The notes under the pieces: model-generated
The model's database searches: none
Seen by the model: the letters and a program-made list of their open reading frames with translations, nothing else
What the model was told of the DNA's origin: nothing
Part shown: piece by piece, positions 1 to 64,000 of the stretch
How the letters are laid out: the number at the start of each line of letters is the position of its first letter
Position numbering within the stretch: position 1 is the first letter of the stretch
Origin: an uncultured Candidatus Saccharibacteria bacterium
GTDB taxonomy: Bacteria; Patescibacteriota; Minisyncoccia; Phycocordibacterales; UBA9973
Direction of reading: 5' to 3'
NCBI GenBank assembly: GCA_964402895.1
Contig: CAYODR010000002.1
Location: 41,666-105,665 of the forward strand
Length of the DNA stretch: 64,000 nt
Program-made: the position numbers and the translations under genes

Positions 1-99
1 CTTGGCCTTATATATTTCTTCTTGATAACCATGCTGAGCACTAGAAATATTCGGAATAAATAATATTAAAAATACTAAAAACAAAAGGTTTTTTCTCAT
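1..99 (-). CDS. partial CDS (N-terminal 33 aa, signal-peptide-like MRKNLLFLVFLILFIPNISSAQHG...), continues off window
   Basis: Manual minus-strand translation from ATG at 99..97; hydrophobic N-terminus; no stop before window edge. Confidence 0.3.
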   Translation of the reverse strand, partial: MRKNLLFLVFLILFIPNISSAQHGYQEEIYKAK

Positions 100-125
100 A
101 AAAGCAGTATACATATAAAACCAAA

Positions 126-158
126 AAACACGAAGCCCCATGGGGCTTCGTGTTTTTA
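126..158 (-). terminator. rho-independent terminator downstream of ftsX
   Basis: GC hairpin cgaagccccatggggcttcg flanked by A/T runs. Confidence 0.6.
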
Positions 159-167
159 TATTAATAT

Positions 168-1136
168 TTATACATTTAAATATCTACGAGTTGCTACTAA
201 ACTTGAAACAATCCCTAAAATAAATCCGATGCCTAGTACTCCGATGATAAGTAATGAGTTTGAAATATAATAATCAAATAAATTCATTCCTAATACCCCG
301 ACAAGCTTTGGTCCTAAGAAATAAACAATTGTACCAAATAAAACTTGTGTAATAAGCCAAGCAAATGCTCCATAAAGCATACCTTCAATCATAAACGGGG
401 CTCTTACATACAATTTACTCGCCCCAACCAATCTCATGATATTGATTTCTTCACGAGAAGAATAAATAGTCAATCTGATAGTTGTATACATAATCACTAT
501 AGAGATGATTGCCAAGATAACACTTGCGACAATTCCTACACGATTGGCTATATCAATAAGATTGTTTAATCTATCAATGATAACTTTATTTTGAGAATAA
601 TTGACTCTTTCTATAATAGTAGCATTGTCTCTAGCTATCTGACTGTCGCCCTCAAGCAACCTTGCAATAGAATCGTAGTGTTTTGAATCTTGAGCCATGA
701 TTCTAAGCATTCCACCAAATGGATTATCTCCCAATTCATCAAGAGCTTGAAGTGTTAGATAGTCATCTGCATGTCTTTCTCTAAAAGCAAGTGCTTGTCC
801 TTCAGAAGAAACATAATCAACTTCTCTTACTTCTGGTAATTTATTTAATTCCTCTTGTAAAATTAAAATCCGATCTTCACTTGATTCTGCTGTAAAATAC
901 ACAGCAATATCAACTTTCTTTTGAACTTCTGAAAGAGTGTTTTGTAAAACTGCACGAGATAAAATAAGTCCAGTAAAAACAGAAAGTGTAATAGTCGTCA
1001 CTAAAATAGCTGCAGATGAAATAAATCCATTTCTTCTAAAATTAATCCATGCACTTTTAAACGTTCTTTGTAATTTAATCCAAAACATAATATTTATTAT
1101 AACTTTATAATTTAGGAGCTCTTTTTTGCTCATCAC
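168..1136 (-). CDS. ftsX: cell division permease FtsX (ABC transporter permease)
   Basis: 322 aa; N-terminal cytoplasmic segment, large periplasmic loop, three C-terminal TM helices typical of FtsX; directly downstream of ftsE (overlap); GTG start. Confidence 0.85.
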   Translation of the reverse strand: MMSKKELLNYKVIINIMFWIKLQRTFKSAWINFRRNGFISSAAILVTTITLSVFTGLILSRAVLQNTLSEVQKKVDIAVYFTAESSEDRILILQEELNKLPEVREVDYVSSEGQALAFRERHADDYLTLQALDELGDNPFGGMLRIMAQDSKHYDSIARLLEGDSQIARDNATIIERVNYSQNKVIIDRLNNLIDIANRVGIVASVILAIISIVIMYTTIRLTIYSSREEINIMRLVGASKLYVRAPFMIEGMLYGAFAWLITQVLFGTIVYFLGPKLVGVLGMNLFDYYISNSLLIIGVLGIGFILGIVSSLVATRRYLNV

Positions 1137-1791
1137 CTACAATGCGACCACGCTCAATTGTGACAATACGATTACCAACTGCTTTGATAAGCTCAGGATC
1201 GTGTGTCGCGAGCACAACTGTAGTACCGAGGTCATTTATTTTCCTTAGAATATGAATAACTTCTTTTGTATTTTTAGCATCAAGATTTCCGGTCGGCTCA
1301 TCAGCAATCAATACTTCTGGTTGATTGATAATAGCACGAGCAATAGAAAGTCTTTGTTTTTCTCCGCCAGAAAGCTGTCTAGGAAAATGAAACATTCTAT
1401 CTTGTAAATCAACAAGCTGCAGTACATGTGGCACATCACTTACGATCTCTTCATCAGTCTTACCCGCAGCTTCCATTGCAAAAGCAATATTTTCATACGC
1501 AGTTTTATTACTTAATAATCTAAAATCTTGAAAAACCACACCCACACGACGACGAAGCTTGGTTAAATCTCTATTAGAAAACATATCTAAATTTGCATTC
1601 TCAAACAACACAGCACCTTCTGTGGGATATTCCTCAGCTAAAATGAGTTTACTTAATGTTGTTTTCCCGGCACCTGATGGCCCGATAATTGTTACAAGGT
1701 CTCCTTTTTCAATTTCTAAGTTTATATCTTCAAGTGCGACTGCACCATTTGGATATATTTTTGAAACATTGATGAATTTTATCATTGTCAT
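1105..1791 (-). CDS. ftsE: cell division ATP-binding protein FtsE (ABC ATPase)
   Basis: Walker A GPSGAGKTT, ABC signature LSGGEKQRLSIARA, Walker B LIADEPTGNLD; ftsEX operon order. Confidence 0.9.
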   Translation of the reverse strand: MTMIKFINVSKIYPNGAVALEDINLEIEKGDLVTIIGPSGAGKTTLSKLILAEEYPTEGAVLFENANLDMFSNRDLTKLRRRVGVVFQDFRLLSNKTAYENIAFAMEAAGKTDEEIVSDVPHVLQLVDLQDRMFHFPRQLSGGEKQRLSIARAIINQPEVLIADEPTGNLDAKNTKEVIHILRKINDLGTTVVLATHDPELIKAVGNRIVTIERGRIVGDEQKRAPKL

Positions 1792-1799
1792 GCTAGGTA

Positions 1800-2684
1800 T
1801 TATAGCATGTGATTCTCATCTAGGAATACTTCAATATCCCCATCTTCAAGTACACCATCAATATTGTGAACTTCTACCCCACTTAAATGATCTTTAATTT
1901 GTTTATATGGATGAAGAACATAACTCCTCATCTGGCTTCCCCACTCTATATCAGTACTTTTTGAAATCTTCATTCCAGATTCTTGAGCAATCCTTTCTTC
2001 TTCTTGAAGTTTAAAAATTTTTCCACGAAGTATCTCTTTTGCTCTTTCTCTATTTTGTTCCTGACTCCTTTCATTTGAAGCATTCACACTTAAACCGGTA
2101 GGTTTATGTACAATACGCACCGCAGTCTCTCTCTTGTTTACATTCTGTCCTCCTGGTCCACCTGCACGCGCAAAAGAAATATCTAAATCATTATCATTTA
2201 AAATCACACTTGTATCTCGACTTTCAAGTTCTGGTACCACCTCAACCAAAACGAAAGATGTTTGCCTTTTGCCACCAGAATTAAATGGTGAAATCCTGAC
2301 AAGTCTATGCACCCCAGATTCACCCTTTAATATTCCATAAGATTTTTTTCCATCTATCGAAAAGGTGATATTTCTATATCCACCAAGAGTATTTGGGGTA
2401 TCATTTAAAATGCTCAGACTCCAACCCTTTTTTTCAATATACTTGCTATACATTCTAAAAAGCATTGATACAAAATCCTCCGCATCATCACCGCCTGCAC
2501 CCGCATAAATAGTAATGATAGCATTTGATTTATCATGTTTATCAACACCCGAAAGTTTATCTTTCAAATCCTGAAGTTCTTTAATCTCTGATTGCGCCGC
2601 ATTTTTATCATTCCAAAAATCCGCCTGCATCATCGCATTTTCTATTTCAGTTATTCTATTTTGAATTTCTTCTTTATTCATCAA
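1800..2684 (-). CDS. prfB: peptide chain release factor 2 (short N-terminus, no programmed frameshift)
   Basis: SPF tripeptide motif (RF2-specific), GGQ motif ([11 protein letters not shown]), 294 aa; single continuous ORF. Confidence 0.85.
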
Positions 2685-2960
2685 TTAAAACAAATCACTG
2701 TGTGAACCAATATCTACTAATATTATTTCTTTTATAGCTTTTTCAACTTTATAAATAAGCAATAAATCTGGTTTTATATGTAATTCTCTATACCCCATAA
2801 AATCACCTAATAATTTATGATCTTTATACCTTTTGGGTAAAACCTCTCCATTACTTAGAAAATCTAAAATATTTATAAAATCTTTTTTGGAAAAATCTCC
2901 AGAATTCTTTATTTTCTTGAAAGATTTTTTGAAACTTTTAGTATGAGTAAAGGTATACAT
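2685..2960 (-). CDS. type II toxin, RelE/YafQ family
   Basis: 91 aa; ...KDHKLLGDFMGYRELHIKPDLLLIYK...IGSHSDLF resembles YafQ/RelE mRNA interferases; immediately downstream of DinJ-like antitoxin. Confidence 0.75.
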   Translation of the reverse strand: MYTFTHTKSFKKSFKKIKNSGDFSKKDFINILDFLSNGEVLPKRYKDHKLLGDFMGYRELHIKPDLLLIYKVEKAIKEIILVDIGSHSDLF

Positions 2961-2963
2961 ATA

Positions 2964-3230
2964 CTACCAACTCTCTATTTCTTTAATAAAATCTTTTTTA
3001 CTTTTAGAATTTTTAGCCTTAGCTAAGAGAACTTCTTTATCCCATTTATCTTTAATGTCTTTAGGGTTTTTTGTAATACTAAAAGGAATAGAATTTTTTT
3101 TGATTACTTGATTTAAAAATATTTTTATACCAGAAGATATATCAATACCTAAATCGTCAAAAACCCTTTTCGCTTGTTTTTTAGTTTTTTGATCAATGCG
3201 TATTTGGATAGTGGTATTTTGTGTATTCAT
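2964..3230 (-). CDS. type II antitoxin, RelB/DinJ family
   Basis: 88 aa; TIQIRIDQKTKKQAKRVFDDLGIDISSGIKIFLNQVI matches DinJ ribbon-helix-helix N-terminus; 3 nt upstream of toxin gene. Confidence 0.7.
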   Translation of the reverse strand: MNTQNTTIQIRIDQKTKKQAKRVFDDLGIDISSGIKIFLNQVIKKNSIPFSITKNPKDIKDKWDKEVLLAKAKNSKSKKDFIKEIESW

Positions 3231-3272
3231 AATTCTATAATAATATTATGTAATGACAATGTCAATACATAA

Positions 3273-3980
3273 TCACTTCTTTTCAAAATAACAAACCACA
3301 CTTCTTCTTTTATTTGGCTTCCCCCTGATGTTGTGCTTGTGAGATGCTTCTTTATGCATAAGCTCAAAATCTTCACTAAAATTATCTTCTAGCGCCTTAT
3401 CTGTCCAGACATATTCATATACTCCAAGCTTTGGATGTATATATGCATTTTCTTCTCCTGCACCTTTGTTTTTTATCAAATCTTTTGCATGCTTATCGCC
3501 TTCTGCATAAAATGATTTAAAAAATAAAACACCCTGTGGTTTTAAAACTCTTTTTACTTCTTGTATATATTTCTCTCTTTCTACTTCTTTTAAGAAATGA
3601 CTTGCCATCATATCAAGTACAATATCTACACTTTCATCTGGAAGTGGAATCTCTTGACCAATAGATCTTACTTCAAAAACAAGTTTACTACCCCATTTTT
3701 GTTCACTTGCCTTCTTTTGAGCCTGAGTTATAGCTTCATTTGAAATGTCATATCCCAGACCTTTTACACGATATATATCATTAAGCCAAAGAAGGTTGCG
3801 ACCATTACCACAACCGGCATCTACCACCATCACATCTGGGCGAAGCACATCTTTGCCGTATTCTTTTTGTAGCCATCTAACAAATTTCTGTAAATCCCCA
3901 CTAACTTCATCGGAAAGCGCAAAAAACATTGGATCCTTATATTCCTTATCCCAAAATTCTTTCAATCGCTTTTCATTCAT
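3273..3980 (-). CDS. class I SAM-dependent methyltransferase
   Basis: Motif I VVDAGCGNGRN, downstream acidic motif II (GYDIS), 235 aa. Confidence 0.7.
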   Translation of the reverse strand: MNEKRLKEFWDKEYKDPMFFALSDEVSGDLQKFVRWLQKEYGKDVLRPDVMVVDAGCGNGRNLLWLNDIYRVKGLGYDISNEAITQAQKKASEQKWGSKLVFEVRSIGQEIPLPDESVDIVLDMMASHFLKEVEREKYIQEVKRVLKPQGVLFFKSFYAEGDKHAKDLIKNKGAGEENAYIHPKLGVYEYVWTDKALEDNFSEDFELMHKEASHKHNIRGKPNKRRSVVCYFEKK

Positions 3981-4030
3981 AGTGCTATACTAGCACACTT
4001 TTATTTTTATCTAAATATTATTAATTAAAA

Positions 4031-4053
4031 AACCGCCGAAGCGGTTTTTTATT
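4031..4053 (-). terminator. rho-independent terminator downstream of typA
   Basis: aaaaaccgccgaagcggtttttt hairpin plus T-run. Confidence 0.65.
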
Positions 4054-5853
4054 TTAAGATTTCCTTTTTGCTTTAGATCTATCTGTTTCTGTAAGATACT
4101 GCTTACGAAGACGCGCTGACTCTGGTGTGATTTCTAAATATTCATCATCACTCATCACCTCAAGACCCCGCTCAATAGTCATGAGAAGTGGCGGGGTAAG
4201 ATTTACTGCTTCATCACTTCCACTTGCGCGCATGTTGGTAAGCTGTTTTCCTTTTGTTGGGTTTACAGTCATCTCTTCTCCTTTAGAAGTATTACCGATA
4301 ACCATACCTGCATATACTTCTGTTTGTGGACCAATATAGAGAGTCCCCCTATCTTGAAGCCCCCAAAGAGCAAAAGCTAGAGCTTTACCTGTCTCCATAG
4401 AAATCATAGAGCCTACACTCTTGCGAGTTATTTCGCCTGCATAAGGTTGGAATCCAAGAACTCTTGAAGACATGATACCTTCACCATGAGTATCTACTGT
4501 AAACTGACTTCTATATCCCAGAAGTCCACGAGTAGGACCAGTAAATATCATACGCACAGTGGCATCATTCATTTGCATATCGCCCATTATGAATCCTCTC
4601 ATACCAAGCTTTTCAATAATCACACCTTGATAATCAATCGGTGAATCAATAGTCACTTCTTCAAAAGGCTCACTCTTAACACCATCAATATCTTTGATGA
4701 TTACTTGTGGTTGAGAGATTTGCATTTCATATCCTTCACGGCGCATAGTTTCAAGAAGTACCGCAATGTGCATTTCTCCACGACCAAATACTTTAAAACC
4801 TTCTGCTAATCTGCTTTCATCTGGAGAAAAATCTACCTTAAGACCTACATTCACCTCAAGCTCTCTTTCAAGTCTTTCTCGAATCTGACGACTTGTTACA
4901 AATTTTCCTTCACGACCAGCGAATGGAGAGTTATTTACCAAAAAATCTAAGACAATAGTTGGTTCATCAATAGTAATGGCAGGAAGAAGTTCTGCTTCTT
5001 TTTCTTTACTAATAGTCTCACCGATAAAAATATCCGGAATACCAGCAATCATCACAATGTCTCCTGCTTGCGCTTCAGAAACTTCTTCACGAGTAAATCC
5101 ACGGAATGTGAAAAGCTTTACTATTTTTGATGCACGCACTTCACTTCCTACGCCTTCTACATATACAGTATCACCTGCTTTAGCCACACCCTCATACACA
5201 CGACCCACAGCAAGACGCCCTAGGAAATTATCATATGCCAAGTTGAAGGCCTGCATACGAAAAGGTTTAGTTGTGTCATTTTGTGCAACCGGAACTTTTT
5301 CTAAAATAGTTTCAAAAAGTGGTTGAAGATCCTTTTTTTCATCTTCAACATTTTTCATGGCTACACCATCACGCCCAATAGCATATACGGTCGTAAAATC
5401 TAATTGCTCATCATTTGCACCAAGCTCCATGAAAAGCTCAAAGACAGCGTCATGAGTTTTTGATACATCACTCCCTGGTTTATCTATTTTATTGATTACA
5501 ACAATAGGCTTAAGCCCAAGCTCAAGAGATTTTTTAAGTACAAAACGAGTTTGAGGCATTGGACCCTCTTGAGCATCAACAATCAAAAGCACAGAGTCTA
5601 TACTACGAAGCACGCGCTCTACTTCACTACCAAAGTCCGCGTGACCCGGAGTGTCTACAATGTTGATTTTTGTGTCTTTATAATAAACTGCAGTATTTTT
5701 TGCGTATATAGTAATACCTCTTTCAGATTCAATTTGGTTTGAATCCATAGAGCTACCCTCTTTCATCTCACCTGAAAAAGCAAGCATCTTGTCTGTAAGT
5801 GTGGTTTTTCCGTGGTCCACATGTGCAATAATTGCAATATTTCTAATTTCCAT
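4054..5853 (-). CDS. typA: translational GTPase TypA/BipA
   Basis: 599 aa; G1 [22 protein letters not shown]; EF-G-like domain order with BipA-specific C-terminus. Confidence 0.9.
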   Translation of the reverse strand: MEIRNIAIIAHVDHGKTTLTDKMLAFSGEMKEGSSMDSNQIESERGITIYAKNTAVYYKDTKINIVDTPGHADFGSEVERVLRSIDSVLLIVDAQEGPMPQTRFVLKKSLELGLKPIVVINKIDKPGSDVSKTHDAVFELFMELGANDEQLDFTTVYAIGRDGVAMKNVEDEKKDLQPLFETILEKVPVAQNDTTKPFRMQAFNLAYDNFLGRLAVGRVYEGVAKAGDTVYVEGVGSEVRASKIVKLFTFRGFTREEVSEAQAGDIVMIAGIPDIFIGETISKEKEAELLPAITIDEPTIVLDFLVNNSPFAGREGKFVTSRQIRERLERELEVNVGLKVDFSPDESRLAEGFKVFGRGEMHIAVLLETMRREGYEMQISQPQVIIKDIDGVKSEPFEEVTIDSPIDYQGVIIEKLGMRGFIMGDMQMNDATVRMIFTGPTRGLLGYRSQFTVDTHGEGIMSSRVLGFQPYAGEITRKSVGSMISMETGKALAFALWGLQDRGTLYIGPQTEVYAGMVIGNTSKGEEMTVNPTKGKQLTNMRASGSDEAVNLTPPLLMTIERGLEVMSDDEYLEITPESARLRKQYLTETDRSKAKRKS

Positions 5854-5945
5854 AATAAAAAGTGATTAAGCTTAAGCCGTGATTATACATCAAAAGCAGC
5901 AAAAATCAAAGATTTTTGCTGCTTTTGTAATTTAAATATAAAACT

Positions 5946-6611
5946 TTATGGCTTAAGAACAATACGCCCCTCAATCTCAAATTCATTTGGAACACCCGCA
6001 ACAAATGGAATACTTGGTATAACCAAATCAAAATCTTTTCTATTTAAATCAGCATCTATCTCAGCCACAAAACTATCAATGCCTTTGTATAAATCTAAAT
6101 CAAAAGAAATTCTTTTTGTTTTTCCATTTAAAAATAAATCACCCATTAAATCCAAATCAAACTTATTTTGATCTTCTCTGTCTTGTTCAAATTTTTGAAC
6201 AGTGATATTTGTAATTTTAGCAAATTCTTGCCCTTCATTCTCGCTTTTAACGATAGACCTGACTATTGCATTATCGCGTTGTGGATTGTCTGTCTTAAAA
6301 GTACGAGCATCTACATAGATGTCGCTAATTACAATACTATCTTTATCAAGATTTCCATTTTTTAAAATAAGACTTCCGTTAATTTCATTTGTTTTACCAA
6401 CAACAGTAAATGGATTACCTCTTAAAATTTCGTCTATTTCAAATCTTATTTCTGAATTTTCTTTATCTACTGAATAAACAATATCACTTTCACTTACATT
6501 CACTGCCGGATCTATCTGAACATCTCTCATCTTGATTGGTCTAGTAAAATACTTATAGAAAGCAAAAGCTAGAACTAACAAAACTAAAATTAAAATAATT
6601 ACTTTTTTCAT
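5946..6611 (-). CDS. YceI-like family protein (secreted)
   Basis: N-terminal TM/signal; EIRFEIDE...ARTFKTDNPQRDNAI resembles YceI polyisoprenoid-binding fold motifs. Confidence 0.45.
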   Translation of the reverse strand: MKKVIILILVLLVLAFAFYKYFTRPIKMRDVQIDPAVNVSESDIVYSVDKENSEIRFEIDEILRGNPFTVVGKTNEINGSLILKNGNLDKDSIVISDIYVDARTFKTDNPQRDNAIVRSIVKSENEGQEFAKITNITVQKFEQDREDQNKFDLDLMGDLFLNGKTKRISFDLDLYKGIDSFVAEIDADLNRKDFDLVIPSIPFVAGVPNEFEIEGRIVLKP

Positions 6612-6683
6612 AAATAAATTATATCATAACAAAATAAAATTTATGAGATGTATTTGACATTTATATAGATATATGTATAATGT

Positions 6684-6908
6684 GTGAAAACAAAACCCTA
6701 TATCTATATGAACTTCAGACAAAAATTTACTGCAATAAATGCTTATGTTTTTATTGTAGTAGCAACTATCATATTGCTCTTGCATCATACAAGAACAATA
6801 AATGAAACAACTATTCCAGTGATAAAAGTACTCGCAGTTATAGTACTTGTGAGCTGGGTTATTTTATTGATAACAATCCCCTTTTTTCATAAAAAGAGGG
6901 AGGGTTAA
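6684..6908 (+). CDS. small hypothetical membrane protein (2 TM)
   Basis: 74 aa ORF with two hydrophobic helices; no homolog recognised. Confidence 0.3.
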   Translation: MKTKPYIYMNFRQKFTAINAYVFIVVATIILLLHHTRTINETTIPVIKVLAVIVLVSWVILLITIPFFHKKREG

Positions 6909-7013
6909 AATATCCTTTTCGATAGCAATATTGAGTTACCACCACATCTCCCTCCTTTTTTAGATAGGGAGATGTTTTTTATTAAATAGAATTCTTAATT
7001 ATTATTTTAAGAT

Positions 7014-7265
7014 CTACCGATGAATACATCCTGGCCAACAACAAGGCCTACGCTTTCCTTCTATAAGTTCTGTGCGAGCCCTATCAATTCTTCGATTCCT
7101 TGTCTCTGTTTTCTTGGCAGACTCAACCCAACAAATCCATTCATTGCGTGCTAGTGGTGTTATATCTTCCCATGCTATCCTTGCTCTTTCAGAAGAAAGA
7201 AGAACTTTTTTTAAGTCTGTTGGTACTTTGTGTACGGTAGCTCTGGAAATTTCTTTCTTACTCAT
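7014..7265 (-). CDS. YdeI/OmpD-associated family protein (short)
   Basis: 83 aa; C-terminal RRPCCWPGCIHR motif characteristic of that family. Confidence 0.5.
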   Translation of the reverse strand: MSKKEISRATVHKVPTDLKKVLLSSERARIAWEDITPLARNEWICWVESAKKTETRNRRIDRARTELIEGKRRPCCWPGCIHR

Positions 7266-7274
7266 ATGATTATT

Positions 7275-7943
7275 TTAACTTAAATATTTGAATCTAGAAA
7301 CAAGTTCTTTTTTAAAAGCATAAAGAGCTATCAACAATCCAGAAATCTCCAAGATTTCTTCAACTGAAGACGCAATAATATAATATAGGTGGGACTGTCC
7401 GAGCGTATCATAAAAATACGAACCAACCATCTCCATACCTACTGCTCCGGATATAAAAACAATCACAGATAAAATTATCATACGCTTATTTCTTAAACGC
7501 ATGATAAATGGTAAATAATATATTGCTAATATCCCAAACAAAATCATATATGGGATAACCCAAGCAAAAGCTAAAAACCCTCCTGTATTCAGAAAAATCT
7601 TAATAGGCTCTGTTAGCTGCTCATGTATTTGTGCTAGCTCATCAAGTCCTAGAAATAAAAAGAGTATCATAGTAAAAATCCAAGGAATTATAGAATTTCC
7701 TTTTTCTCTTTCTAGTGCACCGATAGTCCAAGCAATCACACCCAGTAAAATAAATAGTAAGACAGAGTAATATGTTGGCAGATTTGCTTCAAGTCCAACA
7801 TGAAAAAACTGAAAAATAAACTTATTAACAAAAAGTGGGTATTTTATAGCTACAAGTTGAAATACTATATGTACACCGACAAGAAGTGCTCCAGTCCAAA
7901 TTAGATATTTATAAAACCCTGATAGATATTTCTCCCAATTCAT
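7275..7943 (-). CDS. hypothetical integral membrane protein (6 TM)
   Basis: 222 aa, multiple hydrophobic helices; no family recognised. Confidence 0.5.
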   Translation of the reverse strand: MNWEKYLSGFYKYLIWTGALLVGVHIVFQLVAIKYPLFVNKFIFQFFHVGLEANLPTYYSVLLFILLGVIAWTIGALEREKGNSIIPWIFTMILFLFLGLDELAQIHEQLTEPIKIFLNTGGFLAFAWVIPYMILFGILAIYYLPFIMRLRNKRMIILSVIVFISGAVGMEMVGSYFYDTLGQSHLYYIIASSVEEILEISGLLIALYAFKKELVSRFKYLS

Positions 7944-8024
7944 TATGGTTATTATACAAATATTAGTAAATAATAAAAGCTTCTATACAATCTTTACATC
8001 ATATTTTATGGTATATGTCAATAG

Positions 8025-8111
8025 CGGAGGATAGGAGATTCGAACTCCTGAGGGCATTACTACCCTGCCACCTTTCCAAGATGGTGCACTAGACCGCTAT
8101 GCGAATCCTCC
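8025..8111 (-). tRNA. tRNA-Ser (anticodon GGA)
   Basis: Manual fold: acceptor GGAGGAT/ATCCTCC, 3-bp D-stem, anticodon stem CCATC/GGTGG, loop TTGGAAA, long variable arm, T-arm GGAGTTCGAATCTCC. Confidence 0.8.
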
Positions 8112-8146
8112 ACAACATACATATTATATATGTATGTTGTGATTGT

Positions 8147-8854
8147 CTATTCAAAAGAAATTTCTTTTTCTTCTTCCCCTATTTTATATTTAAGAGTACT
8201 TTGTCCTTCCCAAGAAATGAAAGATGCATTTTGCATGCGGGCATCCAAATATTCTGTATCATTTATTTTTTCTATGATTTCTAAAGTATTTGCATCATAT
8301 ACATAAAGCCCACATTTTGCTTCAAAACAAGAACCTCTATAAACAAAGTATTTTCCATCAGCTGAGAACCCTAAAAATTCATTTCCTAAATAATAGTTAG
8401 TGAGCATTTTCACCCCACCTTCTTGTGTATATACACCTACAACAGTATCCGGTGCCAAAGTGTCGCTTTCAATGGTAAAACCAACAACATCATTTTTAAG
8501 AGATGAAAAAACATTCTTAAAACTAGTCTGTTCTCTAAAGCTCTCTACGCTCATACAAAAAGATTCTCTTCCAAATACACCCATCATGTTAAATTCATCA
8601 CAAAGATCACTATTTTTAAAAAATTCAAAAATTTGCTCATTATCAATAGAAAGATAGACAGAATCACCACTCATGATTTCTTTTTGATTATTAGAGAGAG
8701 TATATAGGTTTAAAATAACCTCTTCTTGCGTCTTCTCTTCTAATGAAGAAGACAATGTCTGCCTATTTGTATCATACGCATACTTAATAAGCCAAACTAA
8801 AAATAATACAACTGCGATACCTGCTATGATTTGGAAAAATTTTTGTTTATTCAT
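8147..8854 (-). CDS. hypothetical secreted/membrane-anchored protein
   Basis: 235 aa; N-terminal TM (IIAGIAVVLFLVWLI); no family recognised. Confidence 0.5.
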   Translation of the reverse strand: MNKQKFFQIIAGIAVVLFLVWLIKYAYDTNRQTLSSSLEEKTQEEVILNLYTLSNNQKEIMSGDSVYLSIDNEQIFEFFKNSDLCDEFNMMGVFGRESFCMSVESFREQTSFKNVFSSLKNDVVGFTIESDTLAPDTVVGVYTQEGGVKMLTNYYLGNEFLGFSADGKYFVYRGSCFEAKCGLYVYDANTLEIIEKINDTEYLDARMQNASFISWEGQSTLKYKIGEEEKEISFE

Positions 8855-8994
8855 ATATATAATTATAGTTTTTTATAAGATAAAAACAAATACTTTAAAA
8901 CCCGACCTTAGTACTCTTTGTGATAAAACATCATAAACACAAATATTATTTTAATAAAAAAACCTTTAAATAAAAGTCGGAGAATTTTAATATA

Positions 8995-9480
8995 CTATTT
9001 TCCCCCAAGATCTTCAGAGTCTCTTATTTTCATCCATATTTTTCCTAAGATATTTTCACCATTTCCATCAGGCCCTGCTCCCCAAAAATTATCTATGGGA
9101 GAATTTTCAATTATTTTTTTATTACCCGTCTCTCTTAAAACCCTTCTCACCTTTTCATGCTGTCTGATTTTAGCTTTTAAAATCTCTTCCATAATTTGAG
9201 TCTTTTTATTATGAAAATCTATAGGCACATGTGTTCTATGCTCATCTGAAATCTTTTTAGCAATACTTGGACTAGGTGCCATTAATATATCATTAGCTAA
9301 TTCAGGCTTTGAATTTTCAAATTTTTTCCACTGATATGCGTGTTCAGCTGTTAAGAATTTATTTCCCCATATATCTACAACATATGCGGAAAAATTATCT
9401 AATGCATAAAATACTGGGGTATAAAAATAAATAGCATCATCAGTTTCTTTGTTAAAATCATTTCCTAAAAATTTATTCAT
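8995..9480 (-). CDS. NADAR family protein (YbiA-like N-glycosidase domain)
   Basis: AEHAYQWKKF...NSPIDNFWGAG..GNGENILGKIWMKIR matches NADAR/DUF1768; start trimmed to ATG 9480 because the longer ORF would run through tRNA-Ser at 9519..9605. Confidence 0.7.
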   Translation of the reverse strand: MNKFLGNDFNKETDDAIYFYTPVFYALDNFSAYVVDIWGNKFLTAEHAYQWKKFENSKPELANDILMAPSPSIAKKISDEHRTHVPIDFHNKKTQIMEEILKAKIRQHEKVRRVLRETGNKKIIENSPIDNFWGAGPDGNGENILGKIWMKIRDSEDLGGK

Positions 9481-9518
9481 ATTCTCTAAATAATTAAACT
9501 TGCACCAAATTCTTTTAG

Positions 9519-9605
9519 CGGAACCGGTGGGATTCGAACCCACGAGGGCTTTTACACCCTGCCTCTTTAGCAAAGAGGTACATTCGACCACTCTGACACG
9601 GCTCC
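9519..9605 (-). tRNA. tRNA-Ser (anticodon GCU)
   Basis: Acceptor GGAGCCG/CGGTTCC, anticodon stem CCTCT/AGAGG, loop TTGCTAA, long variable arm, T-arm GGGTTCGAATCCC. Confidence 0.8.
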
Positions 9606-9682
9606 ATAAAGATACTTTATCATATATAAAAATAAGGACAAAATATATACACGAATATAAATAAGGGGTATAATATTTTTGT

Positions 9683-10114
9683 ATGAAAAATATTATAAAG
9701 AGAAAAGTTTGTACTTCACAATTTATTATCCGATTATTTATTGGGACCATTTTCTTAGCACATGGTATTGCTAAATTCAATATCGGAATGGATGGTGTTT
9801 CAGAATTTTTTGGAAGTGTATCCATTCCCTTCCCAACATTCTTTGCCTGGGTTGTGACATTACTTGAAACATTTGGTGGACTATTTATTATTCTTGGTGT
9901 TTTTGTCAGAAAGTCAGCAACACTTTTGATGTTTACTATGCTTGTGGCTATTTTTACAGCCAAGAAAGGATTACCCTTAGTTGGCGGATATGAATTAGAG
10001 CTCGCACTTATAGCTGGACTTATACCATTATTAGTACATGGCGCAGGAAGATATTCTATAAAGAAATTCTTCAAGAAAAAAGAGGTACAAAATACTCCTA
10101 TCCCTCAATATTAA
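9683..10114 (+). CDS. DoxX family membrane protein
   Basis: 143 aa, 4 TM; FLAHGIAKF...FFAWVVTLLETFGGLFIILG typical of DoxX. Confidence 0.75.
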   Translation: MKNIIKRKVCTSQFIIRLFIGTIFLAHGIAKFNIGMDGVSEFFGSVSIPFPTFFAWVVTLLETFGGLFIILGVFVRKSATLLMFTMLVAIFTAKKGLPLVGGYELELALIAGLIPLLVHGAGRYSIKKFFKKKEVQNTPIPQY

Positions 10115-10117
10115 AAC

Positions 10118-10165
10118 AATAAAGAAAGGCATATCCAAAAAGATATGCCTTTCTTTATTAAAACA
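10118..10165. terminator. bidirectional hairpin terminator
   Basis: aaagaaaggcatatc..gatatgcctttcttt perfect 15-bp stem with A/T flanks. Confidence 0.6.
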
Positions 10166-10204
10166 TTTAATTATGCTAATATCATAAACACAAAGACCAT
10201 TACT

Positions 10205-10294
10205 GGAAGCGTGGATGAGTGGTTGAAATCAACGGTTTACTAAACCGTCAGGCTGTAAAAGGTCTCGTGGGTTCAAATCCCACCGCTTCCGCCA
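10205..10294 (+). tRNA. type II tRNA (Ser-like, encoded CCA), apparent anticodon ACU
   Basis: Acceptor GGAAGCG/CGCTTCC+G+CCA, 3-bp D-stem, anticodon stem ACGGT/ACCGT with loop TTACTAA, long variable arm, T-arm GTGGGTTCAAATCCCAC. Confidence 0.6.
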
Positions 10295-10346
10295 AGGGTT
10301 AGTTTATACACTTTCCCACTAGTTTTTAATAATAACAAATAAAGAT

Positions 10347-10796
10347 ATGGAGTACGAAAATATATGGAATAAAGTTTTAAGAGAAGATGAAAAAATTGAT
10401 TATGAATTCTCTATTGGTAAAAGATACCGAATACTTGGTTTGATAGTATCAGTGTTCACAGGCCTTATTATATCATTAGGATCTTCAACTGTTGGATTAA
10501 TTATCATCGGGCTCGGAGCATTCTATTTTGGATATTACCTAAAAGTAGCGAACGCATATGCTCTTACAGATCGAAGAATACTTGTTCATAGAGGATGGTT
10601 TTCAACAAACACCATAAGTGTTGATTATAAAAATATAACTGATATTACTGTCGATGAGCCATTCCTTGAACGTATCACCACAAAAACTGGTACCCTCTCG
10701 ATCAACACAGCGGGGTCGGGCACAAAGGAAATTGTTCTCAAACATATTAATACACCCTATGAAGTTCGTAAAAGGTTAGATAAAGGGCGAAACTAG
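10347..10796 (+). CDS. bacterial PH domain (bPH_2/YdbS-like) membrane protein
   Basis: Two N-terminal TM helices followed by YALTDRRILVHRGWFSTNTISVDYKNITDITV motif. Confidence 0.65.
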   Translation: MEYENIWNKVLREDEKIDYEFSIGKRYRILGLIVSVFTGLIISLGSSTVGLIIIGLGAFYFGYYLKVANAYALTDRRILVHRGWFSTNTISVDYKNITDITVDEPFLERITTKTGTLSINTAGSGTKEIVLKHINTPYEVRKRLDKGRN

Positions 10797-10841
10797 AATA
10801 ATTAATAATTTACGAAAATATTAAACCCGTTCCACACATTC

Positions 10842-10988
10842 CTAACTAAAAGCTTATGATAACATCATCACACCAACATGTAATCGGCGGTTTTGACCTT
10901 TTCCAAGATTTGCTTTGAATATTGTGAGCATGCTTTGAACTTGCTCAAAATTCATAAAGTCTGTAATGCCAATATACGGGATATACAT
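10842..10988 (-). CDS. small ORF (48 aa) with strong Shine-Dalgarno
   Basis: GGAGGAAATT 6 nt upstream of ATG; MYIPYIGITDFMNFEQVQSML...; not in ORF track (<60 aa). Confidence 0.25.
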
Positions 10989-11066
10989 AATTTCCTCCTT
11001 TTTTAATTTGTGAATATTTTTTATTTACCTAAGATATTACTTATTTAAAGGAAAAAGTCTAGAAAC

Positions 11067-11336
11067 CTAAAAAGATTCATATATATCTTTTCTATGACCC
11101 ACAGCAAATAAAACTGCCTCATCATTTTCTATGTAAAAAATACCACGATAAGATCTATTGATTCTAAAAGAAAAAACATTTCCACTACCAATTCCTTTTA
11201 ATTTTTTAATATGTAATTGTGGATGAAAAATATTCTCCAGTAAAAAATCTTCCTGTTTTTCAAGAAGTACTCTATCTTTATTTTCTAAACGCGCAACCAT
11301 TTTTTTATAATCACTTGTTTTGAAAATTTTTATCAT
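11067..11336 (-). CDS. type II toxin, RelE/ParE family
   Basis: 89 aa; 4-nt overlap (ATGA) with upstream antitoxin; ...IKKLKGIGSGNVFSFRINRSYRGIFYIEN..VLFAVGHRKDIY. Confidence 0.7.
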   Translation of the reverse strand: MIKIFKTSDYKKMVARLENKDRVLLEKQEDFLLENIFHPQLHIKKLKGIGSGNVFSFRINRSYRGIFYIENDEAVLFAVGHRKDIYESF

Positions 11337-11569
11337 TTCTTATTCTTTAAAGATTTTTTATATGCTGATAAGATTTCATTTTTATTAGAATAATTTCCCA
11401 AAGAATCTGTTGGCAACTTTGAAATCGTAATACCCTGATTAATTATAAATTGTCTTAATGAAGCATTTATAATATCTGCTAAAGAAAAGCCCAGCTCTCC
11501 TGCTAATTTTTTAGCTTTATCTTTTAGGTCCTTTTTAGTTCTTATCAAGATAGTTGTATCCATATACAA
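11333..11569 (-). CDS. type II antitoxin (RelB/DinJ-like RHH)
   Basis: 78 aa; TILIRTKKDLKDKAKKLAGELGFSLADIINASLRQFI; upstream 24-bp perfect palindrome atacaaaagtatatacttttgtat (11573..11600) as candidate operator. Confidence 0.6.
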   Translation of the reverse strand: MYMDTTILIRTKKDLKDKAKKLAGELGFSLADIINASLRQFIINQGITISKLPTDSLGNYSNKNEILSAYKKSLKNKK

Positions 11570-11665
11570 AAGTATATACTTTTGTATATTAATGTCAAAT
11601 ATGTTTTATGTCTTTCATATGCATCAAAAATATGCTTTAATACAGAAAACTAAAAAAGGAGACAT

Positions 11666-12245
11666 ATGAAAATTGGATTAGACTTTGACGGTGTAATTGC
11701 TGACTGTGGTCAACTTAAATCACAGGCAGCAAAAGAAATCTATGGTATAGATGTACCAAGAGAACTTTTTAAAAGAGAAATCCTTATTGAGAACGGAATA
11801 ATGTCCGGTAATCAATATAGTGAATTTCAAAAAATAATCTATCACACCATGGAATTTGGGTTAAGAATGGAACCTGTAAAAGATTCATTTGAGTTTATAA
11901 ATAAACTTCTCGATCTTGGATACAGCGTAGAAGTCATAACCTCAAGATCTGACTCATCGCTTGATGTAGCCAAAGAGTGGTGTAAAAAGAATGGCTTGAA
12001 CATTCAAAAATTCACAGGAGTTGGGGGGGGGTAGAAGTAAGGCTCGGGCCTGCCAAGGTTTAGACATCTATATAGATGATGACCTGGACAAGATTATCCC
12101 TCTCGCAGTCATTGTGCCTCATAGATTTTTATTTTCTTGGGGGTATAATGAACAAATTTTAGAACAAAACCATGCAAAAAGAATTCATTCTTGGAAAGAA
12201 TTCTTTTGTGAAATAATGCTTCTCTCAGATATGCGATCTTACTAA
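11666..12245 (+). pseudogene. HAD-family 5'(3')-deoxyribonucleotidase-like gene, split by frameshift at a 9-nt poly-G tract
   Basis: N-terminal ORF (GLDFDGVIAD motif I) stops at 12034; C-terminal ORF (...DIYIDDD motif IV) continues in +1 frame from 12021; deleting one G fuses them. Confidence 0.65.
12023..12031. repeat. homopolymeric G9 tract (candidate slipped-strand site)
   Basis: ttGGGGGGGGGtag in a ~30% GC genome. Confidence 0.8.
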
Positions 12246-12510
12246 AGACCGCATATTTTTATTTAAATTAGAAATGATATTTATCAAAATTATTTTCAGG
12301 TTGTATAAGTGATTCCATACATCACATTATATGATATATAAAGTAAAGCTCCTTAAATATGAGTATTCAAAAACTCTTTAATTTATTGGGTTTTCTAATC
12401 TCTATAACTCCCTATACTAACTGATATATCTGTGCTACAATGTCCCCATTGTAATGTGCTCCTCTCGAAAAAGGTCCGTTGCAAGTAATAATAAGTAAGT
12501 AAAATTAAAA

Positions 12511-12771
12511 ATGAAAAATAAAGTTTTCGTTGGGAGTATTTCTTTTAATACTACTCAAGAAGGATTGTCAGCATACTTTGCACAAGCTGGTACTGTAACT
12601 AGTGCAAACATCATTAATGACAAAATGACTGGTCGCAGTAAAGGTTTCGGATTCGTAGAATTCTCTACAGAAGAAGAAGCTCGTGCAGCAGTTGAAAAAC
12701 TTAACAACACTGAACTTGACGGAAGAACTATCTTTGTAGACCTTGCACAACCTCGTGTTGAAAACAAATAA
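12511..12771 (+). CDS. RRM-type RNA-binding protein
   Basis: 86 aa; RNP-2 VFVGSI and RNP-1 KGFGFVEF motifs. Confidence 0.85.
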   Translation: MKNKVFVGSISFNTTQEGLSAYFAQAGTVTSANIINDKMTGRSKGFGFVEFSTEEEARAAVEKLNNTELDGRTIFVDLAQPRVENK

Positions 12772-12780
12772 TTAATATAA

Positions 12781-12807
12781 ATCACGCCGCCCTTCGGGCG
12801 GCGTGAT
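12781..12807 (+). terminator. rho-independent terminator
   Basis: cacgccgcccttcgggcggcgtg GC hairpin followed by ATTTATATTT. Confidence 0.75.
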
Positions 12808-12814
12808 TTATATT

Positions 12815-12892
12815 TGAAAACAACACAACATGTTTATATTTAGAAACAACATAATATGTTTATATTTAGAAACAACATAATATGTTTATATT
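12815..12892. repeat. 3 x 26-bp tandem direct repeat, each containing palindrome AACATA-A-TATGTT
   Basis: tgaaaacaacacaacatgtttatatt / tagaaacaacataatatgtttatatt x2; upstream of membrane protein-recG unit. Confidence 0.75.
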
Positions 12893-12981
12893 TAAAAACC
12901 TTTTCTAGTGTTTTATATTTTAAAAACTTTTTCACATCTCTTATGTGGCACTTTCAAATTTAAAGATGTATAATATATTTA

Positions 12982-13422
12982 ATGAAAAAAGTTATCGTAA
13001 CTAAAAGAATATTACTTTCTATCGTCATCGCCGTAATGCTTTTAAGTGTCTTTGGAAAATTCATAGGGCGCGAAACTATAAACATGCTATATGGACAAGC
13101 CAATCTCTCTGATCAGATGATTCATATTGCAGCTCTCCAGCTTATCACAGTTATTTGTCTTGTTTATAAACCCCTTCGCAACCTTGGCGTACTTCTAGGA
13201 AGTACTATACTTGGAGGAGTAATATTCCTAATGTGCTCTACTGGCAACAACCCTATTATTGCTATCGCTACACTTATTATCCTTTGGGTTGCTTATAAGC
13301 TAGACCTACTTACATACTGGAAATATCTAACCCGCAAAATAGAGTGGATTCCTAAAAAAGAAACAGAAGAAACATTTAGAACTTGTCAGATAGAAATGAA
13401 AGACGGTGTATATAAGTGCTAA
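12982..13422 (+). CDS. hypothetical membrane protein (4 TM)
   Basis: 146 aa hydrophobic ORF directly upstream of recG. Confidence 0.5.
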   Translation: MKKVIVTKRILLSIVIAVMLLSVFGKFIGRETINMLYGQANLSDQMIHIAALQLITVICLVYKPLRNLGVLLGSTILGGVIFLMCSTGNNPIIAIATLIILWVAYKLDLLTYWKYLTRKIEWIPKKETEETFRTCQIEMKDGVYKC

Positions 13423-13441
13423 TTTGGTACAATAGTACTAT

Positions 13442-15619
13442 ATGGAAAAAATTAACCTAGAAAGCCCGATTTCAGACATCATCCGCTTAAAAGAAAATAT
13501 AAAACTAGGCTTAGACCGTCTTAAAATCCACACAATCAAGGATCTTCTTTACCACTTCCCTACAAGATACGCAGATGCTAGCGTATTTACTTCTATTTCT
13601 GGATTAAAAGATGGAGAGACTGCTACTATCCGTGGTACTGTTCAAAATGTAAATACAAAAAAATCATGGAAGACAAAAGTGCCGATGAGTGAAATGGTGG
13701 TTGAAGATGTAAGTGGTAGTATTAAGGCTATCTGGTTCAATCAAGCATATCTTGCCAAAATGATATCTAAAGGAAATATTGTAGAACTCACAGGAAAAGT
13801 ATCTATGTATAAAGATACTCCGGCATTAGTTAATCCTATTATCCGAGAAGAAAAATCTATGCCTATAGATAATCATGATTCACTTTTTGGTGATGATACA
13901 AAAGACGGCATACTAACACCGATATATCCTGAGACCAAAGGAGTTTCTAGTCTATGGTTTTCCCATACTATATCCAGAGCTCTCTCAAAATTAGAAGACA
14001 TACCAGAACACATTCCGAAAGAAATACTTGAAAAATATTCTCTTCCGAACATAAAGTCGGCTTTAATTTGGATACACAGCCCTAAAAATAAAAATGATGC
14101 AACTATTGCAAGAAAAAGATTTGCTTTTGATGAAATCTTTTCTATCAATGTAGTTCGTCAACAAGAAAAAAATCGTATAAAAAATATTAAAGCTTATAGT
14201 ATAGATATGAGTACTATTGATATGGAGTATTTTATGAAAAGATTTTCTTTTAAGCTCACAGATGCTCAGCAAAAATCAGTCAGCTCTATTTTAAATGATC
14301 TAGAACAAGATGTCCCAATGTCTAGACTACTTGAAGGTGATGTCGGTAGTGGAAAAACAGCCGTAGCAGCAGTGGCAGCATACGCAACTGTCATGAATAG
14401 GCCCAACAATACAAAGGGCGCCAAGCAGACATTTGGAAACCTACAAGTTGCGTACATGGCTCCAACTGAAATCCTAGCTACTCAACACTTTGAATCTTTT
14501 ATAGAGCTTTTTGAAGGTACAGGTATATCTATTGCACTAATTACCGGAAGTGGATGCAGAAAATACCCAAGTAAAGTTGCATCAAATACTAAAAGTTGGA
14601 CAAATATTTCCAAAAGCCAACTTTCTAAATGGATTGAAAATGGAGAAATCCCCATAGTCATCGGTACACATGCACTCATTCAAAAAAGTCTAAACTTCAA
14701 ACACTTAGCCTTAGCCATCATTGATGAGCAACATCGTTTTGGACTTAAACAAAGACAATCTTTAGCAAAAAAAGACACACACTTTCCACATTTATTATCA
14801 ATGACTGCAACACCTATTCCCCGAACTCTTGCGCTCACTATCTATGGTGACCTTGATTTATCTATCTTAGACTCTATGCCAGAAGGCAGAAAACCAGTAA
14901 AGACTATTCTGACTCATCCTGAAAAAAGAGATAATATGTACTCAGAAATTAAAAATCTTCTTAAAGAAGGTCGTCAGCTTTATGTCATCTGCCCCAGAAT
15001 AGATGAACCAGACCCACAAAAACAAAAAGCTCTACAACTAAAATCCGTAAAGTCAGAAGCAGAAAGACTTAAGAAAGATATCTTTCCTGAATACGAAATA
15101 GATATCTTGCATAGTAAAATGAAAAAAGATGAAAAAGAAGAAGTTATGCAAGCTTTCAAAAATAAAGAAATAGATATTTTGGTAGCAACATCAGTTGTTG
15201 AGGTGGGAGTAAATGTACCCAATGCAACAATCATCATCATTGAAGGCGCAGAAAGATTTGGACTTGCCCAGCTCCATCAACTAAGAGGAAGAGTTATCAG
15301 ATCAAGCCATCAAGCATATTGCTACATACTAGCAGATATAAAATCAGAAAAAACTTCTGAGAGAATGAAGTATTTTATAGAAGCAAAAAATGGTTTTGAA
15401 TTAGCTGAATATGATCTTGGTATGCGCGGTAGTGGAGAGCTTATAGGAAAAAGTCAGTGGGGTGTCAGTGACATCGGAATGGAAGCACTGCGTAATCTAA
15501 AATTAGTTGAAGCAGCTAGAGATAGTGCCCAAGAGCTCGTGTCAAAAGACCCAGATCTAAAAAATAATTCTAACCTTTCTAAAATAGTCTCTAAATACGA
15601 AACTATGCACTTTGAGTAA
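13442..15619 (+). CDS. recG: ATP-dependent DNA helicase RecG
   Basis: 725 aa; wedge domain, helicase motif I DVGSGKT, motif II DEQHRFG, motif VI QLRGRVIRS. Confidence 0.9.
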   Translation: MEKINLESPISDIIRLKENIKLGLDRLKIHTIKDLLYHFPTRYADASVFTSISGLKDGETATIRGTVQNVNTKKSWKTKVPMSEMVVEDVSGSIKAIWFNQAYLAKMISKGNIVELTGKVSMYKDTPALVNPIIREEKSMPIDNHDSLFGDDTKDGILTPIYPETKGVSSLWFSHTISRALSKLEDIPEHIPKEILEKYSLPNIKSALIWIHSPKNKNDATIARKRFAFDEIFSINVVRQQEKNRIKNIKAYSIDMSTIDMEYFMKRFSFKLTDAQQKSVSSILNDLEQDVPMSRLLEGDVGSGKTAVAAVAAYATVMNRPNNTKGAKQTFGNLQVAYMAPTEILATQHFESFIELFEGTGISIALITGSGCRKYPSKVASNTKSWTNISKSQLSKWIENGEIPIVIGTHALIQKSLNFKHLALAIIDEQHRFGLKQRQSLAKKDTHFPHLLSMTATPIPRTLALTIYGDLDLSILDSMPEGRKPVKTILTHPEKRDNMYSEIKNLLKEGRQLYVICPRIDEPDPQKQKALQLKSVKSEAERLKKDIFPEYEIDILHSKMKKDEKEEVMQAFKNKEIDILVATSVVEVGVNVPNATIIIIEGAERFGLAQLHQLRGRVIRSSHQAYCYILADIKSEKTSERMKYFIEAKNGFELAEYDLGMRGSGELIGKSQWGVSDIGMEALRNLKLVEAARDSAQELVSKDPDLKNNSNLSKIVSKYETMHFE

Positions 15620-16108
15620 TTAACAATTTATCTCTTGATATTTTTGCTCACTTACAAGTCTATCAAGTTTTGGTACAAGCATTCCTTCTGATTCTTCAAG
15701 CTCATATCTAAGCTTAATTAAACCATCATTTACAATTTTATAAATTTCTCTTTCCGAATTTTGAGAACCTTCTACTGTATATGAAAATACTGCCTCTATC
15801 TTATCCCCCTTCACAAAACCATCAATATCGCCAAAATACCCATTAGACATGGTCGGGCCAAATTGAGTACCAACTTTTTTTCCACTAACAATATTACCAT
15901 CAAAATCTAAACTAATCCTCTCGCTAACACTATAAGGAGCATCTTCTAACGCTCTTTGTTCATACATAAAACACCTAGAAAATTCTTGAAAAGTACCTGT
16001 ACTAATTACACCCACATCTTCTTGATTGTTTTTATTTAACACCAAAAGTACCGTACTAAATACTACTATTGCAATCACACCTAAAATCAAAATTTTTTTA
16101 AAATTCAT
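15620..16108 (-). CDS. hypothetical secreted protein
   Basis: 162 aa; N-terminal TM/signal ILILGVIAIVVFSTVLLV. Confidence 0.45.
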   Translation of the reverse strand: MNFKKILILGVIAIVVFSTVLLVLNKNNQEDVGVISTGTFQEFSRCFMYEQRALEDAPYSVSERISLDFDGNIVSGKKVGTQFGPTMSNGYFGDIDGFVKGDKIEAVFSYTVEGSQNSEREIYKIVNDGLIKLRYELEESEGMLVPKLDRLVSEQKYQEINC

Positions 16109-16175
16109 AAATACATTATCTCATGAAATTAAGATAATCCTAAGTTTTTTGACAATAACACGGGGTTATGATTAT

Positions 16176-16733
16176 ATGTCTCTAAATACTAAATCAATAT
16201 ATATGAAAAAAATCAAAGAAATCTCTGGATACCTGGGCGTAGACCAGAGAGAGCTTGAGCTGAATCTTGGTGTATATAATGCACCGAAAAGTTTTCATGA
16301 AGCTCAAAATATGTATGATATTTTGATAAATTTAAATAATAAAAATCTTCTTGATAAACTTTATCAAGACTGGAACAAACTCTATGTTTTTGCTTTAAAC
16401 AGAAGTAACAACCTAAAGGATCTTAAAAATCTATTTGAGAAAATTCCTATAGTTTTACCCGCCACTGAGAGAGTATTGCATAAATGGAAAATTCGCTCAA
16501 AAATAGATATTAGACTACCTCACAATCTTCGGAGCCTAAAGTATCTGTATGAAAATATTTACTTTAGACCCAATGATTGGGAAATGAAATCTGAAGCATT
16601 TGCAATGTACACGGAAGAAACAGAGGTATTGCTTGAAAATGCTCAAAGCTTAAAAGACCTTAAATATATCTTAATGTATGGCGAGCCGAACATTAAAAAA
16701 AGGGCTTTTGAAAAAGTAAAAAAATTACTTTAA
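16176..16733 (+). CDS. hypothetical protein
   Basis: Start trimmed to ATG 16176 (MSLNTKS...) to avoid overlap with convergent upstream gene; no family recognised. Confidence 0.4.
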   Translation: MSLNTKSIYMKKIKEISGYLGVDQRELELNLGVYNAPKSFHEAQNMYDILINLNNKNLLDKLYQDWNKLYVFALNRSNNLKDLKNLFEKIPIVLPATERVLHKWKIRSKIDIRLPHNLRSLKYLYENIYFRPNDWEMKSEAFAMYTEETEVLLENAQSLKDLKYILMYGEPNIKKRAFEKVKKLL

Positions 16734-16796
16734 AGGTAGTAAACTAATAAAATAAACTCCCTGCGTACACAAGATGTATGCGGGGATTTTTTAATG

Positions 16797-16870
16797 TGGG
16801 AGTAGATGGATTCGAACCATCGACCGCAGAGGTATAAGCTCTGTGCTCTAACCAACTGAGCTATACTCCC
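16797..16870 (-). tRNA. tRNA-Ile (anticodon UAU)
   Basis: GGGAGTATAGCTCAGTTGGTTAGAGC A CAGAG-CTTATAC-CTCTG CGGTC GATGGTTCGAATCCATC TACTCCC A; Ile-like body with TAT anticodon. Confidence 0.75.
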
Positions 16871-16924
16871 CCAATTGATTATTTGATTTTACCAGTATTA
16901 TTCAAAAAAACAACCTATAAAATA

Positions 16925-17950
16925 CTATGGTACAAACTTCTCTTTTATCAGCATATTTTCACTAAATGGGATTTTTTCTTGCGGTACAAATTGCCTAGAC
17001 AATGGGCTGACAAAAATCTCCTTGGTAAAATCTTTAGTTTCTGGATTATATAAAACACTAGCAACCATTCCTCTCATGGTATGCTCTGAAAAATATTGAT
17101 CAAAAATAAAGTTCCCCAATCCATATAAAATTATCTTTCCATTATATTCTTCTATAGACTGCATCACATGTGCGTGGTGCCCTACCACAATATCTGCGCC
17201 ATTATCTACTGTGCTTCTGGCAAGAGTCTCTTGTCTTTTATTGGTAGGAGAATATTCATCCCCAAAGTGAAATGATACAACCAAAACATCAACCTCGGAT
17301 TTTGCATTTGAAATAATCTCGGAAAAGTTTTTATCATTTGCCAAAAGTGTACCTGATGAATTCTCTTTTGCTACAAGCCATGTCGGACCTACATCAGTGA
17401 ACCCTAAATATCCAAATCTCACACCCTCAACCTCTATCACGCTCGGTGTAATAGCTTCTTGATAATTCTTTCCTGCACCAACATATTTTATTCCAACACT
17501 ATCAAGCCTTTCTAGAGTCTCATCAAAAGCTTCTTTTGTATAATCCCCAACATGATTATTGGCAAAAGATACAATGTCAAAACCTGCATCAAAAAGTGCA
17601 TTCAATACTTGAGGCTCCATCCGAAAAGAATAAATACTACCAACATTTCTACCCCCGAGTGCAACGGGTCCTTCTAGATTTCCAAAAGTAACATCAGCAT
17701 CTTTTAAATACGGAGTATTTCTAAAAAGCTTACTATAATCCCCGCCTAGATGCGCATCTACATTTCTTTTCACTCCACGATCAAACATTATATCTCCAAC
17801 AAAAATAAGTTTAATACTACGAGATTCTCTTTTCTCTACTACTTTCGGAATAAATTTTTCAACCGTTATAGAATTTTCATTTTTTTGAACAAATAAAAAA
17901 ACCCCTACAATAAAAAATAAAACTAAAATTACTGTAAGGATTTTTCTCAT
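16925..17950 (-). CDS. CapA family metallophosphatase (poly-gamma-glutamate synthesis-like)
   Basis: N-terminal TM; FVGDIMFDRGV, GNHVGDY, GHHAHV metallophosphatase motifs typical of CapA/PGA_cap. Confidence 0.7.
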   Translation of the reverse strand: MRKILTVILVLFFIVGVFLFVQKNENSITVEKFIPKVVEKRESRSIKLIFVGDIMFDRGVKRNVDAHLGGDYSKLFRNTPYLKDADVTFGNLEGPVALGGRNVGSIYSFRMEPQVLNALFDAGFDIVSFANNHVGDYTKEAFDETLERLDSVGIKYVGAGKNYQEAITPSVIEVEGVRFGYLGFTDVGPTWLVAKENSSGTLLANDKNFSEIISNAKSEVDVLVVSFHFGDEYSPTNKRQETLARSTVDNGADIVVGHHAHVMQSIEEYNGKIILYGLGNFIFDQYFSEHTMRGMVASVLYNPETKDFTKEIFVSPLSRQFVPQEKIPFSENMLIKEKFVP

Positions 17951-17951
17951 A

Positions 17952-19847
17952 TTATTCTTCTAATTTTTTAATTGGAATATTGTATCTACTGATCAGCTCT
18001 TCATACTCTGCCCTTTCAAGAGTTTCTACTTCCATAAGTTTTTGGGTAATTGCTTCAAGTATATCTTTGTGTTTTGTCAGTACATCTCTAGCGCGTCCCA
18101 AGGCTTCTTTCATTATCTTTTCCACCTCTTCATCAATCAGTGCACTAACTCTCTCAGAATATTCTTTACTATTTACACTGTTTCCAAAAAGTGGCTTTCC
18201 TCCATCATTTTCAAGCGCGATAGGTCCTATCTTTTCACTCATTCCCCATCTAGTAACCATAGCGCGAGCAAGACTAGTGGATACTTGTAAGTCATTTGAG
18301 GGTCCAGTACTAACAGTACCAAACATCATTTCTTCGGCTACATACCCACCAAGCGACATTGCAATATCATCTAAGAATTCTTTTTTATTTTGAAGTTTTC
18401 TTTCTTCAAGTGGAAGTTTTAATGTATATCCCCCAGCTCGTCCACGAGCGACAATAGACACTTTATGCACTGGGTCTGCATCTGGAAGTACTGATGCAAT
18501 GAGAGCATGTCCTGCTTCATGATATGCTGTTAAAAGTTTTTCTTTTTTACTTAATAAATGACTCTTTCTTTCAGGTCCAAGCATTACTTTTTCAATAGAA
18601 CGAATCAAATCATATTGAGAAATCTTTTTTCTATTTTCGCGCGCTGCTAATATCGCACCTTCATTCATCAGAGAATAAAGGTCAGCACCAGAGAACCCCG
18701 GTGTTCTCTCTGCGATTACCTTAAGGTCTACATCTTCTGCAAATGGTTTCTTTGTACTATGTACATTTAAAATCTCTTCACGATCTTGTCTATCTGGTAG
18801 ATCCAGCATTACTCTTCTATCAAATCTACCCGGTCTTAAAAGCGCTGGATCGAGCACATCACTTCTATTGGTTGCCGCCATCACTATGACTTTGTCATTT
18901 GGTTCAAAACCATCCATTTCCACAAGAATCTGGTTTAGTGTTTGCTCACGCTCATCATTTCCACCACCATATCCTCCACCACGAACACGACCAACAGCAT
19001 CTATTTCATCAATAAATATAATCGCGGGAGATGCTCTTTTGGCCATTTTAAATAAATCCCTAACCCTTGAAGCACCTACTCCCACAAACATTTCCACAAA
19101 CTCACTACCAGAAAGATGGAAAAAAGGTACTCCTGCTTCCCCAGCTACGGCTCTAGCTAAGAGTGTCTTTCCTGTACCGGGTGCTCCTGCCAAAAGCACT
19201 CCCTTAGGAATACGCGCCCCAATATCTAGAAATTTTTTAGGATTTTTCAAGAAGTCTACAATTTCTCTAAGCTCTTCTTTTGCTTCCTTTGCTCCAGCTA
19301 CATCTTTAAATGTAACTTTATTATTTAAATCATTGGGATCTGTAATACGAGCTTTAGATTGACCGAAAGTAAATGCTTGCATACCAGAACCTTTGGCTTG
19401 TTTAGTTAGTATCCAAAAGAAAAAGATGATAAGCCCAATAGGTAAGATAATAGGAAGAAGATTGAGAAGTATGTATCCAAAACCAGTTTTGTTTTCAATA
19501 CTAATATCTATACTTTTTATATTTTCATCAGACACTCCATACGCCGAAAGAGTTTCAACCAATGAAGTTGCTGATTCTTTTTTTGACTTAAAGATAGTAT
19601 CGTCATTTTTTGTGATTTCCAAATTTTGGTCTTGAACAACAATACTCTTGATTTCTCCGCTGTGTGCAAGTCTTGCTACTTCTGAAAGTGTAATGTCTTC
19701 AGACTTTTTACTGTCTACACTAGAAACAGCTGTATATAGACCAACTATCACCACAAAAATAAAGAAGGTAGATAAAACATAAGAAAGGAACGACCTTTTT
19801 GGCTTTTGTGGGATTTTCTTTTTGGGGTCTAACTGATTCGTATTCAT
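17952..19847 (-). CDS. ftsH: ATP-dependent zinc metalloprotease FtsH
   Basis: 631 aa; 2 TM, AAA Walker [12 protein letters not shown], zinc site HEAGHAL. Confidence 0.95.
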
Positions 19848-19920
19848 AAAGTATATTATACATAAAATCTAAATCTTGGCTTCTTTATTTAAAGAAAAAA
19901 TATTGTGATAATATAAAGAT

Positions 19921-20358
19921 ATGGAATACATCCGCAACAAAAAGGCTTCTTTTGATTATTCTTTTGAAAAAACAATTGAAGCTGGTATAGAACTCTTGGG
20001 TACAGAGGTCAAATCTGTTAAAAATAAGCACGGCGGTCTAAATGGTGCTTATATACAAGTCTTTGGCGGAGAAGTGTTTTTAATGGGCGCTCATATCCCA
20101 GCATTTCAAGAAAAAAATGCACCGTTAGGATTTGACCCTTATAGAAACAAAAAGCTATTATTAAAGAAAAAAGAGATTGAGGAAATATTAAAAGCCCTCT
20201 CAACCAAGGGCTTGACTGTAATCCCTATTTCATTGTATAATAAAGGGAGTATCATTAAGATACAAATAGCCATAGCTAAAGGTAAGAAGAACTTTGATAA
20301 AAGAGAAACTATCAAAGCGCGAGATATCGAAAGAGATTTAGCGCGAGAACTTTCCTAA
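19921..20358 (+). CDS. smpB: SsrA-binding protein SmpB
   Basis: 145 aa; ...FDYSFEKTIEAGIELLGTEVKS... SmpB fold; immediately upstream of tmRNA. Confidence 0.9.
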   Translation: MEYIRNKKASFDYSFEKTIEAGIELLGTEVKSVKNKHGGLNGAYIQVFGGEVFLMGAHIPAFQEKNAPLGFDPYRNKKLLLKKKEIEEILKALSTKGLTVIPISLYNKGSIIKIQIAIAKGKKNFDKRETIKARDIERDLARELS

Positions 20359-20360
20359 AT

Positions 20361-20735
20361 GGGGATGACAGGTTTCGATATATAAATGCTTTAAATATAT
20401 GCATACCGAGCATGAATAAACTCGTTAAATTTATTCAAAACGATTAACTGGCAACAGTATCGCAAAAGTAAAGTCACCTTTTAGTGGCTTTGCTCCGGCA
20501 TTCGCTTAAATAAGCCAATCTGGTGTCGTACGAAGTGAAACTTGATAACTTCATTACGGCAAAATTCATCAAGTTATAGTTTTATACTGTCTTGATATAA
20601 AACTGAAAATAAAAGACTCGAAGAAATATCATTTTGTAAGGTTTATAGATTTTCTTTTAAAAAACAAAACCATACTAAGTATGTAGATTATATTTAATGC
20701 CTTATATACACGGGGTTTCGATACCCCCATCTCCA
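20361..20735 (+). ncRNA. ssrA: transfer-messenger RNA (tmRNA, ssrA)
   Basis: 5' GGGGATGACAGGTTTCGA pairs with 3' ...CATCTCC+A (tRNA-like acceptor); T-arm GGGGTTTCGATACCCCC; internal tag ORF ...AKVKSPFSGFAPAFA-TAA; directly after smpB. Confidence 0.8.
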
Positions 20736-20742
20736 CAAAAAA

Positions 20743-20770
20743 AGCCAGCCCCTTTCGGGGGCTAGTTTTA
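20743..20770 (+). terminator. rho-independent terminator after ssrA
   Basis: gccagcccctttcgggggctag + TTTTATTT. Confidence 0.7.
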
Positions 20771-20918
20771 TTTGTGGAGACGGAATAAGCAAATTTATTT
20801 GCTTATGTGGGTATCGAAATGTCGGAGCTATATTGAGCTTGCGAAATAAGCGAGACGGGCTCGAGAATACTTATCAGAATTTGAGCTTGCGAAAAATTAT
20901 GATTAGTAATTCGTGAGG

Positions 20919-20938
20919 CGATACCCCCATCTCCACAA
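20919..20938 (+). repeat. exact 20-nt duplicate of tmRNA 3' end (cgatacccccatctccacaa), 200 bp downstream of the original
   Basis: Identical to 20719..20738; third partial copy atctccacaata at 21446..21457. Confidence 0.8.
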
Positions 20939-20990
20939 TACAAAATCCCGAAAGGGTTTTTTTGGTGTATGCGTATATTACCAGTATCTA

Positions 20991-21019
20991 TTGACTTTTT
21001 AATAAAGATATATTATAGT
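20991..21019 (+). promoter_or_regulatory. sigma70-like promoter (TTGACT-17-TATAGT) preceded by terminator 20943..20968
   Basis: ttgactttttaataaagatatattatagt upstream of ORF 21063. Confidence 0.5.
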
Positions 21020-21062
21020 ATTAAAAAATTTTCTAACTCAAATTAATAAAAAAATATAGACC

Positions 21063-21434
21063 ATGGTAGAAATAAAAAAGTTTAGACAATTTTTCTTTAG
21101 CTTAGGAGAACTTTGTCAACAAATTAGGTCAGTAGAAAGACCTGAAGATATATCTGATTACACAAAGATAAATATTATTCCAGATGTATTATTGGAAAGA
21201 TTTCCAGAAGTGGTAGCAAGTTTTTATATGTCAATGCATCGAACGCAGGCAGAGAGTATCAAATGCTTTTTGATGAAAGATGGATCAGTTGTAGTTGAAT
21301 TTTATGATTCAAATTATAAAATTGAGAATATGGTGAATTACAAAACCATCACAGAGGTCCGACGAAACCAAATTTCAATTATCCATCATCTTTCAAAAAT
21401 ATCGACAAGAATGGATTTCAATTTATTTTTTTAA
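21063..21434 (+). CDS. hypothetical protein (cassette ORF 1 downstream of tmRNA)
   Basis: 123 aa; no family recognised; flanked by tmRNA-end repeats. Confidence 0.45.
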   Translation: MVEIKKFRQFFFSLGELCQQIRSVERPEDISDYTKINIIPDVLLERFPEVVASFYMSMHRTQAESIKCFLMKDGSVVVEFYDSNYKIENMVNYKTITEVRRNQISIIHHLSKISTRMDFNLFF

Positions 21435-21483
21435 GAAAAAAAATTATCTCCACAATAAAAAAGTCCCGAAAGGGATTTTTTGT

Positions 21484-21511
21484 TTGACTTTTTATATTTT
21501 ATATATAGAAT
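21484..21511 (+). promoter_or_regulatory. sigma70-like promoter (TTGACT-16-TAGAAT) preceded by terminator 21459..21480
   Basis: Second copy of the repeat-terminator-promoter module. Confidence 0.45.
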
Positions 21512-21536
21512 AAAATCAGAACTAAAAAATAAAGAT

Positions 21537-21839
21537 ATGGCTAATCAAAAATCTAGAAATCAATCTAACTTGATTGACGAAAGCTGGTTGGGATTAAAAA
21601 ATTTCAACAAAGCATCAGGACTAACCCACCGAGAAGCATTGGATAAGGGTATAGATTACCTCGCAAGAAATAAAGATCTAATAGGTATTGTTGTTACCTA
21701 TAAAGGAGAATATTCCTTTCGACTAATCAACCTGAGTCGTTTTAGGCTTCCGCCTAATCACCCGCAACTTTGTTGCAACATAACCTACAAAAGAAGTGGC
21801 CAAGAATTTTGTAAGTTCTTGGGCATAAATGCTGTATAG
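21537..21839 (+). CDS. hypothetical protein (cassette ORF 2)
   Basis: Start trimmed to ATG 21537 (MANQKSRNQ...) downstream of the promoter; 100 aa. Confidence 0.4.
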   Translation: MANQKSRNQSNLIDESWLGLKNFNKASGLTHREALDKGIDYLARNKDLIGIVVTYKGEYSFRLINLSRFRLPPNHPQLCCNITYKRSGQEFCKFLGINAV

Positions 21840-21851
21840 CATCGCAAGAGA

Positions 21852-21880
21852 TTTTTAAAACCCCGCCTTAAAAAGCGGGG
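21852..21880. terminator. bidirectional terminator
   Basis: aaaaccccgccttaaaaagcggggtttg. Confidence 0.6.
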
Positions 21881-21885
21881 TTTGT

Positions 21886-22650
21886 TTATTTTTTTATATC
21901 CACCCTCTTTATTCTATAAGCCAGCGCGGGTACTCTTAATTTTTCACCTATGTATTCAGCTAATGATCTCATATAAGTACCGCTAGAAACTTCAGCTTCA
22001 AAACTAACAATTATGACTTCTTGATCTTTGTTTTTCACTAAAAACTTTCTCCAGCCATTAGCAATCTCATCTTGCCGAAAATCGCCCTCTACACTTTCTA
22101 TGATAGGCAGTGTCTCATATACACAATCACTTACTTTTTTTCTTTCTATACCCAAGAGTTTAATATCTCTGATATATACATTCTTTACTGGTACATCTAC
22201 AATATTTCCTTCCCGTGCATGCATAAAAAGAGGTTTTCCTTCTACCGGCCTTGAAGAGTACATTGGATAAGAAAGCTCTCTAATATAAGAAATAGATTCT
22301 ACCGCCTGCCTTACAACTTCATCAGTATAGAAAGACACCCCCGCACTTGAAGTCACCAGCCCAAGCATATCAAGCGTATCAGTTTTTACCCCCAACAAGA
22401 CTTGTACTTCATAAGTCTTGTCTTTATTTGAATATTTCTCTTTCTTAAAACGAGCCATACCCTCAAGGATTGGAACTATTCCTGAGGCCATTGGGTCAAG
22501 TCTCCCGGCATAAGTGAGTTTAGATTTCTCTGATAATCCATACTCCTTTTTAAATCTTTCAAGCATAATAGCCAAAGTCTCACCTTCTTTTTTCCAAAAG
22601 TAATAAATTCCTTGACTATTTAACTTATTTTGTGTATTATCTAAAGACAT
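21886..22650 (-). CDS. truB: tRNA pseudouridine synthase (TruB-like)
   Basis: AGRLDPMASG catalytic-Asp motif region; 254 aa. Confidence 0.65.
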   Translation of the reverse strand: MSLDNTQNKLNSQGIYYFWKKEGETLAIMLERFKKEYGLSEKSKLTYAGRLDPMASGIVPILEGMARFKKEKYSNKDKTYEVQVLLGVKTDTLDMLGLVTSSAGVSFYTDEVVRQAVESISYIRELSYPMYSSRPVEGKPLFMHAREGNIVDVPVKNVYIRDIKLLGIERKKVSDCVYETLPIIESVEGDFRQDEIANGWRKFLVKNKDQEVIIVSFEAEVSSGTYMRSLAEYIGEKLRVPALAYRIKRVDIKK

Positions 22651-22669
22651 TTATTGTACTACTATAGCT

Positions 22670-23185
22670 TTGAAAGAGAAAATCAACAAGCAAATAAGAG
22701 CAACGGAACTCCGCGTTATAGACGAATCAGGAGACAACAGAGGAGTGATGACACTTTCTGAAGCTCTTAACCTTGCTGAGGAAATGGGTGTAGACTTGAT
22801 TGAAGTAAATTCAAAGACAAATCCCCCACTCGTGAAGCTTATGGAGTATGGTAAGTACCAATACGAACAAAAGAAAAAGGCTCAAAAAGCAAGAACAAGC
22901 TCAAAAACCACAGAGACCAAGTCTATTCAGATCAAAATAGGTACAGGCGACCATGACCTTGAATTAAAGGCAAAAACCGCCTCAAAATGGCTCAGAGAGG
23001 GTCACCGTATAAAAGTTGAGCTTTTCCTAAGAGGTCGTTCAAAAGGTATGGAAGAAGCATTCCTTAGAGAAAGACTAGACAGGGTCTTGCATTTTATCAC
23101 AGAACACTATAAGATTGCAGAGTCCCACAAGCGTTCACCAAAAGGACTCAGTATTGTCATTGAAAAAGACAAAAACGCAAAATAG
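22670..23185 (+). CDS. infC: translation initiation factor IF-3 (TTG start)
   Basis: 171 aa; IRATELRVIDESG...; infC-rpmI-rplT operon; non-AUG start typical for infC autoregulation. Confidence 0.85.
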   Translation: MKEKINKQIRATELRVIDESGDNRGVMTLSEALNLAEEMGVDLIEVNSKTNPPLVKLMEYGKYQYEQKKKAQKARTSSKTTETKSIQIKIGTGDHDLELKAKTASKWLREGHRIKVELFLRGRSKGMEEAFLRERLDRVLHFITEHYKIAESHKRSPKGLSIVIEKDKNAK

Positions 23186-23211
23186 AACGCAAATAACTTT
23201 TTAAATAGCTT

Positions 23212-23403
23212 ATGGCAACAAAAACCAACAAATCATATACAAAACGCCTTAAAATGACTAAAACAGGCAAATTGATTGCACGTAAGCCAGGTTTCAACCA
23301 CTTCAACGCAAAGCAATCTCGTACACACCAATTAAATGGTAAGAAAGGTCAAGAAATCAACCTCTCTCCAAAAGAAAAGGGTATGTTTATTCCACATAAT
23401 TAG
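23212..23403 (+). CDS. rpmI: 50S ribosomal protein L35
   Basis: 63 aa basic protein; operon position. Confidence 0.85.
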   Translation: MATKTNKSYTKRLKMTKTGKLIARKPGFNHFNAKQSRTHQLNGKKGQEINLSPKEKGMFIPHN

Positions 23404-23412
23404 TATAAAAAT

Positions 23413-23760
23413 ATGACAAGAGTAAAAAGAGGAACAACCGCAAATAAACGCAGAAAAAATATTTTATCCCAAGTAAAAGGATATAGATTTGGACGCAGCA
23501 CAAAAGAAAAGATGGCAAAAGAAGCTATTGCTCATGCTGGATCTTATGCTTTTGCACACCGTCGCGACAAAAAGAGTGATAAGCGTCGCCTATGGCAAAC
23601 TCAAATCAATGCCGCAGTTCGTAGTTTAGGTCTTACATACTCAGTTTTCATTGATAAACTAAAGAAATCAAGTGTGGAAGTAGATAGAAAAATCCTTTCT
23701 ACTCTCTCAAGAGAAAACCCTGAGACATTTAAAAAGATTGTTGAAACTGTAAACAAATAA
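23413..23760 (+). CDS. rplT: 50S ribosomal protein L20
   Basis: MTRVKRGTTANKRRKNIL... ; 115 aa. Confidence 0.9.
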   Translation: MTRVKRGTTANKRRKNILSQVKGYRFGRSTKEKMAKEAIAHAGSYAFAHRRDKKSDKRRLWQTQINAAVRSLGLTYSVFIDKLKKSSVEVDRKILSTLSRENPETFKKIVETVNK

Positions 23761-23764
23761 TTAA

Positions 23765-23800
23765 AGCCGGAGACATAGTCTCCGGCTTTAATTATAAAAA
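23765..23800 (+). terminator. rho-independent terminator after rplT
   Basis: aaagccggagacatagtctccggcttta. Confidence 0.7.
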
Positions 23801-23971
23801 GCGCTGAAGTCTACTGACTCCAACGCTTTTTGTGAATGCTTGCTAAGGGGAAAGATTAAATTCCTAATTTAAATCCTTACCTCAGTTAAACTGAGGATTT
23901 TTCTGACTTTTTTTAACCATAGGCAATATTATATTTGGTTTAAGTAAACTATAGCACATATCTGAAAATAA

Positions 23972-24511
23972 TTAACTATTTTTAATTTTCTTAAGCAAAT
24001 TAAAGCTATTAGCATGAATACAATGCCCTAGATAAGAACTTACCTTAGGAATATCTTTGATTTGGATAAAACCATCTTTTTTATTCAAAATTTCATTATA
24101 AAAACTTTTAATATCCATTTTTAAATAAAAAAGTCTTTGCCTATTTACACCCCCGCGAGTAATAAAAAATCGCGCCCTCTTAAAAGCACGGTGTGTCCCC
24201 CTACCAATCCTATTGGCAAAAGAGCTATCCAAAAATTGTTTCTCAAAAATCTCTTCTATTTCATTACACAAAAGATGTTGAACTATCCTGTCCCTAAAAT
24301 CACTAGCAAAAACTTCCCTTGGTGCAGGATTTTTTACTACAAAACATATATGTCTAGATATTTTGTATTCCCCACTCTTTAATTCATTCAACAATTCTAA
24401 CAAATTAGCCTCACGATTTAATTCAAATTTTAAAGCATTTGTAGTATTTTTTTTATTTCTTATACATTGCTTATAAGCCATGTATAAATTTTTCATTGTA
24501 AAAATCGTCAT
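23972..24511 (-). CDS. DGR-type reverse transcriptase, C-terminally truncated (domains 1-3 only, no YxDD)
   Basis: 179 aa; NPAPREVFASDFRDRIVQHLLCNEIEEIFEKQFLDSSFANRIGRGTHRAFKRA matches the conserved DGR RT N-terminal block (FRDRVVHHALCN..E.IFE..F...SYA.R.GKGTH.AL.R); motif 3 YLKMDIKSFYNEI; ORF ends ~50 aa later. Confidence 0.75.
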   Translation of the reverse strand: MTIFTMKNLYMAYKQCIRNKKNTTNALKFELNREANLLELLNELKSGEYKISRHICFVVKNPAPREVFASDFRDRIVQHLLCNEIEEIFEKQFLDSSFANRIGRGTHRAFKRARFFITRGGVNRQRLFYLKMDIKSFYNEILNKKDGFIQIKDIPKVSSYLGHCIHANSFNLLKKIKNS

Positions 24512-24546
24512 ATAATAAATATATTAGACCAAGCAAAAAAAGAATA

Positions 24547-25338
24547 CTAGGCGGCACAGCGGACATACCTCCCATTAGTAACGCTATGCCTATTCACACT
24601 ACCATTATTGAAATTCTGGGGGTAAGCATAGGAACTAGAAGAAGAAGTAGAAGACCAGTAAGCGCCCGAAACAAAGGAAAGGTTCCCACTTTGTGCTCCA
24701 TAGTCATTGATAGCTTTTAGGATTTCAACAGATGGAAGTCTTTTACCAAGTGAAGCACAGGTATTGTTGGCATTAGCCCAATTTAAAAGTGTGGTACTAT
24801 CATTTATATCATTTGCATCTAATGTGATAACTCCTGTTGTGTCTACTCCGTAGTGTCTATTGTTGTAGTATACTGCCACACCGAAGTTTCTAGTCTCTAG
24901 GGAGTCTTCTGGGACATAGTGAGTATTTAATGTGGTATCTGGAACATTTGAAGTTCTAACAACACATCTGATATTTCCTGCTCCTGCAATACTTACGAGT
25001 GCATCTATCATGGGCTGTATTGATGAGTGTGGTGATATACCTGTTTTGTTGTATGCACAAAGTCCTGCAAATGTACCATTGTCTAGGTGGTATAGTTGTG
25101 CTTGAGTTTGAAGATTCTTTAGATTTGATTTGATTGAAGCTACTCTACCACTTGTGCGAGCTGAGTTTAGTGATGCGATAACTACACCTGCGAGGATTCC
25201 GATGATTGCAATCACTACTAAAAGTTCAATGAGCGTGAAGGCTTTATTTTTATTATTAAAAATTTTTAGCGCAGAGAAACTCTTTTTAGAATAGCGCCCC
25301 TTCATTTGTATTTTTGGATGAAAGGTTAATTTTTTCAT
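24547..25338 (-). CDS. type IV pilin-like protein with C-terminal FGE/C-type-lectin-fold domain carrying a DGR variable-region scaffold
   Basis: Start at MKKLTFHPK (25338). Prepilin N-terminus NNKNKAFTLIELLVVIAIIGILAGVVIASLNSA. C-terminal C..LGKRLPSVEIL...GAYWSSTSSSSSYAYPQNFNNGSVNRHSVTNGRYVRCAA ends the ORF. Stop is 35 nt upstream of the DGR RT ORF. Confidence 0.75.
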   Translation of the reverse strand: MKKLTFHPKIQMKGRYSKKSFSALKIFNNKNKAFTLIELLVVIAIIGILAGVVIASLNSARTSGRVASIKSNLKNLQTQAQLYHLDNGTFAGLCAYNKTGISPHSSIQPMIDALVSIAGAGNIRCVVRTSNVPDTTLNTHYVPEDSLETRNFGVAVYYNNRHYGVDTTGVITLDANDINDSTTLLNWANANNTCASLGKRLPSVEILKAINDYGAQSGNLSFVSGAYWSSTSSSSSYAYPQNFNNGSVNRHSVTNGRYVRCAA

Positions 25339-25549
25339 GTTTTTATTATAACATAGATATTTTATAAAAAGTACAATATACTTACCTTGATAAAAACAAC
25401 AAAATTCCAGTATTAGGTTTATTTTTTCCATAATCCTATCATTTTAGCTATTTAATCCTATCATAATGATAGGATTAGTAAAAAAATTTTAAGCTTTATA
25501 TTTATTAAATAAACTTGCATATGATAATATCATATGATAATATCATACT

Positions 25550-25759
25550 ATGACCACACTTTCAGTCCCCCTTACAGCAGAATTAGCTAATCATGTAGAA
25601 AAGTTAGTAGAACTTGGTTATGGCTCAAATAAAGCTGATGCTGTCCGCAAAGCAATACAGGCTGCAGCTGAAGATCAGGCTGTCCAGGCAATACTAAAAG
25701 CTGCGAAAGAAACTCCACTTAGAGGGAATATTCGTGATTTAGCAAATAAAATAATTTAG
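25550..25759 (+). CDS. type II antitoxin (ParD-like RHH)
   Basis: 69 aa; LTAELANHVEKLVELGYGSNKADAVRKAIQ resembles ParD; 2 nt before toxin gene; upstream 24-bp palindrome taatcctatcataatgataggatta and 13-nt direct repeat. Confidence 0.55.
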   Translation: MTTLSVPLTAELANHVEKLVELGYGSNKADAVRKAIQAAAEDQAVQAILKAAKETPLRGNIRDLANKII

Positions 25760-25760
25760 A

Positions 25761-26033
25761 ATGAAATCTATTATTTATGAGATAGAATATACACCTAGTT
25801 TTCTTAGAACATTTAAAAGACTTAACCCTCGTCTCCAAGAGGAAATAGAGGATACTTTAGAAAAACTTAAATATTCAACTAACCATGAAAAATTAAAAGT
25901 TTATAAACTAAATGGTAGATTAAAAAGTTTCTATAGTTGTTCAGTAAATTATAAATATAGAATTATTTTTGAATTTAAAAAAAATAAAATTCTACTTATT
26001 ATAAATTCTGGTGATCATAGTATATATAACTAG
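25761..26033 (+). CDS. type II toxin, RelE/ParE family
   Basis: 90 aa; ...KLNGRLKSFYSCSVNYKYRIIFEF... conserved RelE/ParE core. Confidence 0.7.
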   Translation: MKSIIYEIEYTPSFLRTFKRLNPRLQEEIEDTLEKLKYSTNHEKLKVYKLNGRLKSFYSCSVNYKYRIIFEFKKNKILLIINSGDHSIYN

Positions 26034-26035
26034 AA

Positions 26036-27145
26036 TTATAATTTAGTTTTCAAAGAAACTATCTTTTCGTATGTTTGATTTATCCTATCTATAGATATTT
26101 CTCCATTTTGAACTGCATCATATATCATTTTTCTAGCTTCAAAGTATGAATCTGGATTGTACTCCGAAATATTATTTGAAAGTACGATTATATCTACTCC
26201 GGCATTGATAGCAAGTACTAATGCATTTTTTCTGCCGAAATTATCAGTGATAGCTTTCATATCCATATCATCACTTATTACAAGTACATCATCACAGCCA
26301 ATATTTTTAAGTACATCTAGATGTTTTTTAGAAAGAGTTGCTGGATAAACATCATCTACCTTACGATTAAATACATGTCCTACCATGATAGCTGAAAGCC
26401 CTGCCTTACAAGCTCTTTCAAATGGAACAAGCTCGTACTGCTTATAAGTATTCGTAATATCTGTAAAACCTTTATGGCTATCGGATAGCGCGCTCCCATG
26501 CCCAGGAAAATGTTTACCGACTGGCATAATGCCAGCATCAGAAAGCCCGTTTGCAAAATTTATTCCTTTTATAGATACAACACTTTGAAGGTGTGAAAAT
26601 GCGCGCCCTACAGCTCCGATAGCAGGACTTTTAGGATTTACTCTTACATCTAAACTTGGAGCAAAATTCATATTAAATCCTAAATATTTTAAGGTGGTGC
26701 CTAAATTATAAGCTATATTTTTTACAGCTAAATCCGTAAAAGATCCGAGTACAAAAGCTGAGGGCGTTGTGTAGTATCCTGGAATAGTTTTTAATCTACT
26801 CACACGCCCGCCCTCTTCATCTATACTAATGAATGGCTTGGTCTTAGATAGGGAAATTATATCTGCATTTAACTTTCTTACTTGTTCATAGTCTTTGATA
26901 TTGCGAATGTACTTTTTAGTTGGAGTATCATAATCAAAAAGTATTACTCCTCCAAGATTTGTTTCTGTGAGTGCGCGTTTTAAATCAGGAGCACTATCAA
27001 TATCAAAACCTCGAAATCCAACAATAAACATCTGGTCTATCCTATCTTGAATAGAGACTTCGCTTGAAGCAAATGAAACACTAAAATGAAAACTAAATAC
27101 AAATAAAGAAACAAGTAGTGACTTAATAAAATTCATACCTTTCAT
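26036..27145 (-). CDS. glycoside hydrolase family 3 (NagZ-like beta-N-acetylhexosaminidase), secreted
   Basis: Signal peptide; GVILFDYD, KHFPGHGSALSDSH catalytic region of GH3 N-terminal domain. Confidence 0.8.
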   Translation of the reverse strand: MKGMNFIKSLLVSLFVFSFHFSVSFASSEVSIQDRIDQMFIVGFRGFDIDSAPDLKRALTETNLGGVILFDYDTPTKKYIRNIKDYEQVRKLNADIISLSKTKPFISIDEEGGRVSRLKTIPGYYTTPSAFVLGSFTDLAVKNIAYNLGTTLKYLGFNMNFAPSLDVRVNPKSPAIGAVGRAFSHLQSVVSIKGINFANGLSDAGIMPVGKHFPGHGSALSDSHKGFTDITNTYKQYELVPFERACKAGLSAIMVGHVFNRKVDDVYPATLSKKHLDVLKNIGCDDVLVISDDMDMKAITDNFGRKNALVLAINAGVDIIVLSNNISEYNPDSYFEARKMIYDAVQNGEISIDRINQTYEKIVSLKTKL

Positions 27146-27158
27146 TATAGTATGAATC

Positions 27159-27779
27159 TTACTTAATCTCCAAAACTTTCTTTCTTAGAGAAGATTTTAT
27201 CTCTTCAAAACTTATCTGCATTTGATTTTTATAAATAATCTCTTCCTTTTCTATATCATCAAAATATACTAACGACTTTAAGATAAGATTAGTATCAAGA
27301 GTAGGTAGTTTTTCTTTTGAATACTTTAAAACATCTGAAAGAGTAAAATCTTTCAAAATAAAATACATATCTACATAATCCTTCATCGCACTACGACTAG
27401 AGATGGCGGAGCATTTCATACAAGCAATATCTAAAATAGAAGCCATTTTAAAATAATCTGTGTTAACAAATGGCTTAATCATCTTGTATTTATAAGACAT
27501 AAAACTTATTTTAATCTCATTGTCTACAATAATTCCTAAAGTATTTTTTTCTTCTTGTACCTTTACTATTCTATCTAACCCAAAAAGTTCTGATATATGA
27601 TCAAACAATTTTTCAGTATCTATGTCTACTTCAGTAAAAAAATCAAAATCAATACTATCTCTATGTCCTATCTGTAAAGCCAATGCTGTGCCCCCAGCTA
27701 AATAAAAATTATATACAGTAATACCTCCAAGTATTGGCAGTATATCTTTTCTCTTCTGATCTAAAATATCCCAATGCAT
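27159..27779 (-). CDS. nucleotidyltransferase AbiEii/AbiGii toxin family protein
   Basis: 206 aa; YLAGGTALALQIGHRDSIDFDFF motif typical of AbiEii (DUF1814). Confidence 0.7.
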   Translation of the reverse strand: MHWDILDQKRKDILPILGGITVYNFYLAGGTALALQIGHRDSIDFDFFTEVDIDTEKLFDHISELFGLDRIVKVQEEKNTLGIIVDNEIKISFMSYKYKMIKPFVNTDYFKMASILDIACMKCSAISSRSAMKDYVDMYFILKDFTLSDVLKYSKEKLPTLDTNLILKSLVYFDDIEKEEIIYKNQMQISFEEIKSSLRKKVLEIK

Positions 27780-27783
27780 AAAA

Positions 27784-28050
27784 TTAAAATCTACTTTTTA
27801 TTGCTGAATCAATACCGTATTTCATTGACCAGTAATTTAAAGATTTTTTATTTAATTCATAAGATTTTTTATTAAATACCTTTTTAATATCATCTTTTGA
27901 GTAGACATCTTGTAATTTATCAGTAGCCTTTTTGGTGCCCAAATTAAGCACATTTAATATAATGCGCTCTTTATCTTTCTCTAAATCCATTTTGGATATA
28001 TCATAAGACCATAAAAACGGCTTAAATTCTACTGGAACAGATCTCTTCAT
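27784..28050 (-). CDS. hypothetical protein, putative AbiEii partner (antitoxin candidate)
   Basis: 88 aa, 4 nt upstream of AbiEii gene; no clear AbiEi wHTH recognised. Confidence 0.3.
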   Translation of the reverse strand: MKRSVPVEFKPFLWSYDISKMDLEKDKERIILNVLNLGTKKATDKLQDVYSKDDIKKVFNKKSYELNKKSLNYWSMKYGIDSAIKSRF

Positions 28051-28153
28051 AATTACATTATACCATAAAATAGCTGTATTTTCTAATGAAAAACCAATTA
28101 ACCAAATGAAATTAACTAGAAATATACTTGATATTTTATGGGGTATTAAAGTG

Positions 28154-28192
28154 TAATACTAAATGTGAGTATTATACTCACATTTAGTATTA
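28154..28192. promoter_or_regulatory. 39-bp perfect palindrome (19+1+19) in promoter region of AbiE-like operon
   Basis: taatactaaatgtgagtat t atactcacatttagtatta. Confidence 0.55.
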
Positions 28193-28278
28193 TGAGAAAA
28201 GATACAATATTAAAAAATACTTATGTCTAAAAACACTAGTTTTGAATTTTAAAATTCATTTTTTATAAAAAGGGTAGG

Positions 28279-28388
28279 TCCTCCGCAAACTCTCTTCTGT
28301 GCAGACTTGCGGAGCACGACTGGTGCGAGCACAGGAATTTTTTAGCAAAAAAATATCCGTGTCTGTACAGAAGAGAGTTTGCGGAGGA
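28279..28388. repeat. 28-bp inverted repeat (1 mismatch) flanking 54-nt spacer
   Basis: tcctccgcaaactctcttctgtgcagac ... gtctgtacagaagagagtttgcggagga; GC-richer than surroundings. Confidence 0.7.
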
Positions 28389-28415
28389 ATTCTTTCTAAT
28401 TTTAATTATTTAAAA

Positions 28416-28440
28416 AACCGCTCCAGCGGTTTTTTAAATA
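28416..28440 (-). terminator. terminator downstream of map
   Basis: aaaaaaccgctccagcggttttttaaa. Confidence 0.6.
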
Positions 28441-29201
28441 ATAGTGAGTACTTCAGGATATCCATCTTCTTTAATGAGAACAGTATGTTCAAAATGAGCA
28501 CTTTTTGAATTATCTGTTGTTTTAAGAGTATATCCATCATCAAGCATGATGAAGTCTTCGCTACCACGAGAAAGCATTGGCTCTATTGCTATAGCCATCC
28601 CCGGTCGAAGTTTATCACCTCGTCCCTTCTTACCATAATTCGGCACATACGGATCTTCGTGTATCTCTCTACCTACTCCATGCCCCGAAAGCCCGCGCAT
28701 AATACCAAGTCTATGTGGCTTTACATATTGCTCCACTGCATATCCAATATCTCCAATAGTTGCTCCTGGTACAATAGCTGAAATAGCTTCATCAAGCGCA
28801 CCCTTAGTGATAGAGATGAGATGTTTATCTTTACTACTTATTTCTCCTACTCCAACTGTGATTGCATGATCTAAAAATACATTTTTATATTTTAATCCCA
28901 AATCAAGAGCAATAACATCTCCTTCTTTAAGAGCATAATCAGATGGAATACCGTGCACCACCTCACTATTTACTGAAGTAATGAGTGTAGCAGGATATGG
29001 CCTATCTGCCCCATCGGGTTTGTAATTTAAAAATGCCGGAGTACAATCAGCTTCATTGATAAGTTTGAAAGCAATATCATCAAGTTCTTTTGTAGTAATC
29101 CCCACCCTTACATGTGTTGCCACATCAGACAAAATACGCGCAAGGACTTTACCTCCTTCACGCATTTTTTCTATTTCTTCTTTTGTTTTAATTATAATCA
29201 T
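28434..29201 (-). CDS. map: type I methionine aminopeptidase
   Basis: 255 aa; metal ligands in DLG..Y, HG.GH, EPM motifs; follows adk as in spc operon. Confidence 0.9.
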   Translation of the reverse strand: MIIIKTKEEIEKMREGGKVLARILSDVATHVRVGITTKELDDIAFKLINEADCTPAFLNYKPDGADRPYPATLITSVNSEVVHGIPSDYALKEGDVIALDLGLKYKNVFLDHAITVGVGEISSKDKHLISITKGALDEAISAIVPGATIGDIGYAVEQYVKPHRLGIMRGLSGHGVGREIHEDPYVPNYGKKGRGDKLRPGMAIAIEPMLSRGSEDFIMLDDGYTLKTTDNSKSAHFEHTVLIKEDGYPEVLTII

Positions 29202-29839
29202 AAAATATCTTTAAAACTTTTTCTTTGTTCTACTTCTTCTTTCCATTTGTTTAGTCCGATAGAATAAGCTATATCATTGTGTACCTCTTCTATAGTTTGC
29301 TCTCCGTATATATCATGTGTAGTTATAAGCGGACTCTCTCTAAGCATATCTATTGCAGGTTGTACGCTAGTATGAAACCACCTAATACGAGACCATATAT
29401 CTTCATCTGGAGCCTTATCATCTACTCTACCGCGAATCTTGATATGATCATATGCCCACTCATCACTTACAGATAAATTGATAACATGTGCTTTCCAACC
29501 ATAAAATTTGATAGCTGAAAGTAAAAGTGGTACTTCTGTAGTCTTTCTGGGTGTACCGTCCATAAAGACAAGACCAGTGCCAGTGTATCCTTCTATGAGA
29601 CTAGATGCCCACATATGAACACCCAGAAAAGATGGTGATAATTTACCTGTATTTACGATATCACGAAGTCTTCTCCCCGTATATGAATCTGTATCTACAA
29701 GTGCACGAAACTTTTTTCCAGTCTCAGCAATAAATACAGCCTTTGTAGGATCTATTTCTTTTATTTTCTTTTCAAGCAAGGCAACCTGAGTTCCTTTTCC
29801 TGCTCCACTTCTTCCTACAAAAATATATACACCATCCAT
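29198..29839 (-). CDS. adk: adenylate kinase-like protein
   Basis: P-loop GRSGAGKGTQ; between secY and map (conserved position). Confidence 0.7.
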   Translation of the reverse strand: MDGVYIFVGRSGAGKGTQVALLEKKIKEIDPTKAVFIAETGKKFRALVDTDSYTGRRLRDIVNTGKLSPSFLGVHMWASSLIEGYTGTGLVFMDGTPRKTTEVPLLLSAIKFYGWKAHVINLSVSDEWAYDHIKIRGRVDDKAPDEDIWSRIRWFHTSVQPAIDMLRESPLITTHDIYGEQTIEEVHNDIAYSIGLNKWKEEVEQRKSFKDIL

Positions 29840-29862
29840 GGTGTATATATTATAACAATATT

Positions 29863-31134
29863 TTAGTATTCTTGCATTGAGACCTGAGCGTCTATTCTGC
29901 GGATAAGATCAATCACTACAGATACTGTAATAAGTAGTGATGTACCTCCGACAGCAAAGGCTGTAATACCTGTCATATTTTGAACTATGATAGGCAGTAC
30001 CGCCACAATACCTAGAAAGATTGAACCGACAAGTGTAATGCGAGTCACTACATTTGCTAAGAACAATCTAGTAGGGTCTCCTGGTCTAACACCCGGGACA
30101 AATGCGCCATTCTTTTGAAGATTTGTTGCGATTTGTTTTGGATCAAAAGTTATTGCTGTATAGAAGTATGTAAAGAATACAACTAAAGCAAAGTAAACGA
30201 TTCCATAAGACCATTGATTTTGTAGGAAAGACCCCACAGCCTGAGCAATATTTAATATCACTGGTGAAGAAGAGTTTTGTAGAATCGTCACCAAAAATTG
30301 AGGAAATACGAGCATAGAAGATGCGAAGATGATAGGCATCACACCTGCTTGAGTAAGTCTAAGTGGAATATATGTATCACTGCCACCAAGCTGACGAATA
30401 CCACGAACCTGTCTTGCGTAAGTTACCCCTACCGGTCTTTCTGCTTCATAAATATATACTACTCCTGCGATAACTATCAGACCAATAGCAAAGTATGCAA
30501 GTGCCATCGGAATCTGATCTACTGTGAAAGTAAATAAGAATTGTGAAATACTAGTTGGAAGAGATGCAATAATTCCTCCCATAATAAGAAGTGAAACACC
30601 ATTACCAATACCATATTCATTGATAAGCTCACCGAGCCACATCAAAAGCACAGATCCAGCTGTAATGATTAAGATATTTACAATCATAGCGCTCATAGAC
30701 AGCGCGCCAATTGCACCTTGAGTTTGAAGAAACTTCAAAAATGCAAAAGATTGAACTAGTGAGATAGGGACTGAAAGAAGTCTAGTATACTGACCGAATT
30801 TCTTTCTACCAATTTCTCCACTTTCTTGCATAAGCTCTTTTAGAGATGGAGTCATCATACCCATCACCTGCATTATGATAGATGCAGTAATGTAAGGACT
30901 CACACCAAGCATTACGATAGAGAAAGAAGAAAGTCCTCCCCCGGTTAAAGTACTAAACAAACTTAGAAGTTGGTTATTCGCCAAAAATTCTGAAAGCTGT
31001 GTAGTGTTTACTCCAGGTACAGGAATTGTTCCAAGAAATCGAAAAATAACCAGTATAAAAACTACAAACAATACGCGATTGCGAAGTGATTTATCTGTAA
31101 ATACTGTTTTAATTTTTCTAAAAAAACTGTTCAT
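29863..31134 (-). CDS. secY: preprotein translocase subunit SecY
   Basis: 423 aa, 10 TM, follows rplO. Confidence 0.9.
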   Translation of the reverse strand: MNSFFRKIKTVFTDKSLRNRVLFVVFILVIFRFLGTIPVPGVNTTQLSEFLANNQLLSLFSTLTGGGLSSFSIVMLGVSPYITASIIMQVMGMMTPSLKELMQESGEIGRKKFGQYTRLLSVPISLVQSFAFLKFLQTQGAIGALSMSAMIVNILIITAGSVLLMWLGELINEYGIGNGVSLLIMGGIIASLPTSISQFLFTFTVDQIPMALAYFAIGLIVIAGVVYIYEAERPVGVTYARQVRGIRQLGGSDTYIPLRLTQAGVMPIIFASSMLVFPQFLVTILQNSSSPVILNIAQAVGSFLQNQWSYGIVYFALVVFFTYFYTAITFDPKQIATNLQKNGAFVPGVRPGDPTRLFLANVVTRITLVGSIFLGIVAVLPIIVQNMTGITAFAVGGTSLLITVSVVIDLIRRIDAQVSMQEY

Positions 31135-31138
31135 ATTA

Positions 31139-31579
31139 TTAACCCAATACCTTTCCTCCAGCAGCTTCTACTTTTGCTTTTGCTTTATCAGTGATTTGAC
31201 AATCTCTAATGATTACAGAAGTGTTGATTTCTCCATTTGATAGAATCTTAACTTGAGGATAGTGTCCTTTTACTCTTTTTACAAGACCCGCTTCGAAAAG
31301 AGTCTTTGGAGATACCACTTGATTCTTTTCAAATTTTGCTTCAATTTGACTCACATTCACAGGTGATGGTTTGATAGCAAAGGCTTTGTTGATATTTTTA
31401 CCACGACCGCGAAGCTTTGGAAGCTTTTTGATCATATCTCTAATCTCTGGACGAATCTTATGTCCAGCACGAGCTCTTTGACCTTTTGTACCACGACCAC
31501 TAGTTTTACCTCTAGTTCCGCCACGGCCAACTATTTTTCCTTTTTTATTTGCGTTTGTGCGTTTAATAGTGTGTAACAT
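31139..31579 (-). CDS. rplO: 50S ribosomal protein L15
   Basis: 146 aa; GRGGTRGKTSGRGTKGQ glycine-rich N-terminus. Confidence 0.9.
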   Translation of the reverse strand: MLHTIKRTNANKKGKIVGRGGTRGKTSGRGTKGQRARAGHKIRPEIRDMIKKLPKLRGRGKNINKAFAIKPSPVNVSQIEAKFEKNQVVSPKTLFEAGLVKRVKGHYPQVKILSNGEINTSVIIRDCQITDKAKAKVEAAGGKVLG

Positions 31580-31590
31580 AATTCTACTCC

Positions 31591-32235
31591 TTATTTTTTA
31601 GCTTCAAAATTTTCTGCGGGCTTAGGTGCAGAAAAAATATATTTAGTTGAAATTGGCTCCAGTGCTTTCATTACTGCTCTTGCTGTATTTAACTTGTTTT
31701 TACTTCCAGAAATAACTTTACCAGTTACATCTTTAAGTCCTGCCATAAGAGTGATTTCTCTGATAGCCGCACCTGTTACAAGTCCTTTACCTTTGTTTGG
31801 GAAAAGAATTACTTTACTTGCACAGTATTTTGCACTGATATCATGAGGGATTGAAAAAGCTTCTGTTCTGTTTATTTTGATAGCATTTTTCTTTGCATCT
31901 TTAAGAGCTTTTTGAATAGCAAGTGCTGTATCGTTTCCTTTACCAGTACCTACTCCAACTACTCCAAGGTTTTTGTCTCCAATAACCATTGAAACAGCAA
32001 AACTCATACGACGACCTCCAGCAACCACACGAGTTACTCTACGGATGTCTAAGATTTTATTATCAACTTCTTTTGGACGTTCTTGAAAACGGTTGTCTCC
32101 TCTTTGTGGGCGACCACCTCTTCTGTCTCCTCCCTGACCTTGTCCAGGACCTCTAGAAGAATTGAAGTTTCTTCTAAAACCTGTATTTGCACCTGCTGGT
32201 GCTGTTTTTGTATTTGTATCTGTTGTTGTAGTCAT
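31591..32235 (-). CDS. rpsE: 30S ribosomal protein S5 with ~55-aa RG-rich N-terminal extension
   Basis: Core ...DIRRVTRVVAGGRRMSFAVSMVIGD...GTGKG; L30 gene absent between rpsE and rplO. Confidence 0.9.
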   Translation of the reverse strand: MTTTTDTNTKTAPAGANTGFRRNFNSSRGPGQGQGGDRRGGRPQRGDNRFQERPKEVDNKILDIRRVTRVVAGGRRMSFAVSMVIGDKNLGVVGVGTGKGNDTALAIQKALKDAKKNAIKINRTEAFSIPHDISAKYCASKVILFPNKGKGLVTGAAIREITLMAGLKDVTGKVISGSKNKLNTARAVMKALEPISTKYIFSAPKPAENFEAKK

Positions 32236-32238
32236 ATC

Positions 32239-32586
32239 TTAAAAATTTAATCCTGCTTCTCTTGCAGCATCAGCCAATACTTTGATTCGACCTGTATACT
32301 TGAAACCATTACGATCAAATACTACTGATTTGATACCTTTTTGAGTTGCAAGCTTTGCAATTTCTTTTCCTACTGTTTCAGCATTTTCGATATTTGTACC
32401 TTTTTTACTTTTAATATCACTTGCTGAAGCAAGGGTCATACTGCGAGTATCATCAATCAACTGCACATAAATATGAGCACTTGATCTAAATACAGTCATG
32501 CGTGGACGCTCTTCTGTACCAGAAATTTTAGCACGGATTTTGCGCTTGATACGAAGTTTTTTATCTTGTGTACTTTGTCGTGACAT
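32239..32586 (-). CDS. rplR: 50S ribosomal protein L18
   Basis: 115 aa; operon position; conserved C-terminal region. Confidence 0.9.
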
Positions 32587-32599
32587 ATATTTATTTTAA

Positions 32600-33133
32600 T
32601 TAAGCGGTTTTCTTACCAGCTTTGCGGCGGATAACCTCGTTATCATATCTAAAACCCTTACCTTTATAAGGTTCTGGTTTTTTGAGTGCGCGCGTTGAAG
32701 CTGCGAATTCTCCGACCTTTTCTTTATCAATACCAGAAATGGTAATATTATTTTTCTCAGCAGTAACTTCTAAACCTTCTGGTATAGATACTACCACAGG
32801 ATGAGAAAAACCAAGAGCAAGATGTAATTCTGTACCCTTAACTTCACTTTTAAAACCTACCCCTTCAAGAATAAGCTTCTTAACATATTTCTGATTTACA
32901 CCAGCAATCATGTTTTTAACATGTGAAGCATAAGTTCCCCAGATTGCACGAGCAAATGGGTCATCACCTTTTTGTGAGAAAGAAATCATTCCTTCTTCTA
33001 TATTGATATTAACTGCATCTCTGAAAGATTTTTCTAGAGTACCAAGAGGTCCTTTAGCACGAAAAATACCATTTTCGTATGAAACTTCTGTTCCTGCTGG
33101 TATTACTATTTGTTGTTTTCCTATTCTACTCAT
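32600..33133 (-). CDS. rplF: 50S ribosomal protein L6
   Basis: Start trimmed to MSRIGKQQIVIP (33133), 5 nt after rpsH stop; longer ORF would overlap rpsH. Confidence 0.85.
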   Translation of the reverse strand: MSRIGKQQIVIPAGTEVSYENGIFRAKGPLGTLEKSFRDAVNINIEEGMISFSQKGDDPFARAIWGTYASHVKNMIAGVNQKYVKKLILEGVGFKSEVKGTELHLALGFSHPVVVSIPEGLEVTAEKNNITISGIDKEKVGEFAASTRALKKPEPYKGKGFRYDNEVIRRKAGKKTA

Positions 33134-33137
33134 AAGC

Positions 33138-33527
33138 CTACCAAATTTTAAATAATACCTCTCCTCCGACCTGTTCTTTCTTTGCTTGCTTATCACTCAA
33201 AATTCCTTTTGGAGTTGATAATACAGTCAAACCATATCCATTTTTAACTGGACGAATTTCTTTTACGCCAGCATAGATACGACGAGAAGGTTTTGAAACA
33301 CGAGCTACGTCGTGAATTTTTGCGCCTTTTTCGTTGTACGCTAGTGCGATTTCAATAACGGGAACGTTATTTTTTTCTGTCTTTTTTGAAACGTTCTCTA
33401 CGAAGCCATGCTCTTTCAAGCATTCTGCAATAGAAAACTTCATCTTTGAAAAAGGTACAACAACACGGTCTTTTGACACCATTGATGCATTTTTCATTGA
33501 TACTAACATGTTTGCGATTGGATCCAT
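33138..33527 (-). CDS. rpsH: 30S ribosomal protein S8
   Basis: 129 aa; MDPIANMLVSMKNA N-terminus typical of S8. Confidence 0.9.
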   Translation of the reverse strand: MDPIANMLVSMKNASMVSKDRVVVPFSKMKFSIAECLKEHGFVENVSKKTEKNNVPVIEIALAYNEKGAKIHDVARVSKPSRRIYAGVKEIRPVKNGYGLTVLSTPKGILSDKQAKKEQVGGEVLFKIW

Positions 33528-33541
33528 ATATTTTTACTTTT

Positions 33542-33727
33542 TTACCAAGAAGACTTGCGAATGCCCGGAATCATGCCCTCATTAGCAAGTTCACGGAAGC
33601 AAATACGACATAGTCCAAAATCACGCATAAAGCCATGTCGACGACCACAGCGGAAGCAGCGATTCACAGCGCGAGTACTATATTTTGGTGCCTTTTGGGC
33701 ACGAGCTATAACTGATTTCTTTGCCAT
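33542..33727 (-). CDS. rpsZ: 30S ribosomal protein S14 type Z (zinc-binding)
   Basis: 61 aa; CxxC...CxxC zinc ribbon (CFRCGR...CRIC). Confidence 0.9.
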
Positions 33728-33978
33728 AATTCTTTTAATTTAAATAATTCTCAATGCAATATCTCACACCCCCTTCTTAGACATCATTAAAAATGAAGAG
33801 AAAGAAAGAAATATGGATTACAAAGAGTGCTAAAATACTAACAAAATAAAGCCTTTTTGTCAATTTGAGAACCTTAAATTATTTTATAAAACAAGAAAAA
33901 TCTATTTTTATTCCAAATGCTCCGTATCTTGCCTATGTATTTGGAAGAGAATGTATTATGTCTTATGTATAAAGAATG

Positions 33979-34797
33979 CTAGGCGGCACAGCGTACATGG
34001 CCGGAACTGGTAGTAGCGCCCCTGTACACACCACCATCAGGGAAATACTGGTTGTAAGCGTAGGAGCTTGCTGACAGAGTAGACGACCAATAACCGTCTG
34101 CAAGGAACCCAAGGTTTGTCGTCTCAGATTCACCTTGCGCTCCATAGTCATTGATAGCTTTTAGTATTTCTATTGATGGAAGTCTCTTGCCTGCTGTAGC
34201 GCATCTGTCCATAGCTACTTGCCAATTAGTAGCACCACCATTATCTGCAGAATCAAGAGTGACAACTCCTGTAGTGTCAACTGCGTAGTGTGTTTCGTTA
34301 AAATATACAGCTACACCGAAGTTCTTAGTCTCAAGAGAATCTGCTGGTATAAAATGTGTAGCTCCAGTACTTGGTACAGAAGCAGTACGTACAATACATC
34401 TAACATTGTTTGCTCCTGCAATACTTGTAAGTGCATCTATCATAGGCTGGATTGACGAATGGTATCCTTGAGGAGTACCTAGGGCTGCATAATTATTTAG
34501 ATTTGAAACTTGTCCGCATAATCCTGCAAAAGTACCATTGTCTAGGTGGTATAGTTGTGCTTGAGTTTGAAAGTTTTTAAGATTTGATTTGATTGCTGCT
34601 ACTCTTCCACTTGTTCTGGCTGAGTTTAAAGATGCGATGACGACTCCTGCAAGGATACCTATGATTGCTATTACTACTAGAAGCTCAATGAGCGTGAAGG
34701 CTTTATTTTTATTATTAAAAATTTTTAGCGCAGAGAAGCTCTTTTTAAAATAGCACCCCCCTATTTGTATTTTTGGATGGAAGGTTAATTTTTTCAT
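33979..34797 (-). CDS. type IV pilin-like protein with C-terminal FGE/CLec-fold DGR variable-region scaffold (paralog of 24547..25338)
   Basis: N-terminal ~115 aa nearly identical to the other copy (MKKLTFHPKIQIGGCYFKKSF...KAFTLIELLVVIAIIGILAGVV). C-terminal ...GKRLPSIEIL...DGYWSSTLSASSYAYNQYFPDGGVYRGATTSSGHVRCAA. Inserted between rpsZ and rplE. Confidence 0.75.
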   Translation of the reverse strand: MKKLTFHPKIQIGGCYFKKSFSALKIFNNKNKAFTLIELLVVIAIIGILAGVVIASLNSARTSGRVAAIKSNLKNFQTQAQLYHLDNGTFAGLCGQVSNLNNYAALGTPQGYHSSIQPMIDALTSIAGANNVRCIVRTASVPSTGATHFIPADSLETKNFGVAVYFNETHYAVDTTGVVTLDSADNGGATNWQVAMDRCATAGKRLPSIEILKAINDYGAQGESETTNLGFLADGYWSSTLSASSYAYNQYFPDGGVYRGATTSSGHVRCAA

Positions 34798-34851
34798 GTT
34801 TTTATTATAACATTTATATTTTTTTCAACAAAGACAAAATGTAAAAAACAA

Positions 34852-34876
34852 AAAACCGCTTGATGCGGTTTTTTGT
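34852..34876 (-). terminator. terminator downstream of rplE
   Basis: aaaaaaccgcttgatgcggttttttg. Confidence 0.6.
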
Positions 34877-35410
34877 TTAAGCCTCTTTCTTAAAAGGCAT
34901 TCCTAGATATTCAAAGAATTTTGTTGCTTCTGATTTATCTTTTGCACTTGTTACAAGTGTGATAGATAGACCAAATACATCTCTTAAATCTTCATCAGAA
35001 GTTTCTGGGAAGATAGTGTTTTCTTTAATACCCAAAGTCATGTTTCCAATACTGTCTACTGACTTTTTATCAATTCCTCTAAAGTCTTTTGTACGAGGAA
35101 GCGCTATATGAATAAGCTTATCAAGGAAATGAAGCATTCTTGCTCCGCGTAGTGTTACAGTTAGACCGATTGGATCACCCTCACGAATCTTAAAACTTGC
35201 AACTGATTGTTTTGCTACACGAAGAGATGGTTTTTGTCCTGTGATTTTTGCTAGACGGTCAGCGATAAGATTATTTCTTTCTCTGTCCTTTTTCATACCA
35301 CTACCAGTACCACTTGAAACTACGATCTTTAGAAGTTTTGGAGCAGAAAGTTTGTTTTTATAACCGAAAACTGAATTTGTGTTTTCTTGTTTTGTTTTAG
35401 TAATTTGCAT
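34877..35410 (-). CDS. rplE: 50S ribosomal protein L5
   Basis: 177 aa; operon position after rplX. Confidence 0.9.
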   Translation of the reverse strand: MQITKTKQENTNSVFGYKNKLSAPKLLKIVVSSGTGSGMKKDRERNNLIADRLAKITGQKPSLRVAKQSVASFKIREGDPIGLTVTLRGARMLHFLDKLIHIALPRTKDFRGIDKKSVDSIGNMTLGIKENTIFPETSDEDLRDVFGLSITLVTSAKDKSEATKFFEYLGMPFKKEA

Positions 35411-35414
35411 AAGC

Positions 35415-35723
35415 CTATTTTATAGTTTGATTACTTTTCTTTGCAAAACGAACGACCTTTCCGTCTTCAACTCTTTTTCCAATACGTGTTCCTGAGCCTG
35501 ACTTACTATCTACAAGCATTACGTTTGATGCATGGATTGGAGCTTCTACCTCTACAATAGAACCTTGTTGTCCACGAGTACGAGCTTTCATATGTCTTTT
35601 AGTTTTGTTTACTCCATCGATAATAACACGATCTGTATCTCTAAAAACTTTTGCTACTGTACCTTTCTCGCCCTTATTTTTACCTGCGATAACTATTACA
35701 TTGTCTCCTTTCTTGATTTTCAT
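35415..35723 (-). CDS. rplX: 50S ribosomal protein L24
   Basis: MKIKKGDNVIVIAGKNKGEKG KOW motif. Confidence 0.9.
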   Translation of the reverse strand: MKIKKGDNVIVIAGKNKGEKGTVAKVFRDTDRVIIDGVNKTKRHMKARTRGQQGSIVEVEAPIHASNVMLVDSKSGSGTRIGKRVEDGKVVRFAKKSNQTIK

Positions 35724-35734
35724 ATAAAAACTCC

Positions 35735-36106
35735 TTATAGCACTTCTGGTGCAAGTGATGCTATTTTCTGATAACCAAGCTCACCTATTTCTCTAGGTAT
35801 TGGCCCGAATATACGACCTGCTTTTGGTTCTTTCTTAACTTTATCAACTAGAACCACAGCGTTATCATCAAAACGAATGTATGATCCATCTTTTCTTCTA
35901 AATGCTTTCTTTTGGCGCACAACTATACCATATACGATATCTTTTTTCTTTACTGGTTTTCTAGGTTCTGCCACCTTTACTGATAGTACAACCTTATCAC
36001 CAATCTGTGCATAACGACGCTTTGATCCACCTAGAACCTTAAAAATCTTGCCGATTTTACCGCCACCGTTGTCTGTTATTTTTACTACTGTTCCTGCTTG
36101 TAACAT
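35735..36106 (-). CDS. rplN: 50S ribosomal protein L14
   Basis: 123 aa; MLQAGTVVKITDNGG... ; operon position. Confidence 0.9.
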   Translation of the reverse strand: MLQAGTVVKITDNGGGKIGKIFKVLGGSKRRYAQIGDKVVLSVKVAEPRKPVKKKDIVYGIVVRQKKAFRRKDGSYIRFDDNAVVLVDKVKKEPKAGRIFGPIPREIGELGYQKIASLAPEVL

Positions 36107-36112
36107 AATCCT

Positions 36113-36355
36113 TTATTTAATGATAGTAAATCTTTTATCTTTTGAGATAGGACGACCTTCTTGAATAGACACCTTATCACCAATCTTAGAAGCATTATCT
36201 TCGTTATGTGCTTTATATTTTTTAGTTATTTTAAAATACTTTTGGTATTTTGGGTGCTTCACAAAACGAGTTACTGCAACAACAGCTGTTTTATCCATTT
36301 TATCTGAAACAACTGTTCCATTTAGTATTCTTTTGTTATTTCTATTTGTAGTCAT
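36113..36355 (-). CDS. rpsQ: 30S ribosomal protein S17
   Basis: 80 aa; GTVVSDKMDKTAVVAV...; 44-nt gap to rplP leaves no room for rpmC (L29). Confidence 0.9.
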   Translation of the reverse strand: MTTNRNNKRILNGTVVSDKMDKTAVVAVTRFVKHPKYQKYFKITKKYKAHNEDNASKIGDKVSIQEGRPISKDKRFTIIK

Positions 36356-36399
36356 AATTAAGTATTTTTATAGTACTTGTTTTTTGTATTTTGGCAAGC

Positions 36400-36816
36400 C
36401 TAAACACGAGAAACAACGCGTGTTTTGATTGGTAATTTTGTGCCAGCTTTTCTCAAAGCTTCTCTTGCAACAGCCTCATCGACACCATCAACTTCAAAGA
36501 TAATACGACCAGGAAGAACTTCTACATGGTAGCCTTCCAAATCACCCTTACCTTTACCCATCGGTTGTTCAGCTGGTTTTGTTGTAAATGGTCTATCAGG
36601 AAAAATCCTGATCCACATCTTACCTATTTTTGTAAGATGACGATTTGCCGCCTTACGAGCTGCCTCTATTTGGTTTGATGTCACACGTCCTAGTGTTTCG
36701 GCTTTTAAACCAAATGAACCAAAGTTTATTTCAGTCCCACGAGCAGCCACACGATTAGTCATATCGGTGCGCTTCTTTTGCCATTTTCTGAATTTTACTT
36801 TCTTTGGAAATAACAT
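36400..36816 (-). CDS. rplP: 50S ribosomal protein L16
   Basis: 138 aa; [16 protein letters not shown]. Confidence 0.9.
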
Positions 36817-36826
36817 AAATTAACTC

Positions 36827-37504
36827 TTACTTTTTAGCTTCTTTGCTATCATTAAATACTTGACCTTTATAAATCCAAACCTTGATACCGATACCTCCGT
36901 ATGCAAGTCTTGCTGTCTCTCTTGCATAATCAATATCTGCACGAATTGTCTGAAGTGGAATAGAACCACGCTTTAGCTCTTCTGAACGAGCAATTTCTGC
37001 TCCTCCAAGACGACCTCCAACATAGAATTTTACTCCTTGAACACCACGAACAGCCATAACTTTTTCAATGATAGTTTTCATGACTCTTCTATAAGGCATT
37101 CTTTTTTCTAGTCCTTCTGCAATCATATACGCTACGATTTTTGCATCAGCATCTGGATTTGCTACTTCTACTATTTCAAGTTTGAGTTCATCCGCTGATA
37201 CATTTAAGTCTGCGCGCTTTAAAATTTTAAGAAGATCTGTTTTAAGTTTTGTCGCTCCTTCACCAGATCTACCAATAACCATTCCTGGTCTTGATGTTCT
37301 GATAATAACACGAATAGACTTTTGATCGCGTTCTATTTCTACGCTTGAAACATAAAAACCACGAAGCTTCTTGTCTAAATACTCTCTGATAGTTACATCT
37401 ACTGAGAGATTGTTTACATAATTTTTATCGGTAGCAAACCAGCGAGACTTCCAGTCACGGAGGATTACTAAACGATGTGAATAAGGGTGTACTACTTTTG
37501 TCAT
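36827..37504 (-). CDS. rpsC: 30S ribosomal protein S3
   Basis: 225 aa; KH domain GRSGEGATKLK. Confidence 0.9.
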   Translation of the reverse strand: MTKVVHPYSHRLVILRDWKSRWFATDKNYVNNLSVDVTIREYLDKKLRGFYVSSVEIERDQKSIRVIIRTSRPGMVIGRSGEGATKLKTDLLKILKRADLNVSADELKLEIVEVANPDADAKIVAYMIAEGLEKRMPYRRVMKTIIEKVMAVRGVQGVKFYVGGRLGGAEIARSEELKRGSIPLQTIRADIDYARETARLAYGGIGIKVWIYKGQVFNDSKEAKK

Positions 37505-37515
37505 ACTTCTTTAAA

Positions 37516-37854
37516 TTATTTCTTCTTAGCTGGAGCTTCACCTAGAGTAACCTCTACATGACTTGTGCGTTTATTGATACGCTTTGCGACTCCCATAGCG
37601 CGGGGCATTATACGCTTAAGCACAATACCTTTGTTAACCTCTATATTTTTGACAACTAGAGATTCTGGATTTACTCCGAGAATTTGTGCATTAGCAACAG
37701 CACTCTTAATGAGTTTTTGAATTGGTTCCGCTGCACGCTTTGGCATATAAGACAAAACAGTGTCAGCAGTTTCTATATTTTTGCCCTTTACAGCATCCGC
37801 TACTAAGCGAACCTTTCTTGGACTTTGGCGATAATTAGGAAGTGAAGCTTTCAT
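37516..37854 (-). CDS. rplV: 50S ribosomal protein L22
   Basis: 112 aa; operon position; SPRKVRLVAD. Confidence 0.9.
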   Translation of the reverse strand: MKASLPNYRQSPRKVRLVADAVKGKNIETADTVLSYMPKRAAEPIQKLIKSAVANAQILGVNPESLVVKNIEVNKGIVLKRIMPRAMGVAKRINKRTSHVEVTLGEAPAKKK

Positions 37855-37863
37855 ATATTAAAA

Positions 37864-38208
37864 TTATTTTTTCTTATCAGAAGTAGATGCCTTCGCTGCT
37901 CTTGCTGCTGCTATTTCTGATTCTTTCTTTTTCTGATCAAGCTCTTTTTGCATCTTACCTCCATGGCGTGTGAACTTACGAGTAGGTGAAAATTCACCCA
38001 GCCTGTGTCCGACCATATCTTCAGTAACAAGAACTTCTATGTGTTGACGACCGTTGTGTACTCCGAAAGTAAAACCAACCATTTCTGGAGCTATCTGACT
38101 GTCTCTTGACCATGTCTTAATAACACCAGCTGAAAGTGGCTGTTTTCCTTCGATTTTTTTAATTAGCTTTGGGTCAACATATGGACCCTTGTGTAGTGAT
38201 CTTGTCAT
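37864..38208 (-). CDS. rpsS: 30S ribosomal protein S19 (with lysine-rich C-terminal extension)
   Basis: Start trimmed to [12 protein letters not shown]; ORF-track N-terminal 22 aa are hydrophobic junk. Confidence 0.85.
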
Positions 38209-38289
38209 GATTTTAATAAAAAGAGGCTCTTTCTGAGCTGATGCATATATTAGCAAATTATAGATTAATGTCAAATATTTCCTCTATAT

Positions 38290-38685
38290 TTAAAAGATTA
38301 GCACCCAAATCTTAGGAAGAAAAATTATAAGTCCAATAATAAGCGCCCCAATTCCTGCTATGAGCACAGCTCCTGCTGCAACATCTTTTGAGTCTTTTGC
38401 ATATGGATGATATTCTGGACTACTTAAATCTACATCAAACTCTATTGCCGTATTAACAGCTTCAGTCACAAGTACACCCGATATAGCCAAAACAACCATA
38501 CACCACTCTACAGGGCTTATCTGGAGCCAAAAACCCATACATATGACTAGAATACCCACAGACAAATGTATCCATGAATTATGTTGAGTCAAAACTATAA
38601 CTCTTAAACCACGAAAGGCGTATTTAAAACTTCTTGCCCTTGCAATAATAGAGAATCTCTTTTTTTCTGGGATTAGATTGTTCAT
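38290..38685 (-). CDS. dgkA: diacylglycerol/undecaprenol kinase (DgkA family)
   Basis: 131 aa; RARSFKYAFRGLRVIVLTQHNSWIHL...EAVNTAIEFDVDLSSPEYHPYAKDSKDVAAGAVL matches prokaryotic DAGK; inserted between rpsS and rplB. Confidence 0.8.
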   Translation of the reverse strand: MNNLIPEKKRFSIIARARSFKYAFRGLRVIVLTQHNSWIHLSVGILVICMGFWLQISPVEWCMVVLAISGVLVTEAVNTAIEFDVDLSSPEYHPYAKDSKDVAAGAVLIAGIGALIIGLIIFLPKIWVLIF

Positions 38686-38768
38686 CTAAATATTATAACA
38701 CTATTTATTTTAAAGGTTCATAATGGTAACTAATTTTAATATTGTATTTTTGTATCTATAATAAAAAA

Positions 38769-39282
38769 CTAATTTGCTATTTTTACATAGTTTCCAGGAA
38801 TACTATTATTTAAAGAGGATTTTCTACAATTAAGATAGGTATCATATGACATATCTTCGCCAGATCCAGATTCTAGTCTAACAAAAATTATATATCTATC
38901 TACAGAACCAACGGGCGTACACCCCGTATAATCTCTTCTGTAATAAGCATACTCATGTGAATTTGGTAAACTTGAAATATATGGAGATAAAGAGTTAACT
39001 AGATTAGTTCTACCTGAATTACTTAAAAATCCTAAAGTTTCAGGGTAAATACCATTTTCAGCAAAATGCATTTCAAGTGCTGTTTGAATATTTTTAGCAG
39101 TAGCAAGCCTTGCGGCATCTCTCGCTTTACCTCTCGCACTATTTAAGCTTGCTATCACAACTGTTGCGAGTATTCCAATAATTGCTATCACTACTAATAG
39201 TTCTATCAGAGTGAAGGCTCTACTTTTTAGTGTATACCCCCCCCCCTATTTGTCTTTTAGAGTTTGCTGGTAAAATTTTCAT
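38769..39282 (-). pseudogene. type IV pilin-like gene, leader-peptide region frameshifted by a 10-nt poly-G tract (phase-OFF)
   Basis: ATG 39282 encodes MKILPANSKRQIGGG then the 10-G run (39237..39246) puts the pilin body (AFTLIELLVVIAIIGILATVV... from 39191) in another frame; removing one G gives MKILPANSKRQIGGGYTLKSRAFTLIELL. Confidence 0.65.
39237..39246. repeat. homopolymeric C10/G10 tract
   Basis: tataCCCCCCCCCCtattt. Confidence 0.85.
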
Positions 39283-39319
39283 GATTTTATTGTATCATAT
39301 TTTAATTTTACCCCACAAA

Positions 39320-39970
39320 TCAAATAGGTCCATTAGACATCCTATAATGAATAGCACCTGTAGATGTATAAGTTATTTTCCCACATCTTCTTTTTGTATT
39401 ATTATCCTCTGAAGATTCGTGCGGATCAAAAATATCATTAAGTTTATTAAAAATATCTAATAAAGAACTCTCTCCTGATGAAATAAAAAGATTAACTCCA
39501 TTAGTGGGAGCATTTGAAGTTGAGGCACAGGTTGAAACCTCATGGAAATTACCATCATTATCATACGCATAATTATTCCCATTATGAGGAAATGGAAACA
39601 CGGGCGCAGAAGAAAGATAATTTGAAAAATTAGTAGTATTTGAAGATATTGCTTGAGCTATAGATGGATTCGATGTACTTGAAGTTAAAGCATAAGTACA
39701 ATAAGTAGAAGCATGGCTATTTCTCTCTTTAGGCCAACAACCTGTTTCTAACAAAAGCATATTAAATGCCAATTCTATACTTCTTAGATCTGATGCAACT
39801 TTTGAAATTCTAGATTTCTCTCTTGCACTATTTAGACTTGCAATTACAACTGCAGCTAAGATTCCTATAATAGCTATCACTACTAGTAGCTCTATGAGGG
39901 TGAAAGCTTTTCTATAGGATGAATACCTAAATCTTATTTGCCTTTTAGAATCCGCCTGCAAATTTTTCAT
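39320..39970 (-). CDS. type IV pilin-like protein
   Basis: Start MKNLQADSKRQIRFRYSSYRKAFTLIELLVVIAIIGILAAVVIASLNSA; 216 aa; conserved upstream motif gtttttattataacat. Confidence 0.75.
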   Translation of the reverse strand: MKNLQADSKRQIRFRYSSYRKAFTLIELLVVIAIIGILAAVVIASLNSAREKSRISKVASDLRSIELAFNMLLLETGCWPKERNSHASTYCTYALTSSTSNPSIAQAISSNTTNFSNYLSSAPVFPFPHNGNNYAYDNDGNFHEVSTCASTSNAPTNGVNLFISSGESSLLDIFNKLNDIFDPHESSEDNNTKRRCGKITYTSTGAIHYRMSNGPI

Positions 39971-40133
39971 GTTTTTATTATAACATATAAAATACAAAGG
40001 TCCTTCGGGATCCATCTCCTAAAATGGAGATAGAAAAAGCTAGAGCATCAATGCTCTAATTTTTGTTTTTATATCTAAAAAATCTATTTATTGATATATT
40101 GATCTTTGGAATTTCTAACAAATACTAAAGCTT

Positions 40134-40238
40134 CGAAATACATTCCTATTTTTAGACACGGATAAATTTCTGCTGAAATTTTCCTGTTCTCGCGCCAGTA
40201 GCGCTGCGAAAGTCTAAAAATAGGAATGTATTTTTTCG
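40134..40238. repeat. large hairpin element: 22-bp perfect inverted repeat flanking ~58-nt loop with inner GC hairpin
   Basis: aaatacattcctatttttagac ... gtctaaaaataggaatgtattt; inner cgcgccagtagcgctgcg. Confidence 0.7.
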
Positions 40239-40259
40239 CTTTATTTCTTATACAAAACA

Positions 40260-40290
40260 AAAAAACCGCTGATGCGGTTTTTTGTTTAAT
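40260..40290 (-). terminator. terminator downstream of rplB
   Basis: aaaaaaccgctgatgcggttttttgtt. Confidence 0.6.
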
Positions 40291-40291
40291 A

Positions 40292-41137
40292 TTATCTCTT
40301 TCCGTTTTTGCGGCGAGCAACAATATTTTTGTTTGAGTACTTCTTCGGAGTTCTTGTACGCACACCGTAAGCTTGCTTACCGTGACGAGTCTTAGGGCCA
40401 CGACGAAGACCAATACCTTGTTTTTGTTCACCTCCACCATGTGGGTGATCTACCGGGTTCATGGCAGTACCACGAACTGTAGGACGGATACCTTTCCATC
40501 TTGAACGACCCGCTTTACCGAGTTTTACAAGTTTGTGTTCACTGTTTGATACTTCACCAACAGATGCCCATGCTGTGTTTTGAACACGGCGGATTTCTGT
40601 TGAAGGCATCTTAAGCTGAGTATATCCATCTTGTTGAGCTACAACTTGAGCATAACTTCCTGCACTTCTTACAAGTTTTGCACCTGCTCCTGGTTTGATT
40701 TCTATATTGTATACAAATGTACCAGAAGGAATATTTTTAAGCGGAAGACGATTGCCTGTTTCAACAGGAGCGTTTTCAGATACGATAAATGTATCTCCCA
40801 CCTTTACAGATCCTGGAAGTACCACATATCTTTTTTCACCATCAGCATATACAGCTACTCCAATAAATGCACTTCTGTTTGGATCGTATTCTACTGTAGA
40901 GATTTTTGCAGGAATATCGTGTTTGTTGTAGAAAAAGTCTACAAGACGATAAAGTCTTTTATTTCCTGATCCTTTATGAGGAACAGTAATTCTACCCATA
41001 TTATTGCGGCCAACATGACGCTTACGCCCTAATGTCAAAGACTTTAGAGGTGTATCTGTAGTAAGTACTTTACGATAATCAATCGTAACTGTATTACGGC
41101 GAGATTTTGTAGTTGGTTTATATGTTTTCATTGCCAT
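40292..41137 (-). CDS. rplB: 50S ribosomal protein L2
   Basis: 281 aa; GRNNMGRITV..HKGSG, HPHGGGE motifs. Confidence 0.95.
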   Translation of the reverse strand: MAMKTYKPTTKSRRNTVTIDYRKVLTTDTPLKSLTLGRKRHVGRNNMGRITVPHKGSGNKRLYRLVDFFYNKHDIPAKISTVEYDPNRSAFIGVAVYADGEKRYVVLPGSVKVGDTFIVSENAPVETGNRLPLKNIPSGTFVYNIEIKPGAGAKLVRSAGSYAQVVAQQDGYTQLKMPSTEIRRVQNTAWASVGEVSNSEHKLVKLGKAGRSRWKGIRPTVRGTAMNPVDHPHGGGEQKQGIGLRRGPKTRHGKQAYGVRTRTPKKYSNKNIVARRKNGKR

Positions 41138-41141
41138 AAAA

Positions 41142-41447
41142 TTATGCGATATCTACTGTTACTCCTTTTGGAAGGAATACATATGCTTTCTTACCAAAAG
41201 TACCTTTTCCTAACTGACCACGACGGAAATAAGTCTTTGGGATTGAATTTACTGTGTTAACCTTAACTGGTTTTTTGTTGTATTTTGCTTGAAAAGCTTT
41301 TGCGATTTCACTTTTAGTTGCACCTACTGCCACATTAAAAGTGTAGATACTATACTGAGAGTTATTTGCGGCCTTTTCAGTAATGCGAGCATCTTTAAGA
41401 ATCACATTTTTTACAACTTCTTCTTTTTTTGTTTCTTTTTTTGCCAT
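41142..41447 (-). CDS. rplW: 50S ribosomal protein L23
   Basis: 101 aa; operon position. Confidence 0.9.
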   Translation of the reverse strand: MAKKETKKEEVVKNVILKDARITEKAANNSQYSIYTFNVAVGATKSEIAKAFQAKYNKKPVKVNTVNSIPKTYFRRGQLGKGTFGKKAYVFLPKGVTVDIA

Positions 41448-41464
41448 ACCTTAACTCTTTATAA

Positions 41465-42172
41465 TTATTTAATCTTAGCCTCTAAAGACTTAATTGATTC
41501 TTCTGGATTAACCACAACAATCGTATTGAAAGTTGAAGCATTTAGTGCGTTTAATTCTGATGCCGTAATCACAGTAACACCTGGAAGGTTAGCAAAACTC
41601 TTTACAAGAATTTCTTCCTTTTCTGGTACTACCATAAGAACTCCTGTTTTCTTTTTTGTATCAACTCTTTCAAAACCTTCAATTTTAGCAAGAGTACTCA
41701 TAACTGATGAAGCATCTTTTGTTTTGATTTCACCAAATAGAATATTGTCTACAAATAATATTTGACTATCAACGAATCTTTTTGAAAGTACTGTAAATAG
41801 AGCTTTCACTCTCATTTTTTTGTTGATTTTCTTTGAATAGTCTTTTTCATTTCTAGGGCCGAAAGTTGTTCCTCCGCCTACCCAGATAGGAGATCTATTT
41901 GATCCATGACGAGCACGTCCTGTACCTTTTTGTTTCCATGGTTTTTTACCACCACCTGAAACCTCACCTCTATCTTTTGTGTGAGCAGTACCAGCACGCA
42001 TGTTTGATTGCATTCCTACAATCACTTGGTGTACCAAGTCTCCATTCCAAGCAAGACCGAAAATATTTCCTGGAATACTGATTTTACCAGCATCTTTTCC
42101 TTTTTGGTTATAGAGTGTTGCAGATAGTTCTACATTTTCTACCTTTTTTGATTTTGTTGTTTCTTTTTTCAT
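41465..42172 (-). CDS. rplD: 50S ribosomal protein L4
   Basis: 235 aa; operon position; GTGRARHGS motif. Confidence 0.9.
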   Translation of the reverse strand: MKKETTKSKKVENVELSATLYNQKGKDAGKISIPGNIFGLAWNGDLVHQVIVGMQSNMRAGTAHTKDRGEVSGGGKKPWKQKGTGRARHGSNRSPIWVGGGTTFGPRNEKDYSKKINKKMRVKALFTVLSKRFVDSQILFVDNILFGEIKTKDASSVMSTLAKIEGFERVDTKKKTGVLMVVPEKEEILVKSFANLPGVTVITASELNALNASTFNTIVVVNPEESIKSLEAKIK

Positions 42173-42182
42173 ATTTCAACTC

Positions 42183-42794
42183 TTAACCAATTATTTGTAC
42201 AACTGTTCCACGACGACCAGCAATAGCACCACTTATAGCGATGATATTTTTTTCTGTATCAACAGAAACAACCTTCAGACCTTTTACAGTCACAGTGTCG
42301 CCCCCTGTTCTACCCGCCATGCGCATACCTTTTACAACACGACCTCCAGCTCTTCCTGGACCTCCACCAATAGAACCCGGTTCTCTTTCTGAGTGTTTTT
42401 GACCGTGTGATCTAGGACCTCCAGCGAAATTGTGTCTTTTAACAACACCTTGAAAACCTTTTGCTTTTGATGTACTTGTCACAGTTACAGCATCACCTGG
42501 TGTAAAAGCATCTACAGAAACAACATCACCGATATTTTTATCAATGTTTGCATCTTTAAATTCTTTTATAGTCTTATAGCCTTTTCCGCCAAAAGCACCT
42601 AGCTGAGCTTTATTCACGCGACTTTCTTTTTGTTCTTCAAAACCAAGAACAACAGCACTATAGCCATCTCTTTCAAGAGTTTTGATACCTGCAACTACGT
42701 TTGGAGTCGCTTCCACAAGCGTAACAGGTGTAACACGACCGTTTTCATCGAAACGTTGTGTCATTTCTATCTTTTTTCCTAATATATATTTCAT
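42183..42794 (-). CDS. rplC: 50S ribosomal protein L3
   Basis: 203 aa; FQGVVKRHNFAGGPRSHG motif. Confidence 0.9.
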   Translation of the reverse strand: MKYILGKKIEMTQRFDENGRVTPVTLVEATPNVVAGIKTLERDGYSAVVLGFEEQKESRVNKAQLGAFGGKGYKTIKEFKDANIDKNIGDVVSVDAFTPGDAVTVTSTSKAKGFQGVVKRHNFAGGPRSHGQKHSEREPGSIGGGPGRAGGRVVKGMRMAGRTGGDTVTVKGLKVVSVDTEKNIIAISGAIAGRRGTVVQIIG

Positions 42795-42929
42795 AATTTA
42801 TGTTCATGCCCCTTGCTGATTATGATAATTTAGCAAGTTTTGGGTATTGGACCATTGCAAATAGTATTAAATGCAAGTGGGTATGATTATACACATTTTT
42901 TTTTAAATCGCAATATCTAAATCATTAGC

Positions 42930-43640
42930 CTATTTACCACATAAAACTCTTCGAATTAGCGTTTTATCCTCAAGAACAGTTGATCCATTATCAAGCCTAA
43001 TCCTAAAAGCTGTATCAGCACTAACAGAAGTCCCTGACCAATATTGAACACTTGATGCATAATTTGCATTGTGAATATCAAATAAAGCTTTCATAGAAGA
43101 TACTCCTGGAACCCTTTTGCTAAGTGACGCACAATAAGCCAATGCCCCATCAAAAGTATAACTGGAAACAGAGCTTGCACTATCTAACTCTAAAATCCCA
43201 TGAGGGTCAGCAGTATAATTAATATCTCTATATAGCACGCCTATACCGAAATCTATTGAATTTAGAGTAGCGCTCCCGATATAACAATTTGCATTTGATA
43301 TAACATTTAGAGAATCTAAAATTGAAACAATTTTTTGATCATTACACAAACCAGCATAAGAACCATTATTATCTAAATAATACACATGTGCTTGAGACAC
43401 CGCATTTCTTAAATTAGATTTAATCGCTGCTATTCTCCCTCTATCTCTTGCACTGTTTAATGACGCTATCACTACCCCCGCAAGTATTCCTATAATTGAG
43501 ATGACGACTAAGAGTTCAATGAGAGTGAAAGCTTTACTTTTTATTGTATACCTCCCCATAGAATTTTTGAAAAATTGATTAACTTTTTCATTGGTTTTAT
43601 TATAACATTTAATAATTTCAAAAAGAAACCTTATCTTCAC
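42930..43640 (-). CDS. type IV pilin-like protein (start uncertain: 43640 or internal MGRYTIKSK at 43559)
   Basis: KAFTLIELLVVISIIGILAGVVIASLNSARDRG...; conserved MKKL-type leader ATG (43591) is out of frame at the GGGGAGG tract. Confidence 0.7.
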   Translation of the reverse strand: MKIRFLFEIIKCYNKTNEKVNQFFKNSMGRYTIKSKAFTLIELLVVISIIGILAGVVIASLNSARDRGRIAAIKSNLRNAVSQAHVYYLDNNGSYAGLCNDQKIVSILDSLNVISNANCYIGSATLNSIDFGIGVLYRDINYTADPHGILELDSASSVSSYTFDGALAYCASLSKRVPGVSSMKALFDIHNANYASSVQYWSGTSVSADTAFRIRLDNGSTVLEDKTLIRRVLCGK

Positions 43641-43792
43641 TCTGTGTTTAGAAAAAAAATAATAACGACAAAGAAAAATTTGTCTCTATTTTATCAAATT
43701 ATTGACCTTTTTAGATATATATGATATAATTAGATATGAAATAGGTGATTTCTCATACCTGTAAGTTGAGATAAATTTTAACAACCAAATAA

Positions 43793-44404
43793 ATGAAAAA
43801 GATTTTATTCTTAGTTTTCGGCGTGCTGGGAATGTTTTTGATTACAACCCTCGGGAGTTGTGAAGGACAGAAACAAAAAGGTTCAAATACCTTTGAAGTT
43901 GAAGTATCTCTTGATACTACAGTGTTTTTCCAAACACCGGTTACAGCCCCTCGCTGGGACTGCAACGGTAACTTACTCCCCGAGCCAAAACTTATTGGAA
44001 GCGAAATCCGTGAAGAAAATATTCAACTCACACGGACTGTTACGATAAACGAAGATGGACAATTAATCTCCAGCGGAGATTATGTATACCCGGTAAAGGT
44101 ATACTCGCCTGATGTCCAGCCCAATATTTGGAGGATGGCTGAAAATCCAATTCTTGGAGTACTGTATTTTTTGGTTCTTCTTACGCTCGTGGCTTTATTA
44201 TTTTTATTTTTCATCTGGCTAATAAAACAAATTATCCAAATGTTGAATAATGATTCTAATCGGTCTCAAGCAGTACCCGAAACGAAGACGGTAGTCCAAG
44301 AAATCACTAAGGAAAAACCGAATTCAGAACCTGAACAACCCGAAAAAAGTGTAGAAATAAAATTCTACAAAAACGGGAAAATCAAAACCCTGAGAATAAC
44401 ATAA
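43793..44404 (+). CDS. hypothetical lipoprotein/membrane protein
   Basis: Signal peptide with LGSC lipobox-like motif, internal TM helix; 203 aa. Confidence 0.45.
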   Translation: MKKILFLVFGVLGMFLITTLGSCEGQKQKGSNTFEVEVSLDTTVFFQTPVTAPRWDCNGNLLPEPKLIGSEIREENIQLTRTVTINEDGQLISSGDYVYPVKVYSPDVQPNIWRMAENPILGVLYFLVLLTLVALLFLFFIWLIKQIIQMLNNDSNRSQAVPETKTVVQEITKEKPNSEPEQPEKSVEIKFYKNGKIKTLRIT

Positions 44405-44538
44405 ATATTCAAAGTTTTGACCCAAAAAGTCTTGTGTAGTATGCACAAGACTTTTTTTCTTGCCTATTATTTTTGTTTTTTAAATAAAAATAGATTTTAT
44501 ATAAAATCTTCAATATTTAAGTTAGCGTCTTTTATTAT

Positions 44539-44710
44539 CCTAATTATAAAGTCCTTTCTTAATTTCTCTATTATGAATAGGAACTATGATTAAGGGGTGA
44601 CCACTTTTTTTAAATATTTTATGACTTCCTTTTTGTCTGATAAATACAAAACCTGATTTTTCTAAAATCTTTACTAAATCCTTATCTAAAATCGGATGAA
44701 ACTTAGGCAT
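44539..44710 (-). pseudogene. hicA: HicA family toxin gene with +1 frameshift
   Basis: MPKFHPILDKDLVKILEKSGFVF then frame shifts; HicA core RQKGSHKIFKKSGHPLIIVPIHNREIKKGLYN continues in next frame; overlaps hicB stop. Confidence 0.6.
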
Positions 44711-44927
44711 TTACAAGTACATTACCAATAATAGGCATAGAGGTATTGTAGTTTTCTCCTAATTCTTCAAGATAAAGCTCTATAGCTTCAATTATATTTT
44801 TTTGAGCTTCTTCAAAAGTTTCTCCTTGACTATAGCACCCTGGTAATCCAGCTACAGACACAACAAATCCTCCTTCTTCAGATGGTTCATATAACACAGT
44901 AAAAAGTTTTTCCTTTTTAATTTCCAT
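44703..44927 (-). CDS. hicB: HicB family antitoxin (UPF0150)
   Basis: 74 aa; FVVSVAGLPGCYSQGETFEEAQKNIIEAIELYLE hallmark motif. Confidence 0.8.
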   Translation of the reverse strand: MEIKKEKLFTVLYEPSEEGGFVVSVAGLPGCYSQGETFEEAQKNIIEAIELYLEELGENYNTSMPIIGNVLVNA

Positions 44928-45009
44928 ATTAAAATACTGACATATTTAAAAGAAAAACTCAACTAAAAAACAAGAATCCCCCGAACGACATGTTCGGGGG
45001 GAGTATTCC

Positions 45010-45294
45010 CTAAAATCTTCTATGGCATGGTTCCCATTTCCACTTACCATTATTTTTTATAAAAAAGAACGAAGTATTTTTAAACCAAATACGAACTTTC
45101 TTATAATCGCCAGAAAACATTTCATAAACACCGACTGGTTCACCCAATACGATCCTAAGAATTTCATAAAGATTTTCTTCATCTTTTTTTTGTAAAATTC
45201 CTAAAATTTTTTTAGCCCTGTGTTGTTTAAGAAAAAACTTTACTAACAGCAGTAAAACTATTACTGCTGTTAGTAGGAGTAAAACTATTTCCAT
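45010..45294 (-). CDS. hypothetical membrane protein
   Basis: 94 aa; single N-terminal TM. Confidence 0.4.
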   Translation of the reverse strand: MEIVLLLLTAVIVLLLLVKFFLKQHRAKKILGILQKKDEENLYEILRIVLGEPVGVYEMFSGDYKKVRIWFKNTSFFFIKNNGKWKWEPCHRRF

Positions 45295-45411
45295 TTTGTT
45301 TGGGGTTAAAATTAAACTTTAATTTAATGATATCATATAAATTCTAATCTGTCAATAGTATAGATATATACTCAAAGACAAAAATCCCCTTTCGGGGATT
45401 TTTGTTTTTGA

Positions 45412-45819
45412 CTACATCATCTTTACATCGATATCAACACCAGATGGCATTGAAAGATTGGTCAGAGCTTCAATCACTTTTGGTGATGGGTTCTCAATAT
45501 CAATCAATCTCTTATGAACTCTCATTTCAAATTGTTCACGAGAATCTTTATAAATAAATGTAGAACGGTTTACAGTATACTTCTTGATTTCAGTTGGCAA
45601 AGGAATCGGTCCACGAACTACTGCATCATAGCGTGTAGCTGTATCTATTATTTGTTTTACTGAAGAATCAAGAATTTTATTTTCATAAGCGCGTACTCTA
45701 ATGCGAAGCATTGATTGTACTGCGTCTTTTGAAGCTTTAGTTTTTGCTGTTTTTGCTACCATTTTATAAGGAACTCGGTAAGAATTCTTTGGAATATATG
45801 TGAGTTCTAATGTTTTCAC
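45412..45819 (-). CDS. rpsJ: 30S ribosomal protein S10 (N-terminal extension or alternative start at 45762/45708)
   Basis: Core LRIRVRAYENKILDSSVKQIIDTATRYDAVVRGPIPLPT...HKRLIDI. Confidence 0.85.
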   Translation of the reverse strand: MKTLELTYIPKNSYRVPYKMVAKTAKTKASKDAVQSMLRIRVRAYENKILDSSVKQIIDTATRYDAVVRGPIPLPTEIKKYTVNRSTFIYKDSREQFEMRVHKRLIDIENPSPKVIEALTNLSMPSGVDIDVKMM

Positions 45820-45860
45820 CTATATCTTATCACTTCAAACCATTAAACTATTTTATAGGC

Positions 45861-47051
45861 TTAAGCAACAACTTTCGTTACCACTCCGGCACCTACAGTA
45901 CGACCTCCTTCACGGATAGCGAAGCGCATTTGATCTTCAACTGCTACAGGTACAACAAGCTTAACCTTGATTTTCACAGTATCACCTGGCATAACAAGAT
46001 CTACTCCTTCTGGAAGAGACACTTCACCAGTAACATCTGTTGTACGGATGTAGAATTGAGGTTTGTAACCATTGATGAAAGGAGTGTGTCTACCACCTTC
46101 TTCTTTCTTCAAAACATAGATTTCACCTTCAAATTCTGTGTGAGGAGTAACTGAACCTGGTTTCGCAAGAACTTGTCCACGAGTTAGGTCTTCTTTCTTC
46201 ACACCGCGAAGCAAGATACCTGCGTTGTCACCTGCTTGACCTTGATCAAGAGATTTGTTGAACATTTCAATACCAGTAACAGTTGTTTTTGCAGTATCTT
46301 TAATACCAACAATTTCAATTTCTTCACCAACTTTTACGATACCTCTTTCAACACGACCTGTTACCACAGTACCTCTTCCTTCAATAGAGAAGATATCTTC
46401 GATAGGCATAAGAAATGGCTTATCTGTATCTCTTTCTGGAAGTGGGAAATAGTTATCAAGTGCATCTGCTAATTCAGAAATCTTTTGTGCCCATGGGTCA
46501 TCCATAGATGTTGCTTCAAGACCTTTAAGAGCTGAACCGCGGATGATAGGACAATCCTTATCAAAACCTTGTTTCTCTAGGATTTCACGGATTTCTTCTT
46601 CTACAAGTTCGATCATATCTTGATCTTCTACAAGATCACATTTGTTTAGGAATACGATCATCTTTGGAACACCAACTTGTTTTGCAAGAAGGATGTGCTC
46701 ACGAGTTTGTGGCATTGCACCATCTGTCGCTGCCACCACAAGGATAGCACCGTCCATCTGAGCAGCACCAGTAATCATGTTCTTGATGTAGTCCGCGTGA
46801 CCAGGAGCATCAATGTGCGCATAGTGACGAGTAGGTGTTGAGTACTCGTTGTGAGAAATGTTGATAGTAATACCACGAGCTTTTTCCTCAGGTGCACCAT
46901 CAATTTCATCAACCTTTTTCATTTTTACATCTTCACCTCTTAGGTTAAGGACGTGAAGGATAGCCGCACTTAAAGTTGTTTTACCGTGGTCAACGTGACC
47001 AAGTGTACCAACGTTTACGTGTGGCTTTGAACGATCAAAAGCTTCAGCCAT
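45861..47051 (-). CDS. tuf: elongation factor Tu
   Basis: 396 aa; [21 protein letters not shown]. Confidence 0.95.
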
Positions 47052-47206
47052 AATAATAAACTTAAATTAATTCTAATATTTTCTAACAAAAACAATCAGT
47101 TTATTTGAGCAGAAATGCAAAAATAAACGCAAAAATGATTGTGTGATTATGTTACTATGAAATGACTTATAAAGCAAATAAAAACACCATTACTGGTGTT
47201 TTTATT

Positions 47207-47452
47207 TTATGCAACGGATTTGATTCCTAAAGCTGTTTCTGCTCTGTCTATCTTACCCAATAGCTCTGAAAGATTTAATTCATCAAAATCTTTATGGATT
47301 TCGGGTGTGACAGTAGTAGCCACGCCATCAAAACTACCCACCTCATTAAGAATAGTAATGACTTCATTTCTAAGTTCTGAGTTTTTTTCAATTAGAGACT
47401 CTTTACTCTCAGCTTTAATCTCTTGATTGTTTAAAAAATTTTCTTTTTCCAT
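47207..47452 (-). CDS. hypothetical small acidic protein
   Basis: 81 aa ORF between fusA and tuf. Confidence 0.35.
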   Translation of the reverse strand: MEKENFLNNQEIKAESKESLIEKNSELRNEVITILNEVGSFDGVATTVTPEIHKDFDELNLSELLGKIDRAETALGIKSVA

Positions 47453-47456
47453 AATT

Positions 47457-47627
47457 TTAACTTTTTTCTTCTTGAGCTTTTAAAAATTCTTCTTTGATGC
47501 GATTTAGATATTTTTTCATCACATTATAAGAAAAGGCTATTTCTTGTAAGAGTTCTACTTCTTCTGCTTCCGTAGCTTCTCCATATTGAACTTTTTCTAT
47601 AAGCTCATCCATTTTCGCTTGATCCAT
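47457..47627 (-). CDS. hypothetical small protein (56 aa)
   Basis: Manual translation MDQAKMDELIEKVQYGEATEAEEVELLQEIAFSYNVMKKYLNRIKEEFLKAQEEKS; 4 nt upstream of previous ORF. Confidence 0.3.
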   Translation of the reverse strand: MDQAKMDELIEKVQYGEATEAEEVELLQEIAFSYNVMKKYLNRIKEEFLKAQEEKS

Positions 47628-47686
47628 ACAATACGGATTATATCACATAATATAAAAACCTAAAGAAATCTTTAGGTTTTTATAAA

Positions 47687-49828
47687 CTACTTACGAGATT
47701 CTATGATTGTTGCTGCCACATTTTGTGGAACAATATCATAACGCAAGAATTCCATAGTGAAACCTGCGCGGCCTTCTGTCATAGAGCGAAGTGTCGTCAT
47801 GTATCCAAACATTTCTGACAATGGTACTACCGCATTTACCACTTGGTTCATACCGCGAGTTTCCATTCCTTCAATAAGTCCACGACGAGAAGAAAGTGAT
47901 CCAGTAACATCTCCCATGAATTTATCAGGAGTCACAACTTCAACCTTCATCATCGGCTCAAGGATTACAGGCTTAGCTGCTTGAGCTGCTTCTTGAAGCG
48001 CCATAGATGCTGCGATTTTGAAAGCCATTTCGTTTGAGTCCACATCATGGTAAGAACCATCGTAAAGATCAACTGAAACATTTTCCATTTTAAATCCTGC
48101 AACCACACCTCTATCAAGACCTTCTTTTAGACCTTTTTCAATAGCTGGAATAAATTCTCCTGGAATAACACCTCCTTTAATATTGTTAATAAATTCAAAT
48201 CCTTCAGTACGCTTAACATTCTTAGGAAGATTCTCAACATCAACATTCATATCCATAGGTTTGATTTTGATTCTTACATGACCGTAGTTACCCTTACCTC
48301 CAGATTGTTTGATGTACTTACCTTCTGCTTGAGATTCTGTAGTGATAGTTTCTCTATATGCAACTTGTGGCTTACCAACATTAGTTTCAACAGCGAACTC
48401 TCTTTTTAGACGCTCAACAATAACATCAAGGTGAAGCTCTCCCATACCCGCGATGATGGTTTCTTCTGTTTCAGGATCAGTAGATACTTGAAGTGTTGGG
48501 TCTTCACTTACAAGACGAGAAAGTGCAAGTCCCATTTTTTCTTGGTCTGACTTTGTTTTAGGCTCAATACGCAAGTTAATAACTGGTGCTGGGAATGTGA
48601 TTCTATCTAAAATAATAGGATCATTTTCATTACACAAAGTATCAGATGTATTTGTATCTTTTAATCCAACAGCAGCAGCAATTTCTCCAGCAAATACTTT
48701 TTTGATTTCTTCACGGTCATTTGCCTGCATACGCACGATACGACTGATTCTTTCTTTGTTACCAGTTCTTGGATTGTATACATAAGACCCCGCTTCTACT
48801 GTACCTGAATACACGCGGAAGAATACAAGCTGTCCCACAAATGGATCTACCATGGACTTGAAAGCAAGGGCTGCAAGCGGAGCATCGTCTTTTGTTGGCG
48901 CTGTGATTTCTTCATCTGTATCTGGGTGGTGACCAACAACATCCGGAATATCAGTTGGAGCTGGTAGATAATCTACAACAGCGTCAAGTACAAGCTGAAC
49001 ACCTTTATTTTTAAGAGCAGTACCACACATTACTGGGAATATCTCATTTGCAATCACAGCTTTGCGTAGAAGTTTTTTAAGATCTTCGAGTGCTGGCTCA
49101 TTACCTTCTAGATAAGCATTCATCATATCCTCGTCGTTTTCAACGATTTTTTCAATGAGTTCAGCACGAAGTGTTTGTGCTTCTGCTTTGAGATTTTCTG
49201 GGACATCTTTTCTTACGATTTCTGTGCCCATATTTCCTTCAAAATATACTGCTTGCATTGTAAGCAAATCAATCACGCCTTCAAAATTTTCTTCTGAACC
49301 AATTGGTAATTGTAATTTTACAGCTTTCTTTGAAAGACGCTCAAGAATAGTACCAAACGAACGCTCAAAAGATGCGCCTGTACGGTCTAGTTTATTAATA
49401 AAACAAATACGAGGAACATTGGCTTCATCAGCATAACGCCAGTTAGTTTCTGATTGAGGTTCAACACCCGCAACACCATCAAATACTACTACCGCACCAT
49501 CAAGTACACGAAGAGATCTCTTCACCTCTACAGTAAAATCAATGTGACCAGGAGTATCAATCACATTAAAACGATATTTATTTTTTGTATCACCATTTGC
49601 ATAAGTCGGGACCCAGTTACATGTCACAGCAGCTGCTGTAATAGTAATACCTCTTTCACGCTCTTGATCCATCCAGTCTGTCACAGCCTCACCTTCATGA
49701 GTCTCACCTAGCTTATGTGTCATACCTGTATAGAAAAGTACACGCTCTGAAGTCGTTGTCTTACCAGCATCAATGTGCGCAATGATACCGAAGTTTCTTG
49801 TTTTTTCTAGAGAAAATTCTCGTTCCAT
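47687..49828 (-). CDS. fusA: elongation factor G
   Basis: 713 aa; AHIDAGKTT, DTPGHIDF, NKLDR. Confidence 0.95.
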   Translation of the reverse strand: MEREFSLEKTRNFGIIAHIDAGKTTTSERVLFYTGMTHKLGETHEGEAVTDWMDQERERGITITAAAVTCNWVPTYANGDTKNKYRFNVIDTPGHIDFTVEVKRSLRVLDGAVVVFDGVAGVEPQSETNWRYADEANVPRICFINKLDRTGASFERSFGTILERLSKKAVKLQLPIGSEENFEGVIDLLTMQAVYFEGNMGTEIVRKDVPENLKAEAQTLRAELIEKIVENDEDMMNAYLEGNEPALEDLKKLLRKAVIANEIFPVMCGTALKNKGVQLVLDAVVDYLPAPTDIPDVVGHHPDTDEEITAPTKDDAPLAALAFKSMVDPFVGQLVFFRVYSGTVEAGSYVYNPRTGNKERISRIVRMQANDREEIKKVFAGEIAAAVGLKDTNTSDTLCNENDPIILDRITFPAPVINLRIEPKTKSDQEKMGLALSRLVSEDPTLQVSTDPETEETIIAGMGELHLDVIVERLKREFAVETNVGKPQVAYRETITTESQAEGKYIKQSGGKGNYGHVRIKIKPMDMNVDVENLPKNVKRTEGFEFINNIKGGVIPGEFIPAIEKGLKEGLDRGVVAGFKMENVSVDLYDGSYHDVDSNEMAFKIAASMALQEAAQAAKPVILEPMMKVEVVTPDKFMGDVTGSLSSRRGLIEGMETRGMNQVVNAVVPLSEMFGYMTTLRSMTEGRAGFTMEFLRYDIVPQNVAATIIESRK

Positions 49829-50017
49829 AATATTTTGTATTTGTTTTGTTTATTAACCTTTAATAAGTGAGAATACTATACAAAGATATTACTTTTTTAG
49901 CAATAGCAAAACACGCTTTACCACAAAAAATAAAAAAGAGTATACAGGGCCTTGCGGCCCATGTATACTCTATGAAGTGATTATCCCTATCTCAATATTA
50001 TCAATTCTAAAAGAGAA

Positions 50018-50040
50018 AAACACCCTTTTCAGGGTGTTTT
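50018..50040 (-). terminator. terminator downstream of rnpB
   Basis: aaaaacaccctgaaaagggtgttttt. Confidence 0.6.
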
Positions 50041-50045
50041 TCATG

Positions 50046-50363
50046 TGTTGTACTAGTAAGCCGAATTCTGTTTAAATGATTATTTATCTAGGATGTAAAT
50101 TACTCTACACCTCAAGCGACACTCCAGAATAAATCTGGCACGGCCTTGCACACAAGTAAGGATTTAGCCGTTTCAATTTTATAGTTACCTATAAAGCTTA
50201 TCCCAAATGGGATACCTCTACCTTTCGGTTTTGGCGTCTCTGTTCGCACCTCGCACCTTGCGATGGATGGGTATTACCCACTACTCTGCTCCTTGATAAA
50301 TCAAGGGTGTGTTCGGACTTTCCTCACATAACCTAAAGCTATGCGCAATCAAACAGTACAACC
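50046..50363 (-). ncRNA. rnpB: RNase P RNA (bacterial type A-like, reduced)
   Basis: On minus strand: P4 strands GAGGAAAGTCCGAACAC (50325..50309) and ACAGAATTCGGCTTAC (50072..50057); GGTGCGAGGTGCGAAC P10/11-like block; P1 pairing TTGTACT/AGTACAA at ends; GC content well above flanks. Confidence 0.8.
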
Positions 50364-50399
50364 ATTATTACTTTACTTGAAATGAGTTAAAAGTAAAGA

Positions 50400-50672
50400 T
50401 TAAGCTCTTTTATCTGCTTCCATATAAACCATTTTTCTATGAGCAATCACAAGTACATATACAATATTTTTTTGTATTTTAAATACAATCCTATAATCCC
50501 CAACACGAAGCTTTCTGTATCCTACCAAACTATGATGAAGCGGTAATCCAAAAATCTCTGGTCTAGTCATGAGTTTATTCTCAATAGCCAAACGAATTCT
50601 TTGTTTGTCTTTAGTATTTATACTAGACAAATCCTGTTCAAGAACTTTGGTATGATATAAAACCTCATACAT
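50400..50672 (-). CDS. type II toxin, RelE/ParE family
   Basis: 90 aa; ...LVGYRKLRVGDYRIVFKIQKNIVYVLVIAHRK conserved core. Confidence 0.7.
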   Translation of the reverse strand: MYEVLYHTKVLEQDLSSINTKDKQRIRLAIENKLMTRPEIFGLPLHHSLVGYRKLRVGDYRIVFKIQKNIVYVLVIAHRKMVYMEADKRA

Positions 50673-50673
50673 A

Positions 50674-50895
50674 TTATCCCCAAACTTGTTTATGAGTTAT
50701 AAACTTTTCTTTTTTAGAATCTCTAGTCTTTGCCATAGACTCAAGTACAAAATCTTCTTCAATAGAAAGTGCAAACGCTAAAAGCTCAGCTGCTTTTGTT
50801 GCTTCTGGTACATTATCTCTCTTTGCGCTCATCTCAAGTGCTTTTTCTAATTTTGGTTCAAGTGTGATATTTACTCTTTTCTTTAGTGTAGCCAT
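50674..50895 (-). CDS. type II antitoxin (RHH/ParD-like)
   Basis: 73 aa; 2 nt upstream of toxin; KRVNITLEPKLEKALE RHH-like N-terminus. Confidence 0.55.
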   Translation of the reverse strand: MATLKKRVNITLEPKLEKALEMSAKRDNVPEATKAAELLAFALSIEEDFVLESMAKTRDSKKEKFITHKQVWG

Positions 50896-50992
50896 ATTTT
50901 AAGTGTATCAAAAGTGTATCACTTGTGTCAAATAAATACTTAAATACTTTATATAACAACAAAACCCCCTTTCGGGGGTTTTATCGTTGAGA

Positions 50993-51466
50993 TTAAAAGT
51001 TTCCAAGGTGAGCAAAAGCTTTGTTTGATTCTGCCATCTTGTGAGTGTCTTTCTTTTTCTTTACAGCATTTCCTTCTCCTTTTGAAGCAAGAGAAAGTTC
51101 TTCTGCTAGAGCAATGTGAGTTTTAACTCCTTTTCTTGAACGAGACGCATCAATAATCCATCTCATAGCAAGTGCAGTTCTTCTCTCAGTACGAACTTCA
51201 CGAGGGACTTGATAGTTTGCACCACCAACTCGACGAGAACGAACTTCTACAAGTGGTCCCGCATTTTTCATTGCTGATTCAAAGACCTCTAATGCATTTT
51301 CAACACCTTCTTGTTCTTTAATGATATCAAGAGCACCATAAACTATAGATCTTGCAGTGTTCTTCTTACCATCAAGCATGATGTAGTTGATAAACTTTTC
51401 TAGTTTGTCTGATCCGTATTTGATATCAGGTTTTACGATATTACGATTTGTTACTTTTCTACGCAT
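50993..51466 (-). CDS. rpsG: 30S ribosomal protein S7
   Basis: 157 aa; str operon order after rpsL. Confidence 0.9.
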   Translation of the reverse strand: MRRKVTNRNIVKPDIKYGSDKLEKFINYIMLDGKKNTARSIVYGALDIIKEQEGVENALEVFESAMKNAGPLVEVRSRRVGGANYQVPREVRTERRTALAMRWIIDASRSRKGVKTHIALAEELSLASKGEGNAVKKKKDTHKMAESNKAFAHLGNF

Positions 51467-51474
51467 GTTGATTA

Positions 51475-51894
51475 TTATTTAGCTGCTTTCGGACGCTTTG
51501 TACCGTAAAGTGAACGACTCTTGCGACGCTTCTCGATACCTTGAGTATCAAGTACACCACGCACAATGTGATACCTTACTCCAATCAAGTCTTTCACACG
51601 ACCACCACGAATCATTACCACTGAGTGTTCTTGTAGGTTGTGACCCATACCTGGAATATAAGCTGTAACTTCTTGACCATTTGTAAGTCTTACACGAGCG
51701 ATTTTACGAACCGCTGAGTTAGGTTTCTTAGGAGTAGTAGTTGTAACCTTTGTACAAACACCACGCTTAAAAGGAGATGAATAAAATACCGGTTTGTTTT
51801 TAATGTGGTTCATACCACGAGAAAGAGCGATCGCCTTTGACTTGCGAACTACATTTGTTCTTGGTTTCTTTATAAGTTGACTAATTCTTGCCAT
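51475..51894 (-). CDS. rpsL: 30S ribosomal protein S12
   Basis: 139 aa; [45 protein letters not shown]. Confidence 0.95.
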
Positions 51895-52032
51895 GTCCCG
51901 CTATGCTACTATATTTAAAAAAATAAATCAAGTACCCTTTATAAAATAAACTCCGTTTAAGACTGAGTGAGAGCATTATTTAACTCTTTTAAGATATTTT
52001 CTTTATCCATATTGAACTAATTAAAATTGCAT

Positions 52033-52656
52033 TTATATATTGATGCCGGAAAGAAGTGAAAAGGCACCAAAAGCAATTGGAGCAACATATTTCCACCCAA
52101 AAATAATAAAGGCAATCAATAATGGAATAGAAAATTGCTCAATCTGTCTCATAAATGGCCTCGTTGAATATGGCAAAACTGCCGATAAAAATCTAAAGCC
52201 ATCAAGCGGAGCAAGAGGGATACTATTAAATAGTGCTAAAACTATATTAAGCAAAATAACAATACTAGCAATATCTATAATAGGTGCATATACATACCCA
52301 AAATAAATCATAGCTCTAATCAAAATCCCGAAAAAAATAGCAATGCAAAGATTTACTACAATACCGGCAATTGCAACTTTTGCCTCACTCCATCTGCCAT
52401 TTTTAAGATTCCTTGGATCATAAGGTACTGGTTTTGCCCAACCAACAACAATTCCTGAGCTTGAGATTATAAGTATTGCTGGCAATATAATAGAACCAAA
52501 AATGTCTATATGTTTGATAGGATTAAGCGTAATCCTACCCAACATGCGGGCGGTAGGGTCTCCTTCTCTTTCTGCCATCATCCCATGTGCAACTTCGTGC
52601 ACAATAATACTGGCGATTAAAATTAAAAAATAGAAAATAGAAATTGACCCCTCCAT
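52033..52656 (-). CDS. site-2 protease family (M50) zinc metalloprotease
   Basis: 207 aa polytopic membrane protein with HEVAHG zinc motif. Confidence 0.7.
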   Translation of the reverse strand: MEGSISIFYFLILIASIIVHEVAHGMMAEREGDPTARMLGRITLNPIKHIDIFGSIILPAILIISSSGIVVGWAKPVPYDPRNLKNGRWSEAKVAIAGIVVNLCIAIFFGILIRAMIYFGYVYAPIIDIASIVILLNIVLALFNSIPLAPLDGFRFLSAVLPYSTRPFMRQIEQFSIPLLIAFIIFGWKYVAPIAFGAFSLLSGINI

Positions 52657-52738
52657 AAGATATTTAGAATATTATCATGATATGATTATATAAGCCAAAC
52701 TTGCAAATAATATTTTCACATGCTAATATCCGTCTACT

Positions 52739-52984
52739 ATGGCTAAAGAATGTGCTATCACAAAAAAATCATCTCTTGTCGGAGGAAAGTATGCGAACCG
52801 CACTCGTGCGACTATCTTTACCCCTACTGGCAATCACCGCAAGTACGCAAACCTTCAAAAAAAGCGTATCTATGTTCCAGAAATTGATAAAACCCTAACT
52901 CTAACAGTTTCAACAAAAGGACTTCGTACAATTCAAAAGAATGGTGCATACAATACTCTAAGAGAAGCAGGAATCATTAAATAA
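52739..52984 (+). CDS. rpmB: 50S ribosomal protein L28
   Basis: 81 aa; MAKECAITKKSSLVGGKYANRTRA...; terminator hairpin 52988..53016. Confidence 0.8.
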   Translation: MAKECAITKKSSLVGGKYANRTRATIFTPTGNHRKYANLQKKRIYVPEIDKTLTLTVSTKGLRTIQKNGAYNTLREAGIIK

Positions 52985-53113
52985 TAAAATCCCCTTACTG
53001 AATAAGGGGATTTTATTATTTTAAATCAACACTATATTGACTTTATAGTGATTTTATGATATAATATATAATGTAGTAAACAAATTGTTCAACCTTTTAA
53101 AATAAATAAAAAT

Positions 53114-53323
53114 ATGGAAAGATATTCTTTATTACTTGTCTTGATACAAGTAATAGTATTTTTTTGGTTATTTGGATTGGGTCTAGCTTTTTTAACAAAA
53201 AGCCAAAAGAGCTACATAGCAAATAGCCAAAAACAGGTAGCTCTATTATTTCAATATCAATGGAAGTTGATATTGGGAATAGGTATAGGATATTTACTAT
53301 CCTGCGCTACTATAAATTTTTAA
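53114..53323 (+). CDS. hypothetical small membrane protein
   Basis: 69 aa, 2 TM. Confidence 0.3.
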   Translation: MERYSLLLVLIQVIVFFWLFGLGLAFLTKSQKSYIANSQKQVALLFQYQWKLILGIGIGYLLSCATINF

Positions 53324-53620
53324 TATCTATACTCATAGATTTTTACACCTTCGTGAGAAGGTGTATTTCTTTACATAAAAATAAATATGTGTTATTTTAA
53401 ATAAAAATAAATAATATGAGAAAAATGGATACACTCGGAATCTTGGGGATTGGATTAGTCACGCTCGGCATTACCCTGATAGCGATCAGGGGGAATAAAA
53501 AAAGAAAGTTTAAAAAATCTTGTAAGTTCTCTGGAGAATATACCGGAGAACAAACAAACGAACTCGGCGCTGCTTAAAGCATTAATCTCCTACAAACAAA
53601 AAGACGGACAGGGTCCGTTT

Positions 53621-54481
53621 TTAATTTTGCCATTTTTTACCATCAGTTCTTAAATGAATTCTTCCATTTTGGGTATTTAAAATATCTATTTTATTTTTTA
53701 TCAATCTCTCAACAACTTCTGGATGTGGGTGTCCATAAGTATTTGAGATACCCGATGAAACAATCCCTATCACTGGTTTAACTTTTGAAAGAAAGATGTC
53801 TCCAGTAGAAGTTTTTGATCCGTGATGCCCAAGCTTTAAAATATCAGACTCTAACTTTTGAGATAAATTACTTTTAACTAAAAAGTTTTCTATTGATAAA
53901 GTACTATCTCCAGCAAGTAGCATACTCCTAGCATCAACAGTAAACTTGCCTATGACAGATGACTGATTGGTCTTCCAGCCAGCAGTATTTCTATCTGGAA
54001 AAAATATTTCAAAATTAGTTTGAGCAAAATCATCATCTTGAAAAATCAAATTCATTCCCCGCCGAACATAAAAACTAGGAATTTTCTTCTTTTCTAGAAT
54101 ACTAAATATTTCTAAAATATTTTTGTTTTCACTTAGTGCTTCTGTAGTTAAAAACAATCCCACATCATATCTAGAAAGTATATGATGAAGTCCGCCAATA
54201 TGATCGGCATCAAAATGCGTGGCAATAATCACATCTATTCTCCTATCTCCAATAGGTAAAACTCTAGAAAGCTCATTCAAAACCTTACTATCTCGTCCTG
54301 TATCTACCAACAACCTTCTACCGTTTTGTGTTTCAAGTAAAATAGAATCTGCTTGCCCAACATTTAAAACATAAACTTCTGAAAAAATATCTTTTTTATT
54401 AACCCTAAAAATTAAAATAAAAATTCCACAAAAAAATATTAGGATACAAAAAATCAAAATTGTGCTTATTTTTCTTTCCAT
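53621..54481 (-). CDS. MBL-fold metallo-hydrolase (ComEC C-terminal-like beta-lactamase domain)
   Basis: N-terminal TM; LNVGQADSILLETQNGRRLLVDTG, HFDADHIGGL, LGHHGSKTS. Confidence 0.75.
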   Translation of the reverse strand: MERKISTILIFCILIFFCGIFILIFRVNKKDIFSEVYVLNVGQADSILLETQNGRRLLVDTGRDSKVLNELSRVLPIGDRRIDVIIATHFDADHIGGLHHILSRYDVGLFLTTEALSENKNILEIFSILEKKKIPSFYVRRGMNLIFQDDDFAQTNFEIFFPDRNTAGWKTNQSSVIGKFTVDARSMLLAGDSTLSIENFLVKSNLSQKLESDILKLGHHGSKTSTGDIFLSKVKPVIGIVSSGISNTYGHPHPEVVERLIKNKIDILNTQNGRIHLRTDGKKWQN

Positions 54482-54526
54482 GTAGTATACTTAAGTATAA
54501 CTCCTTTATTAGTAAGTTAAAATATT

Positions 54527-55108
54527 ATGTATACAGAAAAAACTTTTAATACTCCAAGTCTTGTGGGTATCTCAGAAAAAAATATAGAAGAACACAAAAA
54601 GCTATATAGTGGATATGTAAAAAATGCAAATCTAGTGCTTGAAAAAATTTCATTATATAAGGGTGACGAAACTAAAGTTTATGAACTAGCAGAACTATAT
54701 AGACAATTTTCTTTTGAATTCAATGGCATGCGTAATCACGAAGCATACTTTGAGCTACTATCTGGAGCAAAAGATTTAAGTTCAGAAAGTATACTATCTA
54801 TTGCTATCAATAAAAAATTTGGTAATTTAGAAAATTTCAAAACAGCTTTGGCAGAACTTGCGCTTACACGCGGTATTGGCTGGGCAATGCTTTCAGTTGA
54901 TCTTGAGACAAGAGACTTAATAATGCATTGGATAGATGAACAACACCTCGGACAACTACAAAACACATCACCGGTAATAGCATTAGACATGTGGGAACAC
55001 TCCTATGTTGCCGACTATCAACCCTCTGGTAAAAAACAATACATTCTAGATTTTATTGAAAATATCAATTGGGAGGTCGCTGAAAAAAGATTTGAGAATT
55101 ACAAATAA
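54527..55108 (+). CDS. Fe/Mn superoxide dismutase family protein (possibly degenerate N-terminal metal site)
   Basis: 193 aa; C-terminal DMWEHSYVADY signature; N-terminal HH..H partly replaced. Confidence 0.55.
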   Translation: MYTEKTFNTPSLVGISEKNIEEHKKLYSGYVKNANLVLEKISLYKGDETKVYELAELYRQFSFEFNGMRNHEAYFELLSGAKDLSSESILSIAINKKFGNLENFKTALAELALTRGIGWAMLSVDLETRDLIMHWIDEQHLGQLQNTSPVIALDMWEHSYVADYQPSGKKQYILDFIENINWEVAEKRFENYK

Positions 55109-56507
55109 AATTCCATAAATCTTTTCTAAACAAAAACAAATTTAATAAAATATAAATACCTATTACACCCCACCCAGAAAATGGTGGGGTGTAATATATT
55201 GGCATCAGAGATAATACTTCAAGTATATAAAAAACAAAGTCTAATAAATAAGAGAGTGCATTCCCCAATATTGTAGACAAAATACTAAATGGTGAAAAAA
55301 CTAAAATACCAACCCCAAAAATCATTAAAATAGGTATGACTAGAGACAATAAAATATTGGCCAAGAAAAATGAAAGTGAAAAGTTACCAGAAAAAAATAA
55401 AATATAAGGCAACATATAAAATGAAGCTATTAACGAAACAGATATTGCTCCCCTTATATCAAAATATTTATTTTCTGGAATAAATTGAAAATACTTTTCA
55501 AACTTAGGCACTATTAAAATCATGCAGAGTGTCGCTAAAAATGACAAATGTAAACCCGGATCAACAAAGACACTCATGGGTGACCAAAAAAATAATATTA
55601 AATAAGCCAAAGTTAAAGCTCTAGCTGGATTATATTTTTCAATAAAAAACTTTGAGGATAGCGCAATTATCCCCATGATTCCAGCGCGCATAGCCGCAAT
55701 ACCTGCACCACTAATAAATACTAATAGAATTATAGAAATTGAAGTGAAAGATATCTGGAAAATTCTAGGAAATCTAGAAAATAAAAATACACAAAATCCA
55801 GCTAATAGCATAATATTGTACCCAGATAAAACTAAGACATGTATAGTCCCCGTCTTGAAAAAAACATCTTCTACTTCACTAGATAGTCCACCACGATAAC
55901 CAAGTATCATTCCAGAAATAATTCCATCATAAGGATAATGGACATACTTTGAAATCCTCTTCGCCAAATCAAAACGAATAATATCTGAAAATCTACGCAA
56001 ACTAAGCTCACCGTCCACAATATTTTTTATATCTGGATCATACATCACCCCAGAAATCCCCTTAGACTGCAAATACTTTTCATATGGAAATATTCTATTT
56101 GTTTCAGTCAAAAAATCCTCTACTGGTAAAGTATTTCCTGATATATAAATAACATCTCCTGAAAGAAAACCACTATTTTTAGTATGAATACGAATCTTTT
56201 CTTGATACTGATTGTCTAAAACTGTTAGATTTGTTCCTTCTATTTTTTTATCAACTGAGACAATCTTTGCTTGAAAATCTCTTTTACCAAAAAAGCTTAA
56301 ATCTACATCTCTTTGTTTGATTGAAAAATAAAATGCCCCAACAAAACAAAGTAAACCTAAAATTATTCCAAATATTAAAAATCTTTTATTAAACAAAGTA
56401 GGAAATAAAAGCAAAAAGCTAACCAACAAAACATCAGTTAATTTAAAATACTCTGTATATAAAAGTCCTGCGCCGACTGTAAGTAATAAACTTCCAATCG
56501 CTATCAT
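55065..56507 (-). CDS. comEC: ComEC/Rec2 family competence membrane protein (membrane channel domain only)
   Basis: 480 aa polytopic; competence-domain motif GYRGGLSSEVEDVFFKTGTIHVLVLSGYNI. Confidence 0.7.
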   Translation of the reverse strand: MIAIGSLLLTVGAGLLYTEYFKLTDVLLVSFLLLFPTLFNKRFLIFGIILGLLCFVGAFYFSIKQRDVDLSFFGKRDFQAKIVSVDKKIEGTNLTVLDNQYQEKIRIHTKNSGFLSGDVIYISGNTLPVEDFLTETNRIFPYEKYLQSKGISGVMYDPDIKNIVDGELSLRRFSDIIRFDLAKRISKYVHYPYDGIISGMILGYRGGLSSEVEDVFFKTGTIHVLVLSGYNIMLLAGFCVFLFSRFPRIFQISFTSISIILLVFISGAGIAAMRAGIMGIIALSSKFFIEKYNPARALTLAYLILFFWSPMSVFVDPGLHLSFLATLCMILIVPKFEKYFQFIPENKYFDIRGAISVSLIASFYMLPYILFFSGNFSLSFFLANILLSLVIPILMIFGVGILVFSPFSILSTILGNALSYLLDFVFYILEVLSLMPIYYTPPFSGWGVIGIYILLNLFLFRKDLWNFICNSQIFFQRPPN

Positions 56508-56515
56508 TTAAAAAA

Positions 56516-57238
56516 TTAAAATAAACTATCTAATGTAAAATCTTGAATCACCTGAGTCTCCTCTTCTTTTGAAAAGACTTTTTTATATTTAGCCCCACTT
56601 CTACCTTTAACTCTTTTCTCACAAGCTTCCCAAGTCTTATCACTATGAGCAACACCATCTATAAAAGATACATAGGCATAAGCTTTTTTATTACTTGAGG
56701 AAGATTTCTTTGGAGTAGAAGTCTTCACTTCTAATACAGCTAGGGTCTCTTCATATGCATTATACTTTCCATCATATAAAACCAAGTCTTTACCAAGCGC
56801 AGCGTTTACTGCAAGCTCATCACATCTTTCATTGTATATATGCCCACTATGCCCCGCTACTTTTACAAATTCAAGCCTGTCTTTAAAAAATATTTTAAGC
56901 TTTATCAATTCTTGCCAATAAGATTTATTTTCAACTGGTTTTTTGGTGGAGGTTATCCAATTGTTTTTTTGCCATCCATAAATCCAAGATGTGATGCCAT
57001 TTATCACATAAGCAGAATCACTATGAACAATTATATTGTATTTAGGAAAATGCTCCCGTGCGTACTCTAGTGCTCTCTGCACAGCCAGTAGCTCCATTTG
57101 ATTGTTCGTAGCATTCTTTGATGCTCCTGCAAGCTCTACAACCCTCTTATCTGACATAAGGATACATCCCCATCCTGCCTTTCCAGGATTTCCACGAGAT
57201 GCACCATCAGTATAGATTAATAAATCATTTTTATTCAT
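56516..57238 (-). CDS. rnhA: ribonuclease HI with C-terminal extension
   Basis: YTDGASRGNPGKAGWG, HSDSAYVI, GHSGHIYNERCDELA catalytic residues. Confidence 0.8.
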   Translation of the reverse strand: MNKNDLLIYTDGASRGNPGKAGWGCILMSDKRVVELAGASKNATNNQMELLAVQRALEYAREHFPKYNIIVHSDSAYVINGITSWIYGWQKNNWITSTKKPVENKSYWQELIKLKIFFKDRLEFVKVAGHSGHIYNERCDELAVNAALGKDLVLYDGKYNAYEETLAVLEVKTSTPKKSSSSNKKAYAYVSFIDGVAHSDKTWEACEKRVKGRSGAKYKKVFSKEEETQVIQDFTLDSLF

Positions 57239-57245
57239 GCCGATA

Positions 57246-58889
57246 TTATATCAAATCTAAACTCCGTATACGAATCCTTACCCCACCCCGAAAACCGGAC
57301 TCAATCACCCCTACTATATCCATGAACCTATCTGCTTTTACATTCTTAATCATTTCTTCTTCTGCAAAAAAAGTATAAGCTGTCACCGTACTTGCTCCAT
57401 CAGACAGTATACATTCTAAATGCTCACCATTTTTACCAAACATTTTTGAACTCTTGACTTGTACTCCTTTAAATAAAAACTCAAATTCTGGATTCCCCAC
57501 TCCAAAGGGTGCAAATTTTCTAACAGTCAGAAGTGATCTAGTATTTACATCATTTAATCCAATTTCTACATAATTTAAATCTAATAAATCCTCTTTTTCT
57601 TCTTCCAGAGAACCTAGAGTTTTATTTAATTTTTCTTCTAAAAAATGAATTTGTTCTTTGGTGGTAGAAAATCCCCCCGCAGCTTTATGCCCTCCTGCAT
57701 GAAGAATACTATCTTCTGGTAATGCTTGAAATATTTTTGCAGCATTATGAATACTACACATCCGACACGATCCTTTTATACTTCCATCCCCTGCCAAACC
57801 CCAAACGAAAAAACTCTTATTGAATTTTTCTTGAAGTTTATTTGCTACAAGTCCAAGCACTGCTGGTCTCCACTCTGGATTCCCTACCACAACAATCTCC
57901 GGCATACTTCTATCTTCTACACTTTGATAAGCTTCTTTAGTAATCCTAGCAACTAAAGATTTTCTTTGAGTATTTATTTTTTCAAGTTCTCTGGATATGG
58001 TTTCTGCTTCAGATAAATCATCAGTTGATAGAAGTCTAAAGGCTAAATCTGGAGTAGACATACGAGAAGCAGCATTAAGCCTGGGAGCAACTGTAAAAGT
58101 CAGGTCTGTTTCTGTTAGTGAATTCAAGTAAATTCTATTTTTTAAAAACAAAGTTTTAAGTCCTAGTCTTCTAGTTTTTTTCATTACAATCATACCGTAA
58201 TGTACGAGCGCTCTATTTTCTCCTATAAGTGGGACCATATCTGATAGAGTCGCAAAAGCAACTAAATCAAGTAGCCACTTTTCTGCCCCCTCTTTAATAC
58301 CAAAATCATTTCCATATTTTTGAATAAAAGCACGAACTAGCATAAACGCCACACCTGCCCCACAAAGATTTTTGTTTGGATAATCTCCATTTTCAGGATG
58401 GATAACTGCATAAGCATCGGGATATGTATCAAGTGGTGCGTGATGGTCTGTGATAACCACATCTAATCCTTCTTTATTTGCAAAAAATGTACCTTCTATA
58501 GCAGTAATACCTAAATCAACAGTAATGATCAGACTTACTCCTTTTTCTTTTAAATTTAAAATACCTCTTTCACTTAATCCATACCCTTCATCATGGCGAT
58601 CTGGAATATATACATGCACACTATCTTGTGCTTTTAACATCTTAAACAAATCAAACAAAACAACTGCTCCAGGTATACCATCACAATCATAGTCAGCAAA
58701 AATCCCGATCTTTTCTTTATTGTCTATTGCCTGCTTTATTCTTTGAACAGCCTTATCTATACCATTAAAAGTAAAAACATCTCCTAATTCATATTTAGGA
58801 TTTAAGAATTTATCTTTCTCTAAATTATCACTGATACCAAGTCTATCAAATAATACATCCTCTAAACTTGATCCATTAGTAAAACTCAT
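57246..58889 (-). CDS. recJ: single-stranded-DNA-specific exonuclease RecJ
   Basis: 547 aa; DHH motifs DYDCDGIPG, ITDHH, DHHA phosphoesterase signatures. Confidence 0.85.
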   Translation of the reverse strand: MSFTNGSSLEDVLFDRLGISDNLEKDKFLNPKYELGDVFTFNGIDKAVQRIKQAIDNKEKIGIFADYDCDGIPGAVVLFDLFKMLKAQDSVHVYIPDRHDEGYGLSERGILNLKEKGVSLIITVDLGITAIEGTFFANKEGLDVVITDHHAPLDTYPDAYAVIHPENGDYPNKNLCGAGVAFMLVRAFIQKYGNDFGIKEGAEKWLLDLVAFATLSDMVPLIGENRALVHYGMIVMKKTRRLGLKTLFLKNRIYLNSLTETDLTFTVAPRLNAASRMSTPDLAFRLLSTDDLSEAETISRELEKINTQRKSLVARITKEAYQSVEDRSMPEIVVVGNPEWRPAVLGLVANKLQEKFNKSFFVWGLAGDGSIKGSCRMCSIHNAAKIFQALPEDSILHAGGHKAAGGFSTTKEQIHFLEEKLNKTLGSLEEEKEDLLDLNYVEIGLNDVNTRSLLTVRKFAPFGVGNPEFEFLFKGVQVKSSKMFGKNGEHLECILSDGASTVTAYTFFAEEEMIKNVKADRFMDIVGVIESGFRGGVRIRIRSLDLI

Positions 58890-58950
58890 AAATATGATTA
58901 TAGCATGCAGATAAAGAGCTTTTTTATAATATTATTGTATAATTCACAAT

Positions 58951-59346
58951 ATGAATACAACAGTTTTTGGCAAAATTATTAGAGGAGAATTACCTTCTAC
59001 GAAGGTGTATGAAGATGAAGAATTTTTAGCCTTTTTTACTATAGATCCTGAAACAAAAGGTCATACCCTTCTAATCCCTAAAGAACATATAGTCTGGATA
59101 CATGAGGCAAGTGATGAAATGCTATCAAAAATAATGATTAAAGCTAAAGAAATAATCAAAGCTCAAATAAAAGGATTAAATTGTGATTATGTAAAACTAA
59201 TAGTTGTAGGTGATGAAGTACCGCATTTACATATACATCTTGTGCCTAGATATAGAGATAGTGAAAGACTTGAAATAGAAAAATTGATGTACAAAAATGA
59301 CGAAGAAAAAAATAAATACGCAGAGAAAATAATTTCTGGATTATAA
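58951..59346 (+). CDS. HIT family hydrolase
   Basis: 131 aa; histidine triad HLHIHLVPR. Confidence 0.85.
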   Translation: MNTTVFGKIIRGELPSTKVYEDEEFLAFFTIDPETKGHTLLIPKEHIVWIHEASDEMLSKIMIKAKEIIKAQIKGLNCDYVKLIVVGDEVPHLHIHLVPRYRDSERLEIEKLMYKNDEEKNKYAEKIISGL

Positions 59347-59359
59347 AAAATATCCCAAA

Positions 59360-60190
59360 CTAATACAACTCATATTTTTCCACCAATTCTCTTGGTACAA
59401 AAAATTCTTTTGAAAGCTTCTTGCGAAGCTTTTTTGCTTTTTCTTTATCTCTTTCAATTATGAGTTTCACCTTTTTCTTTTCAATACCCATTTTTTGTAA
59501 ACGAGATTCAAGCTCGGCAGTATCTATACTTGTCTGATAGATATGTTCTATTTCTTCTGCTAATTTTGAAGAGAGTTTTGTAGTGACTATATAATCAGCG
59601 AAAATTGTGGGGTATTCATTTTTTGAAAAATATTCTATACCTAAAGCAATTTGTAAATAATCACTTTGTAATTCTTTTTTTATTTTAATATCATGTATTG
59701 TTTTCCCTCCAAATAAAGCAAATCCATAATTTTTATTTTTTAAAAAAGAATCATAGTACTCATACTCACTCTTCTTTCTACTATCACCTAAATGTATCCA
59801 TGTCTCATGGGGATTATAAAAAAATATTGGCATATCTGGATACCTATCGTGAAGTGGTAAAATTATATTTTTCCATTGCTGATCCAAATGAGCAAGTGAA
59901 TTAAAATCAAAAACAATTTTTTCCCCCTCAGAGAGTTTGAGGCTTCTTGATTTTTTATTCAATAAATCAATAACACCATTACGCCACTCCTCAGATAAAG
60001 AGTAGATATTTCCTTGTTTTATAACTACTTCTTTTTGTATCAATAAACGCAATATCTTATATATACCTTGGATGGTTATATTTTCTTCATCTTTAGCTAA
60101 AAGAATTTTTAACCCTTTTACCGAAAGACTTTTATCAGAAAGAATTCTTACAACCATATCTTCAATTGATTCTTTTTTTGAGGAAATCAT
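59360..60190 (-). CDS. hypothetical protein
   Basis: 276 aa; no family recognised. Confidence 0.4.
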   Translation of the reverse strand: MISSKKESIEDMVVRILSDKSLSVKGLKILLAKDEENITIQGIYKILRLLIQKEVVIKQGNIYSLSEEWRNGVIDLLNKKSRSLKLSEGEKIVFDFNSLAHLDQQWKNIILPLHDRYPDMPIFFYNPHETWIHLGDSRKKSEYEYYDSFLKNKNYGFALFGGKTIHDIKIKKELQSDYLQIALGIEYFSKNEYPTIFADYIVTTKLSSKLAEEIEHIYQTSIDTAELESRLQKMGIEKKKVKLIIERDKEKAKKLRKKLSKEFFVPRELVEKYELY

Positions 60191-60288
60191 TACATAAGCA
60201 TATCATTTTTTAAACTTTTTGTTTAAAATTATATATAAATACAATATATTTTTGATATGTCAATTAAATACTGTTATTATCCTTTTAT

Positions 60289-60975
60289 ATGAAAAAAGAA
60301 GTGATCAAAAAACAATATGATAAATTTCACAAAACTTATAGCCACAACATTATAGACCAAGATAAGGTAGGCAACTTTATGTTTCATAAATTAATAAACT
60401 TTAATCTAAAGAATAAAAAAGTGCTTGATGTTGGATGCGGAGATGGCGTAGATTTGGCAATCTTAACTAAAAAGGGAGCAAGGGTTTTTGGTATTGATCC
60501 AAGTATAGAATTTATTAAAAAAGCACAAATAAACAACCCTACAGGTATTTTCAAAGAAGGTGTTGGTGAAAATATTCCAGCTGATGACAATTCTTTTGAT
60601 ATCGTCATATCTAAATATGCGATACAGACTTCTACTAATGTACCTGGTGTATTATCTGAAATAGCAAGAGTTATAAAAAAGAACGGTATGATCGTACTTT
60701 TATCAAAACACCCCTTAAGACAATATCTTGAAAAAATACAAAGTTATGGACACGGAGCAGATTATTATAAACAAAAAATAGTCACATCAAATATTTACAA
60801 TGGCGAGATTGTTTTGAAAGAACCAAGTCATACTATCGGTGAATACTTTAATTCAGAATTTTTAAAAAACTTTGAATTATTAGAATACCAAGAAGGTACA
60901 GACTTTCCTGCTTCAGAACAAATCAATGGTGATATTTATCCCACTTTCTTTATTATAAAAGCAAGAAGAAAATAA
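60289..60975 (+). CDS. class I SAM-dependent methyltransferase
   Basis: VLDVGCGDGVD motif I; 228 aa. Confidence 0.7.
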   Translation: MKKEVIKKQYDKFHKTYSHNIIDQDKVGNFMFHKLINFNLKNKKVLDVGCGDGVDLAILTKKGARVFGIDPSIEFIKKAQINNPTGIFKEGVGENIPADDNSFDIVISKYAIQTSTNVPGVLSEIARVIKKNGMIVLLSKHPLRQYLEKIQSYGHGADYYKQKIVTSNIYNGEIVLKEPSHTIGEYFNSEFLKNFELLEYQEGTDFPASEQINGDIYPTFFIIKARRK

Positions 60976-60985
60976 AGAGTTTAGT

Positions 60986-61540
60986 ATGAAAATTGCAATT
61001 TTTAGTTCTTGGTTACCTGAAGTCTCTGAAAAAAATAAAGTTTTAGCAGAAAAAATAGGTGTGTATCTATCTCAAAAAAATATAACCGCTGTAACAGGAG
61101 GTTGTAGTGGTATACCAGCACTATGTATAGAATCCGTATACAAAAATAATAGAAAAACAATTGGCTATTTCCCCCACAAAGATAAAATAGACTACTTTGA
61201 TCGCCAACATGAAATAAATACTCATGACATAAAATACTACAATAGCGCACACTTCATCTCAGGCTTCACTGCTAGAAGTTTAGAAATGATTAAAAGTGTA
61301 GATGCAGCTATTGTACTAAATGGAAGAATCGGGACACTTTCTGAATTTGGTATTGCTGTTGAAGAGGGTCTCCCTGTAGCTGTAATAGAAAATACTGGCG
61401 GGATTGCAGACGAGTTAAAAAATATAATTAAAATAGCAAAAAAAGAATTTCCAAATAATGAAGTTATATTTGAATCTGATTATAAAAAAGCGATAGATAC
61501 ACTTATACAAAACCATATAGAAAACAAAAAATGCACATAG
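60986..61540 (+). CDS. LOG family / TIGR00725 Rossmann-fold protein
   Basis: 184 aa; VTGGCSGIPA... and GG.GTL.E motifs of LOG-like proteins; terminator 61530..61556. Confidence 0.5.
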   Translation: MKIAIFSSWLPEVSEKNKVLAEKIGVYLSQKNITAVTGGCSGIPALCIESVYKNNRKTIGYFPHKDKIDYFDRQHEINTHDIKYYNSAHFISGFTARSLEMIKSVDAAIVLNGRIGTLSEFGIAVEEGLPVAVIENTGGIADELKNIIKIAKKEFPNNEVIFESDYKKAIDTLIQNHIENKKCT

Positions 61541-61571
61541 TGCATTTTTTGTTTTCAAGAACTATATAGTT

Positions 61572-62696
61572 TTATTTTATTACTTTTATACCAGGCAATG
61601 TCCCCGTTGAAAGATAGTCTAGTGTCGCACCGCCACCTGTTGAGATAAACAATCTCTTTTGATCAAAATCTTTTCCAAATACACCGCGAACCATAGCCCC
61701 TGTATCTCCTCCACCTATTATGGTTTTAGCTTTAGACTCTTTAATAGTTTTTGCAATAGACTTTGTTGCTCCACCAAAACCTTTTTCATACCACCCTGTT
61801 GGACCATTCCAGAGAAGTGTTTTTGATTTTAATACCTTATCATTTATCAAGTCTACACTCTGCTTTCCAATATCTACGATAACATCTCCATTCTCAATTT
61901 CATTTGGTAAGATATTTAATTTCTTATCTCCCCTCAAGACCAATACATCTATTGGTAAAAGAAGTTTTGGGTTTTTGGAAAGTTTTAATATATCTCTTTT
62001 AAAACCTTCTTCGTATTTTGATTTACCAATATTAAAACCTAATTCTTTGTAAAAAGTATTTAAAAGCACTCCAGCAATAATCACATTATCAGCTTTTTCT
62101 ATTATTTTTTTAAGTAGTGGAATTTTAGTAGAAAGTTTAGCTCCTCCTAAAATAAATAAAAATGGAGATTTTGGTGAAACTAAAGTATCTAATCTATTTA
62201 TCTCACCTATAAAAGAAATTCCAAAAAAAGAATCTAAATACTTAGGAATACCCACTACAGAAGCATGCTTTCTATGCGATACAGAAAATGCGTCATTTAT
62301 ATATATGTCGCCTAAAGATGCAATTCTTTTAGCAAACTTCATATCATTAGTTTCTTCTTCTGGGTAATTTCTAATATTATCCAGCAAAACTATTTCACCT
62401 TTTTGAGTATTTTCAATATCTTTTAAAATATTTTCTTCAAAAATATTTGTTTTTATAAAATTAGTTTTATATTTTTTATTTAAAAATTTATAAACTAAAT
62501 CTAAACTTTTTAACTCTCCATGATGAGTTATGATTATAGGTAGACCACCTTTTTTTAAAATAAAATCTATAGTATTAAAACTATTTTCTATTCTACTTGG
62601 ATCTATTATCTTTCCATTTTTAATAGGTACATTAAAATCTGTACGGATAATAACTTTTTTACCTTTTAAATTCTTTAAGTCTTTTACACTTTTCAT
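61572..62696 (-). CDS. pgk: phosphoglycerate kinase
   Basis: 374 aa; VIIRTDFNVP N-terminus, GGGA.L.YL C-terminal motif. Confidence 0.9.
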   Translation of the reverse strand: MKSVKDLKNLKGKKVIIRTDFNVPIKNGKIIDPSRIENSFNTIDFILKKGGLPIIITHHGELKSLDLVYKFLNKKYKTNFIKTNIFEENILKDIENTQKGEIVLLDNIRNYPEEETNDMKFAKRIASLGDIYINDAFSVSHRKHASVVGIPKYLDSFFGISFIGEINRLDTLVSPKSPFLFILGGAKLSTKIPLLKKIIEKADNVIIAGVLLNTFYKELGFNIGKSKYEEGFKRDILKLSKNPKLLLPIDVLVLRGDKKLNILPNEIENGDVIVDIGKQSVDLINDKVLKSKTLLWNGPTGWYEKGFGGATKSIAKTIKESKAKTIIGGGDTGAMVRGVFGKDFDQKRLFISTGGGATLDYLSTGTLPGIKVIK

Positions 62697-62697
62697 A

Positions 62698-63447
62698 TTA
62701 AATCAAACTCTTCATTAGCCCTCCAAATCTTTTTGCATCAAGACTAACTCTGCCTACAAGAAGTCCATCTACATCTCCTTCATCTACAAATCTTCTAGCA
62801 TTATTTTCATTTACAGAACCTCCGTATAATATCTTCACGCTTTGAGCAAATTTTGCTCCATAGATATCATTTATCATCTTTCTAATATAGATAACCATTT
62901 CTCTACATTCAAGAGGAGTAGCCTCTCTTTCAGCTGATTCTCCTATTGCCCATACTGGCTCATAAGCAAGAATAACTTTTTTAAAACTATTCTTTGTTAA
63001 ATTAGACAAAAGAATATCTATTTGATCTTTGATTTCACTTAAATACCAACCCTGCGCATCTCTTTGTTTTTCACCAATACACACTATTGGAATCATTTTT
63101 TTCTCTAAAACCTTTTGTGTTTTTAAGATAATATTTTCATTAGTATCTCCCCTGAGTCTTACTTCTGAATGCCCTACGATGACATAAGATACTTCCATAC
63201 TAGCAAGTTGCCCAGCACTCACAAGCCCTGTATTTGAAATGATTTCAGCTTCTGATACATTTTGAGCGCCTAGATAAAGTGGTTCTTTTACATATTTTTG
63301 TATAATTCCTAAGTGTACAAATGAGGGGCAAATTATGGTTTGTATATCATTCTTATATTTACGCGCAAAAGTTAAAGTATCTTTTGCTAAAGAAAGTGCC
63401 TGCTCTTTTTTTTCTGGAGCCATTTTCCAATTTCCAACTAAAATCAT
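62698..63447 (-). CDS. tpiA: triosephosphate isomerase
   Basis: 249 aa; GNWKM, AYEPVWAIG, GGS motifs. Confidence 0.9.
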   Translation of the reverse strand: MILVGNWKMAPEKKEQALSLAKDTLTFARKYKNDIQTIICPSFVHLGIIQKYVKEPLYLGAQNVSEAEIISNTGLVSAGQLASMEVSYVIVGHSEVRLRGDTNENIILKTQKVLEKKMIPIVCIGEKQRDAQGWYLSEIKDQIDILLSNLTKNSFKKVILAYEPVWAIGESAEREATPLECREMVIYIRKMINDIYGAKFAQSVKILYGGSVNENNARRFVDEGDVDGLLVGRVSLDAKRFGGLMKSLI

Positions 63448-63469
63448 TTTATAATTATATCATAAATAA

Positions 63470-63498
63470 AAAACAGCACAGAATGTGCTGTTTTTTAT
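63470..63498 (-). terminator. terminator downstream of partial upstream gene
   Basis: aaaaacagcacagaatgtgctgtttttt. Confidence 0.6.
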
Positions 63499-63508
63499 TT
63501 TAATATTT

Positions 63509-64000
63509 CTAGAACTCAATGATAGTAATATCTTTTTGTGGTGAACATTCAAGAGTAGTAGAATCTTGTCTCATACCCTCAGGAACAGTTTCTTGTGTAC
63601 CTTCTATATTTATACACATATCACCATTTACATAACAATTATCTCCCATTCTAAAGTGTCCGGCAGGAACAGTAGCTTGCATACCTGATATATTTAAACA
63701 CATATCGGTTGGACACGCTACGGGTAATGTAACATTGACATATTCTGTTATAGATCCAGAAGTTAGTGTGTAATTATAGCTAGCCCCCGGTGTTAACCCA
63801 GAATCAATCACAGAATATCCTATACCATTATATAATGGTATACCTGGTGCTCTTTCAATGTAAACATCTTGACTAGAATCCCATGAAAGAGTTATTGATG
63901 TTACTCCACACGAACCACCTACAGATGCTGAAAAGTCAAAACCTTGTTGAGCACAATTATTATCTACGAATGTTCCTGTAGCACTTACCTGTCCAGAAGA
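63509..64000 (-). CDS. partial CDS (C-terminal part of a Cys-rich surface protein; 5' end off window)
   Basis: Open frame continues to window edge; C-terminus ...GDNCYVNGDMCINIEG... Confidence 0.35.
   Translation of the reverse strand, partial: SSGQVSATGTFVDNNCAQQGFDFSASVGGSCGVTSITLSWDSSQDVYIERAPGIPLYNGIGYSVIDSGLTPGASYNYTLTSGSITEYVNVTLPVACPTDMCLNISGMQATVPAGHFRMGDNCYVNGDMCINIEGTQETVPEGMRQDSTTLECSPQKDITIIEF

Follow-up and report, generated by a model that had tools for sequence, protein, structure and literature searches.

A conserved tRNA-Ser(ACU) lineage in CPR bacteria and uncultured phages that may read AGU with an unmodified A34

The window, by which we mean the whole 64,000-nt stretch of DNA that was analyzed, is bacterial chromosome with a GC content of 34%. 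ARAGORN found a total of four tRNA genes in it: tRNA-Ser(GGA) at 8024..8111 (minus strand), tRNA-Ser(GCU) at 9518..9605 (minus strand), tRNA-Ser(ACU) at 10205..10294 (plus strand), and tRNA-Ile(UAU) at 16796..16870 (minus strand). The three serine tRNA genes form a local cluster, in which the GGA gene falls under the gathering score of the Rfam tRNA model. The GCU gene, also identified by Rfam and pairwise alignment, lies 600 nt from the ACU gene, as an earlier note on this DNA had stated; it is a diverged paralogue that covers AGC and, by G:U wobble, AGU. A 3′ CCA is encoded in the ACU gene and is absent from its GCU and GGA neighbors.

By Pfam, the genes around tRNA-Ser(ACU) encode NADAR, DoxX, a bacterial PH-domain protein, a ParE-like toxin-antitoxin pair, and the RecG helicase (13442..15619, plus strand; also identified by tblastn), which served as our synteny anchor. 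A hairpin 3′ of the DoxX gene (10117..10160, no strand assigned) separates DoxX from the tRNA. About 20 nt upstream of the tRNA there is a weak sigma-70-like promoter match (TTAAAA-16-TATCAT, 10158..10185, plus strand), which the promoter scan did not place above chance in such an AT-rich stretch (7 sites versus 5.2 expected). The ParE-like toxin ORF (11067-11569, minus strand) has a weak Pfam match, below the cut-off, and overlaps a small upstream ORF; the two resemble a type II toxin-antitoxin pair and lie in a variable stretch between tRNA-Ser(ACU) and RecG. An HAD/NT5C-like gene (11666-12245, plus strand) is split into overlapping ORFs at 11666-12034 and 12021-12245 and may represent a frameshift or a pseudogene. 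The window also contains tmRNA (20361..20738), RNase P RNA (50041..50364) and, at ~26-43 kb, a long run of short same-strand ORFs resembling a ribosomal-protein operon.

ARAGORN called tRNA-Ser(act) with its ends at exactly 10205..10294 on the plus strand, and the Rfam tRNA model (RF00005) matched 10205..10291 with a score of 57.3 bits (E = 9.5e-10; gathering score 29). Reading the sequence directly, we found an acceptor stem of GGAAGCG/CGCTTCC, a 3-bp D stem (GAT/ATC), an anticodon arm of ACGGT-TTACTAA-ACCGT (10232..10248, plus strand), a long variable arm with its own stem, a T arm of GTGGG-TTCAAAT-CCCAC, the discriminator G73 (10291), and the genomically encoded CCA (10292..10294). This is the cloverleaf expected of a bacterial type II tRNA-Ser, with a 7-bp acceptor stem, a D stem of 3-4 bp, a 5-bp anticodon stem closing a 7-nt loop, and a 5-bp T stem. 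A single-sequence minimum-free-energy fold recovered the acceptor, anticodon, variable and T arms. The tertiary nucleotides U8, A14, G18 G19, U33 and T54 Psi55 C56 are present in both the sequence and the Rfam alignment, and they are invariant columns in the alignment of the family described below. The anticodon ACT (ACU in the RNA; 10239..10241, plus strand) is the complement of the serine codon AGU, and the Rfam alignment gives the 7-nt loop as UUACUAA. The earlier note had described a type II tRNA with an ACU anticodon, a 3-bp D stem, a long variable arm, an encoded CCA and the loop TTACTAA, and all of this proved correct.

The same note had suggested that the call might be misfolded, with the true anticodon elsewhere. 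We found no support for a shifted register and consider it vanishingly improbable: ARAGORN, the Infernal/Rfam alignment and an RNAalifold consensus place the anticodon identically, and the stem pairs flanking the loop covary. The pair that fixes the register of the loop, U31:A39, covaries among the 109 unique homologues listed (UA in 106, AU in 2, CG in 1), and the anticodon is therefore not misplaced. The gene at 10205..10294 is a genuine serine tRNA gene with the anticodon ACU. With G73, G1-C72, G2-C71 and A3-U70 it has identity elements that predict charging with serine by SerRS.

We looked for relatives of the gene in a species-representative genome collection of 596 Gb using a generic pattern, AGTGG N{12,18} YTACTAA N{20,34} GGTTCRAATCC, which fixes only parts of the D, anticodon and T loops and for which we estimated ~7 chance matches. 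At least 120 genome loci matched, and ARAGORN gave tRNA-Ser(act) in 119 of the 120 listed. By title, 71 of these 120 belong to CPR/Patescibacteria, spread over Paceibacteria/Parcubacteria, Microgenomates, Saccharibacteria, and Gottesman-, Levy-, Woese-, Roizman-, Magasanik-, Falkow-, Kaiser-, Zambryski-, Taylor- and Nomurabacteria. Eight more bear no title beyond "bacterium" or "uncultured bacterium", and 25 are TPA MAGs titled Gammaproteobacteria or Pseudomonadales (L006, L010, L013, L019, L026, L030 and 19 others). The latter labels look wrong, since these loci have the CPR-type Ser(ACU) and the Ser/Arg(GCG) tRNA neighborhood seen in Microgenomates (compare L019 with L028). The remaining 16 of the 120 are from Planctomycetes, Verrucomicrobiota, Flavobacteriales and others, and some of their sequences are identical to viral ones. 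MAGs of different phyla (Planctomycetes, "Chitinophaga") share an identical Ser(ACU) in L003, L064, L077 and L102, with L014 one base off, and the Flavobacteriales locus L018 has the same Ser(ACU) as viral locus L137; these six are probably phage or mis-binned contigs. Polynucleobacter sp. 31A-FELB, a cultured isolate, has a gene resembling Ser(ACU) (L022, 3195-3284), with acceptor mismatches at A4-C69 and C6-C67, that groups with viral L202, L212 and L227 and is possibly a hybrid tRNA at a prophage att site.

The family shares one cloverleaf. Across at least 109 unique genome sequences 99.2% of pairs are canonical, and among the 109 listed, double-sided compensatory changes occur in 20 of 25 pairs; the 5-bp stem of the variable arm covaries (alignment columns 46-64). 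G2-C71 is present in 109 of 109 and A3-U70 in 107 of 109 unique sequences listed, and G1-C72 is conserved. Among the 119 genes listed, the loop with its closing pair reads UUUACUAAA in 111, G73 is found in 116, and CCA is encoded in 47. Such a pattern is what purifying selection on a functional RNA leaves behind. In 63 of the 119 ACU loci listed the fetched stretch also contains a GCU gene, at a median distance of 232 nt, and in 43 of the 119 the two genes are no more than 600 nt apart.

GCU and ACU are one base apart, and among about 185,000 genomes such mutants must occur, so a recent G34-to-A change in tRNA-Ser(GCU), as the earlier note had proposed, a sequencing error, or a decaying pseudogene copy had to be weighed. 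A fresh mutation, however, would leave the rest of the gene identical, and in the window the two genes differ at 21 of 88 aligned positions (76% identity). Their anticodon stems are wholly unlike (ACGGT/ACCGT in the ACU gene, CCTCT/AGAGG in the GCU gene), and acceptor pair 5-68 and the variable arm show compensatory swaps. An intact GCU gene co-occurs, and the conservation of the homologues and the class-specific pair G30:C40 described below likewise speak against these accounts. We rejected the pseudogene and recent-mutant accounts as very improbable.

We also compared the two genes where both were captured from one genome. In 60 of 60 such cases among the matches listed, the nearest relative of the ACU tRNA in other genomes was another ACU tRNA, although the search pattern fixed the loops and so inflates similarity within the class. 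Within a genome, ACU and GCU genes are on average 63% identical by multiple alignment and 68% by pairwise alignment. Pairwise identity to each of the other serine isoacceptors in the same locus (UGA, GGA, CGA) is 67-71%, that to GCU being no higher, and we therefore discarded descent from one particular serine isoacceptor for want of signal. The pair G30:C40, which the search pattern does not include, is found in 119-120 of the 120 ACU genes listed, whereas 45 of 60 GCU paralogues have C30:G40; U31:A39 is present in 117 of the 120 ACU genes listed. Together with the loop U32 U33 A34 C35 U36 A37 A38, these two pairs make up the family signature, and on alignment evidence Ser(ACU) is conserved as a distinct isoacceptor lineage.

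To obtain a sample not selected for ACU, we fetched 80 metagenome loci by way of the neighboring RecG protein (40-64% amino acid identity). Of these, 22 CPR loci carry Ser(GCU), and only one of the 22 (L259) also carries Ser(ACU); the T loop of L259 escapes our search pattern, which therefore undercounts ACU genes. This excludes a universal presence of Ser(ACU) in CPR and shows it to be an accessory, patchy and dispensable gene. Taken with the 43 of 119 and 63 of 119 loci in which the two genes lie close together or within one fetched stretch, the sample gives a rough estimate of one in ten genomes of the window's clade with Ser(ACU). The conserved backbone runs from Ser(GCU) to an RRM protein, RecG, Ile(UAU) and a 631-aa protein. 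In the ACU-bearing relatives L024, L038, L085, L097 and L259, the ACU and GCU genes lie about 100-600 nt apart, arranged in tandem or divergently, and in the equally distant relatives L242 and L245 GCU stands alone at the same place. The window RecG found matches by tblastn in 16 ACU loci. Its 69% amino acid identity to that of L024 (Paceibacterota), together with the shared synteny, led us to group the window with Paceibacteria (CPR).

Codon usage was compared with the presence of the gene, using as control the share of NNU in the six other two-codon NNY boxes. The window, for which the earlier note had proposed comparing AGU with AGC, has 291 AGT and 59 AGC codons, an AGU share of 0.82 against a control of 0.79. 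In 70 ACU-bearing CPR loci the AGU share was 0.617 (control 0.663), while in 56 CPR loci without ACU it was 0.499 (control 0.679). The 17 RecG-syntenic loci with ACU gave 0.601 (control 0.643) and the 20 GCU-only loci 0.479 (control 0.669). The effect of group was significant (t = 4.8, p = 5e-6), as were the clade-matched comparisons of 0.601 with 0.499 (p = 0.003) and with the GCU-only 0.479 (p also 0.003), in an association that is correlational, uncorrected for phylogeny and based on 8-20 kb per genome. AGU is specifically under-used where only G34 exists, and the deficit is gone with A34, as would be expected if the tRNA served in translating AGU. The codon choice of highly expressed genes differs from the bulk: the EF-Tu gene (45861-47051, minus strand), unlike the window average, encodes arginine more by CGT (10) and CGC (3) than by AGA (5). 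It has only one AGT codon and is for that reason uninformative on AGU.

The family is not confined to bacterial genomes. At least 120 IMG/VR contigs matched the same pattern, and tRNA-Ser(act) was called in all 120 listed (102 unique sequences). The viral genes are typically part of tRNA arrays that also contain Arg(UCU) (34 listed loci), Thr(UGU), Asn(GUU), Gln(UUG) and Ile(UAU), and Ser(GCU) accompanies them in only 1 of the 120 loci listed. Viral L194 is 85.6% identical to the window tRNA and has its acceptor stem and CCA in common. Six Ser tRNAs of cultured GenBank phages, found by BLAST, which is blind to the anticodon, had UGA, GCU or CGA and none had ACU. The viral arrays (listed loci L121-L240) contain other A34 tRNAs as well: Arg(ACG) four times, Asp(AUC) twice, and Gly(ACC), Thr(AGU) and Leu(AAG). 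Of these, the Asp and Gly anticodons likewise figure among those listed as universally absent.

These occurrences raise the possibility of an accessory tRNA that spreads horizontally and is selected mainly in the conflict between phage and host, with efficient reading of AGU secondary; it could, for example, be an AGY decoder whose altered anticodon loop evades an anticodon nuclease directed against tRNA-Ser(GCU). The viral arrays that lack GCU, the patchy distribution in CPR and the resemblance of L194 to the window gene would all fit, as would the position of that gene in a variable stretch beside the ParE-like pair. Among the matches listed, moreover, CCA is encoded in ACU and absent from the paired GCU in 16 loci, with the reverse in 8. 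Single linkage at ≥85% identity joined 105 genome and 53 viral sequences in one large cluster, a weak hint of exchange, as the loops fixed by the search pattern inflate such clustering. Against this, we found no nuclease or defense gene linked to tRNA-Ser(ACU), and the window copy does not have a phage-type context, its setting being chromosomal and syntenic across Paceibacteria. Escape from a nuclease would not by itself explain the shift in AGU usage, which a decoding role predicts. We regard selection mainly through phage conflict as distinctly unlikely.

The earlier note had rightly judged A34 in a split codon box to be anomalous, and had offered deamination to inosine as one explanation, the resulting ICU anticodon reading AGU, AGC and, weakly, AGA. 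The loop UUACUAA differs only at positions 32 and 36 from CUACGAA, which we take to be the TadA substrate loop of tRNA-Arg(ACG). Deamination of an engineered split-box Phe(AAA) tRNA has been inferred in E. coli (10.64898/2026.05.15.725136), and four of the viral loci listed carry Arg(ACG) as well as Ser(ACU), so that TadA is presumably present there. However, the editing motif of TadA is UACG, found at all 15 mRNA sites in E. coli, and even relaxed sites retain the final G (PMC10027721); in tRNA-Ser(ACU) U33-A34-C35 is followed by U36, not G36. An orthogonal tRNA with the ACU anticodon was not inosine-modified in E. coli and read AGU at 9.4% and AGG at 0.36%, with AGC and AGA below detection (PMC11066159).

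The lineage also appears to lack tRNA-Arg(ACG), TadA's obligate substrate. In the listed ACU genome loci, mostly CPR, and 868 kb of RecG-anchored CPR loci we counted 37 Arg(GCG) genes (6 + 31) and no Arg(ACG), and Ser(ACU) was the sole tRNA with A34. This agrees with the report that CPR appear to lack tRNA-Arg(ACG) and use Arg(GCG) instead (Shulgina and Eddy 2021, PMC8629427), and would make Ser(ACU) an A34 gene in a lineage without the I34 system. A tblastn search of the window and all loci with an E. coli TadA query gave no match in the 64-kb window. The only TadA-like match in 1.45 Mb of pooled CPR sequence was L120 4701-5288, in a sample for which the probability of meeting no TadA is 0.24 even if every genome had one. 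We rejected this match as TadA: NCBIfam and Pfam assign it to generic CDA-fold deaminases, and its score was 51.8 bits against an equivalog cut-off of 150. It is the first of two adjacent CDA-fold deaminase genes (4701-5797, plus strand) 1.5 kb downstream of Ser(ACU), neither of which reaches the TadA cut-off; the first has an HGE...PCxxC motif.

Inosine would also be costly. AGA is the commonest arginine codon in the window (395 codons), and in EF-Tu it aligns to arginine at 4 of 5 positions, on which ground we rejected reassignment of AGA. An ICU anticodon would therefore cause widespread Arg-to-Ser missense. An intact GCU gene is kept beside ACU in at least 63 of 119 loci and would be redundant if ACU bore inosine, which argues that ACU does not cover AGC. 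In view of the missing Arg(ACG), the UACU loop and the use of AGA as the main arginine codon, we consider inosine at A34 unlikely. Neither misfolding nor recent mutation had survived, and with inosine disfavored the reading that the data support best, an unmodified A34 that reads AGU only, is one that the earlier note did not list. By analogy with in vitro work in which, depending on the tRNA background, unmodified A34 can read an entire four-codon box (Boren 1993, as cited in PMC11066159), low-level misreading of AGA, AGG and AGC by tRNA-Ser(ACU) is possible.

The tRNA-Ile(UAU) of the window is found near RecG in 12 RecG-anchored CPR loci and 3 listed ACU loci as well. Its presence suggests that AUA is read by a U34 tRNA and not by way of lysidine (TilS). 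Both this gene and Arg(GCG) are in keeping with a decoding set that has little need of modification.

Our preferred reading, to which we assign a probability of roughly 0.65, is that tRNA-Ser(ACU) is a conserved accessory lineage of CPR bacteria and uncultured phages whose A34 is unmodified and which reads AGU. Modification state, expression and decoding range are here deduced from the genes and their surroundings. The encoded A34 would stay adenosine, as CGN is decoded by Arg(GCG) and not by Arg(ACG) with TadA, and a UACU loop without G36 would not be converted to inosine. Within an ACU anticodon, unmodified A34 would discriminate strongly for U. The tRNA would then be devoted to AGU, which it would read by Watson-Crick pairing and which dominates the AGY codons of this AT-rich Paceibacteria (CPR) genome, and would leave AGC to the neighboring tRNA-Ser(GCU). 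Seryl-tRNA synthetase does not read the anticodon; serine charging should therefore survive a G34A change intact. For Asn, Asp, His, Tyr, Cys and Phe, identity depends in part on position 34, and serine is, to our knowledge, the split-box amino acid whose synthetase does not use anticodon identity.

Ever since Crick's paper on wobble, the expectation has reportedly been that split codon boxes avoid A34. Split-box ANN anticodons have been listed as universally missing (Ehrlich et al. 2021, PMC8007984), on a bacterial table of about 100 cultured species from 13 phyla and no CPR. A 2026 preprint restates the absence from a GtRNAdb survey of 4,047 bacteria (10.64898/2026.05.15.725136); it counts 695 ANN genes other than ACG, of which 19% belong to split boxes, with Phe(AAA) or His(AUG) making up half of that fraction, and names no Ser(ACU) lineage. 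Both sources treat seven split-box ANN tRNAs, Ser(ACU) among them, as universally absent and infer ancient purifying selection. These surveys drew on cultured genomes with essentially no CPR. The literature that we searched, which left many subscription papers outside its coverage, contained no account of a tRNA-Ser(ACU) family in bacteria or phages. Ser(ACU) is a serine isoacceptor whose class of anticodon was believed to be missing from nature. We would give even odds to the fuller statement that a natural, conserved Ser(ACU) lineage in many CPR species and phages is the first documented conserved exception to the absence of split-box ANN tRNAs, that it persists through the indifference of SerRS and an I34 system that is lacking or evaded, and that its presence shifts AGU usage.

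If this is true, the absence rule would stem from sampling and from where TadA occurs and not from a universal constraint, and the blindness of its synthetase to the anticodon would suggest a reason for the special position of serine. One accessory tRNA gene would be tied to a measurable shift in codon usage, and CPR would offer a natural setting in which to study how unmodified A34 decodes. For annotation, Ser(ACU) genes should not be thrown out as pseudogenes, and in phages they may aid host prediction.

The closest known relative in kind is bacterial tRNA-Ser(GCU), likewise type II with a long variable arm, G73, the same first three acceptor pairs and U33, C35, U36, A37 and A38 in the loop, serving the same codon box, with its gene usually no more than a few hundred nt from that of Ser(ACU). 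It differs in having G34 and mostly C30:G40, where Ser(ACU) has A34 and a near-invariant G30:C40, and it reads both AGU and AGC, whereas Ser(ACU) is predicted to read AGU only. The loop of tRNA-Arg(ACG), whose gene also encodes A34, is nearly identical to that of Ser(ACU), but it has G36 and is served by TadA, whereas Ser(ACU) has U36 and occurs in lineages with Arg(GCG) and no Arg(ACG) among the listed and sampled loci; I34 is useful in the former and would be harmful in the latter. The tRNA-Leu(AAG) with I34 known in Oenococcus and Streptococcus is similar in that A34 is encoded in the gene. Phage tRNA arrays hold homologous Ser(ACU) genes in at least 120 uncultured viral contigs, but the window copy is chromosomal, RecG-syntenic and paired with GCU.

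Mycoplasma tRNA-Thr(AGU) has an unmodified A34, as cited in PMC11066159 and PMC3711424. Like Ser(ACU) it has a genomically encoded A34 in a reduced, AT-rich genome and works without inosine, as we predict for Ser(ACU). It serves a four-fold family box, however, in which promiscuity is harmless, while the AGN box is split between AGY for serine and AGR for arginine, AGA encodes arginine here, and promiscuity would produce missense. The engineered ACU-anticodon tRNAs of E. coli (Schmitt 2024, PMC11066159; Raval 2026 preprint) have the same anticodon, and there an unmodified A34 was strongly specific for AGU and tolerable. Those tRNAs are artificial and were made because a natural one was thought absent, whereas Ser(ACU) is a natural, conserved gene.

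Follow-up and report, generated by a model that had tools for sequence, protein, structure and literature searches.

A nine-base G tract splits an NT5C-like phosphatase gene of an uncultured Patescibacterium and may act as a slippage switch

The window analysed here (the whole 64-kb stretch of DNA, at its full length) is asymmetric between its strands, with 54 of the 69 long open reading frames (ORFs) on the minus strand and with 12,290 C against 9,473 G on the plus strand. Its RNA genes include a complete tmRNA (20361-20738, plus strand), a complete class A RNase P RNA (50041-50364, minus strand) and a tRNA-Ile with anticodon TAT (16796-16870, minus strand), AUA thus being decoded by a tRNA with a UAU anticodon. 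A class I release factor ORF with PCRF and RF-1 domains (1800-2684, minus strand) has about 293 amino acids (aa), which is short for an RF1 or RF2, and a YafQ/RelB toxin-antitoxin pair lies directly upstream of it. We are concerned with a run of nine G's (G9) at 12023-12031 on the plus strand, which with its surroundings reads ACAGGAGTT GGGGGGGGG TAGAAGTAAGG, within the gene for an NT5C-like HAD phosphatase. The 5' fragment of this gene (11666-12034, plus strand; 122 aa, carrying motifs I and II) begins with MKIGLDFDGVIAD and ends with FTGVGGG, and its stop codon, TAG at 12032-12034, abuts the run; a Shine-Dalgarno-like AGGAG (11657-11661, plus strand) can be read 4 nt 5' of the ATG at 11666. 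The 3' part of the gene lies in the +1 frame (12030-12245, plus strand, corresponding to G120 to Y192 of the repaired protein), contains RSKARACQGLDIYIDDD and RSKARACQGLDIYIDDDLDK, and is closed by a stop codon at 12243-12245. An earlier, sequence-only reading of this stretch had proposed that a 9-nt G tract splits a HAD gene, the upstream ORF stopping at the tract and the +1 frame resuming downstream, and our analysis bears this out.

The lengths of the run that keep the gene in frame are 8 and 11. With eight G's the junction reads GTT GGG GGG GGT AGA (V G G G R); deletion of one G gives a HAD protein of 192 aa, and addition of two G's gives one of 193 aa with a single extra glycine. The earlier claim that loss of one G fuses the two ORFs holds, although the fused protein has 192 aa in place of the approximately 195 predicted. 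A further AGGAG, again read from the sequence, lies 2 nt 5' of the run at 12016-12020 (plus strand), so that 12016-12034 reads AGGAG TT GGGGGGGGG TAG; it matters only to a minor rival explanation, +1 frameshifting, taken up below. Separate translation of the 3' half was rejected, because this AGGAG abuts the only available start codon (TTG at 12021) and because the product would lack motifs I and II. The G9 allele, in which the enzyme is cut between motifs II and III, is best explained as a null allele.

Once repaired by removal of one G, the protein matches a single family along its length. It matches Pfam NT5C (PF06941) with 31.5 bits against a gathering cut-off of 24.8, residues 3-179 aligning with positions 4-170 of the 180 in the profile, and 339 database homologues were found at E <= 0.001; the homologues listed cover 93-100% of it, nearly all are 185-195 aa long and 50-60% identical to it, and they come from metagenome-assembled genomes (MAGs) of Patescibacteria and from MAGs labelled as DPANN. 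In an alignment of 27 sequences (the query and 26 homologues), the junction GVGGGRSKARAC (GVGGGRSK) aligns without gaps to the consensus GVG[Y/G]GxSKAxAC, and all 33 invariant columns are kept, 11 of them after the shift (K125, D137-139, K142, V150, L155, Y160, N161, S175 and W176). Motif I (D6-F-D8-G-V10, in DFDGVIAD) falls in columns that are invariant in this alignment, and motif II (T92/S93), motif III (K125) and motif IV (D137-D139, DDD) are likewise all present and invariant. The four motifs share one chain only once one G has been removed; in the assembled sequence, the +1 frame encodes motifs III and IV.

AlphaFold2 modelled the repaired protein as one domain (pLDDT 93.2, pTM 0.87), in which the junction created by the G tract maps to the loop after strand 115-118; this loop, GVGGG, precedes the motif-III lysine. 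When the model was compared with the PDB by Foldseek, the best 16 matches were all of NT5C type (TM 0.68-0.77 over 188-204 columns, E 5e-10 to 1e-7) and comprised S. epidermidis 3bwv, the cytosolic 5'(3')-deoxyribonucleotidase (cdN) of mouse and human, its human mitochondrial counterpart (mdN) and designs built on mdN. The four HAD motifs and the end-to-end fold, a Rossmann-like core with a small helical cap, are common to the repaired protein, to cdN and mdN (NT5C and NT5M) and to the deoxyribonucleotidase-like 3bwv; however, its sequence identity to these enzymes is only 18-21%, and it stands in a distinct clade of 185-195-aa proteins from Patescibacteria and DPANN MAGs. Searches of the PDB with the repaired protein gave no match by single sequence and marginal matches only by profile (E 0.14-0.5), and a search of NCBIfam gave no meaningful family and no equivalog. 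Taken together, sequence and model indicate one NT5C-like phosphatase, from a distant clade of the NT5C family, split between motifs II and III. The sequence-only reading had offered as a check that the fused protein should align end to end with NT5C-type deoxyribonucleotidases, and had named a failure to match any single family over the full length as the result that would speak against it; the Pfam match, the homologues and the fold agree on the first outcome, and a single-family match over the full length is what we found.

The part of the protein encoded after the shift is 63% identical to the homologues and the part before it 52%, compared with 67% and 64% for the same two regions among the homologues themselves. 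Because there is no decay 3' of the shift, the frameshift is very recent, reversible or not real. This bears on the explanation that the gene is a fixed, one-way pseudogene, in which a chance G8 on Gly-Gly-Gly codons slipped once and left a dead accessory gene on its way to loss, any switching being neither maintained nor selected. The absence of downstream decay, with the invariant residues all kept and identity above that of the upstream part, argues against such a history, as does the ease with which a G9 run reverts, given which a one-way event would have to be very recent. The surroundings of the gene argue for it, since the gene is part of a 2.1-kb variable islet in which it has a toxin-antitoxin pair as neighbour, and it is missing from the nearest strain. 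On balance we regard the pseudogene explanation as rather unlikely.

The islet was delimited by comparison with related strains, found via cluster members, two of which (L081 and L082) share the flanks with the window at about 85% DNA identity and are without the HAD islet. Positions 4041-6983, 8024-8891, 9518-10296 and 12410-16841 of the window are common to L081; the strain-variable islet itself (10297-12409), absent from L081, encodes a bPH_2 protein, the ParE-like toxin/antitoxin pair and the HAD protein. At the corresponding site (5153-9793) L081 has a different insert, of 4.6 kb, with a resolvase, metK and small ORFs. The islet begins directly after the 3' end of a tRNA-Ser gene (10205-10294, plus strand), and we found no convincing direct repeats flanking it. 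The anticodon of this tRNA-Ser, ACT (A34), is unusual, its CCA end is encoded in the gene, and L081 has it conserved at 5061-5150. Just upstream of the antitoxin gene lies a perfect palindrome of 14+14 nt (ATATACAAAAGTAT/ATACTTTTGTATAT, 11562-11598), which overlaps a sigma-70-like promoter on the minus strand (11 of 12 positions); it is probably an autoregulated toxin-antitoxin operator.

No homopolymer was found at the HAD junction in any of 79 homologous loci from species representatives (573 kb), and those homologues that have GVGGG encode it with mixed codons, for example GGG GGT GGC or GGT GGT GGT. These 573 kb contain three G or C runs of at least 8 nt, none of them at the junction and none visibly breaking a gene. 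A Nealsonbacteria MAG (L023) has a C9 (4556-4564) at the extreme 3' end of its HAD homologue, where a change in length would be predicted to alter only the C-terminal tail.

The window contains a second, similar tract, at 39237-39246, where C10 on the plus strand is G10 on the minus strand and occupies codons 13-15 in the leader-coding part of a gene that resembles type IV pilins and has an N_methyl motif (38769-39282, minus strand; 170 aa when repaired), located between rplB and dgkA/rpsS. This tract, too, is one G too long. From the ATG at 39282 (minus strand) the gene opens with MKILPANSKRQI-GGG-, and with ten G's the frame ends five codons after the tract; with nine G's it encodes MKILPANSKRQIGGGYTLKSR/AFTLIELLVVIAIIGILA, a prepilin of 170 aa (N_methyl, E 8.6e-8). 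The leader of the repaired pilin has 21 aa, the same length as that of the paralogue just upstream (39320-39970; MKNLQADSKRQIRFRYSSYRK/AFTLIE), and the G run occupies the place of AGA TTT AGG in the paralogous leader. In the OFF state a TAG overlapping the first G closes the pilin frame, and the next in-frame start falls within the hydrophobic helix. In Neisseria pilC a poly-G run lies in the region coding for the signal peptide, where extra glycines are harmless and a change of frame switches expression. The tract at 39237-39246 shares with pilC its place in the leader region of a pilus gene, although the gene considered here codes for a subunit that resembles pilins and carries the N_methyl motif of prepilins, and not for a PilC adhesin, and lies between rplB and rpsS. 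Poly-G in the leader of a pilus gene is the classic layout of a contingency locus, and of the two tracts the one in the pilin gene is the better candidate.

Within the S10 ribosomal operon, pilin-like gene(s) and a dgkA-like gene (DAGK_prokar) separate rplB from rpsS (37864-41137, minus strand), and the same interruption is present in two related strains, L084 (1825-4104) and L085 (1827-4074). The window has two pilin paralogues in the ribosomal cluster and these strains have one; the presence of a pilin inside the core ribosomal-protein cluster is conserved within the lineage. In place of a Shine-Dalgarno sequence, both pilin genes of the window (39283-39300 and 39971-39990, minus strand) have a TATAAT or TACAAT box 6-8 nt 5' of the ATG; the same arrangement is found upstream of the pilin genes in L084 and L085, so the mRNAs may be leaderless. 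Logan contigs from four samples all end in the pilin stretch, between rplB and dgkA (at the start of L083, the ends of L086 and L087, and the start of L088, which corresponds to 39224); repeats, strain variation or the G tract could be responsible.

L084 and L085 keep the order rplB-pilin-dgkA-rpsS, with pilin leaders that are short and lack the tract, and about 58 kb of sequence from related strains contains no G or C run longer than 6. Look-ups with genes close to the right end of the window, aimed at a larger sample of the genome, yielded nothing. Both tracts are thus strain- or lineage-specific. The same comparisons weigh on the possibility of recoding, that is, that full-length enzyme is made from the G9 gene by +1 ribosomal frameshifting or by slippage of RNA polymerase, which would yield some G8 transcripts. 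Some features of the local sequence speak for this: a 0-frame stop directly follows the run (GGG GGG GGG TAG), the run resembles a Shine-Dalgarno sequence and has an AGGAG 2 nt upstream of it, and after a +1 slip on GGG-G the pairing would again be perfect and the product exactly the consensus protein of the family. The site has in common with the prfB frameshift site (CUU UGA C, with an upstream Shine-Dalgarno-like element) a potentially slippery run, an immediate 0-frame stop, Shine-Dalgarno-like sequence upstream and the need for a +1 shift, but it differs in that it is not conserved in orthologues, has a Shine-Dalgarno spacing other than the 3 nt of prfB and lacks autoregulatory logic. Recoding is further opposed by the homologous loci (0 of 79 conserve the site, the orthologues being unbroken single ORFs with mixed glycine codons) and by the pilin tract, which needs the same +1 shift and has no adjacent stop; RNA structure downstream of the HAD tract is not significant (z = -1.6), and known transcriptional slippage sites are mostly runs of A or T. 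We consider recoding very improbable.

We examined whether the length of the tract is real. The window is part of an NCBI contig of 106,003 bp. In the Logan assembly of SRR16797981 (L001), which comes from a different assembler, positions 1666-12859 of the window recur without one difference, G9 included, and since the output of two assemblers has G9, this is the majority length in the SRR16797981 reads. We also scanned all 291 homopolymer runs of at least 6 nt on both strands (289 besides the two tracts) for the signature of a frame switch. Flags were raised in 10 of 582 run-strand tests, compared with 125 of 10,000 random control positions, and the other flags that were checked (31594 and 1122) proved to be ordinary gene junctions. 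General homopolymer error was rejected on this basis, as frame breaks at the approximately 290 A/T runs of 6-9 nt are not above the rate at random positions.

An error of the consensus or assembly at the G tracts themselves is a separate matter; under it, the true lengths would be G8 in the HAD gene and G9 in the pilin gene, and both genes would be intact. Both tracts are exactly one G above their in-frame length, which a systematic overcall of length would also produce (a point against reading them as switches), the HAD sequence downstream is perfectly conserved, and the source is a metagenome-assembled genome. In addition, Logan contig L088 breaks off 12 nt before it reaches the pilin tract, and the Logan contigs of this genome are only 4-13 kb long, pointing to modest coverage or to difficulties around the tract. 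Set against this are the agreement of two different assemblers on G9 and the lack of an excess of frame breaks at A/T runs, which indicates that this is not a noisy long-read assembly; moreover, Illumina indel errors at a 9-mer rarely reach the majority. A length error thus seems to us unlikely, slightly more so than a pseudogene, and if it did occur, the tract would still be real and prone to slippage.

We evaluated whether chance could account for the tracts, judging their over-representation on 64 kb of genome. Besides the two tracts, G and C runs in the window reach at most 6 nt, and up to that length their number drops about six-fold with every further base. Under a first-order Markov model the expectation is 0.003 for G runs and 0.04 for C runs this long, figures that overstate the case because both tracts encode Gly-Gly-Gly. 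The chance test consisted of resampling synonymous codons in 81 genes of the window, with both split genes repaired and with the window's own codon usage; it gave an expectation of 0.20 runs of at least 8 nt, with a probability of 0.19 for at least one such run, 0.016 for at least two, and 0.036 for at least one run of 9 nt or more. Of the glycine codons 12% are GGG, and each of the 10 other Gly-Gly-Gly sites has one GGG at most. A chance origin is therefore unlikely for the pair (p = 0.016), with the over-representation borderline, and this counts against a pseudogene that began in pure chance. The HAD tract alone, given its tri-glycine motif, could have arisen by chance and is mildly unusual; the value of 0.19 for one run of at least 8 nt, given the proteins and their codon usage, is a point in the pseudogene's favour. 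The sequence-only reading had argued from two tracts of at least 9 nt, both disrupting genes, to contingency loci rather than chance: the two gene-breaking tracts are there, the preference over chance extends to the pair (p = 0.016) and not to the HAD tract alone (p = 0.19), and switching was not seen.

A search for length variants compared the repaired (ON) forms of the HAD protein and the pilin with 5.8 billion protein clusters and returned only the truncated fragments (P0001 and P0133, at about 100% identity), the next matches being at most 60% identical for the HAD protein and at most 47% for the pilin. JGI metagenome contigs gave 0 matches for each tract when searched with both tract flanks and any tract length between them. 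The HAD locus is carried by one sample only. In all the data searched the OFF allele thus stands alone, as a pseudogene would have it. A search of the literature for homopolymer phase variation in CPR/Patescibacteria found none, and the nearest published case comes from a Gracilibacterium, in which a 9-mer repeat gene is hypervariable (PMC6851277).

Intragenic poly-G/C loci of this kind are known from Campylobacter jejuni, Helicobacter pylori, Haemophilus and Neisseria, in small, AT-rich genomes. The tracts described here have in common with them a G/C run of 8-10 nt in a coding region of an AT-rich genome, a length far above the background spectrum, a frame that flips with a change of one base, and use of the rare GGG codon. 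They differ in that each is known at one length and neither is conserved across strains, in that the host is an uncultured Patescibacterium, and in that the HAD tract lies in the gene of a nucleotidase of cytoplasmic type instead of one with a surface or restriction-modification function. A contingency locus is defined by polymorphism in the length of its tract; of the other properties by which it is recognised, the G9 run has one, being an in-gene repeat whose length sets the frame, and lacks another, retention of the tract at the same site in relatives.

The reading that we prefer is that the HAD tract is a real, lineage-specific repeat that slipped from eight to nine G's, can switch back and was caught in its OFF state; we hold this to be about evenly balanced between right and wrong. 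According to it, the G run would have arisen on the three glycine codons of GVGGG, in the loop before the motif-III lysine, within an accessory gene in the variable islet adjacent to tRNA-Ser, where the frame needs eight G's. Slipped-strand mispairing during replication is the most likely cause that we can propose for the change from eight to nine, and Campylobacter G8 tracts are biased to insertion, which would fit it. Nine G's place TAG directly after the run and so give the null allele, and a run of this length would be expected to slip back at high frequency, making the locus mechanistically an ON/OFF (phase-variable) one, and the population may contain a mixture of tract lengths. The reading as a slippage switch is favoured by the second tract in the pilin leader, similar and likewise off by one G; to our knowledge a nucleotidase is not a classic phase-variable target, which counts against it. 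A role of the HAD tract as a contingency locus is plausible, though the case is weaker than for the pilin tract, and a selected contingency role of HAD switching is unproven.

As ultrasmall episymbionts, Patescibacteria rely on type IV pili for host attachment and on scavenged nucleotides. More tentatively than the slippage switch at the HAD gene itself, we suggest that this lineage might maintain poly-G tracts as contingency loci, through which a pilin and an accessory phosphatase of nucleotide salvage are turned on and off, a broader proposal that we consider doubtful. If the frameshift is instead only an assembly error or a fresh pseudogene, then neither the HAD gene nor the pilin should be scored as absent or broken in metabolic reconstructions of this MAG unless reads have been checked. 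If the proposal is true, phase variation based on homopolymers would be described for the first time in the Candidate Phyla Radiation, and could be found from metagenomes alone; tract length would be a simple read-level marker of such variation in metagenomes, and a strategy well known from pathogens adapted to their hosts, here applied to pilus subunits and salvage enzymes within a population, would reach into a very large radiation of uncultured bacteria.

What the first reader, a model, noticed from the sequence alone, without database searches (positions are those of the whole stretch)
20719..21520. Tandem duplications of the tmRNA 3' end, each followed by a terminator-promoter-small ORF module
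The last 20 nt of ssrA (cgatacccccatctccacaa, T-loop half + T-stem + acceptor 3' strand + discriminator) recur exactly at 20919..20938, precisely 200 bp downstream, and as atctccacaata at 21446..21457. Each later copy is followed by a near-identical hairpin terminator (aaaa(t/g)cccgaaaggg(t/a)tttttt), a TTGACT-type promoter, and an unrelated small ORF (123 aa and 100 aa). Integrative elements that target ssrA duplicate exactly this 3' segment, so these look like stacked att-site remnants of small cassettes lacking an integrase, or a repeated cargo module.
Basis: seen in the sequence. Interest (0 to 1): 0.7.

Follow-up and report, generated by a model that had tools for sequence, protein, structure and literature searches.

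The report
Structured RNA and gene cassettes behind tmRNA
Behind the ribosome-rescue RNA gene (tmRNA) of this tiny Paceibacterota bacterium sit a previously undescribed folded RNA element, whose two ends copy the tmRNA tail in antisense and in sense, and one or two small gene cassettes; this marks the tmRNA tail as a reusable landing pad and reveals a new RNA family.

Summary
The last 20 nt of ssrA recur exactly 200 bp downstream, and ATCTCCACAATA recurs 517 bp further on. Each later copy is followed by a similar terminator, a TTGACT promoter and a small ORF.

The first "cassette" (20739-20938) is a terminator plus a ~165-nt structured element found behind ssrA in more than 40 Paceibacterota loci. 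It is absent from Rfam 15.

- **Head:** an antisense copy of the tmRNA's last ~21 nt, split by a covarying hairpin (H1).
- **Body:** a covarying three-way junction.
- **Tail:** the sense copy, which is repeat 2.

Covariation is strong (92.5% paired against 38-47% in slid controls), and the + strand folds better in 25 of 25 cases. In one contig the head is instead antisense to a neighbouring tRNA-Cys.

The element is ancestral in the window's subclade and partly deleted in close relatives. It also occurs in tandem and in arrays elsewhere.

ORF123 (between repeats 2 and 3) belongs to a rare protein family. In all six distinct contexts recovered it lies directly behind a t(m)RNA-like 3' end. ORF100 has no homologue.

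No integrase is present. One relative has a DsiB-like serine recombinase abutting ssrA.

Verdict: a known theme (tandem accretion at ssrA) in a new, miniature form, with a novel RNA.

The parts
19921..20358 (+). smpB, the protein partner of tmRNA
   Evidence: ORF of 145 aa. Pfam SmpB annotation on the matching Logan contig.
20361..20738 (+). ssrA (tmRNA), standard one-piece form. Tag peptide GNSIAKVKSPFSGFAPAFA is encoded at 20450-20509. The gene ends ...CCAC-A-CAA, so CCA is not encoded.
   Evidence: Rfam RF00023, 99.4 bits, model 1-374. Tag translation. Relatives carry similar tags.
20719..20738 (+). Repeat 1: the 3' half of the T-loop, T-stem 3' strand, acceptor 3' strand and discriminator of the working tmRNA gene.
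20739..20773 (+). Trailer and terminator 1 (stem 20747-20763). It scores as a terminator on both strands and forms the tip of a long palindrome that joins repeat 1 to the head.
   Evidence: inverted repeat I1. The hairpin core differs among the four close relatives, with compensatory changes.
20774..20819 (+). Head of the structured element. It comprises the anti-acceptor segment GTGGAGACGG (20774-20783), hairpin H1 (20785-20806) and the anti-T segment GGGTATCG(AAA) (20809-20819). Together the segments are the reverse complement of the tmRNA's last ~21 nt.
   Evidence: H1 pairs covary.
20820..20918 (+). Body of the element: a three-way junction with helices P4/H2 and P5/H3. P5 carries conserved G.U pairs.
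   Evidence: Alignment A1 and RNAalifold. Pair counts. Single-sequence fold z = -5.3.
20919..20938 (+). Repeat 2: the sense copy of the tmRNA end. It is the 3' strand of the element's closing helices P3 and P1.
   Evidence: The same arrangement occurs in L003, L005, L014, L082, L084, L085, L102 and L117.
20939..20966 (+). Terminator 2 (AATACAAAATCCCGAAAGGGTTTTTTT). It resembles the trailer that follows the tmRNA itself in relative L003.
   Evidence: Repeat family D1. L003 trailer sequence.
20991..21019 (+). Promoter-like site TTGACT-17-TATAGT upstream of ORF123.
21063..21434 (+). ORF123, a member of a rare ~125-aa family of unknown function that recurs behind t(m)RNA-like 3' ends.
21446..21457 (+). 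Repeat 3 (ATCTCCACAATA), the right-hand boundary of the ORF123 unit.
21458..21481 (+). Terminator 3, homologous to terminator 2.
21484..21511 (+). Promoter-like site TTGACT-16-TAGAAT upstream of ORF100.
21537..21839 (+). ORF100, an orphan gene with no homologue found. It is either a third cassette or the older neighbour of ssrA.
21858..21883 (.). Terminator shared with the convergent truB gene (21886-22650, minus strand). It is the right-hand limit of the variable interval.

Best explanation
**What it is.** The interval between ssrA and truB is a variable, accretion-type locus whose units use the tmRNA 3' end as their boundary.

**Unit 1 (20739-20938).** This is a terminator plus a ~165-nt structured element read on the same strand as tmRNA.
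- Its head is an antisense copy of the tmRNA's last ~21 nt, interrupted by hairpin H1 exactly between the acceptor part and the T-stem part.
- Its body is a three-way junction.
- Its tail is a sense copy of the tmRNA end. The tail pairs with the head to close the fold.
- The head can alternatively pair with the real tmRNA end just upstream.

The element looks like an old insertion at the T-loop of ssrA. It brought a replacement tmRNA 3' end and a terminator, and it uses the displaced old tmRNA end (and often the old terminator) as its own 3' strand. It has since been inherited mainly vertically and has co-evolved with the local tmRNA.

**Unit 2 (20939-21457).** This is a one-gene cassette (terminator, promoter, ORF123) bounded by a duplicated ATCTCCACAATA-plus-terminator segment. 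It landed on the tmRNA-like tail of unit 1, not in ssrA itself.

**ORF100.** It is either a third such unit or the older neighbour of ssrA.

**Shown.**
- The repeats.
- The fold and its covariation.
- The preference for the + strand.
- The family's distribution.
- Differences between relatives in which units are present.
- The recurrence of ORF123 relatives behind t(m)RNA-like ends.

**Inferred.**
- Insertions are made by a site-specific recombinase supplied in trans. A large serine recombinase of the kind that abuts ssrA in relative L011 is a candidate.
- The element is expressed as RNA by read-through of the ssrA terminator.

What the RNA does is not established. My best guess is that it handles read-through ssrA transcripts, by pairing with the unprocessed tmRNA tail and insulating the downstream genes, while also acting as a decoy landing pad.
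For: **Repeats.**

**Family.**
- A head pattern found 37 metagenome stretches, about 33 of them real. Nearly all lie after a sense copy plus a palindromic terminator.
- 8 of the 17 closest ssrA loci from genomes carry the inverted copy of the tmRNA end after the terminator; 7 of these have the full head motif.
- Rfam has nothing here.

**Fold.**
- 27 of 35 pairs show compensatory changes.
- 92.5% of cells are paired, against 38-47% when the partners are slid.
- 178 double-change cells, against 16-42 in the slid controls.
- 0 of 500 shuffles reach the observed values.
- The + strand is more stable in 25 of 25 elements, by 11.7 kcal/mol on average.

**Head follows the neighbouring gene.**
- It tracks the A-to-G acceptor variant and the GCTCATT T-loop variant of the local tmRNA.
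- A median of 20 of the 24 upstream nucleotides are predicted to pair with it, across 41 elements.
- In L126 the head is antisense to tRNA-Cys and is followed by a body matching the family profile at E = 8e-9.

**Insertion signature.** L117 carries, after its element, the same trailer that follows the tmRNA directly in element-free L010 and L015.

**Variable interval in syntenic relatives.**

**Tandem copies and arrays with conserved cassette ends.**

**ORF123 family.** It has five remote homologues. With the window, the family is seen in six distinct contexts, every one directly behind a t(m)RNA-like 3' end or between repeats of such ends.

**Candidate recombinase.** L011 has a 542-aa Resolvase plus Zn_ribbon_recom protein, convergent with and overlapping the ssrA 3' end. 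This mirrors the Dehalococcoides ssrA islands, which have 20-bp direct repeats (PMC3146451).
Against: - No recombinase gene lies in the units, in the window, or recurrently in about 45 loci.
- No promoter is seen for the element, which sits behind a terminator, so its expression is unproven.
- Element-body similarity follows tmRNA similarity (rho = 0.53).
- Within the window's subclade the element is ancestral, with deletions in L127 and L131. Recent mobility of unit 1 is therefore not shown.
- The L010/L117 comparison fits loss by recombination between the repeats as well as it fits gain.
- Cargo in L130 and L131 is not flanked by tmRNA-end repeats.
- Many elements lack the acceptor part of the 3' sense copy.
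- The element's helix P1 also pairs the discriminator and the base after it, so it is not a clean tRNA mimic.
- No copy was found in viral contigs.
Confidence: 0.55

Rival explanations
1. **Purely vertical host RNA.** The element is an ordinary chromosomal ncRNA gene, or a structured ssrA trailer, that has always sat behind ssrA in this lineage. On this view:
- the sense and antisense copies are simply the two strands of its closing helix and of an extended terminator palindrome;
- they are kept identical to the tmRNA end by gene conversion or by template-switch correction of quasi-palindromes;
- the variable genes downstream arrive by unrelated routes;
- repeat 3 is a local duplication.
For: - Body identity correlates with tmRNA identity, and no pair has an element much more similar than its tmRNA.
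- The element is ancestral in the window's subclade, with decay in L127 and L131.
- There is one copy in 64 kb.
- There is no recombinase and no viral copy.
- Antisense extension of the terminator into the tmRNA end persists even where H1 and the body are gone (L131 and L017).
Against: - Tandem copies of different body types occur at one locus (L099, L102, L092).
- In L103 the element is the fourth unit of an array whose cassettes have conserved left and right ends.
- A member with a retargeted head lies behind tRNA-Cys.
- ORF123 relatives are flanked by repeats of other tRNA 3' ends.
- About half of the close relatives lack the element.
Confidence: 0.25
2. **DNA-level hairpin attachment site.** The sense copy, terminator and antisense copy fold in single-stranded DNA into a stem that imitates the double-stranded tmRNA 3' end. 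A recombinase that recognises ssrA integrates the folded strand, as XerCD does with the folded attP of CTX-phi or as IntI does with attC. On this view the body is single-strand structure, not RNA.
For: - The integrated topology (sense site, loop, inverted site, body, sense site) is the one CTX-phi leaves behind (my own knowledge of that system).
- The palindrome is universal and extends through the trailer.
- Units are stacked without an integrase.
- CPR bacteria are thought to take up DNA (own knowledge).
Against: - Conserved G.U positions and a strong strand asymmetry fit RNA better than DNA.
- An element of about 200 nt carries no replication or packaging function.
- No free or viral copies were found.
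Confidence: 0.08
3. **RNA-programmed mobility.** The head works as a guide or as a primer-binding site. Either it pairs with the 3' ~21 nt of a chosen t(m)RNA or its gene to direct insertion, or the t(m)RNA 3' end primes copying of the element RNA, as tRNAs prime retroviruses.
For: - The head is complementary to exactly the T-loop-to-3'-end segment.
- It is retargeted to tRNA-Cys in L126.
- CCA follows the discriminator in 16 of 41 copies that precede an element, but in 0 of 9 element-free ssrA genes.
Against: - No reverse transcriptase or RNA-guided enzyme is associated. The only RT-like ORF is a truncated remnant 2 kb away in the window and is absent from all other loci.
- The head is split by a hairpin, unlike known primer-binding sites.
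- The pattern of inheritance is mostly vertical.
Confidence: 0.08
4. **Interrupted or permuted tmRNA gene.** The repeats reflect a group I intron in the T-loop or a two-piece tmRNA gene.
For: - Group I introns in the tmRNA T-loop are widespread and can be under 200 nt (PMC11915505).
- The base before repeat 1 is U and the base before repeat 2 is G, as intron boundary rules require.
Against: - The upstream gene copy is complete and uninterrupted: it matches Rfam's standard tmRNA model over positions 1-374.
- It is followed at once by a terminator.
- No Intron_gpI or permuted-tmRNA hit appears even at E = 10.
- The fold is a simple three-way junction without the group I core.
Confidence: 0.01

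Closest known systems
ssrA-specific genomic islands of Dehalococcoides (PMC3146451)
   Same: [quoted passage not shown]
- Some units lack the integration module and were proposed to be cis-mobilizable.
- Relative L011 has the matching ~540-aa serine recombinase on the reverse strand against ssrA.
   Different: - The units here are 0.2-0.5 kb with at most one small gene, against 10-30 kb.
- There is no integration module anywhere in the array.
- The first unit is a structured RNA element with an inverted copy of the site, which has not been described for those islands.
Cis-mobilizable elements (CIMEs) and tycheposon arrays at tRNA/tmRNA genes (bioRxiv 10.1101/2020.12.28.424599)
   Same: - Units without an integrase are flanked by partial t(m)RNA repeats.
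- Newer insertions push older ones outward.
- They sit in small, streamlined genomes.
   Different: - No intact integrase-bearing parent element was found for these units.
- The cassettes carry their own promoter and terminator.
- The cassette ends are conserved over only a few tens of bases.
Integron gene cassettes and the folded attP of CTX-phi (own knowledge)
   Same: - Single-gene units are stacked at one site.
- Each boundary carries an imperfect palindrome.
- The layout of sense site, loop and inverted site matches what integration of a folded single strand leaves behind.
   Different: - No IntI or Xer gene is adjacent.
- The cassettes have their own promoters.
- The palindrome tip is a transcription terminator.
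- The evidence favours RNA over single-stranded DNA.
Primer-binding sites of retroviruses and LTR retrotransposons (own knowledge)
   Same: A segment complementary to the 3'-terminal ~18-22 nt of a specific tRNA-like molecule (T-loop half, T-stem, acceptor strand). In this family it targets tmRNA in most members and tRNA-Cys in one.
   Different: - The complementary segment is split by a hairpin.
- No reverse transcriptase, LTRs or polypurine tract are present.
- The element is chromosomal and mostly vertically inherited.
Group I introns in the tmRNA T-loop (PMC11915505)
   Same: A small structured RNA is associated with the T-loop position of ssrA.
   Different: - The gene here is not interrupted.
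- The fold lacks the intron core.
- No Rfam intron hit was found.

Membership tests
Integrative islands at t(m)RNA genes (ssrA-GI type) | The insert is bounded by the intact gene on one side and by a direct repeat of its 3' end on the other. | tested here: met
   20/20-nt repeat at 20719 and 20919, and a 12-nt repeat at 21446. The tmRNA is intact.
Integrative islands at t(m)RNA genes (ssrA-GI type) | An integrase gene lies inside the element, next to one att site. | tested here: not met
   - Only ORF123 and ORF100 lie in the interval, and neither matches Pfam, PHROGs or PADLOC.
- tblastn with a Xer-type recombinase and with a Y1 transposase finds nothing in the window.
- Cargo in related arrays is miscellaneous.
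Integrative islands at t(m)RNA genes (ssrA-GI type) | The insert is present in some related genomes and absent from others at the same site. | tested here: met
   - L127 is nearly empty.
- L130 has the element plus other genes.
- L131 has a restriction-modification pair.
- Only the window has ORF123 and ORF100.

Cis-mobilizable elements | att-like repeats lie on both sides, with no recombination or transfer genes. | tested here: met
   Met for the ORF123 unit and for the cassettes in L103, L092, L123 and L125.
Cis-mobilizable elements | Excision or integration is driven by a helper element's recombinase. | not testable with these tools
   The only lead is a candidate serine recombinase abutting ssrA in L011.
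Integron cassette array | An intI gene and attI lie next to the array, and the cassettes are promoterless and end in attC. | tested here: not met
   The neighbours are smpB and truB. Each ORF has its own TTGACT promoter. attC R-box motifs were not searched for.
Group I intron in the tmRNA T-loop | The intron interrupts the gene and has the P3-P8 core. | tested here: not met
   The tmRNA matches its model uninterrupted over positions 1-374. There is no Intron_gpI hit at E up to 10. The consensus fold is a three-way junction.
Two-piece (permuted) tmRNA | The acceptor piece precedes the coding piece in the gene. | tested here: not met
   The gene has the standard order and matches the full model.
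Any Rfam 15 family | A match at or near the family's gathering score. | tested here: not met
   - Window at gathering threshold.
- Window 20735-20970 and L003 6940-7180 at E up to 10: only chance hits on the terminators.
- 13 array loci: only tmRNA and tRNA.
Retroelement primer-binding site | Complementarity to the 3'-terminal ~18-22 nt of a t(m)RNA. | tested here: met
   The complementary segment is split by hairpin H1.
Retroelement primer-binding site | An associated reverse transcriptase. | tested here: not met
   There is only a truncated RT-like ORF at 23972-24511, with no counterpart in the other ~130 loci.
IS110 bridge RNA / IS200-IS605 guide RNAs | The RNA is encoded at the end of an element that carries the matching transposase. 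| tested here: inconclusive
   A Y1 transposase lies next to one element only (L082), and there is none in the window. DEDD (IS110-type), TnpB and IscB proteins were not searched for specifically.

The most novel reading that the evidence does not exclude
The element is a programmable RNA. Its head chooses a t(m)RNA 3' end by ~21 nt of base pairing. The target is tmRNA in most lineages and tRNA-Cys in at least one. This pairing directs or primes insertion of the element and of the small cassettes that travel with it, without an integrase in cis. That would be a new class of RNA-targeted mobile element in CPR bacteria, with ORF123-family proteins as possible partners.
Probability: 0.1. Interest if true: 0.9.

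Novelty: new variant of a known kind. Interest (0 to 1): 0.66.

Why it matters
- **A new RNA family.** It has more than 40 examples, very strong covariation, a defined genomic address, and an unusual design: its two ends are the antisense and sense copies of the tail of the neighbouring tmRNA, or in one case tRNA-Cys. It is not in Rfam, so it can be submitted, modelled and probed at once.
- **Gene gain in streamlined genomes.** Paceibacterota genomes acquire accessory genes (restriction systems, toxin-antitoxin pairs, orphans) as very small units stacked on t(m)RNA tails without a resident integrase. This bears on how CPR bacteria, which have few recognisable mobile elements, exchange genes.
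- **A lead on function.** The ORF123 family now has a genomic signature, always lying behind a t(m)RNA-like end. That gives a starting point for working out what it does.

Tried and rejected
- **ARAGORN on the window** missed the tmRNA. Rfam was used instead.
- **Family scans of the two ORFs** (Pfam, PHROGs, PADLOC) gave only noise.
- **The word-indexed protein search** found only self hits for both ORFs. The exhaustive HMMER search rescued five homologues of ORF123. ORF100 could not be run there because the cap is one job.
- **Structure prediction.** Single-sequence AlphaFold models had pLDDT 45 and 51, too poor for fold search, so no fold search was run.
- **A profile of the ORF123 family** against PDB sequences and Pfam found nothing.
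- **Exact-protein look-ups** of the window's SmpB and ORF123 returned only the same organism.
- **Five pattern scans of viral contigs** returned zero hits: the head, the body, the palindrome and two cassette junctions.
- **The RT-like ORF at 23972-24511** as a possible partner was rejected. It is truncated and unique to the window.
- **A Xer-type recombinase near one array (L088)** looks like a housekeeping gene and does not recur.
- **An IS200 transposase** was seen next to one element only.
- **Similar repeats at the window's four tRNA genes** were searched for and not found.
- **L002 against L003.** I first read their 66% element identity, against 97% tmRNA identity, as evidence that the element had been replaced. 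I withdrew this because the coding flanks are themselves only 80-90% identical.
- **Other RNA classes considered by eye and dropped** for lack of their defining motifs or partner proteins:
  - hammerhead or other small ribozymes;
  - H/ACA- or C/D-like guide RNAs;
  - T-box;
  - a clean tRNA mimic that RNase P and RNase Z would process. P1 also pairs the discriminator and the next base.
Full report
**1. Setting.**

The window comes from a Paceibacterota (Patescibacteria/CPR) genome. The closest SmpB proteins in a one-genome-per-species collection are 73-74% identical and come from Paceibacterota and Minisyncoccia MAGs.

The local gene order is PGA_cap(-), ftsH(-), smpB(+), ssrA(+), a variable interval, truB(-), infC, rpmI, rplT. 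Rfam finds a full-length standard tmRNA at 20361-20738; ARAGORN misses it. The tag peptide is GNSIAKVKSPFSGFAPAFA, close to the tags ARAGORN reports for relatives. The gene ends in CAA, so CCA must be added after transcription.

**2.

- The 20-mer CGATACCCCCATCTCCACAA occurs exactly twice in 64 kb, 200 bp apart (0.01 expected).
- ATCTCCACAA occurs a third time at 21446.
- Repeats 2 and 3 share about 38 nt that run into similar terminators.
- The two TTGACT promoters and the terminators are picked up by the consensus scan.
- Both ORFs have coding-like codon usage in frame only. It is weaker than in core genes, which fits acquired or fast-evolving genes.
- An independent assembly carries the same sequence.

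**3.

Directly after the first terminator lies an inverted copy of the tmRNA end (inverted repeats I1 and I3). The same feature appears in 8 of the 17 closest ssrA loci from genomes. In three of these, and in the window, a sense copy follows about 175-190 nt after the tmRNA end.

I searched metagenome contigs with a pattern taken only from the inverted part and its hairpin. It returned 37 stretches, about 33 of them genuine. Nearly all lie just after a tmRNA 3' end, or after another unit's ATCTCCAC end, plus a terminator whose palindrome extends outward to include both copies. The same pattern found nothing in viral contigs.

**4. Anatomy of the element.**

| Part | Window coordinates | Description |
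|---|---|---|
| Head | 20774-20819 | GTGGAGAYG(G), then an 8-bp hairpin H1 (loop usually ACUGCU, AUUUAU in the window), then GYG-GGGGAAUCGAA. With H1 removed, this is the reverse complement of the tmRNA's T-loop half, T-stem, acceptor strand and discriminator. |
| Body | 20820-18 | A three-way junction: P4 plus hairpin H2, and P5 plus hairpin H3. |
| Tail | 20919-20938 | The sense copy. It pairs with the head to form P3 and P1. |

Evidence for the fold, from an alignment of 25 type 1 elements (A1):

- RNAalifold predicts 35 pairs, 27 of them with compensatory double changes.
- 92.5% of cells are paired, against 38-47% when partners are slid by 1-3 columns.
- There are 178 double-change cells, against 16-42 in the slid controls.
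- None of 500 shuffles reaches the observed values.
- P5 holds conserved G.U pairs.
- All 25 sequences fold more stably on the + strand than on the - strand, by 11.7 kcal/mol on average.
- The window's copy folds with z = -5.3.
- When the tmRNA tail is included, the predicted fold switches: the head pairs with the real tmRNA end instead.

Rfam 15 has no matching family. This was checked at the gathering threshold and at E up to 10, in the window, in L003 and in 13 array loci.

**5. The head follows its neighbour.**

- Across 41 elements, a median of 20 of the 24 nucleotides at the end of the upstream copy are predicted to pair with the head.
- Where the tmRNA has an unusual acceptor base (CCGTCTCC) or an unusual T-loop (GCTCATT), the head carries the matching change. 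This holds even in elements that lack the acceptor part of the 3' sense copy.
- In contig L126, a body matching the family profile (E = 8e-9) lies downstream of a tRNA-Cys gene.
- Its head reads GGAGGCGTGTG, hairpin, GTTGGGAGTCGGAA, which is the antisense of that tRNA's 3' end.
- It was the only such case among the 26 tRNA genes in the fetched loci.
- The head is therefore tuned to whichever t(m)RNA gene the element follows.

**6. Inserted or resident?**

*Signs of insertion and turnover*

- L117 has, after its element, the same trailer that follows the tmRNA directly in element-free L010 and L015. That is the signature of an insertion bounded by repeats, or equally of a deletion between them.
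- Tandem copies, sometimes with different body types, occur in L082, L083, L084, L092, L094, L099 and L102.
- Arrays with up to five same-strand ATCTCCAC copies occur in L092 and L103.
- The cassettes in these arrays have conserved right ends (...GAGGTTCTAACGTCATTCATTA|ATCTCCAC) and conserved left ends.
- Their cargo is miscellaneous: GIY-YIG, HAD hydrolase, histidine phosphatase, a toxin-antitoxin pair, DUF3825.

*Signs of long residence*

- Body similarity tracks tmRNA similarity (rho = 0.53), with no outlier pairs.
- The window holds a single copy.
- The four closest syntenic relatives (SmpB 78-81% identical) share the tmRNA end and the head.
- The window and L130 have the whole element.
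- L127 keeps only a decaying head.
- L131 keeps only 14 nt of antisense.

I conclude that the element is an old arrival at ssrA, now behaving largely as a resident. It still duplicates occasionally and can be deleted.

**7. The ORF units.**

- The close relatives lack both ORF123 and ORF100. The same interval is about 105 nt in L127, holds two other small ORFs in L130, and holds an HNH nuclease plus a DNA methylase in L131.
- ORF123 has five remote homologues of 112-127 aa among 1.8 billion representative proteins.
- Their contexts are:
  - behind tRNA-Ala in L122 and L124;
  - between ATATCGAAGTCCAC repeats in L123;
  - behind a tRNA 3' fragment in L119-L121;
  - between 27-nt tRNA-like repeats in L125;
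  - behind an element-like tail, and beside the tRNA-Cys element, in L126.

- With the window, that makes six of six distinct contexts.
- The family has no Pfam or PDB relative.
- ORF100 has no homologue anywhere and no repeat on its far side.
- The simplest history is therefore two events. The ancestor was ssrA, then the element, whose tail is followed by terminator, promoter and ORF100. The ORF123 unit then inserted and duplicated ATCTCCACAATA plus the terminator.

**8. Who does the cutting and joining?**

Nothing in cis. No recombinase lies in the interval or the window, and none recurs in the arrays.

Relative L011 has a 542-aa large serine recombinase, convergent with and overlapping the ssrA 3' end. 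This is the layout of the Dehalococcoides ssrA islands, which also form tandem arrays bounded by 20-bp repeats and include units without an integration module (PMC3146451). A helper recombinase acting in trans is therefore the most economical inference, but it is only an inference.

**9. What the RNA does is open.**

There is no promoter in front of the element, so it would have to be made by read-through of the ssrA terminator.

- **Favoured reading.** The RNA deals with read-through ssrA transcripts and insulates the downstream genes, and its tmRNA-like tail offers a second landing site.
- **DNA-level folded site.** This alternative fits the topology.
- **Guide or primer-binding role.** This alternative fits the retargeted head, but it lacks a partner enzyme. 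The only RT-like ORF nearby is a remnant.

**10. Comparison and verdict.**

The theme of t(m)RNA 3' fragments left by stacked integrations is well known (PMC4131195, PMC3146451, bioRxiv 10.1101/2020.12.28.424599). New here are:

- the miniature, integrase-less, single-gene scale of the units;
- the ORF123 family's constant address behind t(m)RNA-like ends;
- above all, a conserved structured element whose ends are antisense and sense copies of its neighbour's tail.

I rate it a new variant of a known kind, with interest 0.66.

Noticed in passing
window 23972-24511 (-) and 24547-25431 (-): A truncated reverse-transcriptase-like ORF of 179 aa (Pfam RVT_1, E = 0.0017). It stops after the early RT motifs. 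It lies next to a pilin-like protein with an N-terminal methylation motif and a weak Lcl_C (DUF1566) domain. The pair looks like the remnant of a diversity-generating retroelement and its target. No TR/VR repeat search was done.
   Followed up: partly
L011 6112-7740 (-): A 542-aa large serine recombinase (Resolvase + Zn_ribbon_recom) whose 3' end overlaps the last ~64 nt of the tmRNA gene. This is the layout of the Dehalococcoides ssrA-specific integrase DsiB. A T-arm-like hairpin (GGGGTTCGATAACCC) lies ~70 nt past the tmRNA end.
   Followed up: partly
L126 630-790 (-), next to tRNA-Cys c[913,986]: A member of the element family behind a tRNA-Cys gene, with its head antisense to that tRNA's 3' end. 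The contig also begins with another element-like tail directly before the ORF123 homologue.
   Followed up: partly
L103 (reverse-oriented) 5363, 6336, 8911; L092 403; L082 2692; L085: A conserved ~45-nt cassette right end (GGRYATTCT..TTTCAAYCAAAGAGGTTCTAACGTCATTCATTA) lies directly before ATCTCCAC. A conserved left end (AGATATAGAAGTAGATAGAACTATATGGAAGAATA plus a terminator) lies after it. Together they would form a ~100-bp attP-like junction.
   Followed up: partly
L091, L092, L094, L097, L100, L101, L103, just after the element tail: A further conserved non-coding module (GTGACNGYGTGCGAAGCACACAATT...CGTCCGTCGTC...CAAAAATTATTACAACACG) follows both type 1 and type 3 bodies. Its nature is unknown, and Rfam has no hit for it.
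   Followed up: no
L007, L103, L017, L087, L088, near ssrA: Small GIY-YIG nuclease genes (79-107 aa) recur directly before or after ssrA in five loci. They may be a separate kind of selfish gene at this site.
   Followed up: partly
L010 3496-3587 and L117 ~790-900: The trailer shared by element-free and element-bearing loci contains a conserved stretch, GTAGGCTCCCGTTTTCTTAGACCRAAGGTCTGTTGAAAACGCAGTCCTTTAGG. It includes a hairpin and may be another conserved non-coding feature.
   Followed up: no
copies of the tmRNA end across loci: An encoded CCA follows the discriminator in 16 of 41 copies that precede an element, but in 0 of 9 element-free ssrA genes. The samples are not phylogenetically independent, so this is only suggestive.
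   Followed up: partly
window 8024-10294: - Three tRNA-Ser genes lie within 2.3 kb. One is called with anticodon ACT (10205-10294).
- Its 3' end is nearly identical to that of the neighbouring tRNA-Ser-GCT.
- The gene at 8024-8111 is called by ARAGORN but is not listed by Rfam at the gathering threshold.
   Followed up: no
window 50041-50364 (-): The RNase P RNA scores only just above Rfam's gathering threshold (105.5 against 100), with large deletions relative to the class A model.
   Followed up: no
window 20745-20765 and the terminators of L127, L130, L131: The ssrA terminator core differs completely among four relatives that share identical tmRNA ends, and every difference is compensated. 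The A-run and T-run flanks and the outer palindrome are kept.
   Followed up: partly

Follow-up and report, generated by a model that had tools for sequence, protein, structure and literature searches.

A probable relic of a CPR-type DGR that appears to have lost its template repeat, avd gene and reverse transcriptase core through two deletions

How can a pilin-like target gene carrying a VR stand only 35 nt away from a reverse transcriptase (RT) gene, with no template repeat (TR) between them? The question is raised by a 64-kb stretch of DNA from a candidate-phyla-radiation (CPR) bacterium, hereafter the window, on which an earlier note had commented that target and RT are too close for the canonical layout of a diversity-generating retroelement (DGR), a known protein-diversifying element, and that no TR could be seen. 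In the reading that we favour, to which we give a probability of about 0.75, the locus is what remains of a canonical CPR-type DGR that has been rendered inactive by two deletions and whose VRs are now frozen.

The two target genes, their VRs and 3′ flanking segments and the RT remnant all lie on the minus strand. Target gene 1 (24547..25338) was taken from the ORF list, where its frame is open up to 25431; its start at 25338 is deduced from its paralogues, which begin with MKKLTFHPK, as do the homologues. The encoded pilin-like protein combines an N-terminal methylation motif (Pfam N_methyl, E = 2e-9) with a C-terminal DUF1566/Lcl_C-type domain (Lcl_C, E = 9e-7, below the gathering cut-off) and its C-terminal end reads ...YWSSTSSSSSYAYPQNFNNGSVNRHSVTNGRYVRCAA. 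This domain bears VR1 (24547..24690), the 3′ end of the gene, which is homologous to the VR/TR repeats of related elements. Target gene 2 (33979..34797), recognized from ORFs, repeats and Pfam matches, is located between rplE and rpsN. It is a paralogue of target gene 1 with 70% amino acid identity and identical terminal 3′ nucleotides, and its own 3′ end constitutes VR2 (approximately 33979-34122), delimited as a repeat. Both targets display, in front of a hydrophobic helix, the N-terminal methylation/cleavage motif of prepilins; PF07963 N_methyl matches each of them at E = 2e-9 and two further paralogues at 2e-8 to 5e-7, and homologues of the target proteins are annotated as prepilin-type. 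The Lcl_C/DUF1566 matches on the target proteins have E values of about 1e-6, below the gathering cut-off. A third VR-bearing paralogue, P0039, whose VR is VR2-like, is encoded beyond the limits of the window on the 106-kb contig from which it is taken. The RT remnant (23972..24511; 179 aa), defined by Pfam, alignment and tblastn, is separated from rplT by an intergenic stretch (23757..23971) with terminator-like hairpins at 23757-23795 and 23880-23896. In plus-strand terms the stop codon of target gene 1 (CTA) occupies 24547-24549 and the start codon of the RT (CAT) 24509-24511, which leaves the spacer 24512-24546 and bears out the distance of 35 nt reported previously. Rfam, searched at gathering thresholds, has no match in or near the locus.

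The window was searched for a TR in several ways. Ungapped, adenine-tolerant scans used VR1 and VR2 as queries on both strands at lengths of 144, 60 and 40 nt and ignored mismatches opposite a candidate adenine. Over the 64 kb they recovered the VR1-VR2 pair only, in agreement with the earlier statement that the window contains no TR-like stretch; the next-best sites showed at least 36 non-A mismatches per 144 nt and not a single 40- or 60-nt piece passed. Gapped blastn (word size 7, E ≤ 1) was run with 18 queries, namely VR1, VR2, a predicted TR with A at every VR1-VR2 difference and 15 TRs of related elements, and its significant matches in the 64-kb window were confined to VR1 and VR2. The relatives' TRs match VR1 but not VR2 in BLAST. 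Two further observations made previously were confirmed: the GC-rich VR 3′ motif GGCGGCACAGCG is limited to the two VR ends (24550 and 33982, at most one mismatch allowed; chance expectation 0.01), and the spacer 23761-23971 resembles no VR, being occupied by terminator-like hairpins only and devoid of VR/TR similarity. The window therefore holds no TR-VR pair, that is, no repeats of about 100-170 nt whose mismatches fall nearly all at adenines of the TR. The visible copies do not fill this role either. That VR1 or VR2 served as template of the other is ruled out by their mutual mismatches, 40 of 50 being at non-A positions of either copy, and the same count together with a VR-like adenine content rules out that VR1 is the TR itself or a TR-rich chimera. 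The adenine fraction of the VR1 core, 0.28, lies inside the range of the relatives' VRs (0.19-0.31; their TRs, 0.39-0.49), so the surviving copy is VR-like and not TR-like. Other DGR components were sought as well. The Avd-like accessory gene that relatives carry between target and TR is missing from the locus, tblastn of the window with six relatives' bAvd-like proteins reaching a best E of 0.09; tblastn with a full-length relative RT disclosed no second RT in the window, and the protein-search matches include no second RT of the same family on the 106-kb source contig.

The arrangement from which such a locus could derive is provided by its relatives. A protein search with the RT fragment retrieved about 37 homologues, and a genome scan with a narrower RT alignment, covering species representatives other than the source genome and the genome of the closest RT homologue (P0002), retrieved 25 loci, nearly all in Patescibacteria/CPR MAGs. 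Sixteen Patescibacteria/CPR loci present an intact layout consisting of the target with its VR, a hairpin, a bAvd-like gene, the TR, about 25-50 nt and the RT, the full-length RTs of relatives measuring 355-380 aa. In each of them the stretch that immediately precedes the RT recurs about 0.7 kb further upstream, and in 15 of the 16 the mismatches between TR and VR fall nearly all at adenines of the RT-proximal copy (17/17, 20/20 and 19/19, for example); the exception is L005, with 8 of 27. The TRs are 122-171 nt long and end 25-49 nt before the RT start, apart from L006 (138 nt). The gap between VR and TR, 548-701 nt, codes for a protein of 115-162 aa matching Pfam bAvd (PF22296) and opens with a strong hairpin of 17-20 bp whose 5′ arm contains the motif CATTCTCT. 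A helix of 25-30 bp is predicted between the spacer that follows the TR and the 3′ coding end of avd; its duplex free energy lies between -25 and -50 kcal/mol, most shuffled controls reaching about -20 to -25. The upstream arm of this helix is found 110-190 nt before the TR, and the arms vary in a compensatory manner across loci. A metagenome scan for a VR/TR-shaped pattern, GCTTACNNCCAG...CGCTGTGCCGCC, yielded a single contig, of high GC content (L026); it was discarded as a chance match in unrelated coding sequence.

Set beside this layout, the 35-nt gap is most likely the scar of a deletion that took the hairpin, avd and the TR, and not an unusual architecture. The segment between VR1 and the RT aligns with the TR-to-RT segments of 10 relatives, through to the RT start, and in relatives the TR ends, relative to the RT, where VR1 ends here. 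The view that the target-RT spacing departs from the canonical DGR layout is thus to be abandoned, as the spacing is that of a deletion scar and corresponds to the position of the relatives' TRs upstream of their RT. The leader (24512..24546), delimited by alignment with those TR-to-RT segments, comprises two parts. Positions 24539-24546 (TATTCTTT) are still common to the VR1 side and the VR2 flank, and positions 24512-24538 (TTTTGCTTGGTCTAATATATTTATTAT) are the counterpart of the relatives' TR-to-RT spacer, the downstream strand of the avd:spacer helix. The best local scores of this 27-nt part against the relatives' spacers are 24 and 21 for a shuffled 99th percentile of 22, a modest similarity, so the argument from the leader is mainly positional. 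A complementary copy corresponding to its avd-side partner strand was sought in the window and not found; the spacer arm alone is left.

The junction itself is best seen by comparison with L030, a syntenic 8.4-kb contig of a related organism (81-85% nucleotide identity) that holds the positional orthologue of target gene 2. The repeats of VR1, VR2 and L030 share a common end, ...CGCTGTGCCGCCTAG(T/C)ATTCTTT (the last part being TAG(T/C)ATTCTTT), which extends 8 nt past the stop codon. Beyond it VR1 runs into TTTTGCTTGGTCTAAT..., the RT leader, and VR2 and L030 run into a VR flank of the hairpin type. The homology of VR1 hence ends inside a stretch that is normally common to VR and TR, as fits unequal recombination or slippage between the two direct repeats. 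The recombination behind the loss of the TR probably took place in the invariant 3′ end of VR1 (TATGTCCGCTGTGCCGCCTAG), a mechanism suggested solely by where the homology ends; because the lost TR is invisible, the position of the crossover cannot be placed. We also considered a deletion ending inside the post-TR spacer, where MAFFT opens a gap of 8-14 nt relative to some relatives. It was rejected as needless, the relatives' stop-to-RT distances being 28-47 nt and VR-type homology stopping exactly at TATTCTTT, as L030 shows.

The RT gene has suffered a loss of its own. The remnant consists of the N-terminal 141 aa, with motifs up to LKMDIKSF, joined in frame to the last 35 or so aa (DIPKVSSYLGHCIHANSFNLLKKI); the junction falls at about 24086-24088 and some 180 codons are gone, LPIGNLTSQ and YVDD among them. 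In tblastn with the RT of the related locus L012, residues 1-141 match 24511..24089 and residues 322-355 match 24085..23984, and the alignment with full-length relatives contains nothing in the remnant that matches L012 residues 142-321. The earlier note was right in calling the RT defective and mistaken in describing a C-terminal truncation, since the C-terminal tail is kept and the loss is an internal in-frame deletion. Pfam RVT_1 is matched by residues 71-141 over profile positions 16-82 of 205 (E = 0.0017, below the gathering cut-off). The intact catalytic core, LPIGNxxSQ with YxDD, is lacking, and both retained ends are clearly homologous to DGR RTs, the N-terminal part sharing 56-67% identity with RTs of Paceibacterota, Parcubacteria, Roizmanbacteria and Staskawiczbacteria MAGs. 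Among the residues invariant in the family (18 relatives), 50 of the 52 that fall in the retained parts are kept, a retention similar to that of the relatives in a leave-one-out test, and 34 further invariant columns belong to the deleted part. This conservation implies either that the RT deletion is recent or that the remnant is under constraint.

These data suggest the following history. The ancestral cassette would have contained, in this order, a pilin-like target with a 3′ VR, the hairpin, a bAvd-like gene, the TR, a spacer of about 25-50 nt and an RT of 355-380 aa. One deletion, of about 0.7 kb by analogy with the relatives, would have extended from the end of VR1 through the end of its TR; it would most likely have arisen by unequal recombination or slippage between VR1 and the TR, within their identical 3′ ends, and would have fused VR1 to the leader that normally follows the TR. 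The other deletion, of about 540 nt and in frame, would have eliminated the catalytic core of the RT. Target genes 1 and 2, with VR1 and VR2, would have stayed intact as frozen variants. The cassette has neither template RNA nor Avd, one arm of the avd:spacer helix is gone and so is the polymerase active site; as far as can be judged from its sequence, it would be incapable of mutagenic retrohoming. It had been proposed previously that a functional RT and TR lie elsewhere or that the system is inactive. For the local cassette the latter branch is supported, there being no TR, no bAvd-like gene and an RT short of about 180 residues; the former is weighed below. The decay looks recent. Both deletions are flanked by otherwise pristine sequence, which fits recent events and equally an assembly artefact or a minority variant.

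In the columns that have A in the TRs of L012 and L013, VR2 and its L030 orthologue disagree at 17 of 39 places; in the other columns they disagree at 9 of 109 (Fisher p = 4e-6). This concentration amounts to a signature of adenine mutagenesis without a TR in hand and marks VR2 as a genuine VR; the same test applied to VR1 and VR2 is weaker (p = 0.02). VRs with adenine-type variation are accordingly present at the 3′ end of the target genes, in a C-type-lectin/DUF1566-type domain. When VR1 is compared with the TR inferred from VR2 and L030, 29 of 110 non-adenine positions differ, which indicates that VR1 and VR2 were templated by different TRs; the former assumption that both VRs were targets of one TR founders on these mismatches. 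The TR lost beside the RT remnant is the one that served VR1, and the TR of VR2 is absent from the window as well. The native 3′ flank of VR2 (33876..33978), characterized by flank comparison and folds, contains the VR-flank motif ACATTCTCTTCCAAAT and a shortened hairpin in which TTCCAAAT (33939-33946) pairs with ATTTGGAA (33911-33918). This hairpin, of 8 bp compared with 17-20 bp in relatives, is the counterpart of their strong hairpin between VR and avd and has been lost at VR1. The flank is identical to that of L030 at 98 of 100 positions, the neighbouring genes being 80-92% identical, and the non-adenine positions of VR2 diverge from L030 by 8% compared with about 16% genome-wide. The GC-rich, IMH-like 3′ end CGCTGTGCCGCCTAG is the same at VR1, VR2 and L030.

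Such features invite the question whether the VRs, beside a dead local cassette, might still be diversified in trans by a second, intact DGR with its RT, Avd and TR in another part of the genome. The adenine-type divergence of VR2 from L030, the unusual conservation of both its non-adenine positions and its flank, the shared 3′ end of VR1, VR2 and L030, the presence on the contig of a third paralogue with the same type of VR and the difference between the inferred TR of VR2 and the TR lost beside VR1 would all be in keeping with such an element. We nevertheless regard it as unlikely. The source contig yields no other RT of the family among the protein-search matches, VR1 is incompatible with the inferred TR of VR2 and the RT is defective in the closest relative too, while the conservation of the VR2 flank may equally reflect the promoter or leader of rpsN. 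Somewhat less likely still, on the sequences at hand, is that the RT remnant has been kept for a non-catalytic role in binding RNA or DNA, or that the locus is the dead partner of a second DGR that would rewrite VR2 and the third paralogue in trans from elsewhere.

The relic could also be an illusion created by assembly, the real genome possessing an intact series of target 1, hairpin, avd, TR and RT through which the assembler jumped from VR1 to the downstream flank of the TR by way of a common stretch of about 29 nt, helped by heterogeneity of the VR in the population. The junction does lie exactly within repeat homology, its surroundings are undamaged, and the VR and TR of relatives form nearly identical direct repeats at a distance of about 0.7 kb. 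However, the RT has undergone an independent in-frame deletion of 540 nt for which no repeat can account, and for this reason we consider the artefact improbable. In addition, the common stretch is short beside the k-mers with which assemblers usually work; moreover, the RT of the closest homologue is broken too and genuine deletions occur in related cassettes. Far less probable than any of these readings is that a TR does reside in the window in unrecognizable form, as a very short, gapped or diverged non-canonical element. Repeats bearing indels can evade ungapped scans, a general point for which nothing specific was found here, but the gapped BLAST with its 18 queries and the piecewise 40-nt adenine-tolerant scans came back empty, and the TRs of relatives all measure 122-171 nt and sit directly upstream of the RT.

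This relic belongs to a known kind of element and is not a new system. Its closest known equivalents are the DGRs of CPR/Patescibacteria, which form 'DGR clade 2' of Roux et al. 2021 (PMC8144416) and the 'CPR set', labelled architecture B3, of Wu et al. 2018 (PMC5758913); like them, it has a DUF1566/Lcl_C-type target with a C-terminal VR. Ribosomal-protein genes between DGR-related genes, noted for five CPR DGRs (Wu et al. 2018, PMC5758913), are encountered here too. CPR DGRs, DUF1566-type targets and ribosomal-protein genes among DGR genes are all documented already; in contrast to those elements, the locus in the window is deprived of TR, avd and RT catalytic core. The putative ancestral order, target, avd, TR and RT, is also that of the DGR of Bordetella phage BPP-1 (mtd-avd-TR-brt). 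In the Bordetella element an avd:Sp 'cPRT Stop' duplex is needed for cDNA synthesis, and such a duplex has been predicted in 207 DGRs, CPR included (Handa et al., bioRxiv 10.1101/2023.10.23.563531). The pairing of the relatives' post-TR sequence with the 3′ end of avd matches this duplex, although the pre-RT spacer of the clade is about 25-50 nt long instead of 140 nt and the window keeps the downstream arm of the helix only.

In annotation, the two pilin-like genes, hypervariable though they look, are not to be counted as an active DGR, and a DGR finder that demands a TR is right to pass the locus over. The locus would provide a clean example of the death of a DGR, in which the element's own VR/TR repeats are the substrate for the joint loss of template and Avd and the VR is left as a frozen allele. 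The case is relevant to how many DGRs of CPR genomes are estimated to be 'inactive', though no concept is altered by it. Comparable decay is met repeatedly in the clade. P0002, the closest RT homologue (84% identity), breaks off early, after LPIGNITS. In L009 a deletion extends from the middle of avd, whose 3′ half is lost, through the TR and into about codon 9 of the RT; its junction, unlike the one proposed for the window, is not repeat-mediated. In L027, which encodes P0035, the RT is internally deleted, and avd, the TR and two adenine-diversified VRs are kept. Both loci resemble the one in the window in that core DGR parts have been deleted and target genes are intact. P0035, a core-deleted RT of independent derivation, persists in 7 contigs of several origins, in which avd, TR and VRs are intact.

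Among the relatives of the DGR relic (L001-L022), the avd-like gene and the stretch between TR and RT are joined by a helix of 25-30 bp, in which the 3' part of the coding sequence (codons ..LNQAENWKK..) supplies the avd arm, so that the TR is placed in a loop closed by this stem. L012 provides an example, with 9616-9655 paired with 9958-9998. The arms of the helix co-vary between the loci, and it looks like a lengthened form of the avd:Sp 'cPRT Stop' duplex of the Bordetella DGR.

Decayed cassettes were encountered in other genomes. A DGR of an unrelated GC-rich lineage (L027 5163-7288, also L028 and L029) retains an intact bAvd, a TR starting at 5883 and two VRs, the first of which carries 27 of its 28 mismatches at A. 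Its RT (P0035, 227 aa) has lost the catalytic core through an internal deletion, and this same gene is present in seven contigs from NCBI, JGI, ENA and Logan. In the further decayed cassette of L009 (9002-11050), only the target is intact: avd breaks off after approximately 50 residues, no TR is present, and roughly the first 8 codons of the RT are missing. One deletion extending from the middle of avd into the 5' end of the RT would explain this arrangement.

The window encodes five pilin-like paralogues, all on the minus strand, around and inside the ribosomal-protein gene cluster. Target 1 (gene 24547..25338, stretch 25114-25251) lies outside the cluster and target 2 (gene 33979..34797, stretch 34573-34710) between L5 and S14. 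Of the remaining three (genes 38769..39191, 39320..40015 and 42930..43640, with stretches 39090-39227, 39779-39916 and 43404-43541, respectively), two are located between L2 and S19, and the other lies upstream of L3. A conserved 5' end, TGTTATAATAAAAACATGAAAAA, is common to four of the five genes and contains a TATAAT box located ~6 nt ahead of the ATG, which suggests that the corresponding transcripts are leaderless. The 106-kb source contig encodes a third close target paralogue, P0039 (265 aa, 72% identity), beyond the limits of the window. Its VR is of the VR2 type (..YAYRQTFTNGNVSRIATTSNYYVRCAA), and another cassette might be found in its neighbourhood.

Upstream and downstream of target gene 2, the non-coding sequence of the window (33876-33975 and 34817-34916) shares 98% identity with that of the related genome L030 (2843-2942 and 1951-2049, respectively), whereas identity is only 80-92% in the coding neighbours. 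These flanks may contain conserved regulatory or DGR cis elements.

The relic itself is flanked by two toxin-antitoxin-like modules (25460-26033 and 27159-28050). The first consists of a HigB/RelE-like toxin (25761-26033) and a small upstream partner without Pfam match (25550-25759), preceded by the palindrome ATGATAATATCAT arranged as a direct repeat (25520-25548). The second associates an AbiEii-like nucleotidyltransferase (27159-27779) with a DUF6922 protein (27784-28050).

Elsewhere in the window, the 26-nt unit TTTATATTTAGAAACAACATAATATG occurs in three tandem copies at 12807-12899, where overlapping 41-nt matches display 88-100% identity. A pair of long-arm tRNA genes, one on the minus strand (9519-9605) and one on the plus strand (10205-10291), constitutes an inverted repeat of 92 nt with 76% complementarity around a 597-nt spacer. 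Rfam identified two ordinary housekeeping RNAs: a tmRNA directly 3' of smpB (20361-20738, plus strand) and an RNase P RNA of bacterial class A (50041-50364, minus strand).
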